NCBI GenBank assembly: GCA_045611905.1
Contig: JAZKYB010000214.1
Span: 1 to 33,134 of the forward strand
Reading direction: 5' to 3'
Source: Acutalibacteraceae bacterium
Lineage (GTDB): Bacteria; Bacillota; Clostridia; Oscillospirales; Acutalibacteraceae
DNA: 33,134 bases
Positions 1-33,134 of the stretch are shown piece by piece (within the stretch, counting starts at the first letter, position 1; every line of letters starts with the position of its first letter). The notes below the pieces were generated by a model that worked only from the letters and a program-made list of their open reading frames with translations, was not told where the DNA came from and made no database searches. The translations under genes were made by a program, and so were the position numbers.

Positions 1-242
1 TGCCAAAGCCATTTACCCCAAAATGTATCACGAAGCGGCGCAATACCGGGAATAATAAGACCAACATTATTATTTGCGCGTTCCAAAAAGAATTTTGCGG
101 CTTCTTTGTCAAAGTGACAACCGCCAAGCTCGAACCAACCAAAAAGTGATGTACCGCCCATTGGGCACATAACTATTCGGTTTTTAATTTCAACATTTCC
201 TATTTTCCAAGGGGTAAAAAGGGGCTCAAATTTTTTATCCAT
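1..242 (-). CDS. NADH:flavin oxidoreductase / enoate-reductase-like (Old Yellow Enzyme family), N-terminal part only; the gene continues beyond the left edge
   Basis: Reverse-strand translation from the ATG at 242-240 reads MDKKFEPLFTPWKIGNVEIKNRIVMCPMGGTS...GLIIPG. The F-x-P-x-KIG-x-x-E-x-KNR-x-x-M-x-PMG N-terminus is typical of OYE/2,4-dienoyl-CoA-reductase-type TIM-barrel flavoenzymes. The frame stays open to position 1. Confidence 0.7.
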   Translation of the reverse strand, partial: MDKKFEPLFTPWKIGNVEIKNRIVMCPMGGTSLFGWFELGGCHFDKEAAKFFLERANNNVGLIIPGIAPLRDTFWGKWLW

Positions 243-278
243 AAATGCACATCCTTTTAAAAAGTTTTATTTTAATAA

Positions 279-302
279 CAATTATATTGTAATATATAAT
301 TG
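279..302. promoter_or_regulatory. Perfect 9-bp inverted repeat CAATTATAT-N6-ATATAATTG, a candidate operator overlapping the oxidoreductase promoter
   Basis: Arms lie at 279-287 and 294-302, 37-60 nt upstream of the minus-strand start codon. On the minus strand the region reads TTGCAT-17 nt-TACAAT, so the repeat overlaps a plausible -10 box. Confidence 0.3.
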
Positions 303-328
303 TTAAAAATGCAACAAGCGATATTTGC

Positions 329-362
329 AAAAAATAAAAGCACATCAAAAATGATGTGCTTT
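329..362 (-). terminator. Rho-independent terminator (minus strand)
   Basis: Hairpin AAAGCACATCA / TGATGTGCTTT (337-347 with 352-362, 4-nt loop). On the minus strand it is followed by TTTTATTTTTT (plus-strand A-run 329-339). Confidence 0.7.
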
Positions 363-367
363 CTAAT

Positions 368-490
368 TGGTGGAGCTAAGGGGATTTTGTCCCGGCGCTC
401 CCGCGCCTATCGCCTCGCTTGCGCTCGTTGCCGCGCCTACCCAACAGTCCACTGGACTGTTGGGCTTAACGGCTTGTTCGAATCCCCTTA
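368..490 (-). other. tRNA-Ala-derived structured element: a 19-nt copy of the tRNA-Ala 3' end, a GC-rich insert of about 90 nt, and an inverted T-arm fragment. Candidate ncRNA or att/recombination scar.
   Basis: 368-386 (TGGTGGAGCTAAGGGGATT) is identical to 540-558, the 3' end of the tRNA-Ala gene including CCA. 476-490 is the reverse complement of 549-563. Helices: 377-386 pairs with 481-490 (10 bp); perfect 12-bp hairpin at 440-464; GGCGC/GCGCC hairpin at 394-407, whose loop reads GGGA on the minus strand. 9-nt direct repeat CCGCGCCTA at 401-409 and 431-439. No cloverleaf can be drawn. Confidence 0.35.
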
Positions 491-500
491 TTTTTTATTA

Positions 501-533
501 AAAACAAAAAACCAACCATAAAGGTCGGTTTTT
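501..533 (-). terminator. Rho-independent terminator downstream of tRNA-Ala (minus strand)
   Basis: The minus strand reads AAAACCGACC-TTTAT-GGTTGGTTTT followed by TTGTTTTT. The stem is 508-517 with 523-532, with one G:U pair that forms only in the minus-strand RNA. Confidence 0.6.
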
Positions 534-539
534 CGTTTC

Positions 540-615
540 TGGTGGAGCTAAGGGGATTCGAACCCCTGACCCCCACACTGCCAGTGTGGTGCGCTACCAA
601 CTGCGCTATAACCCC
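540..615 (-). tRNA. tRNA-Ala (anticodon GGC), CCA encoded
   Basis: The reverse complement GGGGTTATAGCGCAGTTGGTAGCGCACCACACTGGCAGTGTGGGGGTCAGGGGTTCGAATCCCCTTAGCTCCACCA folds as a 76-nt cloverleaf. It has the G3:U70 alanine identity pair, anticodon loop CTGGCAG and T-loop TTCGAAT. Confidence 0.92.
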
Positions 616-633
616 AAAAATTTATGTGAATTT

Positions 634-662
634 ATCTTAACATAAAAACCTTTTAAATTCAA
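634..662 (-). promoter_or_regulatory. Candidate sigma-A promoter for tRNA-Ala
   Basis: The minus strand reads TTGAAT (657-662), a 17-nt spacer, then TAAGAT (634-639). The tRNA 5' end lies 18 nt beyond the -10 box. Confidence 0.4.
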
Positions 663-682
663 GTGCGAATTTAAAAATCGGC

Positions 683-710
683 TTGACAATGGTGAAAAAT
701 CGGTTATAAT
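683..710 (+). promoter_or_regulatory. Consensus sigma-A promoter for tRNA-Gln
   Basis: TTGACA (683-688), a 16-nt spacer, then TATAAT (705-710). The tRNA 5' end is at 729. It lies divergent to the tRNA-Ala promoter. Confidence 0.65.
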
Positions 711-728
711 AATTTTGTTATTAAATTT

Positions 729-802
729 TGGGGAATTGTGTAACGGTAGCACGACAGACTCTGACTCTGTTTGTTGGGGTTCGAATCCCTATTCCCCAGC
801 CA
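729..802 (+). tRNA. tRNA-Gln (anticodon CTG), CCA encoded
   Basis: TGGGGAATTGTGTAACGGTAGCACGACAGACTCTGACTCTGTTTGTTGGGGTTCGAATCCCTATTCCCCAGCCA folds as a 74-nt cloverleaf. It has the U1:A72 pair typical of bacterial tRNA-Gln and anticodon loop CTCTGAC. Confidence 0.92.
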
Positions 803-837
803 AAAAGCACTAACAAAAGTTAGTGCTTTTATTTTTT
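803..837 (+). terminator. Rho-independent terminator after tRNA-Gln
   Basis: Stem AAAAGCACTAAC (803-814) with GTTAGTGCTTTT (819-830), loop AAAA, followed by ATTTTTT. Confidence 0.8.
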
Positions 838-853
838 GCAAAAGTCATATTTA

Positions 854-867
854 GGGATTCGAACAAG
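854..867. repeat. Orphan tRNA T-arm fragment GGGATTCGAACAAG, an inverted copy of 473-486
   Basis: It is the exact 14-nt reverse complement of 473-486 (CTTGTTCGAATCCC). No acceptor, D or anticodon arms surround it, so it is not a tRNA gene. Confidence 0.5.
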
Positions 868-974
868 GGCGGTTTTTATTTTCAAAAAAGACAAAATTTG
901 CATTTAATTCAACTTTAAGCAAAATTTTCGGTGTGAATTTTACAGGGCATATAATGTAATATTATATATAATAC

Positions 975-1003
975 TTGAAATTAGTTGGTATAAATGCTAT
1001 ACT
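975..1003 (+). promoter_or_regulatory. Candidate sigma-A promoter of the polysaccharide locus
   Basis: TTGAAA (975-980), a 17-nt spacer, then TATACT (998-1003), about 48 nt upstream of the glf start. Confidence 0.4.
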
Positions 1004-1050
1004 TTATGGTGAATAATTGTGTAATACAAGTAATTACGGGAGAAGATTTT

Positions 1051-2151
1051 ATGCAAAAGTATGATTATGTTATTGTTGGTGGCGGACTTTTTGCGGGCAC
1101 TTTCGCTCATGCGGCAGTAAAGCAGGGTAAAAAGTGCCTTGTAATTGAAAAAAGAAATCACTTAGGCGGCAATATTTATTGCGAAAATATTGAAGGCATA
1201 AATGTTCATAAATACGGTGCACACATTTTTCATACAAGCAACCGTGCTGTGTGGGATTTTGTGAATTCTTTGGTGGAATTTAACCGTTATACCAATTCTC
1301 CCATTGCGAATTATAAAGGCGAAATTTACAATATGCCGTTTAATATGAATACCTTTTCAAAAATGTGGGCTGATGTCACAACTCCGGCCGAGGCAAAATT
1401 AAAAATCGCCGAACAAACGGCCAAAATTAAAGGCGAGCCACAAAACCTTGAAGAACAGGCAATAAGCTTGGTTGGTGAAGATATTTATAAAAAGCTTGTT
1501 AAGGGATATACCGAAAAGCAATGGGGAAGAGATTGTAAAGAACTTCCTGCATTTATAATAAAACGCTTGCCTGTAAGATACACTTATGACAACAACTATT
1601 TTAATGACCTTTATCAAGGTATTCCAATAGGTGGATATAATCTTCTTATAAATGCCCTTTTTGAAGGTTGCGATGTTGAACTTAACACCGATTATAACGA
1701 AAATCGCGAAAAATATAATGCCATGGGTGAAAAAATTCTTTACACCGGCACACTTGATTCTTTCTTTGATTATAAGTTTGGAAAACTTGAATACAGAAGT
1801 CTTAAGTTTGAGTCGGAAATTTTAAACGAAGAAAATCATCAAGGCGTTGCGGTGGTTAATTATACCGACAGGGAAACACCTTACACCCGTGTTATTGAGC
1901 ATAAACATTTTGAATACGGCACACAAGAAAAAACAGTTATCACCCGTGAATATCCTGCTGACTGGCAAGAAGGAATGGAACCGTATTATCCCGTAAACGA
2001 CGAAAAAAATCAATTAGTTTATAAAAAATATGCCGAACTTGCAAAACAACAAAGCAATGTAATTTTCGGCGGCAGACTTGCCGAATATAAATATTACGAT
2101 ATGGACAAGGTTATAGCACCGGCCTTTTCACTTATTGAAAAGGAACTTTAA
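1051..2151 (+). CDS. glf: UDP-galactopyranose mutase
   Basis: MQKYDYVIVGGGLFAGTFA...GGNIY...KYGAHIFHT...YTEKQWG...FGGRLAEYKYYDMD carries the FAD Rossmann GxGxxG motif and the conserved Glf blocks. The start was moved to ATG 1051 because GGGAGAAG lies upstream; the track ORF begins at 994. Confidence 0.9.
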   Translation: MQKYDYVIVGGGLFAGTFAHAAVKQGKKCLVIEKRNHLGGNIYCENIEGINVHKYGAHIFHTSNRAVWDFVNSLVEFNRYTNSPIANYKGEIYNMPFNMNTFSKMWADVTTPAEAKLKIAEQTAKIKGEPQNLEEQAISLVGEDIYKKLVKGYTEKQWGRDCKELPAFIIKRLPVRYTYDNNYFNDLYQGIPIGGYNLLINALFEGCDVELNTDYNENREKYNAMGEKILYTGTLDSFFDYKFGKLEYRSLKFESEILNEENHQGVAVVNYTDRETPYTRVIEHKHFEYGTQEKTVITREYPADWQEGMEPYYPVNDEKNQLVYKKYAELAKQQSNVIFGGRLAEYKYYDMDKVIAPAFSLIEKEL

Positions 2152-2164
2152 AAGGAGAATTAAA

Positions 2165-3229
2165 ATGCCAAAAGAAAATGTAAAAATTAGCGTAATAATG
2201 CCTGTGTATAAGGTTGAAGCTTATGTAGGCAAGGCAATTGAAAGTATTCAGGCACAAACCCTTTGCGAGTGGGAACTTTTTGCTGTTGATGACGGCTCGC
2301 CCGATAACAGCGGTGCAATTTGTGAAGAATATGCTAAAAATGATTCTCGTATTAAAGTTATTCACCAAGAAAATGCAGGGGCACCGGCAGCCCGAAATGT
2401 TGCCATTGATTTAGCGGTTGGCGAATATATGTATTTTATGGATTCTGACGACTGGGCAGAACCAACAATGCTTGAAGATATGTATAATATAGCCCAACAA
2501 AATGACCGTCAACTTGTTGTGGCAGGATATTATATTGACACTTACTATACCGACGAAGAAAAGTTTACTCAAGAACAGGTTGTACCTTCGGTTATTTATA
2601 AAACTCAAAAAGAATTTAGAGAAAACGCACACAAGCTTTTTGATAAAAACCTTCTTTACACCCCTTGGAACAAGCTTTTCTCTTCGGAATATATTAAAAA
2701 CAATAAGCTTTATTTCCCAAACACTTTTTGGGATGACTTCCCCTTTAATTTAAGTGTTGTAAGAGATATTGAAAGGGTTGGGGTTACCGACAACAAGTAT
2801 TATCACTTTATAAGAAAGCGTGCCGAAAGCGAAACCGCACGTTACAGAAGTGATATGTTTGACAAGCGTGAAGAAGAAAACGGTTGGATGCGTGACCTTT
2901 ATGCACATTGGGGCATTATGAACGCTGAAATTGATGAATTTATTTCAAGAAGATATATTGAAAGAATTATCGGTTGCGTTGAAAATGTTACCAACAAAAA
3001 TTGTGACCTTTCAACCAGTGAAAAGAAAGCACAAATTAAAAAGATGATATGCTCAGGGACAGCACAAGATGCGGTTAGAAGCGCAAAACCGGGTTCGCTT
3101 TATATGAAGGTTCTTCTTTTGCCGATAAAATGGAAAAGCGTTTGGCTTATGCATTTAATGAGCTGTGTTATTTCTAAGGTAAAATCATCAAACACCAAGC
3201 TCTTTGCAAAATTAAAGGCAGGAAGATAA
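2165..3229 (+). CDS. Family 2 glycosyltransferase
   Basis: KISVIMPVYKVEAYVGKAIESIQAQT...FAVDDGSPDNSG...FMDSDD is the classic GT2 N-terminal GT-A signature with DxD. The RBS AAGGAG precedes ATG 2165. Confidence 0.85.
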   Translation: MPKENVKISVIMPVYKVEAYVGKAIESIQAQTLCEWELFAVDDGSPDNSGAICEEYAKNDSRIKVIHQENAGAPAARNVAIDLAVGEYMYFMDSDDWAEPTMLEDMYNIAQQNDRQLVVAGYYIDTYYTDEEKFTQEQVVPSVIYKTQKEFRENAHKLFDKNLLYTPWNKLFSSEYIKNNKLYFPNTFWDDFPFNLSVVRDIERVGVTDNKYYHFIRKRAESETARYRSDMFDKREEENGWMRDLYAHWGIMNAEIDEFISRRYIERIIGCVENVTNKNCDLSTSEKKAQIKKMICSGTAQDAVRSAKPGSLYMKVLLLPIKWKSVWLMHLMSCVISKVKSSNTKLFAKLKAGR

Positions 3230-3230
3230 A

Positions 3231-4274
3231 ATGAACAAAGCACCATTTTTTAGCGTTATTATGCCGGTATATAATGTGGAAAATTGTCTTGAAGCGGCGG
3301 TAAACAGTGTTTTATCGCAGTCGTTTTCAAATTTCGAACTTATTTTGGTGGACGACTGTTCGCCTGATAAAAGCGGTGAAATTTGTGACAAGCTTAAAGA
3401 AAAGGACGATAGAATAAAGGTAATTCATAAACCAAAAAACGAAGGACTTTCATATGCTAGAAACACCGGTATACAAAACAGTTGTGGCGTTTATATTTCG
3501 TTTATGGATTCGGACGATATAATAGAAAAAGAAACCTTACAAATTCTTTACAATTATATATGCGAAAGTAATGCAGACATTTATGCTTTTGGGCTTGTGC
3601 AAGATTATGTGGATAAAAACGGCGTTATTCAAAAAAGCGATGATTTGGGGTTAAAGCCCTGTGTTGCAAATACTTCAAAGGATATAGCTCAGCTTGCAAT
3701 AGAATTAGATATTCAACGCAATTTTGCCTATGCTTGCAGTAAAATTTATAAGGCAGACTTTATCAAAGAAAACGGCTTTTTGTTTGAAGATGTGCGCCTT
3801 GTGGAAGATTTTGTTTTCAACATAGCAGTATTTCCAAAAGCCAAAAAGGTTGTAGTGGTTGAAGATATACTCTATCATTACATTAAGCCACCGCACACAA
3901 CACTTGGCTCGGCATACAACCCAAAGTTTTATGAAATTTGTTGTATGCGTTATGACAAGGAATATGAACTTCTTAAAAATTGTGGCGTAGAAGATGAAAA
4001 ATATTATCAGGCCATTAAAAACATTCATATTAAGCATATTTTATCTGTTTTTGTTAAAGATTTAAGCCCGTCGGCAAAGCTTGATGACAAGCAAAGAAGA
4101 TTGCATATAAAAGAAATTTTAAACGATGAAAAAACAATCGAAATTTTAAAGAACAGCCATTGCAATTCAAAAGCAATAAAGGTGCTTGAATTTGTGTTTA
4201 AACACAAAATGGTTATTCTTTCGGCAGTTTTAGCAAAGGTTTATTTTAAAATTCAAAAATCTCGAAATAAATAA
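3231..4274 (+). CDS. Family 2 glycosyltransferase
   Basis: FSVIMPVYNVENCLEAAVNSVLSQS...LVDDCSPDKSG...FMDSDD. It starts 2 nt after the previous stop. Confidence 0.85.
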   Translation: MNKAPFFSVIMPVYNVENCLEAAVNSVLSQSFSNFELILVDDCSPDKSGEICDKLKEKDDRIKVIHKPKNEGLSYARNTGIQNSCGVYISFMDSDDIIEKETLQILYNYICESNADIYAFGLVQDYVDKNGVIQKSDDLGLKPCVANTSKDIAQLAIELDIQRNFAYACSKIYKADFIKENGFLFEDVRLVEDFVFNIAVFPKAKKVVVVEDILYHYIKPPHTTLGSAYNPKFYEICCMRYDKEYELLKNCGVEDEKYYQAIKNIHIKHILSVFVKDLSPSAKLDDKQRRLHIKEILNDEKTIEILKNSHCNSKAIKVLEFVFKHKMVILSAVLAKVYFKIQKSRNK

Positions 4275-4301
4275 ATTATTATAGTTAAAAGAGGTGGGAA
4301 T

Positions 4302-5405
4302 ATGAAAAAGATATTGGTTTACGGAATATCGGGTGGTCCCGGTGGAGTTGAAACCGTTGTTCATAACATTATTGTAAATTCAAACAATGAAGAAATAAGT
4401 TTTGATATACTCACCTTTTTTGATAATATCGAATATGCAAAAGAATATAAAGAACTTGGGGTTAATGTTTATAAAATAACTGCACGAAGTGAAAACCCCG
4501 TTAAAAACAAGCAAGAACTTAAAGGTTTTTTAAAAGAAAACGCAAAAAATTATGATGCAGTATGGTGTAATCTTGCCGAACTTATAAATATTGATATTTT
4601 AAAAGTGGCAAAAAAATATGGCATAAAAAAAAGGATAATACATTCGCACAGTGTGGCAAGTACACGCAACAAAATTCTCACCTTGCTTCACCGTGTAAAT
4701 AAACTTTTTATTGGCAAAATAGCAACCGATTTTTGGGCTTGTTCATTGCCTGCGGGCAAATGGTTTTTCGGTGAAAAAATTTTAAAGTCTAAAAATTTTA
4801 ATGTTATAAGAAATGCCGTTTATCCCGAAAAGAATTTATTTGATAACGATGTACGCCTGTCTTCAAGGGCCGAACTTGGCATAAATGATGAATTTGTGGT
4901 TGGCCATGTGGGACGCCTTTCTATTGGCGAAAAGAACACCTTGTTTTTGCTTGAAATATTTAAAGAAATTTTAAATTTAAACCCAAAGGCAAAATTGCTT
5001 TTAGTGGGGGACGGCAATGATAAACAAGAGGTGGAAAAAGAAATTGACCGCCTTGATATAAAAAATTCGGTTATTATGACAGGGCACCGAAACGATGTTA
5101 ACCGCCTTATGAATGCAATGGATGTTTTTGTGTTGCCTTCAAAAATGGAAGGGCTTGGCATAGTGCTTATTGAAGCGCAGGCCTGTGGATTACCCTGTTT
5201 TACATCTGCTGATGTTGTGCCAAACGAGGTTAAAATAACCGATATTTTACAGTTTATCAGTCTGAACGACACGGCAAAGCATTGGGCAAATGAAATTATT
5301 TGCTTTAAATGTGATGAGCGTTGTTCGAAAACCGACGAAATTATAAAAGCAGGATATAGTATTAAAGAGGAATCGAAAAGGGTTTTAGAATTGTTGGTGA
5401 ATTAA
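4302..5405 (+). CDS. Family 4 (GT-B) glycosyltransferase
   Basis: C-terminal VGRLSIGEKN...LLLVGDG...FVLPSKMEGLGIVLIEAQACGLPCF contains the EX7E motif of GT4 enzymes. The RBS AGAGGTGGG lies upstream. Confidence 0.85.
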   Translation: MKKILVYGISGGPGGVETVVHNIIVNSNNEEISFDILTFFDNIEYAKEYKELGVNVYKITARSENPVKNKQELKGFLKENAKNYDAVWCNLAELINIDILKVAKKYGIKKRIIHSHSVASTRNKILTLLHRVNKLFIGKIATDFWACSLPAGKWFFGEKILKSKNFNVIRNAVYPEKNLFDNDVRLSSRAELGINDEFVVGHVGRLSIGEKNTLFLLEIFKEILNLNPKAKLLLVGDGNDKQEVEKEIDRLDIKNSVIMTGHRNDVNRLMNAMDVFVLPSKMEGLGIVLIEAQACGLPCFTSADVVPNEVKITDILQFISLNDTAKHWANEIICFKCDERCSKTDEIIKAGYSIKEESKRVLELLVN

Positions 5406-6899
5406 ATGGGAATAGTTAGCAAAGCTAAAAATATAACTGATGTTGTGTTAAACAAGCATAATTTTGCACTTGTTTACATTTCGTTTTTATTGCTTAGAAG
5501 TGTCTTCTTTTTGCAGGTTTATGTGGATGCAATATGTAAACTTTGTCTTTTTTGGGGCGCATTAATTGTTGTTTGTGATTTGTTTAAATATAAATTAAAC
5601 TTTTTCAAAACTGCAAATTCGTTTTTGCCGTTATTGTTGTGCGTGTCTTATGTTGTAAGTGTTGCCCTTAATTTTGATTATTCGTTATATGGTGGAATTA
5701 AAAATTTAATGTACATAGGCATTTATTTTTATGTGCTGCTTAATATACGAAGCGAAGAAAGCAAAGAAGATTTTTATAAATTTATAAAAAGAAACAATGA
5801 TGTTTTCATTGTTATAAATATGCTTATCGGCATTGCCTCTATAATCACCTTTTTGTTTTCTATAAAAACCATTTACACCGTCGGAACTGACGCTTATAAA
5901 GTTGGCTTTTGGTTTAACCGACTAAACGGTGTAAGCAATTCTAATATGGAAACCATATTGGGCTTTATATCGGTTGCTGTTACAATTATTAACTGGTATC
6001 TTCTTAAAGGGAAACCAAGTAAAATTAAAATTTTATATATATCAAATGTAATTGTTCAGGTTATTTATTATTCGCTTGCAGGTTCTCGTGCTGCCACAAT
6101 TTGTTATTTCGTGTTTGCGGCTATTGTCATTTTGTTTTGGGTTTTCCCTGTTGTTATGGCAAAGGTTAAAACCCTTAAAGCTGTGGCGTGCGTTGTCCTT
6201 TGCGTTGCTGTATTGGTGGCCGGCGAAATTGGTGTAGTAAAAGCAACCCAATTTGTTATGAAAAATTCTGCTGTTGCGATTACAAAGTTAAGTCAGTTAA
6301 GTGATGATAAAACTAAAGGTGACGGCAGTGATATAGAAGACGGCGAAGAAGATGAAGAAATTGATTTTGACCGTATAGAAGATTTTGAAAATGGTGATGT
6401 AACCAATAATCGTGCAGGTATGTGGTCGGCTGCATTTAAAATGATTAAGCAATACCCCGTATTTGGCATGGCATATTCATTGCAATTAGATGATGAAGGT
6501 AATATAAACCCAAAAATCGACGCTTCGGTGTTTAGTGAAAGTGAAATATCTGCCTTAAAAGCAGCAGGGTTTTATTTCCACAGCGGTTATGTGCAAATGA
6601 TTTTGTGCGGCGGCTTGGTGTTCTTTGCAATCTTTTTGCTGTTTACCATAAAAATTGCATTTGGTTTTATAAAATATTTATTCAGTCGTGGCAACTTTAA
6701 TTCTAAAGGTTATCCAATAGTGGTTGTGTTGGTTGCACTTATTGCAGCTTTGCTTGTTGATAATTTTGTAGAAGTGCATATAATGTTCAGCGGTCAGGAT
6801 GCGGCTGCAGCTGCTTTGTGGTATGTAATTGGTTGCGGTTTGTTTATAATTGACGGCAAAAATAAAACAGAGGTTAATGGGAATGAAGAAAAAATATGA
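5406..6899 (+). CDS. O-antigen polymerase/ligase-family (Wzy_C-type) polytopic membrane protein
   Basis: There are more than 10 hydrophobic segments and a large loop with NNRAGMWSAAFKMIKQYPVFGMAY (R-x-x-W...P-x-x-G-x-G pattern), as in Wzy/WaaL proteins. It sits among GT genes and wzx. Confidence 0.7.
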   Translation: MGIVSKAKNITDVVLNKHNFALVYISFLLLRSVFFLQVYVDAICKLCLFWGALIVVCDLFKYKLNFFKTANSFLPLLLCVSYVVSVALNFDYSLYGGIKNLMYIGIYFYVLLNIRSEESKEDFYKFIKRNNDVFIVINMLIGIASIITFLFSIKTIYTVGTDAYKVGFWFNRLNGVSNSNMETILGFISVAVTIINWYLLKGKPSKIKILYISNVIVQVIYYSLAGSRAATICYFVFAAIVILFWVFPVVMAKVKTLKAVACVVLCVAVLVAGEIGVVKATQFVMKNSAVAITKLSQLSDDKTKGDGSDIEDGEEDEEIDFDRIEDFENGDVTNNRAGMWSAAFKMIKQYPVFGMAYSLQLDDEGNINPKIDASVFSESEISALKAAGFYFHSGYVQMILCGGLVFFAIFLLFTIKIAFGFIKYLFSRGNFNSKGYPIVVVLVALIAALLVDNFVEVHIMFSGQDAAAAALWYVIGCGLFIIDGKNKTEVNGNEEKI

Positions 6900-8256
6900 T
6901 TTTTTAATTATGTATGAAGTTACCACAAGAGAAATGGAAAGCATAATTCTTCTTGGTAACGAACTCAAAAGCAGAGGATATACTGTTGATTATTTCAGTT
7001 TCGAGCACTGCAATTTGAAAAAATATCTTCAAAATAAGAAAATAATTAAAAAATATCACAATAATGTTGAAGTTGTTCTTATGCCATCGCTCTATCACGA
7101 TAAAGAAGTGTATTATCTTGTTAATTATGTGTGCGGCAACTGCAAAAACATAGTTAATTTGCGTTGGGAACAAACCTTTAATTATCAAAACGAAAAAAAT
7201 TATGACAGTTATCACTATCCCCATGGCGATGCTAAAAAGGCATATCATTTGTGTTGGGGCGAAAACAGTTATAACTGTATGCAAGAAGCAGGTGTGGATA
7301 AATCAAAGCTTCTTCTTTGCGGACCTGTTCATTTAGACTTTTTGCGACCACAGTTTAAAGATTATTATTACAGCCGTGAGGAATTATTTAAGCGTTATGA
7401 TATTCCCACCGATAAAAAGTGTGTGCTTTTTATTTCTTCATTTGCTATCGCCACAAGAACAAATCGACAGGTAAAACTTGAAGAAGAAAGCGCCGGTCAA
7501 GCATTGTTTGGCAATGCCGTTCAAAAGGAACAAATAACCCGAAACGCTTATCTTGAATGGATAGAAGCATTATTGCAAAAAGATACCTGCACATTTATAT
7601 ATCGCCCCCATCCCGTTGAAAATGTTTTGGGCGACTTGGACGAACTTTGCAAAAAATATAAAAACTTCCGTGTGATTTCTGACTTTTCGGTAAAGCAATG
7701 GATTTTGCGATGTGACGCACTTGTTACTTGGGTTAGCACCTCTATTGCAGAGGCGTTTTATGCCAACAAAACCTGCCTTATTGCTCGTCCCTTTAAAATT
7801 GAACAAAGTCAGGATATGTGCCTTTATAAAGATTCTAAGATTTTATATACCAAAGAAGAATTTGTAAATGCAGCCGTTAAAACCTCAGAATTAACGGTTT
7901 CACCATCAATAATGAAGGAATATTACGATTACGGCGAAACCCCGTCGTATATACGCCTTTGTAACGAGCTTGAAAAAATTATTGCTGATAAGGGCGATAA
8001 ATTCCCGTGGGACGAAGAAAAAATCAAAGAATTTAAGTCTCACAAAGCAAAGTATATTATTCAAAGCTTGCTTGTGGCGGTTTATATTCCAATACTTAAT
8101 TTGATGGGCAAAATAAGGGAAAAAACAAAAATTTCTTATGGTGCACTTAACGGCAGAGTGGATAGTTATAGAAAAGCACTTACCGTTAAACACATTAAAT
8201 TGGCAGATGAAAAAACAATAAATGACATTACCGAAAAAATAAAGAAATTTATGTAG
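6883..8256 (+). CDS. Uncharacterised surface-carbohydrate biosynthesis protein; candidate GT-B-like CMP-ulosonic-acid (sialyl/Kdo-type) transferase
   Basis: 458 aa, soluble. It contains FIYRPHPVE (an HP motif of the kind described in bacterial sialyl- and Kdo-transferases) and WVSTSIAEAF. It lies between wzy and wzx, near the nonulosonate activation and synthesis genes. ATG 6883 was chosen because AGAGG lies 9 nt upstream. It overlaps the wzy 3' end by 17 nt. Confidence 0.35.
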   Translation: MKKKYDFLIMYEVTTREMESIILLGNELKSRGYTVDYFSFEHCNLKKYLQNKKIIKKYHNNVEVVLMPSLYHDKEVYYLVNYVCGNCKNIVNLRWEQTFNYQNEKNYDSYHYPHGDAKKAYHLCWGENSYNCMQEAGVDKSKLLLCGPVHLDFLRPQFKDYYYSREELFKRYDIPTDKKCVLFISSFAIATRTNRQVKLEEESAGQALFGNAVQKEQITRNAYLEWIEALLQKDTCTFIYRPHPVENVLGDLDELCKKYKNFRVISDFSVKQWILRCDALVTWVSTSIAEAFYANKTCLIARPFKIEQSQDMCLYKDSKILYTKEEFVNAAVKTSELTVSPSIMKEYYDYGETPSYIRLCNELEKIIADKGDKFPWDEEKIKEFKSHKAKYIIQSLLVAVYIPILNLMGKIREKTKISYGALNGRVDSYRKALTVKHIKLADEKTINDITEKIKKFM

Positions 8257-8284
8257 GTATTAACGTAAGATAATGGTGATATAA

Positions 8285-9697
8285 GTGAACAAATTAAAAT
8301 ATTTGATGCAAAACACGGCGATTTTTGCAATAAGCCAGTTTACATCAAAAATAATGGTATTTTTGTTGTTGCCTTTATACACTTCGTATATGACAACAAC
8401 CGAATACGGCAGCGCAGACCTTGTTTTTTCAACGATAAGTCTGTTACTTCCCATATTTACAGTGCAAATAGCAAGTGCTGTAATGCGTTTTGCTATAGAA
8501 GATAAGGAAAAAGGCAACATTTACTATATTAAAGGGCTAAAGGTTACATTAATTGGCTTTGTGATTTTGCTTTGCCTTTGCCCTGTTTTTATTAAGCTTA
8601 ATCTTTTTGGCGAGCATTTGTATCTTTTCTACTTTTTATATATAACAAATGCAGTATACAATTTATTAAGCTATTACGCCCGTGCACTTGACAGATTAAA
8701 ACTTGTTGGTGTGGTGGGTGTAATAAATACAGCCGTTGTTGTTGGCGCAAACATAGTTTTGCTTATATTCTTTAAACTTGGCGTTTTTGGGTATCTTGTT
8801 TCTTACATTGCAGGATATTTCATCGGTTCGCTTGTTTTTGCCATAGCACTTAAAAAGGACATTAAAATTAAAGTTCACAAAAATAGCAAGGCCGAAATGA
8901 CCGAAATGACAAAATATTCTTTACCGCTTGTTCCAAACAGCATTTCTTGGTGGGGTGTTAGCACCGCCAACAAGTATATTGTTAACGGATATTTAAGCGA
9001 AAGTGTATTGGGACTATATTCGGTGGCGCTTAAAATACCCACAATTATAAATACAATTCAAAACATTTTGGCCGAAGCTCTTGTGTTGTCGGTGCTTAAA
9101 GAATATGACAGCGAAGAAAAAGATGAAAAATATTTCACACTTCTTTATAAAATGTATAATTTTTGCATTACATTTTTTACCGCAGGGGTAATACTTGGCA
9201 CAAAAATACTTGCAAAAATATTATTCGCTAACGATTTTTATCAGGGCTGGATTTATGTTCCGCTTTTGTGCATACCGTCGGTATGGGGCGCACTTGCGGG
9301 ATATTTGGGAACATTCTATTCCGCTTCGAAAAAGAACAATGGTATGTTTTTATCTACTGTAATCGGCGGTGTAATAACAATTGCATTTTCATTTGCTACC
9401 ATTAAAGACTTTGAAATCATGGGCGTTGTTTTTGGAAACATAATATCTTATTTTGTTATTTTCTTATATAGGTATATTGACGTCAAAAAATATGTTAAAC
9501 TGCAAATAAATATGGTTAAAGATGTAATTGGTTGGGCATTGCTTTTCGTGCAGTCGTTTGCAATTATGTATCTTGACAATATGCTTTTAGCATATTCAAT
9601 AAATATAGTTTGCGTATTGCTTGTAATGGCATTAAATAAAGAACTTATTGTTATGCTTATAAACGGTATAAAAAGCAAGCTGAAAGTAAGGGGATAA
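8285..9697 (+). CDS. wzx: Wzx-type oligosaccharide flippase (MOP/polysaccharide biosynthesis protein family)
   Basis: About 12-14 TM segments. The N-terminus NTAIFAISQFTSKIMVFLLLPLYTSYMTTTEYG is typical of PST-family flippases. GTG start at 8285; the alternative is ATG 8306. Confidence 0.75.
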   Translation: MNKLKYLMQNTAIFAISQFTSKIMVFLLLPLYTSYMTTTEYGSADLVFSTISLLLPIFTVQIASAVMRFAIEDKEKGNIYYIKGLKVTLIGFVILLCLCPVFIKLNLFGEHLYLFYFLYITNAVYNLLSYYARALDRLKLVGVVGVINTAVVVGANIVLLIFFKLGVFGYLVSYIAGYFIGSLVFAIALKKDIKIKVHKNSKAEMTEMTKYSLPLVPNSISWWGVSTANKYIVNGYLSESVLGLYSVALKIPTIINTIQNILAEALVLSVLKEYDSEEKDEKYFTLLYKMYNFCITFFTAGVILGTKILAKILFANDFYQGWIYVPLLCIPSVWGALAGYLGTFYSASKKNNGMFLSTVIGGVITIAFSFATIKDFEIMGVVFGNIISYFVIFLYRYIDVKKYVKLQINMVKDVIGWALLFVQSFAIMYLDNMLLAYSINIVCVLLVMALNKELIVMLINGIKSKLKVRG

Positions 9698-9698
9698 A

Positions 9699-10385
9699 AT
9701 GAAAAATATTGCTATAATTACCGCACGTGGCGGTTCGAAACGAATTCCAAAGAAAAATATAAAAGAATTTTGCGGCAAGCCAATTATTGCTTACTCTATC
9801 GAAGCAGCGTTAAACAGCGGCATATATGATGTGGTTATGGTTTCAACCGACAGCGAAGAAATTGCCGAAATTGCTAAAAAATATGGTGCACAGGTGCCAT
9901 TTTTAAGAAGTGAAAAAACAAGCAACGACTTTGCCACAACAAGGGATGTGCTTGATGAAGTAATAGATGAATATAAAAAGCGTGGACAAAGCTTTGATGT
10001 TATGACCTGCATTTACCCAACCGCACCGTTTGTTACTGCACAAAAGTTGAAAGATGCCGTAACACAGCTTTCTGAAAGTGATGCCGACTGGGCAATGCCT
10101 GTAACAGCATACAGTTTCCCGCCCCAACGTGCAATGGTTATAAGGGACGGCGGGCTTGAGTATCAATACCCCGAATACAAAAACACCCGCAGTCAAGACC
10201 TTGAACCTATTTATCACGATTGCGGACAGTTTTATGTTTATAAAATTGATGTATATAGCGGCGCAAAACAAGGTAGTGGTAAAGTTTTGCCGCTTATCAC
10301 CCCCGAAGAAGAAACACAGGATATTGACAACATTTCAGACTGGATTATTGCTGAAATTAAATACCAAAAATTTATAGAAAAATAA
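9699..10385 (+). CDS. Acylneuraminate/nonulosonate cytidylyltransferase (NeuA/PseF/LegF-like CMP-sugar synthetase)
   Basis: IAIITARGGSKRIPKKNIKEFCGKPIIAYSIEAAL...VSTDSEEIAEIAKKYGAQVPFLR matches the CTP_transf_3 signature. At 228 aa it is the short PseF/NeuA form. It starts 1 nt after the wzx stop. Confidence 0.8.
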   Translation: MKNIAIITARGGSKRIPKKNIKEFCGKPIIAYSIEAALNSGIYDVVMVSTDSEEIAEIAKKYGAQVPFLRSEKTSNDFATTRDVLDEVIDEYKKRGQSFDVMTCIYPTAPFVTAQKLKDAVTQLSESDADWAMPVTAYSFPPQRAMVIRDGGLEYQYPEYKNTRSQDLEPIYHDCGQFYVYKIDVYSGAKQGSGKVLPLITPEEETQDIDNISDWIIAEIKYQKFIEK

Positions 10386-10400
10386 GAACGGAGTGAAGAA

Positions 10401-11606
10401 ATGAACAAAACCGATTCAATAAAACGAAATTATAGAGCGGATAATTTTGTTCGATTTCTTCTTGACGGTAAAAGAGAAATTACCAATGAAGAGGTCGAGA
10501 TAAGAAAGAAAAATCTCGGCCTTTCTTCTTTAAATGGGCCTTTTGCGGTGGCAATGGTGGCACCCGATTATTCACCTATAAGGTTTGATGAAAAGGATGC
10601 ATTTTTTGCCGAATACGAGGGCTTTATTGAAGAATATTTCAGCAAAACAGAAGCTTTTGTGTATTCTTTTATGAATACATTAAATAATATTGTTGTGTTG
10701 TTTGCTTTTAATGGCAAAAATGTAACAGTTGACGATTTAAATAATATATTTTTAGATTTGCACAAAAAACTTTTAGAAAAATACTTTTTAGAAGTTTTTA
10801 TAGGAATAGGAAATATTGTCCATAATTATAAAGGGATAGCGGAATCTGCTTCTAATGCACAGGAAATGCTAAGCTTCAAATATCAGTATGCCGATAATGG
10901 TGTTGCAAATATTTCTACAATGGTTAGGTTTCAGTATAATGTTAGTTATGGCAACGGCATTGAATTTGACCGTGTTATAGGTTGCTTTAAGGACGGAAAC
11001 CTTGGCAAAATGGAGGTGCGCCTTAACGAGCTGGTAGAAAGTGTAAGAAACCGACCCAATGTTTCAAACACAAGTATAAGAAGAACCCTTGTAGAACTTG
11101 CGGTGCAAATTCTTCACCTTGCTTCAAACGCAGGTGTTGATGTTGATAATGTGCTTGGCGACACCGACCCTTATCGCTTTATATTAAAGCAAAATCATAC
11201 CGAAATAATTACCGAATGGATTATGAAAATAAGTTCAAATCTTCTTAATCTTATTCAAATTAGGCATGAAAGCGAAGAAAAAACAGTTATACAAAAAGCA
11301 AAGGTTTATATTGAAGAAAATTTGTCAAACATTGATTTGGGGCTTATGCCGGTCAGTGAAGCGGTGGGGCTTTCAAGCACCTATTGCAGCCAGTTGTTTA
11401 AAAAAGAAGTTGGCGTTGGCATTGCAAATTATATAACTGACAGGCGTATATTGCGTGCAAAGTCATTGCTTAAAGAAACAAATCTTTCGGCGGCGGAAAT
11501 TTCACGACAAATTGGGTTTGTTTCGGCGGGATATTTTGGTCAAGTGTTTAAAAAGGCCGAAGGTATAACCCCGCAAGAGTACAGAAGAAATATCATAAAA
11601 AATTAA
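10401..11606 (+). CDS. AraC-family transcriptional regulator, YesN-like but lacking a receiver domain
   Basis: The C-terminal double HTH reads VSEAVGLSSTYCSQLFKKEVG...ITDRRILRAKSLLKETNLSAAEISRQIGFVSAGYFGQVFKKAEGITPQEYRR. The N-terminal 290 aa or so resemble the linker/sensor region of YesN-type regulators. No phospho-acceptor REC domain is present. Confidence 0.8.
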   Translation: MNKTDSIKRNYRADNFVRFLLDGKREITNEEVEIRKKNLGLSSLNGPFAVAMVAPDYSPIRFDEKDAFFAEYEGFIEEYFSKTEAFVYSFMNTLNNIVVLFAFNGKNVTVDDLNNIFLDLHKKLLEKYFLEVFIGIGNIVHNYKGIAESASNAQEMLSFKYQYADNGVANISTMVRFQYNVSYGNGIEFDRVIGCFKDGNLGKMEVRLNELVESVRNRPNVSNTSIRRTLVELAVQILHLASNAGVDVDNVLGDTDPYRFILKQNHTEIITEWIMKISSNLLNLIQIRHESEEKTVIQKAKVYIEENLSNIDLGLMPVSEAVGLSSTYCSQLFKKEVGVGIANYITDRRILRAKSLLKETNLSAAEISRQIGFVSAGYFGQVFKKAEGITPQEYRRNIIKN

Positions 11607-11691
11607 CATTATCGCTAAAAGTTGATATTGTGTTAAATGCTTTAAAAACATAAAATATTATAGCACGATGTAAAAAAGGAGGATGTATCCC

Positions 11692-12735
11692 TTGAACAGT
11701 ATGTGGGAAAAGGTTACCGAAGGCCAGGTTTACACCATTGCCGAAATGTCAGGTAATCACGCCGGAAATTTAGAAAATGCATTGGCAATTGTGCGTGCCG
11801 CCAAAGAGGCCGGTGCCGACTGTCTTAAAATTCAAACATACACGGCCGACACTATCACACTTGACAGTGATAACGAATGTTTTTATATTCACGGCGGCAC
11901 ATGGGATGGCTATCGCCTTTACCAGCTTTATCAAGAAGCAGGAACACCGCTTGAATGGAATAGTATAATTAAAGAAGAATGCGAAAAGGTTGGCATTGAT
12001 TTTCTTTCTACCCCGTTTGATAAAACTGCGGTTGACTTGCTTGAAGATATAGGTACCGAAATTTATAAAATCGCATCCCCTGAACTTATAGATATTCCGC
12101 TTATTGAATATGTGGCATCTAAAGGTAAGCCAATGCTTATTTCTTGCGGCATGGGTAGCGAGGATGAAATTAAAGAAGCGGTTGAAACCTGCTTAAAACA
12201 GGGTAATGATAAAATCATACTTTTAAAATGTTGCAGCGACTATCCTGCACAGTTTGATGAAATGAACCTTAATGCAATTCCTGATATGCAAAAGAAATAT
12301 AATGTTAAGGTTGGCCTTTCAGACCATTCTATGGGAAGTTTAGCATCGGTTGTGGCGGTGTCACTTGGTGCTTGTGTAATAGAAAAACACATGTGCTTAA
12401 GCCGAGATATAGAAAACCCCGACGCTTCGTTTTCTATGGAACCTGCCGAATTTAAAAAACTTGTAGACGACGTTAAAAATGCTCGTCTAACACTTGGTAC
12501 TGCAAATTATAAATTATCTGAAGGAGAACAACGCAGTAAGCTTTTCAGAAAGTCAATTTTCGTGGCCGAAGACATTAAAGCGGGTCAAGTGCTTACCGAA
12601 AAAAATATTCGTGTTGTACGCCCAAGCAACGGCTTACATCCGCGATATTATAATGAAATTTTAGGCAAAAAAACAACTAAAAACATTTCTAAAGGTACTC
12701 CGTTTGAGTGGAGTATGATAGAAGAAAAGGAGTAA
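11692..12735 (+). CDS. Nonulosonic acid synthase (NeuB/PseI/LegI family, with C-terminal SAF domain)
   Basis: YTIAEMSGNHAGNLENALAIVRAAKEAGADCLKIQTY...YKIASPE...GLSDHS...IEKH, plus the SAF domain FVAEDIKAGQVLTEKNIRVVRP. The block GTWDGYRLYQLYQEAGTPLEW looks PseI-like. TTG 11692 is preferred because GGAGG lies 9 nt upstream. The track ATG at 11683 abuts the SD with zero spacing. Confidence 0.8.
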   Translation: MNSMWEKVTEGQVYTIAEMSGNHAGNLENALAIVRAAKEAGADCLKIQTYTADTITLDSDNECFYIHGGTWDGYRLYQLYQEAGTPLEWNSIIKEECEKVGIDFLSTPFDKTAVDLLEDIGTEIYKIASPELIDIPLIEYVASKGKPMLISCGMGSEDEIKEAVETCLKQGNDKIILLKCCSDYPAQFDEMNLNAIPDMQKKYNVKVGLSDHSMGSLASVVAVSLGACVIEKHMCLSRDIENPDASFSMEPAEFKKLVDDVKNARLTLGTANYKLSEGEQRSKLFRKSIFVAEDIKAGQVLTEKNIRVVRPSNGLHPRYYNEILGKKTTKNISKGTPFEWSMIEEKE

Positions 12736-12740
12736 ATGTT

Positions 12741-14240
12741 ATGAAAAAAATTATTGCTTTAGTTCTTGCGCTTTGCTTGTGTATCGCAGTATTTGCAGGT
12801 TGCACCGGCAACACCAACACCGGCGTTCTCACTGTTGGTCTTGAAGCAGATATCGACAACTTTGATCCCTTCACAAACCAACAAAACCCCTTTGTAAGAT
12901 TTATTGGCTTTAACTGTTATGAAGCACTTTTCCATTATGATGAAAATATGGAACTTGTAATGGACCTTGCCACTTCTTATGAAAAGGTAAATGAAACAAC
13001 CTATACCTTTAAACTTAGAGAAAATGTAACCTTCCACAATGGTGAAGCATTTACTGCCGATGATGTAATTTATACCATTAACACCATTAAAGATAAGGAT
13101 GCGGGCGCTTGGAAATACAGCCAATTCAGCAATGTTGCTGAAATGAAGGCGTCAGATAAGTATACACTTGAAGTTAAACTTTCTGCACCACAAGCCGGCT
13201 TTATTGACAACCTCGCTTACACTTCTATCGTGTCAAAAAGCACTACCCCCGCATCACTTACCACAACTCCAATTGGCACAGGTGCGTTCAAGTTTGTTAG
13301 CTGGACACCTAATGACAGCATTAAATTTGAAAAATACGATGGTTATTGGGAAGCTGACAAGGTTGAACTTAACGAACTTGTTTTCAAAATCATACCAGAC
13401 CCAACTGTTGCGGTAACCAACCTTAAATCTAATACTATTCAGTTCCTTGGAAGTATTGATATTGAAACTGCAAATACAGTAGCAAACGATAACAAGCTTA
13501 CCCTTATGGAATCAAAGTCTGCAAGCACAGTTTATGAAGTTGAAATCGGCCGTCATAAAAACCCTGCCCTTGCCGACCCTGATGTTGTCAAAGCTATGTT
13601 CCTTGCGTTAGATAAAGAAACTGTTGCAGAGCAAGTGTTTGGCGGAAAAGCATCCGCTTCTAAGAGCCCATTCCCGTCGGTTGCTAAGTATTATTCAGAA
13701 GTTGATACTGACGGATATGATATTGAAAAAGCAAAGCAATTACTTGCCACCACCAAATATAAAGATGGTTTCGAATTTGAAGTTTATGTAATCAACGGTG
13801 ATTCTGCTTCTCAACAAACTATGATTATTTGGCAGTCAGCACTTAAAAAGCTTGGCATTGAAATGAAAATCAATACCTGCGAAGTTTCGGTATGGCTTGA
13901 TGCATACCTCAGCCGTAACTATGATATGATTGCTAACTATTATTCAATGGTTGGTACCGACCCATCAACCTATTGCTCGGTTATTATGACAGCACTTGCT
14001 GATTATCAAACTAAAGACCTTCCTGAGCTTAACAATCTTATTAACAGCAGTGCCAATGGCTCGGATGAAGCTGTAAGAGCTGCAAATTACAAGCAAATTC
14101 AAGAAATGATAGTTAAATATAAACCTGTTGCATCTTATGTGGAATGTGCAAACCTTAACGGTGCTGTTAAGGACCTTAGCGGTGTGGTTGTAAACGCTAT
14201 GGGTCACGGTTTCTTTAAGTATGCCAGCTTTACAAAATAA
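12741..14240 (+). CDS. ABC transporter substrate-binding lipoprotein, SBP family 5 (Opp/Dpp/Nik/SatA type)
   Basis: Signal peptide with lipobox MKKIIALVLALCLCIAVFAGC, about 500 aa, with family-5 blocks (LTVGLEADIDNFDP, FKLRENVTFHNGE.FTADDV). The RBS AAGGAG lies inside the end of the synthase gene, leaving a 5-nt gap. Confidence 0.8.
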   Translation: MKKIIALVLALCLCIAVFAGCTGNTNTGVLTVGLEADIDNFDPFTNQQNPFVRFIGFNCYEALFHYDENMELVMDLATSYEKVNETTYTFKLRENVTFHNGEAFTADDVIYTINTIKDKDAGAWKYSQFSNVAEMKASDKYTLEVKLSAPQAGFIDNLAYTSIVSKSTTPASLTTTPIGTGAFKFVSWTPNDSIKFEKYDGYWEADKVELNELVFKIIPDPTVAVTNLKSNTIQFLGSIDIETANTVANDNKLTLMESKSASTVYEVEIGRHKNPALADPDVVKAMFLALDKETVAEQVFGGKASASKSPFPSVAKYYSEVDTDGYDIEKAKQLLATTKYKDGFEFEVYVINGDSASQQTMIIWQSALKKLGIEMKINTCEVSVWLDAYLSRNYDMIANYYSMVGTDPSTYCSVIMTALADYQTKDLPELNNLINSSANGSDEAVRAANYKQIQEMIVKYKPVASYVECANLNGAVKDLSGVVVNAMGHGFFKYASFTK

Positions 14241-14260
14241 TTTAAAAAATTAAACTTATG

Positions 14261-14285
14261 CTGCCTGGGTAAAAAACTCGGGCAG
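14261..14285 (+). terminator. Intra-operon hairpin after the SBP gene (partial terminator or mRNA stabiliser)
   Basis: CTGCCTGGG-TAAAAAA-CTCGGGCAG forms a 9-bp stem with two G:U pairs. Only a weak, interrupted U-tract follows (CTTTGCTGACTTTT). Confidence 0.3.
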
Positions 14286-14314
14286 CTTTGCTGACTTTTA
14301 AAGGAGATAATTTA

Positions 14315-15280
14315 ATGCGCTTAACATCGACATTAAAATATATTGGTCGCCGCCTTTTGATGTCATTGGCCGTGCTTTTTATTGTTACGGTTATGATTTT
14401 CACCGTGGTGCGCCTTTCACCCGGTGATCCGGTGCAAAGCAGAATAGGTCCGCATGGCGATTATTCCCCCGAAAACATTGCCCGCATTGAAGCTGAATTG
14501 GGTCTTGATAAGCCCTTGATTGTACAATACGGAATATGGGTTAAAGACTGTGCTCAGGGTAATCTTGGTGTGTCGTTAAGAAATGGCGCCCCCATTACTG
14601 AAATTGTTATGGAAAAGCTTATGGTAAGTGTTGAACTTATAACAGTTGCCATAATTTTTGCTGTTATTTTGGCAATTCCGTTGGGAATTATATCGGGCAT
14701 AAAATCGGGCAGTCTTATTGACCAAATTGCAAGTGTTTTTTCAACCGGTTTTCTTGCCATGCCCAGTTTTTGCACGGGGCTTTTGCTTATAGTTGTGCTT
14801 TCGGTAAAGCTTAACATATTGCCCGCAAACGGCTATGTTCCTTTTTCGCAAAATCCAATGATGAACATTACATTTCTTATAATGCCTGCATTAACTTTGG
14901 GGCTTTATTTGATAGCGGTGCTTACCCGTTTTGTAAGAAGCGAAACGATGGAGGTTGTATCTTCTAATTATGTTCGTACCGCAAGGGCAAAGGGTATGCC
15001 AAGTTCGATAGTTAATAAAAGATATATACTTAAAAACATCACTACCACCCTTATAACAGTTGTTGGTATAGAATTTGCAACCTTGCTTGGTGGTACCGTT
15101 ATTGTTGAACAGCTTTTTGGTTGGTCAGGTCTTGGTTGGTATATATGCCAATCGGTTGCCAACCGTGACTATCCTGCTATACAAGGTTCGGTTCTCGTAA
15201 TTGCGGTGGCATTTGTAATCATCAATTTGCTTATGGATATTCTTTATGTTATCCTTGACCCTCGAATAGAGTTGGAGTAG
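14315..15280 (+). CDS. ABC transporter permease (OppB/DppB type)
   Basis: LKYIGRRLLMSLAVLFIVTVMIFTVVRLSPGDP N-terminus, the EAA-like loop YVRTARAKGM, and 6 TM segments. AAGGAG lies 8 nt upstream of ATG 14315. Confidence 0.88.
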   Translation: MRLTSTLKYIGRRLLMSLAVLFIVTVMIFTVVRLSPGDPVQSRIGPHGDYSPENIARIEAELGLDKPLIVQYGIWVKDCAQGNLGVSLRNGAPITEIVMEKLMVSVELITVAIIFAVILAIPLGIISGIKSGSLIDQIASVFSTGFLAMPSFCTGLLLIVVLSVKLNILPANGYVPFSQNPMMNITFLIMPALTLGLYLIAVLTRFVRSETMEVVSSNYVRTARAKGMPSSIVNKRYILKNITTTLITVVGIEFATLLGGTVIVEQLFGWSGLGWYICQSVANRDYPAIQGSVLVIAVAFVIINLLMDILYVILDPRIELE

Positions 15281-15284
15281 ATAT

Positions 15285-16109
15285 ATGTTAAAGAAGAAAA
15301 GTAAAATAAATTTTGTTACAATATTTGCGCTGATAATACTTTTTATAGTTTTGCTTATGGTTGTTTTCCCATCACTTTTCACTTCTTACGACCCGTTAGA
15401 AGTGGATATGGGCAAAAAACTTTTATCCCCAAGCGGCGAACATATCTTGGGCACTGACGAATATGGTAGAGATATTTTTTGCCGTATAGTTTACGGCGCA
15501 AGAAGTTCGGTTTCGGTTGGTTTGGGCACCGCATTGCTTTCGGCACTTTTGGGTGTTCCGCTTGGCCTTATCGCAGGTTATTACGGTGGCACAATTGATA
15601 ATATCATTATGCGTATAATGGATGCGTTTCAGTCATTCCCGTCAATACTTCTGGCCATTCTTCTAAGCACCATATTCGAAACATCGGTATTTTCGCTTAT
15701 ACTAACCATATCGGCGGTTAGTTTCCCGCGGTTTGCTAAATTAGTGCGAAGTAATGTGCTTACCATTAAAAAGCAAGATTATGTTTTAGCGGCAAGGGTT
15801 GCCGGTGTTAGCAAACCGTATATTTTGTTTAACACCATACTTAGAAACTGTATGTCAGTTGTGGTTGTACAGTTTTCAATGCTTACTGCAACCGCAATTC
15901 TTATTGAAGCAGGTATGAGCTTTTTGGGCCTTGGTCTTCAACCACCCGCACCGGCGTGGGGCTCTATGCTTTTTTATGCAAATAAGTATATAAATTCAAA
16001 TGTGTCATATATCTTAAGCCCAACTTTCACCATATTCCTTGTGGTGTTAAGCATCAATTTGTTGGGCGACGCGTTAAGGGATTTACTTGACCCTAAAAAG
16101 AAGAACTGA
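15285..16109 (+). CDS. ABC transporter permease (OppC/DppC type)
   Basis: HILGTDEYGRDIFCRIVYGARSS and YVLAARVAGVSK are characteristic of OppC/DppC permeases. Confidence 0.88.
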   Translation: MLKKKSKINFVTIFALIILFIVLLMVVFPSLFTSYDPLEVDMGKKLLSPSGEHILGTDEYGRDIFCRIVYGARSSVSVGLGTALLSALLGVPLGLIAGYYGGTIDNIIMRIMDAFQSFPSILLAILLSTIFETSVFSLILTISAVSFPRFAKLVRSNVLTIKKQDYVLAARVAGVSKPYILFNTILRNCMSVVVVQFSMLTATAILIEAGMSFLGLGLQPPAPAWGSMLFYANKYINSNVSYILSPTFTIFLVVLSINLLGDALRDLLDPKKKN

Positions 16110-16118
16110 GAGAACAAT

Positions 16119-17087
16119 ATGAATATACTTGAAATTAACAACTTAACAACCAAACTTGCAACTGACAGGGGCGTTATAACTGCAGTTGATAATGTAAGTT
16201 TACAACTTAAAAAGGGTGAAATTTTAGGTCTTGTTGGCGAATCAGGTTGCGGTAAAAGTATGACGGCAATGTCAATTATGCAGTTGCTTTCTAAAAAACA
16301 GTCAAAAATAGAGGGTGAAATTCTTTTTGACGGCAAAGATTTATTAAATATGACCGAAAAAGAATTAAACGAAGTACGCGGTAATAAAATTGCTATGATT
16401 TTCCAAGATGTTATGACTTCGCTTAACCCATTGCTTACCATAGGTCAACAGATAATGGAGCCCTTAATGGTGCATAAGCGTATGACTAAAGTTGAAGCCA
16501 GAAAGGAAGCAATTTCGCTTTTAGAGGCAGTCGGTATTCCAATGCCCGAAAAAAGAGTTGACGAATATCCAAGTTCGTTTTCAGGCGGTATGCGCCAGCG
16601 TGTTATGATAGCAATTGCGCTTTCCTGCACACCCGAAATTCTTATTGCGGATGAGCCAACAACCGCACTCGATGTTACAATTCAAGCACAAATACTTGAA
16701 CTTATGAAAAAAATCCGTGAAAAATACGGCACTTCTATAATAATGATTTCGCACGACCTTGGTGTAATTTCTGAAATGTGTGACCGTGCAGTTGTTATGT
16801 ACTGCGGTAATATTGTAGAAGAAGGCAGCATAAAGCAAATTTTTGAAAATCCCACCCACCCTTACACAAAGGGGCTTTTAAAAAGCATTCCCGTGCTTGA
16901 TAAAAAGGTAGATGAGCTTTACAGTATACCCGGTGTGGTGCCTCCGCTTTACAACTTGCCAAACGGATGCAAATTTGCTGACAGGTGCGCTTACAGGTGT
17001 GATGATTGTGTAAAGCAGTTGCCAAAACTTAAAAAAGTTGATGACGGTCATTATGTAAGATGTATAGGAGGGGAAAGTGTTGAATAA
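16119..17087 (+). CDS. ABC transporter ATP-binding protein (OppD/DppD type)
   Basis: Walker A GESGCGKS, signature FSGGMRQR, Walker B ILIADEPTTALD, and C-terminal oligo_HPY extension HPYTKGLL...CKFADRCAYRCDDC. Confidence 0.9.
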   Translation: MNILEINNLTTKLATDRGVITAVDNVSLQLKKGEILGLVGESGCGKSMTAMSIMQLLSKKQSKIEGEILFDGKDLLNMTEKELNEVRGNKIAMIFQDVMTSLNPLLTIGQQIMEPLMVHKRMTKVEARKEAISLLEAVGIPMPEKRVDEYPSSFSGGMRQRVMIAIALSCTPEILIADEPTTALDVTIQAQILELMKKIREKYGTSIIMISHDLGVISEMCDRAVVMYCGNIVEEGSIKQIFENPTHPYTKGLLKSIPVLDKKVDELYSIPGVVPPLYNLPNGCKFADRCAYRCDDCVKQLPKLKKVDDGHYVRCIGGESVE

Positions 17088-18042
17088 TCCACTTATAAAG
17101 CTTAAAAATGTTAAAGTGCATTTTCCTCAAAACAAGGGCTTTGAAAAAGGTTATCTTCGTGCGGTTGACGGCATAACCTTTGATATTTACCCGGGTGAAA
17201 CAGTTGGCCTTGTTGGTGAATCGGGCTGTGGCAAATCCACACTTGGAAAAGCAGTTGTGGGTTTATACAGCACAACCGACGGCGAAATTTTATATCACGA
17301 TAAAAACATTGCAAATCTTAAAAAGCAAGACAAAAAGGATTATAGAAAAAATGTGCAAATGGTTTTCCAAGACCCTGCCGCTTCGCTTAATCCACGCCTT
17401 AAAATTATCGATATTGTTATGGAACCGCTTTTAAACAATGTTAAAATGTCAAAGGCAGAAAAGAAAGAACTTGCTTTAAAAATGATAGAAACCGTGGGCT
17501 TACCTAAGGATGCTGCCAATCGTTATCCACACGAATTTTCAGGCGGTCAGCAACAAAGAATAGGTATTGCACGAAGCTTGGTGTTAAACCCCGAATTTAT
17601 TGTTTGCGATGAAGCGGTTTCAGCATTGGACGTTTCGGTGCAGGCACAAATTCTTAATTTGCTTAAGGAACTTAAAAACAAATATAATCTCACATATCTT
17701 TTCATATCTCACAATTTATCGGTTATAAAGCATATGTGTGATAAAATTGTGGTTATGTATCTTGGCAGGGCGGTTGAAATTGGCACTGCCCAGCAAATTT
17801 TTGAAAACCCACTTCACCCTTACACAAAGGCGCTTATTTCAGCAATACCAATTGCCGGCAAAACCGAAAGAACAGACCGAATTGTGCTTTCGGGTGATTT
17901 GCCAAGCCCTACCGAAGAAATTATCGGTTGTCCCTTCCTTAACAGATGCTTTGAATGTGAAGAAAAATGTAACAACTTTAAATTCGATTTAATAGAAGTT
18001 GAAGAAGGGCATTTTGTAAGCTGTGCAAAAATGTTTAAATAA
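17077..18042 (+). CDS. ABC transporter ATP-binding protein (OppF/DppF type)
   Basis: Walker A GESGCGKST, signature FSGGQQQR, Walker B FIVCDEAVSALD, and C-terminal HPYTKALI...CPFLNRCFECEEKC. GTG start 5 nt after GGAGG, overlapping the previous gene by 11 nt. Confidence 0.9.
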   Translation: MLNNPLIKLKNVKVHFPQNKGFEKGYLRAVDGITFDIYPGETVGLVGESGCGKSTLGKAVVGLYSTTDGEILYHDKNIANLKKQDKKDYRKNVQMVFQDPAASLNPRLKIIDIVMEPLLNNVKMSKAEKKELALKMIETVGLPKDAANRYPHEFSGGQQQRIGIARSLVLNPEFIVCDEAVSALDVSVQAQILNLLKELKNKYNLTYLFISHNLSVIKHMCDKIVVMYLGRAVEIGTAQQIFENPLHPYTKALISAIPIAGKTERTDRIVLSGDLPSPTEEIIGCPFLNRCFECEEKCNNFKFDLIEVEEGHFVSCAKMFK

Positions 18043-18045
18043 TAA

Positions 18046-18073
18046 AAAGCACCAACCAAAAGGTTGGTGCTTT
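18046..18073. terminator. Bidirectional rho-independent terminator between convergent genes
   Basis: AAAGCACCAACC-AAAA-GGTTGGTGCTTT is a perfect 12-bp stem with A/T runs on both sides. It sits between the stops at 18042 (+) and 18075 (-). Confidence 0.8.
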
Positions 18074-18074
18074 G

Positions 18075-19022
18075 CTATTTAATTGTTATTTTATAAATTT
18101 CACGGCTATTTAAATTAAAATCGTGCATTGAAATTTTTGTAACGCTTTGGTTTTCATAGGTTGTGTAATAATAATTGCCGTTTTTGGTGTCGCAACAGCT
18201 GGTATAACGGGTATATTCAAATTCGCCCCGTTCGGTCAAGACACATCCTTTTGGCATTGCAACCGATGAAAGTATGTGAAAAAATTGGATAACCGCTTCA
18301 TTACTTTTAAGGTTTTTTTGTGAATTTTCTTTCACAAACACAGTTTTAACAAAGCGTGAGGGGGAAGAAAAATCGCCCGGTAAACCCACGGCGCCAAGCC
18401 CTAAAGAAAAATTGTGTGGGTTAAAGTTTTTAATAAGTTTATTTTCGGCATCGCCGTTGTGAAGTGCGGCATAATTTTGCAAATTAAGCAAGTGCCAGTC
18501 GAAAGTTGGGTTATTTGTAAGCACACCCACAGGGTTTTCATAAACCTTAATCCCAGTTTTAAGTGGTTCGACCGTTATTGATTTTTCATTGTCACAAATA
18601 AAAAAATGTAATGGTGACAAGGGCAAATTATCGCTGAAATTAATGTTGACCAAGTTTATATTTTTTAAAAGTTTTACAGCCGAGTCAACATTTTCGCAGG
18701 TGCTTAAAATATATGGTATAAATTCAAACGGTGTGATATTATTCACACCGTTTTGTTTGTTGTTATAGTGGGCGTTTTTGGGGAAATTAAGCCCCGCCAC
18801 ACTTAGCCCTTTTTCATTTGTCGCTTCATAATAAAGCGGAACGCCGTCTATAACGGTTGCCATACCAATAATGGCAAAGTGTGTGGCAATATCATGGACA
18901 CACCGCATTTTAAATAAAAAATTTCGCGGTGTAATTACAACACTTTCGTTATACGAACAGTCTAAATCTAAATTGCGGCCAAAAAAATGGTTTTCGGCGT
19001 TAAAGCTAATTGCGGTGCACAT
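18075..19022 (-). CDS. Choloylglycine (bile salt) hydrolase family Ntn-hydrolase
   Basis: MCTAISFNAENHFFGRNLDLDCSYNESVVITPRNF has the nucleophile Cys2 and the FGRN(L/M)D block, closely paralleling known conjugated bile acid hydrolases. 315 aa. Confidence 0.85.
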   Translation of the reverse strand: MCTAISFNAENHFFGRNLDLDCSYNESVVITPRNFLFKMRCVHDIATHFAIIGMATVIDGVPLYYEATNEKGLSVAGLNFPKNAHYNNKQNGVNNITPFEFIPYILSTCENVDSAVKLLKNINLVNINFSDNLPLSPLHFFICDNEKSITVEPLKTGIKVYENPVGVLTNNPTFDWHLLNLQNYAALHNGDAENKLIKNFNPHNFSLGLGAVGLPGDFSSPSRFVKTVFVKENSQKNLKSNEAVIQFFHILSSVAMPKGCVLTERGEFEYTRYTSCCDTKNGNYYYTTYENQSVTKISMHDFNLNSREIYKITIK

Positions 19023-19056
19023 TTAAAAAATCATCTCCGCAATTAGTGTGCCCAAT

Positions 19057-19572
19057 TTATAAAAATTTCTTTCTTAAAGGTTTAGAAATATAATATGCTA
19101 AAATGCAAAGCGGTATATCTTTAAGTAAGAAGGGAATTGAAACAAGAAGAGCGCTTTTTGAAAAATCATTTCCCGAAAGTGCAGAATATTGCAAAATACC
19201 AATTACATGGCAAGCAATTACACCCATTATACCTGATAAAATTTTCAAATGGTCGGTTTTAAAGAGGTGCGCCACACCGCAGCAACAAACAAGGGGAAGA
19301 AAACCAATTATAAAACCGCCTGTGTAAGAAAGTATATGTTGTGGGCCGCCTTGGAAATTGCAAAAAACCGGAACACCCATAAGACCAGCTAAAATATAGC
19401 ATGCAACCGAAAGTGATGAATATCTTAAATGCAAGAAATAACCGCAAAGGCAAATTATAAAAACCTGCAATGAAGCAGGAACAATGCCAATAGGAATTGC
19501 AAGCTGAGCAAACACGGCAATAACTGCGGTGAATAATGCAGCAAAAGTTAAATGTTTAAGATTGTGTTTCAT
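19057..19572 (-). CDS. bioY: Biotin transporter S-component BioY
   Basis: 171 aa with about 6 TM segments. AALFTAVIAVFAQLAIPIGIVPASLQVF...GGFIIGFLP is typical of BioY. Confidence 0.8.
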   Translation of the reverse strand: MKHNLKHLTFAALFTAVIAVFAQLAIPIGIVPASLQVFIICLCGYFLHLRYSSLSVACYILAGLMGVPVFCNFQGGPQHILSYTGGFIIGFLPLVCCCGVAHLFKTDHLKILSGIMGVIACHVIGILQYSALSGNDFSKSALLVSIPFLLKDIPLCILAYYISKPLRKKFL

Positions 19573-19659
19573 TTCAAACCTCGTTTTTGGAAAATATTAT
19601 ATAAATATTATAAAATTTTACCCGAAGAATGTCAACGGCTTTATTTAAAACTTAATATG

Positions 19660-19688
19660 TTGCAATTTGTTTTTTAAAATAGTATAAT
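19660..19688 (+). promoter_or_regulatory. Near-consensus sigma-A promoter for the MFS/GDPD pair
   Basis: TTGCAA (19660-19665), a 17-nt spacer, then TATAAT (19683-19688), 30 nt upstream of ATG 19719. Confidence 0.5.
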
Positions 19689-19718
19689 ATTGGTAAATAA
19701 TAATTTGGGAGAAAAATT

Positions 19719-21038
19719 ATGAAACTAAATAATAAACGAACTTTTCTTGTTGGTTTTGCCTTTTTGTCAATTTGTGCTTTTTGGCAACTTTATGACAATT
19801 TGGTGCCAAAAATATTAACCGAAACCTTTAATATTGGCGAAAGCGTTTCGGGTGTTATTATGGCTGCCGACAATGTTTTGGCGCTTTTCCTTTTGCCGCT
19901 TTTTGGCGGTCTTTCAGACAAATGCAAAAGTCGTCTTGGCCGCAGACGACCATTTATATTGTTTGGCACACTTGTTGCTGTGGCACTTATGATGTTACTT
20001 CCCATTTTAACTGACAGTTTCCATTCTTCACCTGCAAGCTGGAAAACCGTTACTTTCATTATTGCGCTTGGCATTTTGCTTATCGCAATGGGCACATACC
20101 GCAGCCCTGCAGTCGCTTTAATGCCCGACGTTACACCCAAGCCCTTGCGTAGTAAAGCAAATGCAATTATAAACCTTATGGGTGCAGTTGGCGGTATAAT
20201 TTATCTTATACTCACCACATTTTTATATAAAACCAATTCAGAAGTTTATGTTTCTTATTTGCCATTATTTATAATTGTTGGTGGCATAATGCTTTTAGCA
20301 CTTATTGTTCTTTTGCTTTTTGTAAACGAACCAAAGCTTGCAATAGAACAAAAAGCGTATGAAGATGCACACCCTGAAGAAAATTTGGCCGAAACCACCG
20401 AAAGTGGCGAAAAATTGCCCAAGGATGTTAAGAAAAGCTTGACCTTCTTGCTTGTTTCAATAGCACTTTGGTTTATCGGTTATAACGGTGTTACAACTTG
20501 GTTTTCGGTTTATGCAACAAAAACCTGGTCAATGACACTTGGTCAAGCCAATACCTGTCTTACCATAGCAACAGCAGGCGCTATCGTAAGTTATATTCCT
20601 ATTGGCAGCATTGCAAGTAAAATTGGCCGCCGAAAAACAATTCGTTTTGGCACGCTTTTGTTGTCATCCAGCTTTGGCGCAGCGTTTGTATACACAATGC
20701 TTTCGAACAAGTTTAGCCCCATTTTGTATTTATTATTCATTTTAGTTGGTGTTGCGTGGGCGGCAATAAATGTAAATTCACTTCCAATGGTTGTTGAAAT
20801 GTGCAAGGGCAGTGAGGTTGGCAAATTTACTGGGCTTTATTATACATTTTCAATGTCGGCACAAATTGCCACCCCAATTATTGCGGGTTGGTTGCTTGAA
20901 AATGTTAACTATAAAACCCTTTTCCCATACGCTACCATATTTGTGTTTGCATCGTTTATTACTATGATGTTTGTTAAACATGGTGATAATAAAATCGAAG
21001 CCAAAAAAGGTATCGAGGCCTTTGATGTGGAGGATTAG
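19719..21038 (+). CDS. MFS transporter (GPH/SLC45-like)
   Basis: 12 predicted TM segments. The motif GGLSDKCKSRLGRRRPFILFGT sits after TM2, and there is a central hydrophilic loop. Confidence 0.75.
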   Translation: MKLNNKRTFLVGFAFLSICAFWQLYDNLVPKILTETFNIGESVSGVIMAADNVLALFLLPLFGGLSDKCKSRLGRRRPFILFGTLVAVALMMLLPILTDSFHSSPASWKTVTFIIALGILLIAMGTYRSPAVALMPDVTPKPLRSKANAIINLMGAVGGIIYLILTTFLYKTNSEVYVSYLPLFIIVGGIMLLALIVLLLFVNEPKLAIEQKAYEDAHPEENLAETTESGEKLPKDVKKSLTFLLVSIALWFIGYNGVTTWFSVYATKTWSMTLGQANTCLTIATAGAIVSYIPIGSIASKIGRRKTIRFGTLLLSSSFGAAFVYTMLSNKFSPILYLLFILVGVAWAAINVNSLPMVVEMCKGSEVGKFTGLYYTFSMSAQIATPIIAGWLLENVNYKTLFPYATIFVFASFITMMFVKHGDNKIEAKKGIEAFDVED

Positions 21039-21043
21039 TTAGT

Positions 21044-21850
21044 TTGTATATCGCAGCTTTAATAATTGTTTTAATTTTTGCTTTTTTTCTTTTTGCTGTG
21101 CGTGGCAGGGTTGGAAATGTTGACCTTGCAAAGCTTAAGGGGTTTGATTATGCCCACCGTGGCCTTCACGGCAATGGTGCTGCTGAAAATTCCATAACCG
21201 CTTTTGCCCGTGCCAAAGAAAATTGCTTTGGGGTTGAGCTTGACGTTCACCTTTTAAAAGACGGCAACCTTGCAGTTTTTCACGATTCGGACTTGACCCG
21301 AATTACAGGGCAAAAAGGAAATATTGAAGATTTAAATATAACTGACCTTAAAAATTATTACCTTGAAAACACAGGGGACACAATACCATCTTTTGATGAA
21401 GTGTTGAAACTTTTTGATGGCGCCGTTCCGTTAATCGTTGAATTAAAACCCTTTAAAAATAACCACAACACACTGTGTGAAAAGGTAAGTGAAAAATTAG
21501 AACAATATAACGGCGTTTATTGCATTGAAAGCTTTGACCCAAGATGTGTTTATTGGTTCAAAAAACACAAACCCCAAGTTTTAAGGGGTCAGCTTGCTGA
21601 AAATTCGTTAAAAAGAAAATTAAAGATAAATGCAATTATTAGGTTTTTAATGACAAATAACCTTTTAAACTTTTTAACAAAACCCGATTTTGTGGCATAT
21701 AGAATTGAAGACCGAAAGGTTTTTTCAAACAAAATTTGTCAAAAGCTTTGGAAAATGCAAATGGTTGGTTGGACAATAAGAAACATAGAAGACCATAACG
21801 CCGCAAAGAAAGAAAATTGGCTTTCGATTTTCGAATATTTTATACCATAA
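21044..21850 (+). CDS. Membrane-anchored glycerophosphodiester phosphodiesterase family protein
   Basis: An N-terminal TM segment is followed by YAHRGLHG...ENSITAF...GVELDVHLLKDGNLAVFHDSDL, the GDPD catalytic H-R...E-x-D-x-H pattern. TTG start 10 nt after GGAGG. Confidence 0.8.
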   Translation: MYIAALIIVLIFAFFLFAVRGRVGNVDLAKLKGFDYAHRGLHGNGAAENSITAFARAKENCFGVELDVHLLKDGNLAVFHDSDLTRITGQKGNIEDLNITDLKNYYLENTGDTIPSFDEVLKLFDGAVPLIVELKPFKNNHNTLCEKVSEKLEQYNGVYCIESFDPRCVYWFKKHKPQVLRGQLAENSLKRKLKINAIIRFLMTNNLLNFLTKPDFVAYRIEDRKVFSNKICQKLWKMQMVGWTIRNIEDHNAAKKENWLSIFEYFIP

Positions 21851-21853
21851 TAA

Positions 21854-21885
21854 AAACGGAGATAACTTGAAAGTTATCTCCGTTT
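21854..21885. terminator. Bidirectional rho-independent terminator
   Basis: AAACGGAGATAACTT-GA-AAGTTATCTCCGTTT forms a 15-bp stem and is followed by TAATTTTTATTT. It lies between the convergent GDPD and ppa genes. Confidence 0.8.
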
Positions 21886-21890
21886 AATTT

Positions 21891-22424
21891 TTATTTGCAA
21901 AAGCATTCAATATAATGGTTTATTGACTGTTTAATTATTTTAATTGCCGCATCCCTGCCTTCTACTTCGTTTACGGCAGTTTCTTTGTTTTCAAGGTTTT
22001 TATAAACTGTAAAGAAGTGGCGCATTTCATCAAAAATGTGCTTGGGCAACTGGTCAATATCAGTATAGTGGTTATATGTTGGGTCGTTGCAGGGTATAGC
22101 AATAATTTTTTCGTCATTTCGGCCGTTGTCAATCATTGTAATAACACCAATGGGATATGCTTTAACAAGTGTTAACGGGTCAAGCGCTTTGCCGCATATC
22201 AAAAGCACATCTAATGGGTCGCCATCATCACCATAGGTGCGGGGAATAAAACCATAGTTTGCAGGGTAATGGGTTGAAGTGTATAAAATGCGGTCAAGCA
22301 TTATAAAGCCGGTTTCTTTGTCAAGTTCGTACTTTTTTTGGCTGCCCTTTGCAATTTCAATTACGCAAATAAATTCTTCAGGGGTTATGCGTTTTGGTGA
22401 AATATCGTGCCAAATGTTAGACAT
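21891..22424 (-). CDS. ppa: Inorganic pyrophosphatase, family I
   Basis: VIEIAKGSQKKYELDKETG...LDRILYTSTHYPANYGFIPRTYGDDGDPLDVLL contains the family I PPase signature D-[SG]-D-P-x-D. 177 aa. Confidence 0.9.
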   Translation of the reverse strand: MSNIWHDISPKRITPEEFICVIEIAKGSQKKYELDKETGFIMLDRILYTSTHYPANYGFIPRTYGDDGDPLDVLLICGKALDPLTLVKAYPIGVITMIDNGRNDEKIIAIPCNDPTYNHYTDIDQLPKHIFDEMRHFFTVYKNLENKETAVNEVEGRDAAIKIIKQSINHYIECFCK

Positions 22425-22443
22425 AAAAAATCATTCCTTTTTA

Positions 22444-23373
22444 TTAAAACTGAAAAAGTTCAGTGCTGAAATATCTTTCGCCTGTGTCAGGCAAAACAGT
22501 AACAACGGTTTTACCTTTGCCTAAAAGTTTTGCCATTCTAAGTGCGGCGGCAACATTTGTGCCACTTGAAATACCGCACAAAATACCTTCTTCACGAATA
22601 AGGCGCTTTGAAGTTTCAATGGCTTCGTCGTCGGTTACAATAGCGGTTTCGCTAAAAATTTCAAGGTTTAAATTTTCGGGTATAATGCCGTCGCCGATGC
22701 CCATTTGCAAGTGTGTGCCAATGCTTCCGCCCGACAAAATTGCAGCATTTTCAGGTTCTACCGCCCAAATTTTAATGTTTGGGTTATGCTCTTTTAAAAT
22801 TTCGCCAATGCCGGTTAATGTGCCGCCTGTGCCAACGCCCGAACAAAAACCGTCAATTTGGCAAGCAGCTTGTTCTAAAATTTCAACCGCTGTGGTGTTG
22901 CGGTGAATTTTGGGGTTGTCAGGGTTTATAAATTGTTGGGGCACCCAAACATTTTCGTTTTCTTCCTGCATTTTAAGTGCGGTTGCAAGGCATTGCTCTA
23001 TGCACTTGCCAATATCACCGTCGTCGTGAACTAAAACAAGGTCTGCACCATAAGCTTTTATAAGCTTGCGGCGTTCTTCACTTACTGAATCGGGCATTAT
23101 GATAACAACCTTATATCCCTTTACAGCACCGATAAGTGAAAGGCCAATGCCTTGGTTACCGCTTGTTGGTTCAACAATAATGGTGTCTTTGTTTATTTTG
23201 CCGCTTTTTTCAGCGCATTCAATCATGCTTAATGCGGTGCGGGTTTTAATCGAACCGCCAATATTCACACCCTCATATTTAACAAGCACCTGTGCGCTGT
23301 TTTCGGGCACGATTTTTTGAAGTCGTATAAGCGGTGTATTGCCAACCGCTTCTAAAACATTATTATAAACCAA
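22444..23373 (-). CDS. cysK: Cysteine synthase A (O-acetylserine sulfhydrylase), PLP-dependent
   Basis: AVGNTPLIRL...GGSIKTRTA...EPTSGNQGIGLS...GVGTGGTLTG. The start is set to TTG 23373. The track start at 23391 is the TTG of TTGAGGAGA, which is itself the Shine-Dalgarno sequence 9 nt upstream of 23373. Confidence 0.85.
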   Translation of the reverse strand: MVYNNVLEAVGNTPLIRLQKIVPENSAQVLVKYEGVNIGGSIKTRTALSMIECAEKSGKINKDTIIVEPTSGNQGIGLSLIGAVKGYKVVIIMPDSVSEERRKLIKAYGADLVLVHDDGDIGKCIEQCLATALKMQEENENVWVPQQFINPDNPKIHRNTTAVEILEQAACQIDGFCSGVGTGGTLTGIGEILKEHNPNIKIWAVEPENAAILSGGSIGTHLQMGIGDGIIPENLNLEIFSETAIVTDDEAIETSKRLIREEGILCGISSGTNVAAALRMAKLLGKGKTVVTVLPDTGERYFSTELFQF

Positions 23374-23407
23374 GTTTAAAAATCTCCTCAAATTAATATG
23401 TAGTTAT

Positions 23408-23436
23408 ATATTATCACACACAAACCAATTTTTCAA
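23408..23436 (-). promoter_or_regulatory. Candidate sigma-A promoter for cysK-ppa
   Basis: The minus strand reads TTGAAA (23431-23436), a 17-nt spacer, then TAATAT (23408-23413). Confidence 0.4.
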
Positions 23437-23495
23437 TTAAAGAATAAAATTAATTGTTACCTCTTTAATAAATTATGTGAAACCGGCGCAGTTTG

Positions 23496-24608
23496 TTAAA
23501 ATATTGCATTCCAAACAAGTGCAAAAAGGGTAAGCACGGCCAAAAAGCCAAAGTTAAAGGCCGAAAATGTAAGTATGTAATGTTTGAATTTTTTGGGGTT
23601 GTGGCTTGCATATTCACGGAAGGTTATAAGACTTGCAAGCGAAGCAATAAGCGTGCCTGCACCGCCAATGTTTACACCAACAAGTAAATCGGCATAGTTT
23701 TCGGTAAACTGCGAAAGCAACACGGCCGACGGCACATTGCTTATAATTTGGCAAGAAAAAACCGAAAACAGCAAGGTGCTTTTTGATAAAAGATAAGAAA
23801 AAGCGTCCCGCACGATATCGATTCGTGCCATATTTCCCGCGAAAATAAAGAAAAACACAAAGGTTAAAAGAAGCGGATAATCCACCGCCTTTAAGGCGGT
23901 TTTGTCCATAAAAATTAAAAATAACGGAACAACAATAAGCCCCGTCCAATAGGGAATCCACCGAAAAACAATTAAAATGCTGTAAGCAAATAAAATTAAA
24001 TATGTAAGTGTTTTTACAGGTGGCAAATTTACCTGTTGCCTTTTTAAAACAACTTTTTCGGGTTTTATAAAGGTTAGGCAGCAAATTGTTATTAAAATTA
24101 TTGCAACAACAAAGCAAGGTGCCATTATACCCATAAATTCGGCAGTATCAATTTTGAAAAAAGAATATAAATAAAGGTTTTGCGGGTTGCCAAAAGGGGT
24201 TAGCATACCGCCCAAGTTTGCGGCAATGTTTTGCAAAATAAAGGTAACTTCCATATATTTTTCCATCTTGGTGGTAGAAAGCACATAATAACCAAGTGGT
24301 AAAAATGTAAGAAGCGCCATATCGTTTGCAATAAGCATTGAACCGATAAAGGTTATATAAACAAGCATTAAAACGCAGGTTCTGATATTTCCGCCCGCTT
24401 CAACAATTTTGCGCGCCAAAATATAAAAAAAGCGTATGTTTTTTAAAGCGCAAACCACCGCCAAAACACAAAACAGGCAGGTCAGCGTTTTAAAGTCGAA
24501 ATACCCAACATAATTTTTGTCGGGTGGCACAAATAATGCGGTAATGATAGCGGCTATAAGCGCCACAGTCATTACAATGTTGTTTTTAAAAAATCTTAAA
24601 ACTGTCAT
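23496..24608 (-). CDS. Anion permease of the ArsB/NhaD/CitMHS (YbiR-like) superfamily
   Basis: 370 aa with about 10-11 TM segments. The overall pattern resembles YbiR/citrate-transporter-like permeases. The start codon directly abuts the stop of the upstream peptidase gene (24609). Confidence 0.55.
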   Translation of the reverse strand: MTVLRFFKNNIVMTVALIAAIITALFVPPDKNYVGYFDFKTLTCLFCVLAVVCALKNIRFFYILARKIVEAGGNIRTCVLMLVYITFIGSMLIANDMALLTFLPLGYYVLSTTKMEKYMEVTFILQNIAANLGGMLTPFGNPQNLYLYSFFKIDTAEFMGIMAPCFVVAIILITICCLTFIKPEKVVLKRQQVNLPPVKTLTYLILFAYSILIVFRWIPYWTGLIVVPLFLIFMDKTALKAVDYPLLLTFVFFFIFAGNMARIDIVRDAFSYLLSKSTLLFSVFSCQIISNVPSAVLLSQFTENYADLLVGVNIGGAGTLIASLASLITFREYASHNPKKFKHYILTFSAFNFGFLAVLTLFALVWNAIF

Positions 24609-25094
24609 TTATCTTGTCTTTTCGTTAATAATACGTTTTATAAAATTAACACCCTTGGTTTTTAAAAGGCGAAATGGGTATAAAAACCGCCAAAGCTTAA
24701 CATAACAAAGATATAAAAAGTCATTTTTGTCAAATTCTTTTCCTTTGCGCTGAAAGGCGGTTGCAACGGCAATTATCTGCTTATCGGTTATGCCTTTTTC
24801 AACATAAACCTGTGCATCGCCAAGCATAATGTATTCGCCATTTTTTACCTTAAAAATGCGGTGCAAAACATAAGTACCATTATCCCTTAAATATAAAACC
24901 ACGTCATCTTTTTTTAACTTTTGGGTTATGGGGGAAAGCACGGCCTTGTCACGCTTATCTTTTAAAAATGGGTGCATGCTGTTGCCGGTAATGGTTATGA
25001 TAACCTGTTTTTCCTTGGAAATAAAATCAATAATTAAGGGGCCTATTTCCTGCATTGAAAACGGCAACGCTTCATATTTTTTGTTTATTCGCAT
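24609..25094 (-). CDS. S24/S26-family serine peptidase, SipW/ER-type (Ser/His) signature, with no obvious N-terminal membrane anchor
   Basis: ITGNSMHPFL is the G-x-S-M-x-P nucleophile box. It is followed by DDVVLYL...YVLHRIFKV...MLGDAQ, where H-R-I stands in the position of the K-R-V general-base box, as in SipW/Sec11-type enzymes. It overlaps the PqqD gene by 10 nt. Confidence 0.55.
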   Translation of the reverse strand: MRINKKYEALPFSMQEIGPLIIDFISKEKQVIITITGNSMHPFLKDKRDKAVLSPITQKLKKDDVVLYLRDNGTYVLHRIFKVKNGEYIMLGDAQVYVEKGITDKQIIAVATAFQRKGKEFDKNDFLYLCYVKLWRFLYPFRLLKTKGVNFIKRIINEKTR

Positions 25095-25351
25095 AAAAAA
25101 TCTTTTTCCCTTAAATTTTGTAAAAATGCATCAATGTCGGAAAGAGCACTTTCTTCATCGGTTTCATATTCGTTTAAAACCGCATTTAAAAGTGTTTGCT
25201 TGTCGGTATCGTTTTGCATTAAATCCCACAAAAATGCGGCTGTTTCGTTAAGCACAATAACACCCGAAAAATCAACAGCGTTCATACCAACGGGAATAGC
25301 AACAATTTTATCTGCAATTTCGGTTTTTATAAATCCGTCTTTAATTTTCAT
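25085..25351 (-). CDS. PqqD-family protein (RiPP recognition element-type peptide chaperone)
   Basis: 88 aa. VAIPVG...VIVLNETAAFLWDLMQNDTDKQTLLNAVLNEYETDEESALSDIDAFLQNLREKDFL matches the PqqD winged-helix pattern. AAGGAGAA lies 7 nt upstream. There is an ATGA overlap with the upstream gene. Confidence 0.75.
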   Translation of the reverse strand: MKIKDGFIKTEIADKIVAIPVGMNAVDFSGVIVLNETAAFLWDLMQNDTDKQTLLNAVLNEYETDEESALSDIDAFLQNLREKDFLCE

Positions 25352-26229
25352 AAAAGTTCTCCTTTAAAAATACCGTTATATGAAACTTCAACCGCACTAT
25401 CGCTTATGTCACATTTAAGGTCATAAAATGGGGTGTTAATATTATAAAGCGTTTTAATAAAATCCACCGTTTTGGCACCAATGGTGTTATCATAAAACGG
25501 GTTTGGAAGTTGGCGTGAAAGATTTAAAACCGCATTTAAAACATTGGTTTTTGAAATTTCGTTTTGCTCGCCCCGATTTAAAAACACAACGGCTGTTAAT
25601 GGGCATTTAACATTGTTGTTAAGATGGGTTTTACCGCTCCACGGGGTGCCATAAACAAACGGCTTTCCGTTTTCAATTTTTATGGCGGGCTTATCGTCGT
25701 TTATAATCATAACCCTGTCGCCAAAGCGCTTTTGCCACAAACTTGTGTGGGTAGATTTGCCCGTGCCCGAATCGGCCGAAAAAATAACGGCTTGGTTATC
25801 AATTGCAATGCTTGAGCCATGAAGCACAGTACCCCCAAGTACGGTAAGTCGGTTTGCAAACATAAAGCCGGTGTACATATATTCGTAATTAGTGGGGCCA
25901 AGGCCGTTAATATTAAGAGTTTTTAAAATTTTTATATTAACATCGCTATAATCGGCGGTGTATGTAATCATAAAAACAATTTCGTTTGATGTTGCGGGTT
26001 TTAAATATCGGCAAAAACGACCATCAGGCAGTTTTAAAAGCCAAACCTTGTTTTGTTGAAAGCAAACTTCGCCCTGTGGTGCGGTTATGCTGTCAACCAC
26101 TTCGGTTTCTATTTTTAAATCGGGATTTTCTGTAAATTCACATTCATAATTTTTAAAGCGTGATGAAAAAAATGCTTCATCAGCGCTTTTTATATTTATA
26201 TATAAACCTGCAACACAAATTGTACGCAT
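25348..26229 (-). CDS. HPr-kinase-C-terminal-domain-like P-loop kinase with an uncharacterised N-terminal domain
   Basis: LHGSSIAIDNQAVIFSADSGTGKSTHTSLW parallels the HprK block HG-x-x-V-x-x-x-G-x-G-V-L-I-x-G-D-S-G-I-G-K-S-E-T. Residues 1 to about 135 have no pattern I recognise. First gene of the operon. Confidence 0.65.
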   Translation of the reverse strand: MRTICVAGLYINIKSADEAFFSSRFKNYECEFTENPDLKIETEVVDSITAPQGEVCFQQNKVWLLKLPDGRFCRYLKPATSNEIVFMITYTADYSDVNIKILKTLNINGLGPTNYEYMYTGFMFANRLTVLGGTVLHGSSIAIDNQAVIFSADSGTGKSTHTSLWQKRFGDRVMIINDDKPAIKIENGKPFVYGTPWSGKTHLNNNVKCPLTAVVFLNRGEQNEISKTNVLNAVLNLSRQLPNPFYDNTIGAKTVDFIKTLYNINTPFYDLKCDISDSAVEVSYNGIFKGELL

Positions 26230-26253
26230 TTTTTCTCACGCCCCTTTTTAAAA

Positions 26254-26282
26254 AGTATATCACAGCTTTGTTTTTAGTGCAA
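26254..26282 (-). promoter_or_regulatory. Candidate sigma-A promoter (extended -10) of the kinase/PqqD/peptidase/permease operon
   Basis: The minus strand reads TTGCAC (26277-26282), a 17-nt spacer ending in TGA, then TATACT (26254-26259). ATG 26229 lies about 25 nt downstream. Confidence 0.5.
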
Positions 26283-26290
26283 CCAATAAT

Positions 26291-26323
26291 TAAAAAAGCG
26301 ATATAGCATTTGCTATATCGCTT
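26291..26323 (-). terminator. Rho-independent terminator after the S1-domain gene
   Basis: AAGCGATATAGCA-TT-TGCTATATCGCTT (26296-26323) forms a 13-bp stem. On the minus strand it is followed by a TTTTAATTATT tail, the two preceding T residues being part of the stem. It isolates the downstream operon transcriptionally. Confidence 0.75.
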
Positions 26324-26327
26324 AAAT

Positions 26328-27254
26328 TTAACCGCAAAACTTGGTTGTAATTTGCTTTCGGCAGTCCTTTGGGGAATATTCCCATTCGGTGATAACTTCG
26401 TCGGTGTTATAATATTTAATTTTAGGAATATAATTTGATTCAAAGTTATCAATAATTATAAGTTTAATTTTCATTTTGTCTTTTAAAATGCTTTTAATAA
26501 AAACGCTTGCTTGCTGGCCGACCTTTACATTATCTCGGGGTTCGGCAAGACCTGCAAGGTTTGGGGTTATTTCCACAAAAATGCCGTAATCTTCAACACT
26601 TCTGATTACACCCGTAACGGTTTGCCCCGGTGTAAATTCACGGGCGTTTTCTTCCCAAGTGCCTAAAAGTTCTTTGTGGGAAAGGGTGATTTTGCCGTCT
26701 TCTGCAATGCTTTTTATTACGGCTTTTATCTTATCACCCACACAAAAACGGTCTTTGGGGTGGGAAATTCGTGAAACCGAAATGGCATCTATCGGCAGCA
26801 GTGCAATGTTGCCGCATCCAATGTCACAAAACGCACCAAAACTTTCAAGGTGTGTTACAACTGTGTCAATTACTTGCCCAATTTTATATTCGCTTTCTAT
26901 ATAGCTTTTGCAAAGTGTTTGTGCCTTTTTTCGTGAAAGCAGGGCATATAATTCGCCGTCTTCGTCGCTTTTAATTTCGGTTATAATAAAGCAAACAGGT
27001 TTGCCAACTCGGGATATAAGTGCAATATCTCGCGTTGCGCCACTTTCAATTCCTATTGCGCCCTCTCGCCTTGGAATAACACCCTTCATACAGCCCAAAT
27101 TAACAATAAGGTTATGGTCGGTGTCGCACATAATAACGGGTGCTTCTAAAACCACTCCTCTTATTTGGGCATCTAAAAGGGTTGCGGGGGAAAGCATGTG
27201 CCTTTTGTTTTCCTGTGTGTTGTAAAGTTTACCTTCGGGGTAAAATCCGTTCAT
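26328..27254 (-). CDS. S1 RNA-binding domain protein (short ribosomal-protein-S1-like, about 3 S1 repeats)
   Basis: Repeated OB-fold S1 blocks: GQVIDTVVTHLESFGAFCDIG...ALLPIDAIS and GQTVTGVIRSVEDYGIFVEITPNLAGLAE. Confidence 0.75.
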   Translation of the reverse strand: MNGFYPEGKLYNTQENKRHMLSPATLLDAQIRGVVLEAPVIMCDTDHNLIVNLGCMKGVIPRREGAIGIESGATRDIALISRVGKPVCFIITEIKSDEDGELYALLSRKKAQTLCKSYIESEYKIGQVIDTVVTHLESFGAFCDIGCGNIALLPIDAISVSRISHPKDRFCVGDKIKAVIKSIAEDGKITLSHKELLGTWEENAREFTPGQTVTGVIRSVEDYGIFVEITPNLAGLAEPRDNVKVGQQASVFIKSILKDKMKIKLIIIDNFESNYIPKIKYYNTDEVITEWEYSPKDCRKQITTKFCG

Positions 27255-27340
27255 TTAAATATCACCTTTCTTTTAAGCTCATTTAATAAAATTATATTAA
27301 AAGGCAAATGAAAAAATGATAGAAAAATGTCCGTTAATTT

Positions 27341-27385
27341 AAAAATAATAAAAAAACACGAAAACAACAACGCTTTCGTGTTTTT
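27341..27385 (-). terminator. Rho-independent terminator of the pyr operon
   Basis: ACACGAAA (27356-27363) pairs with TTTCGTGT (27374-27381). On the minus strand it is followed by TTTTTTATTATTTTT. Confidence 0.65.
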
Positions 27386-27390
27386 AAATA

Positions 27391-27807
27391 TTATTTTGCT
27401 TTGCTTTCGCAATAAATGCAACGATAAATTCTGTTTTCTTTATCGGTTAATTTGAATATTTGCGGAAGTTCTTGTTCAGTTGTGGTAATACAACGTGGGT
27501 TTTTGCAAGAAATTACATTTTCAAGTTTTTCAGGCAATGCAATGCGTTTTTTCTCAACAATGTTGCCGTCTTTAATAACATTTACGGTAATGCCGGGGTC
27601 AATATATCCCAAAATATCGGTATTAACTTCAATGTCGGCATCAATTTTAATGATGTCCTTTTTGCCCAAAAGTTTGCTTGGTGCATTTTTAATAAATGCA
27701 ACCGAACAATCAAGTTCGTCAAGCTTTAAAAGAGAATAAATTTTCATGCCAAGACCTGCGGTAATATGGTCGATTACAATTCCGTTTTTAATGGTATCAA
27801 CTGTCAT
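27391..27807 (-). CDS. pyrI: Aspartate carbamoyltransferase regulatory subunit
   Basis: IKNGIVIDHI...IIKI...CKNPRCITTTE...YRCIYCE contains the Zn-binding 4-Cys domain of PyrI. 138 aa. The start abuts the pyrB stop. Confidence 0.9.
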   Translation of the reverse strand: MTVDTIKNGIVIDHITAGLGMKIYSLLKLDELDCSVAFIKNAPSKLLGKKDIIKIDADIEVNTDILGYIDPGITVNVIKDGNIVEKKRIALPEKLENVISCKNPRCITTTEQELPQIFKLTDKENRIYRCIYCESKAK

Positions 27808-28719
27808 TTATTCCACCTCCAAAAGCATTAAGATAAGTGCCATTCGCATATATTTGCCGTTTAATACTTGTTTAAAATAACAAGCGCGTGGGTCGTTATC
27901 AACCGCAACGCTGATTTCGTTCACACGGGGTAGTGGGTGAAGAACTGCCATTTTTTCTTTGGCAAGTTGCATTTTTTCAGGGGTTAAAATGTAACTGTCA
28001 CGAAGGCGTAAATATTCTTCTTCATTAAAGAAGCGTTCACCCTGAACACGTGTCATATAAAGTATGTCAAGTTCCCCCATAACCGATTCTAAATCAGTGG
28101 TTTCTACAATTTCGAAATTATCCTTTTTAAGTGATTCCTTAACATAGGTTGGCAGTTTTAATTCGTTTGGTGAAATAAGCACAAATTTTATGTTTTCATA
28201 ACGGCGAAGCGCAGTTATAAGCGAATGCACGGTGCGGCCAAACTTTAAGTCACCGCAAAAACCGACGGTTAGGTTGTCAAGGCGGCCCATTTCACGCTTA
28301 ATTGTAAGTAGGTCGGCCAAGGTTTGTGTGGGGTGGTTGTGACCACCGTCACCTGCGTTAATTACAGGTATGCTTGCATTCATTGAAGCAACAAGCGGCG
28401 CACCTTCTTTTGGGTGGCGCATTGCAATAATATCGGCATAGCAAGAAACAACCTTTGCAGTATCGGCAACACTTTCACCCTTTGAAGCTGAACTGCTTTT
28501 TGCTTCAGAAAAACCAAGCACATTGCCGCCAAGTTCGTACATAGCGGCTTCAAAGCTTAAGCGTGTGCGGGTTGATGGTTCAAAAAACAAGGTTGCAAGT
28601 TTTTTGCCTTGGCATTTGTGTGCATATTTTGCGGGATTTTCAATAATGTCAGTTGCGGTGTCAAGTAATTTGTCAATTTCCTTGATAGAAAGTTCTGCAA
28701 TATCAATCAAACTTCTCAT
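27808..28719 (-). CDS. pyrB: Aspartate carbamoyltransferase catalytic subunit
   Basis: [13 protein letters not shown]...HPTQ...HPLPR are the canonical ATCase/OTCase carbamoyl-phosphate and aspartate binding motifs. Confidence 0.93.
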
Positions 28720-28724
28720 TTTAA

Positions 28725-29378
28725 TTATTCCTTTGCACCATTAATAGCGAGATAATTTTTAATTCTTTCAACATTTTCGGCGTTCTTTTCGTCTTCTTCT
28801 AAATATTCAATAATGTCATAAACATCAACAACTGAATATACGGGGAAGCCAAATTCTTCGCCAACTTCTGCCATTGCAGATTTTTCGGTTTTGCCTTTTT
28901 CTTTGCGGTCAACCATTACAAAAACGGCTGCCACTTTACTGTCTTTAACTGAAGATAAAATTTCCATACTTTCTCTAATAGCGGTACCTGCGGTGATAAC
29001 ATCTTCAACAATTACAATGTCTTCACCTTGGGGCTTATAGCCAACGAAAACACCGCCTTCGCCGTGGTCTTTTTCTTCCTTGCGGTTAAAGAAAAACGGA
29101 ACATCAAGACCTTCTTTTGACAATGCACAAGCAACCGAAACAGCAATTGGAATACCTTTATAAGCGGGGCCGTAAAGCACGGTTTTACGGTTTCCAACCT
29201 TTTCAAAATATGCTTTGGCATAAAATTCACCAAGCTTTGAAATTTGGTCGCCTGTTTTAATGTCGCCCGCATTTATAAAATAAGGGATTTTTCTGCCTGA
29301 TTTAGCGGTAAAATCGCCAAACTTTAAAACGCCTGCGCTTTCTAAAAACTGTATAAACTCTCTTTTATAACCTTCCAT
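28725..29378 (-). CDS. pyrE: Orotate phosphoribosyltransferase
   Basis: [21 protein letters not shown]...[14 protein letters not shown] contains the PRPP-binding motif. Confidence 0.9.
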
Positions 29379-29406
29379 TTTTCTTCTCCTTTATATTTTT
29401 AAAAAA

Positions 29407-30105
29407 CTAACCAATAAATTCTGCACAGCATCTTTCGTATGCTGCAACAGGGTCTTCTGCGGCGGTAATTGGACGACCCACAACTATGTAATCGCTGCCG
29501 ATTTCTTTTGCGGCGGCGGGGGTCATAACACGTTTTTGGTCGCCAATGTCACCATCAGCAAAGCGAACACCTGGGGTAACTGTTACAAAACCGCTACCGC
29601 AACGGTCGTGCACCTTGCCTGCTTCAAGTGGTGAACAAACAACACCGTCAAGCCCTGCTTTTGCAGCATTTGCGGCATAGTGCATTACAACTTCATCAAT
29701 GGGTTGTTTAATTAAAAGGTCGTTTTCCATGCTTTCTTGATCGGTTGATGTTAACTGTGTAACCGCAATAAGCATTGGTCTTGTGCCGTCGGGACGTGTT
29801 AAACCTTCTAAAGCGGCCTGCATCATATTAACTGTGCCGGCTGCATGAAGGTTTGTCATATCAACATCAAGGCGAGATAAAACCGCCATTGATTTTTTAA
29901 CTGTGTTTGGAATATCGTGAAGTTTTAAATCTAAAAAGATTTTGTGACCACGGGCTTTAATTTCGCGCACAATTTCGGGACCTTCGGCATAGAAAAGTTC
30001 CATACCAATTTTAACAAATGGCTTTTTTCCTGTAAATTTATCTAAAAATGTTAAAACCTGTTCCTTGCTTGCAAAATCGCAAGCGATAATTACGTCCTTG
30101 CCCAT
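29407..30105 (-). CDS. pyrF: Orotidine 5'-phosphate decarboxylase
   Basis: IIACDF...FVKIGMELF...[14 protein letters not shown]...IVVGRPI are the conserved OMPdecase D-x-K-x-x-D and C-terminal motifs. Confidence 0.92.
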
Positions 30106-31016
30106 TAGTGTGCTCCTCCTATAATATCTTTTAAGTCGTTTATTTTATATTGTTCCATTGTTTTTGGTAACATATTTATAATGTCACGGCAAGCATAGGG
30201 GTTAACAAGGTTTGCCGCACCAACTTGCACAGCGGTTGCACCTGCAAGCATCATTTCAATTACATCTTCGGCAGTCTGAACGCCGCCCATACCGATTATC
30301 GGAATTTTTACCGCATCATAAACCTGATAAACCATGCGAAGTGCAACGGGTTTAATTGCAGGACCTGAAAAACCACCCATTTTGTTTGCTAAAATTGGTT
30401 TTTTGGTTTTTAAATCAATTCGCATACCTAAAAGTGTGTTAATAAGCGAAATACCGTCGGCGCCTTCGGCCTCGCAGGCCTTAGCAATTTCGGTAATGTC
30501 GGTAACATTTGGGGATAACTTTATGAAAACGGGTTTTGTGGTAACTTTTTTAACCGCTTTTGTCACTTCGGCAGCATTTTTTGCGCTTGTGCCAAATGCC
30601 AAACCACCACCGTGAACATTGGGGCAGGAAATATTAACTTCAAACCAACCAATTTGTTCTTCGGCGTCAAGCTTTTCGCAGGTATAGGTATAATCTTCAA
30701 TAGAAAAGCCGCTTACATTTGCCATAACCTTTTTGTTAAAGCATTCTTTAAGTTTTGGAAGTTCGTGCGATATTACCTTTTCAACACCCGGGTTTTGAAG
30801 ACCAACCGAATTAAGCATGCCGCTGTCACATTCGGCAATTCTTGGTGTGGGGTTTCCAAAACGTTCATCACGTGTGGTGCCTTTGAAAGAAAATGTGCCA
30901 AGGCGGTTAATGTCATAAAGGTCGGCAAATTCATAACCAAAACCAAAGGTGCCGCTTGCGGGGATAATGGGGTTATCAAGTTCGATACCGCATAAATTAA
31001 CCTTTGTGCTTACCAT
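30105..31016 (-). CDS. pyrD: Dihydroorotate dehydrogenase B, catalytic subunit (class 1B)
   Basis: [13 protein letters not shown]...KGTT...GNP.PR...NSVGLQNPG...NISCPNV...IIGMGGV. It is paired with pyrK. Confidence 0.92.
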
Positions 31017-31741
31017 ATAATTTCCTCCCTATAAAGAACGGGACCGTCCTTGCAAATTCGCTTGTTGCCATATTTTGTTTTGCAGCTGCAACCCATACAA
31101 GCGCCAAAGCCACAGCCCATTCTTTCTTCAAAGCTGTATTGACCACTTGTTTTTGCAGTTTTTTCAATTGCTTTAAACATTGGCATTGGGCCACATGTGA
31201 AGAAATAGTCATAATCTTCGGGGAAAGCGTCGGTAACAAAACCCTTTACACCTTCGCTGCCATCAACAGTGGTAACAATAACATTAGCGCCAAGTTCTTT
31301 AAACGCTTTGTCATAAAAAATTTCGTTTTTGGTGTTAAAGCCCAAAATAACAGTGGGTTTTTTGCCCATTTTTAAAAGTTCTTTGCAAAGGTTATAAAGT
31401 GGGGGAATACCCACACCGCCACCAATTAAAAGTGGTTTTTCACAGGGCACTTCAGGGTTAAAACCGTTTCCAAGGCCAACCAACAAATCAAGCGTTTCGC
31501 CCGCCTTCATTGTTGACATTTGTTTTGTGCCGTCACCCACAACCTTATAAATTAAGGTTATGGTTTTGTCGTTATAATCACAAACGGAAATGGGTCTGCG
31601 TAAAAACTTGCCTTCAAGCTTAATGTTTACAAACTGACCGGGGGCAATAAGGGCGGAAGTGTCGCCCTCTAATACCATACTGAAAACAGTGTCAGTTAAA
31701 GCAAAGTTGTAAAGAATTTTATAAATTCCCTGTTTTACCAT
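31010..31741 (-). CDS. pyrK: Dihydroorotate dehydrogenase B electron-transfer subunit (FAD, [2Fe-2S])
   Basis: RRPISV (FAD-binding R-x-x-S) and the C-terminal cluster motif [11 protein letters not shown]...C. It overlaps pyrD by 7 nt. Confidence 0.9.
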
Positions 31742-31753
31742 AAGTTTATCACC

Positions 31754-33134
31754 TTAAGCATCAATTGTAGAAATTGTAAGTGTTGTTTCTTCCAAAACAT
31801 CCAAAAGAACACGAACAGTGTCAAGCGCAGTAAAGATAGTTACATTATTTTCGGTTGCAAATGCACGAATTTGGTGACCATCGTTTGCTTGACCACGGGC
31901 AGCGATATCGCTTGTGTTAATTACATAAGCAATGTGACCTTGGCGAAGAGCGTCACGAATTTCGTCAGCATCTTCACTTATTTTTTTCAATACACGGGTG
32001 TTTATGCCGTTTTCTTTAAGGAATTTTGCTGTGCCGCTTGTGGCTTCAATGTTAAAGCCAAGGTTATAGAAACGGCGAACAAGTGGTAATGCTTCATCCT
32101 TGTCTTTGTCGGCAATGGTAACGAATACTGTGCCGTAATTTTGCACCTTCATACCGCTTGCTTGCAATGCCTTTGAAAGCGCGCGGTTTAATTTATCATC
32201 ATAACCAATGGCTTCACCTGTCGATTTCATTTCAGGTGAAAGGTAAGCGTCAAGACCACGAATTTTATTGAACGAGAACACAGGAACTTTTACATACCAA
32301 CGGTTCTTTTCTTCGGGATAAAGGTCAAAAATGCCTTGTTCTTTCAAGGTTTTGCCTAAAATAACTTCGGTTGCAATGTCAGCAAGTGAATAACCTGTTG
32401 ACTTTGAAAGGAATGGCACAGTACGAGAAGAACGTGGATTAACTTCGATAATGTAAACATTTTCGTTTTCATCAACGATAAACTGAATGTTGTAAAGACC
32501 CACAATGCCAATGCCGAGACCCAATTTTTTAGCATATTGCAAAATTGTGCCCTTAACCTTGTTAGAAATACTGAATGCGGGGTAAACGCTTATCGAGTCA
32601 CCGCTATGGATACCTGTGCGTTCAACAAGTTCCATAATACCTGGGATAAATACATCTCTGCCGTCGCAAATAGCATCAACTTCAACTTCTTTACCTTGAA
32701 TATATTTATCAACCAAAACAGGACGGTCTTCATCAATTTCAACCGCAGTTTTAAGGTATTTGCGAAGTTGTTCTTCATCGGCTACAATTTGCATTGCACG
32801 GCCACCCAATACGAAGGATGGGCGAACAAGCACGGGATAACCAATTTCAGCAGCGGCTTTTATGCCGTCTTCAATTTTTGTAACAGCCTGACCCTTTGCT
32901 CTCGGAATATTAAGCTCATTAAGAAGATTTTCAAAAGCGTTTCTATCCTCTGCTTTATCAATAGCGGCACAGTCGGTACCGATAATCTTAACACCTCTGT
33001 CGGTAAGGGGCTGTGCCAAGTTAATGGCAGTCTGACCGCCAAGAGATGCGATAACGCCTTCAGGTCTTTCAAACTCAATGATGTTCATAACATCTTCGGG
33101 AGTAAGCGGCTCGAAATAAAGCTTATCTGCCGTA
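31754..33134 (-). CDS. carB: Carbamoyl-phosphate synthase large subunit, C-terminal portion; the gene continues beyond the right edge
   Basis: The frame is open through 33134 (...TADKLYFEPLTPEDVMNIIEFERPEGVIASLGGQTAINLA...). The second ATP-grasp half and the MGS-like allosteric domain are recognisable. The track Met at 33088 is internal. Confidence 0.92.
   Translation of the reverse strand, partial: TADKLYFEPLTPEDVMNIIEFERPEGVIASLGGQTAINLAQPLTDRGVKIIGTDCAAIDKAEDRNAFENLLNELNIPRAKGQAVTKIEDGIKAAAEIGYPVLVRPSFVLGGRAMQIVADEEQLRKYLKTAVEIDEDRPVLVDKYIQGKEVEVDAICDGRDVFIPGIMELVERTGIHSGDSISVYPAFSISNKVKGTILQYAKKLGLGIGIVGLYNIQFIVDENENVYIIEVNPRSSRTVPFLSKSTGYSLADIATEVILGKTLKEQGIFDLYPEEKNRWYVKVPVFSFNKIRGLDAYLSPEMKSTGEAIGYDDKLNRALSKALQASGMKVQNYGTVFVTIADKDKDEALPLVRRFYNLGFNIEATSGTAKFLKENGINTRVLKKISEDADEIRDALRQGHIAYVINTSDIAARGQANDGHQIRAFATENNVTIFTALDTVRVLLDVLEETTLTISTIDA

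Follow-up and report, generated by a model that had tools for sequence, protein, structure and literature searches.

A probable LPP-type kinase-RRE-peptidase maturation core next to an unrelated permease in an uncultured gut Clostridia lineage

Linear polyphosphorylated peptide (LPP) gene clusters, with the gene order lppA-K-B-S-D-N, are known from Bacilli, among them Paenibacillus alginolyticus (Popov et al., Nat Commun 2026, PMC13381572). For lppK-lppB-lppS, leader recognition, phosphorylation and clipping were shown by experiment: LppK polyphosphorylates Ser3 of the core, and LppS (S29, H68, D93) cuts after T-1, a reaction for which LppB is required (PMC13381572). Clusters of this type were not described until 2026, and then for Bacilli only; SSN cluster 4 (Desulfosporosinus, Dehalobacter, Anaerocolumna) was outside the authors' analysis (PMC13381572).

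In phosphorylated lasso peptide clusters (paeninodin, pseudomycoidin, Bsf; A-C-K-B1-B2-D(-N)) the B1 RiPP recognition element (RRE) recognises a YxxPxL leader, and an HprK-superfamily kinase phosphorylates a Ser of the precursor, aided by the RRE. A distant HprK/PEPCK-fold kinase is also paired with a PqqD-family protein in the HPr-rel-A (TIGR04352, TIGR04353, TIGR04355) and SynChlorMet systems. Literature searches on ScmC, SynChlorMet and NTP_transf_5/PF14907 turned up nothing relevant to a kinase-RRE-peptidase system, and this architecture is mentioned neither in the RRE-Finder paper nor in a 2025 RRE survey.

A minus-strand gene block and its transcription signals

The window, i.e. the whole stretch of 33,134 nucleotides analysed here, carries four contiguous minus-strand genes which overlap or abut according to the ORF calls (Table 1). 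The ORF coordinates bore out the junctions proposed in an initial annotation: the kinase and PqqD genes overlap by 4 nt (25348-25351), the PqqD and peptidase genes by 10 nt (25085-25094), and at 24608/24609 the peptidase stop and the permease start abut as TAA-ATG, with zero gap.

Table 1. Features of the gene block and its surroundings, in window coordinates
Feature	Coordinates	Strand	Remarks
LppK-like peptide kinase, PEPCK/HprK-fold P-loop, Pfam PF27840 'ScmC' family	25348..26229	-	293 aa
LppB-like discrete RRE, PqqD fold	25085..25351	-	88 aa
LppS-like SipW/archaeal-type signal-peptidase-I homologue, leader peptidase by homology	24609..25094	-	161 aa
CitMHS/ArsB-NhaD-type permease, outside the conserved module	23496..24608	-	370 aa
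Intrinsic terminator of the upstream S1-domain gene	26296..26323	-	12-pair stem, 5 G-C pairs, then TTTTAATTAT
Putative promoter TTGCAC, 17 nt, TGaTATACT	26254..26282	-	read from sequence
Deletion junction, where homology with L005 ends	24609..24625	-	blastn, window vs L005 and L004

The strong terminator reported upstream of the block was recovered (12 stem pairs followed by TTTT, minus strand 26323-26296); it insulates the kinase-RRE-peptidase module from the S1-domain gene. The claim that the block has a promoter of its own held in part. The motif TTGCAC-17-TGaTATACT is present in the sequence, but its -35 hexamer fits at just 3/6 positions and for this reason it was missed by a consensus scan; going by the sequence, it is plausibly the promoter of the block. 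No strong minus-strand terminator follows until 21885-21854, after ppa. Therefore, read-through from the permease gene into cysK-ppa is possible, as suggested before.

The kinase-RRE-peptidase trio and characterised systems

The 88-residue protein matched PF05402 (E=5.7e-16), in agreement with its earlier assignment to the PqqD family, and LppB at an E of 1e-5. When the profile of the RRE family was run against the PDB, the lasso B1 proteins TbiB1 (1.4e-9) and PbaB1 (7e-7) scored slightly above LppB (9x8z; 5e-6). Within the family N35 never varies and D72 is conserved to at least 90%; both align with the leader-binding residues N33 and D70 of LppB.

A PDB sequence search with the kinase and peptidase profiles gave no significant match, so a fold search was needed. 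The peptidase, initially named SipW-like, scores under the curated cut-offs in sequence searches (PF00717, 19.8 bits; TIGR02228, 26.9 vs 51.85 bits; NF046067, 19.2 vs 190 bits), whereas its invariant SipW-type boxes TGNSMxP, VLHR and GD and its fold support the name. The AF2 model (pLDDT 88) matched SipA, SpsB, LexA and UmuD in Foldseek. S39, H78 and E99 do not vary among 22 homologues and match S29, H68 and D93 of LppS by position, the acid being Glu, not Asp. BLASTP E values were 4e-11 against LppS and 1e-24 to 1e-28 against the SSN cluster-4 peptidases of Popov et al. (2026). With the SipW or archaeal/ER-type signal peptidase I (S26B) the protein has in common the GxSMxP, HR and GD boxes and the signal-peptidase/LexA beta-barrel fold (Foldseek). 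It differs in that its gene lies in a RiPP-type operon, its scores are under the equivalog cut-offs, and its homologue LppS depends on an RRE for activity.

The product of the first gene had initially been named an HprK-like kinase. PF07475 (Hpr_kinase_C) was unmatched at E<=0.01, whereas Foldseek paired the AF2 model (pLDDT 91.7) with PEPCK at an E of 1e-7 and with HprK/P at 2e-6; judged from the model, the likeness to HPr kinase/phosphorylase is at the level of the fold only. The P-loop GxGKST and the motifs NDDKPA and GTPWSGK are invariant in the kinase family, and homologues bear Pfam PF27840 'ScmC'. The same family is found on the LppK orthologue of L085, an orthologous locus with the order precursor (72 aa), ScmC-family kinase, PqqD, SpI, ABC exporter, NTP_transf_5. 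BLASTP aligned the window kinase with this orthologue in the P-loop domain (24% over 122 aa, E 2e-9), and LppK aligned better than the lasso kinase of L085.

Like LPP clusters, the window has the three core proteins in the order K-B-S, encoded by overlapping genes; its kinase and the LppK orthologue both belong to PF27840, the N33/D70 equivalents of the RRE and the S29/H68/D93 equivalents of the peptidase are kept, and a lasso cyclase is absent from both. Loci related to the window bear precursors with YxxP leaders, an MsbA-like exporter and NTP_transf_5. In contrast to LPP clusters, lppA, lppD and lppN are missing from the window. Its proteins are 24-32% identical to LppK, LppB and LppS and nearer to SSN cluster 4 (35-42%). 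At the boundary, precursors of the window subgroup read [T/A/S]-x-S and characterised LPP precursors T-x-x-S; the cores of the subgroup are short and acidic, those of characterised LPPs long and rich in Gly/Asn/Pro. The host belongs to an uncultured gut Clostridia lineage, not to the Bacilli. The window trio belongs to a group that is sister to the LPP systems characterised in Bacilli.

A discrete PqqD/B1 RRE is common to the window and to phosphorylated lasso clusters, and NTP_transf_5 and ABC exporters occur in window-related loci. The window, however, is without a macrolactam cyclase, a B2 cysteine protease was unseen, and a SipW-like serine peptidase stands instead; the product of the trio is presumably linear. 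A kinase that activates carboxylates in place of the lasso cyclase was considered because the acidic cores bear D/E at positions 7-9. It was dropped because LppK was shown to be a Ser kinase that yields linear products.

An earlier lead to HPr-rel-A (TIGR04352/04353) ended in distant resemblance only, with scores far under the curated NCBIfam equivalog cut-offs (HprK_rel_A 15.8 vs 200 bits; PqqD_rel_X 17.8 vs 35 bits; kinase vs TIGR04352, E=0.006 only). Membership in SynChlorMet was rejected likewise (ScmC 21 vs 125 bits; ScmD 16.8 vs 100 bits), and the link to that system consists only of the broad Pfam family named 'ScmC'. Unlike both systems, the window has neither a second kinase nor radical SAM partners; no radical SAM/SPASM genes of the ScmE/F type were present among its Pfam-scanned ORFs.

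Related loci and the permease junction

A census of 84 related loci showed that the order kinase, RRE, peptidase is nearly universal, with overlapping genes. Of these loci, 76 have PqqD and 73 have the peptidase. An ABC exporter follows the trio in about 43, and 17 have an NTP_transf_5 transferase; in L072, peptidase and NTP_transf_5 are fused in a single protein. Recurrent neighbour clusters were the ABC exporter, NTP_transf_5, SLH and LRR proteins. The trio alone, with exporter, transferase and a recognisable precursor all missing, was found in 26/84 loci, and a further 24 combine it with an ABC exporter, again without a recognisable precursor. The neighbourhoods are variable and often contain housekeeping genes. 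L004-L010, the seven nearest relatives, likewise retain the bare trio, at kinase identities of 50-80%. Comparison of the window with L005 and L004 (64-91% protein identity) gave dN/dS values of 0.1-0.26 for the three genes, i.e. they are under purifying selection. The sister family of the Bacilli LPP systems occurs in at least 587 species-representative genomes and is very common in Clostridia. Together with the window, the census adds to the LPP systems a sister family which has precursors of its own with short, acidic cores, and in which kinase, RRE and peptidase often stand alone, without a substrate gene close by.

In 22 of the 84 loci, more distant ones than L004-L010, a conserved family of YxxP-leader precursors is encoded upstream of the kinase. 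Its sequence, MKKxYEKPxIEIxxFExEDI[T/A/S]xS with an acidic tail behind it, is a variant of the LPP leader motif YxxP...F-E-T-x-x-S. An HMM was built from 14 precursors, iterated to 24 and run on six-frame stop-to-stop segments, together with the regular expressions [YFW]xxPx[hydrophobic]x[hydrophobic], Px9Fx[T/A] and [YW]xxP...[FY]E. Neither scan returned a credible precursor of either motif type in the 33-kb window, in keeping with the initial annotation, which had seen no precursor ORF. Within about 10 kb of the trio (less at contig ends) none was found in L004-L010 either. An MsbA-like ABC exporter (LppD) does not adjoin the window trio; the sole ABC genes of the window, at 12.7-18 kb, encode an Opp/Dpp-type importer. 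NTP_transf_5 (LppN) was found neither in the genes next to the trio, nor in L004-L010, nor among the Pfam-scanned ORFs of the window; the pyr-operon ORFs at 27.4-31.7 kb were assigned instead by their correspondence to pyrimidine-biosynthesis genes annotated in L004. PADLOC and PHROGs searches for anti-phage defence or a phage origin gave noise only.

That the window has no core cyclase was confirmed, as no Asn-synthase-type motif is present. A search for the SGGxDS PP-loop motif found a lasso cyclase beside the module in 0/84 loci; matches near the modules were GuaA, TilS and MnmA only, plus one AsnB about 7 kb off. No B2 transglutaminase-type protease was among the recurrent neighbours of the 84 loci, as judged by clustering and not by a dedicated model. 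Since no lasso cyclase adjoins any related module, the possibility raised earlier, that homologous loci carry a standard cyclase/B2 set and this one is its decayed remnant, is rejected.

Permease and trio part company in the census: co-conservation of the quartet held for kinase, RRE and peptidase and failed for the permease. Its assignment to PF03600 (CitMHS) was verified (E=1.2e-24, 87.4 bits vs a gathering score of 31.9), and a dN/dS of 0.08 indicated purifying selection. Among the 84 loci it recurs in one, L005, the closest relative found. There, 833 bp lie between peptidase and permease, comprising a terminator, an opposite-strand gene for 214 aa and the permease's own upstream region; blastn showed that these 833 bp are missing from the window. 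L004, which comes next in closeness among relatives that share the neighbouring genes, has the trio but no permease. The quartet is therefore an accident of deletion and not a module: an unrelated housekeeping neighbour was joined to the operon end by the loss of 833 bp. As a result the permease gene is now probably co-transcribed and translationally coupled with the trio, yet it has no conserved functional tie to it.

Proposed function and alternatives

We read 26229-24609 (minus strand) as an LPP-type RiPP maturation core K-B-S which works in trans or is an orphan, with the permease unrelated, and give this a probability of about 0.72. What was observed here is the order of the genes, their homology and co-conservation, the conservation of residues for catalysis and binding, the deletion, and purifying selection; the chemistry of the trio is carried over from its homologue, the P. 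alginolyticus lpp cluster. [quoted passage not shown] The RRE would then present the precursor to the SipW-like Ser-His-acid peptidase, which would cut off the leader behind a small -1 residue (T, A or S). Phospho-site and cleavage site of the window subgroup are extrapolated. Because the window lacks precursor, exporter and transferase, we infer that the trio acts in trans or is an orphan still kept by selection; most likely it works on a peptide encoded elsewhere. If so, genome mining that requires precursor and exporter genes to be linked to the core will overlook many such systems of gut and rumen bacteria.

The initial annotation had proposed a self-contained four-gene module in which the ArsB/NhaD/CitMHS anion permease exports the phosphorylated and clipped peptide. 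Recognition, phosphorylation and clipping fit the trio and the experiments on its lppK-lppB-lppS homologues (PMC13381572), whereas the export step does not stand. The four window genes are indeed contiguous and co-oriented, with the TAA-ATG abutment and no terminator between them, and the permease is under purifying selection as well. Against this, the exporter of the family is an MsbA-like ABC transporter and the permease is found in 1/84 loci, set apart from the peptidase in L005 and missing in L004. We consider the four-gene module very unlikely; the permease junction is the product of a recent deletion and no real feature of the system. A non-functional remnant of a full A-K-B-S-D-N cluster, left over after loss of precursor, exporter and transferase, would account for the 3/6 canonical genes that are missing and for the deletion scar at the 3' end of the peptidase gene, and LPP-type clusters have a history of patchy gains and losses (PMC13381572). 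Decay is improbable, however, given three intact ORFs with invariant catalytic and binding residues, dN/dS values of 0.11-0.26 against relatives 64-91% identical, and a trio-only layout kept in L004-L010 and in 26/84 loci.

Possibly the target of the trio stays inside the cell, so that a cellular protein, or a peptide that is not exported at all, would be phosphorylated and clipped. Such a non-RiPP use would account for the lack of a linked, dedicated precursor or exporter; the 26 trio-only loci, the further 24 with an exporter but no recognisable precursor and the variable, often housekeeping, surroundings are in line with it, and reported LPP precursors reach 200 aa (PMC13381572). Yet the RRE keeps its YxxP-leader-binding residues, the identifiable substrates are small leader-plus-core peptides, and no conserved neighbouring protein with a YxxP-type motif was found near related modules. 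Overall we hold this use to be improbable too. A related, more speculative thought, in our view rather unlikely, is that stand-alone K-B-S trios, which are maintained under purifying selection in many gut Clostridia with neither precursor, exporter nor transferase linked, are RiPP maturation machinery put to an intracellular, regulatory use, in which an unlinked peptide or protein of the cell is phosphorylated and clipped under the guidance of the RRE, instead of a secreted product being made. Finally, RRE and kinase could be a B1-plus-kinase tailoring set for a paeninodin-type lasso cluster elsewhere in the genome. The RRE profile matches TbiB1 and PbaB1, kinases of the same superfamily tailor lasso peptides, and LPP and lasso clusters frequently coexist in one genome (PMC13381572). 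We regard this as extremely unlikely, since the census showed no Asn-synthase-type cyclase beside any module and its clustering no recurrent B2 neighbour, the kinase is closer in alignment to LppK than to the L085 lasso kinase, and a SipW-like peptidase is a hallmark of LPP, not of lasso, clusters (PMC13381572).

Gene layout and the peptidase-permease junction

ORF calling returned four minus-strand genes exactly where the initial annotation had placed them. These coordinates reproduce the overlaps it had described (ATGA and 10 nt) as well as the zero gap; on reading the sequence, the gap between peptidase and permease is TAA-ATG.

Minus-strand genes at the locus
Feature	Position	Strand	Basis
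Kinase-like protein	25348-26229	-	ORF call, 293 aa
PqqD protein (RRE)	25085-25351	-	ORF call, 88 aa
S24/S26-like peptidase	24609-25094	-	ORF call, 161 aa
Permease	23496-24608	-	ORF call, 370 aa

Housekeeping genes surround the trio of kinase, RRE (RiPP recognition element) and peptidase: to one side lie the pyr operon and an S1-domain gene, to the other cysK and ppa. The strong terminator upstream (26323-26296, minus strand) was corroborated by sequence and terminator scan. After the trio and the permease the scan reported the next comparable minus-strand terminator only at 21885-21854, beyond ppa. The sequence proposed as promoter is present; however, its -35 hexamer fits at only 3/6 positions and it went unlisted in the consensus scan. 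Therefore, the putative module promoter stays a plausible guess.

The permease belongs solidly to PF03600 (CitMHS, E 1.2e-24), as had been proposed. Its abutment on the peptidase gene was compared with the close relative L005, in which the kinase is 80% and the DNA ~86-87% identical. Blastn aligned window and L005 in two collinear blocks, omitting 833 bp of L005 which comprise a hairpin terminator just past the peptidase stop, an opposite-strand 214-aa gene and the permease's own upstream region. The 214-aa gene recurs in a second relative, L004, which lacks the permease altogether. Judged from these alignments, the abutment marks a deletion specific to this lineage, with its junction at about 24609-24625, and as such carries no information on shared function. 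The deletion probably put the permease under the module's transcription, with its translation reliant on coupling.

Protein identities and relation to lpp clusters

The PqqD assignment proved solid (PF05402, E 5.7e-16). The peptidase scored under every curated cut-off, yet the TGNSMxP, VLHR and GD boxes and Glu99 were invariant in an alignment of 22 homologues, i.e. a SipW/ER-type pattern, and the fold of its AF2 model (pLDDT 88) agreed, matching SipA, SpsB, LexA and UmuD. A profile search of the window kinase gave no match to Hpr_kinase_C, and the scores for ScmC (E 1.7e-4) and HprK_rel_A (E 6e-3) were far under cut-off, the suggested link to the HPr-rel-A system being a distant resemblance; a fold search with the AF2 model (pLDDT 91.7) hit ATP-dependent PEPCK (E 1e-7, TM 0.54) and, at E 2e-6, the catalytic domain of HprK/P. 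Homologue alignment displayed an invariant GxGKST P-loop and the motifs NDDKPA and GTPWSGK. The more than 5,000 homologue clusters are nearly all from Clostridia metagenomes and labelled Pfam PF27840 'ScmC'.

'Linear polyphosphorylated peptides' (LPPs) were described by Popov et al. (Nat Commun 2026; PMC13381572). The clusters consist of the precursor gene lppA, lppK (HprK-like kinase), lppB (discrete RRE), lppS (SipW-like signal peptidase I), lppD (MsbA-like exporter) and lppN (NTP transferase); they have no cyclase, and capsule loci are a frequent setting (PMC13381572). In a B. subtilis host LppK transferred up to four phosphates onto core Ser3, LppS (S29, H68, D93) cut the leader off after T-1, for which LppB was required, and lppN was silent (PMC13381572). 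An orthologous locus with the order A-K-B-S-D-N was present in Paenibacillus frigoriresistens (L085). There, a full paeninodin-type lasso cluster follows directly at 11488-16456 (Asn_synthase cyclase, 44-aa precursor, Hpr_kinase_C kinase, PqqD, Transglut_core3 leader protease B2, NTP_transf_5), reproducing the co-localisation reported by Popov et al. (PMC13381572).

The window kinase matched the LppK orthologue of L085, likewise labelled PF27840, at E 2e-9 (24% identity across 122 residues in the P-loop domain), and more weakly the adjacent lasso kinase (E 1e-5). The RRE shares 32% over 47 aa with LppB; its N35 and D72 fall on the LppB residues N33 and D70, which fix the leader's Pro and Tyr. 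Searched against the PDB, the RRE family profile scored lasso B1 proteins (discrete RREs) and LppB in the same range. The peptidase is 27% identical to LppS (E 4e-11), and its S39, H78 and E99 line up with the catalytic positions there. A far nearer match to window peptidase and RRE (35-42% identity, E 1e-21 to 1e-28) is SSN cluster 4 of the paper, with members in Desulfosporosinus, Dehalobacter and Anaerocolumna; Popov et al. entered this cluster as RRE-linked and left it without analysis (PMC13381572). Paenibacillus contaminans has both types, L017 of our census and the paper's cluster-1 entry. By these sequence comparisons the window holds the kinase-RRE-peptidase core of an LPP-like pathway, cluster-4 type. 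Unlike lpp clusters, it has neither a precursor nor an exporter or transferase gene; the locus represents a reduced form of a known LPP-type system.

Related loci, precursors and the probable role of the trio

A genome scan confirmed at least 587 genome stretches encoding a relative. The census covered 84 related loci (80 from species-representative genomes, 4 from contig look-ups), with presence called by the window's own proteins as queries. The PqqD protein was found in 76 and the peptidase in 73, almost always in the order kinase, PqqD, peptidase with overlapping genes. By neighbour clustering, about 43 loci carry an ABC_membrane+ABC_tran exporter directly 3' of the peptidase, and 17 an NTP_transf_5 protein. 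The seven closest relatives collected (L004-L010) are all trio-only.

In 22 loci a family of small precursor ORFs lies 5' of the kinase on the same strand, among them 13 of the 17 NTP_transf_5 loci. These ORFs conform to MKKxYEKPx[ILV]x[IV]xx[FY]Exx[DN][IT]x[T/A/S]xS and end in a short tail rich in Asp, Glu and Gly; the pattern contains YxxPxL, the motif bound by lasso-type B1 RREs. Neither this pattern nor YxxPxVLxHQxIxFETxxS, the motif of Bacilli LPP precursors, was detected in the window or in L004-L010, and the absence of a precursor ORF from the window was thus confirmed. In Faecalimonas umbilicata (L036, 19759-19950) a precursor-like ORF without the YxxP Pro (MKERYEALELNIVKIPVEDTIMMSGIDNNGDVGDWGEEDLGF) is situated 9 kb 3' of a kinase-RRE-peptidase-transferase cluster, and another NTP_transf_5-like gene adjoins the ORF. 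The arrangement hints that a precursor may lie at a distance from its cluster.

Most likely, by analogy, the published LPP mechanism applies to the window trio, which would act on a peptide that, we infer, is encoded elsewhere. A dead remnant is less likely, because the trio is clearly under purifying selection: dN/dS versus L005 and L004 was 0.21 and 0.26 for the kinase, 0.12 and 0.26 for the RRE, and 0.11 and 0.19 for the peptidase, looser than in the neighbouring S1 gene (0.04) and cysK (0.10). A non-RiPP protein as substrate is also a less likely reading. The same holds for a tailoring set serving a distant lasso cluster; an Asn-synthase-type cyclase beside the module was found in none of the 84 loci.

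The initial annotation had further joined the permease to the trio as exporter of the product. The permease occurs in 1 of 84 loci and is separated in L005 by the 833 bp, which dissolves the quartet; its abutment being a deletion junction, export by this route is very unlikely. The observation itself was borne out, and its central idea foreshadowed a system since demonstrated for LPP clusters (PMC13381572).

Variants and neighbourhoods

About half of the kinases appear to be a short form (~235 aa) whose alignment to the window protein of 293 aa starts only at about residue 90-116 of the latter (L035, L036, L042-L055, L058-L084). Seven loci have a kinase without adjacent RRE or peptidase (L042, L043, L045, L055, L068, L080, L083). 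A single fusion was seen: in L072 (7485-9179) the S24/S26-like peptidase and NTP_transf_5 form one 564-aa protein, paralleling B2::nucleotidyltransferase fusions reported in Firmicute lasso clusters; upstream of it are two precursor ORFs in tandem (5382-5695). In Clostridium tagluense (L001, 12193-12351) the first ~20 precursor codons and the initial codons of the kinase are merged in one small chimeric ORF (MKKEYEEPTIE followed by NDMNNVTIANLNIE...). The ORF resembles a scar left when a duplication or insertion split the cluster into A-K-N, then surface-protein genes, then A'K'-B-S-D.

Immediately 5' of precursor-bearing clusters (L001, L011, L017, L030, L048, L051-L053, L073, L084), large surface proteins of the LRR_5/Flg_new (InlB B-repeat) type and proteins with SLH domains are recurrent neighbours. 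Capsule genes (CpsB/CpsD-like) flank the module in other loci. Lpp clusters often lie inside capsule loci. The window's EPS/capsule biosynthesis locus (994-12735; UDP-galactopyranose mutase, two GT2, one GT1, Wzy-like polymerase, flippase, cytidylyltransferase, NeuB) is ~11 kb from the module. The window also encodes a choloylglycine (bile-salt) hydrolase family protein (18075-19022, minus strand; PF02275, E 1e-99), consistent with a gut-dwelling host, as is the origin of the closest relatives' MAGs from rumen and colon.

In nine Acutalibacteraceae/Ruminococcaceae loci (L012, L015, L016, L021, L023, L024, L027, L028, L037) phage terminase-, portal- and capsid-like genes, judged from N-terminal sequences only, adjoin the module ~0.1-6 kb 5' of the kinase. 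Six of these nine share a conserved basic ORF of 43-47 aa (..PPIYDRRRLEALV..HRLRVYL..AGVKAPR) 80-240 nt 5' of the kinase.
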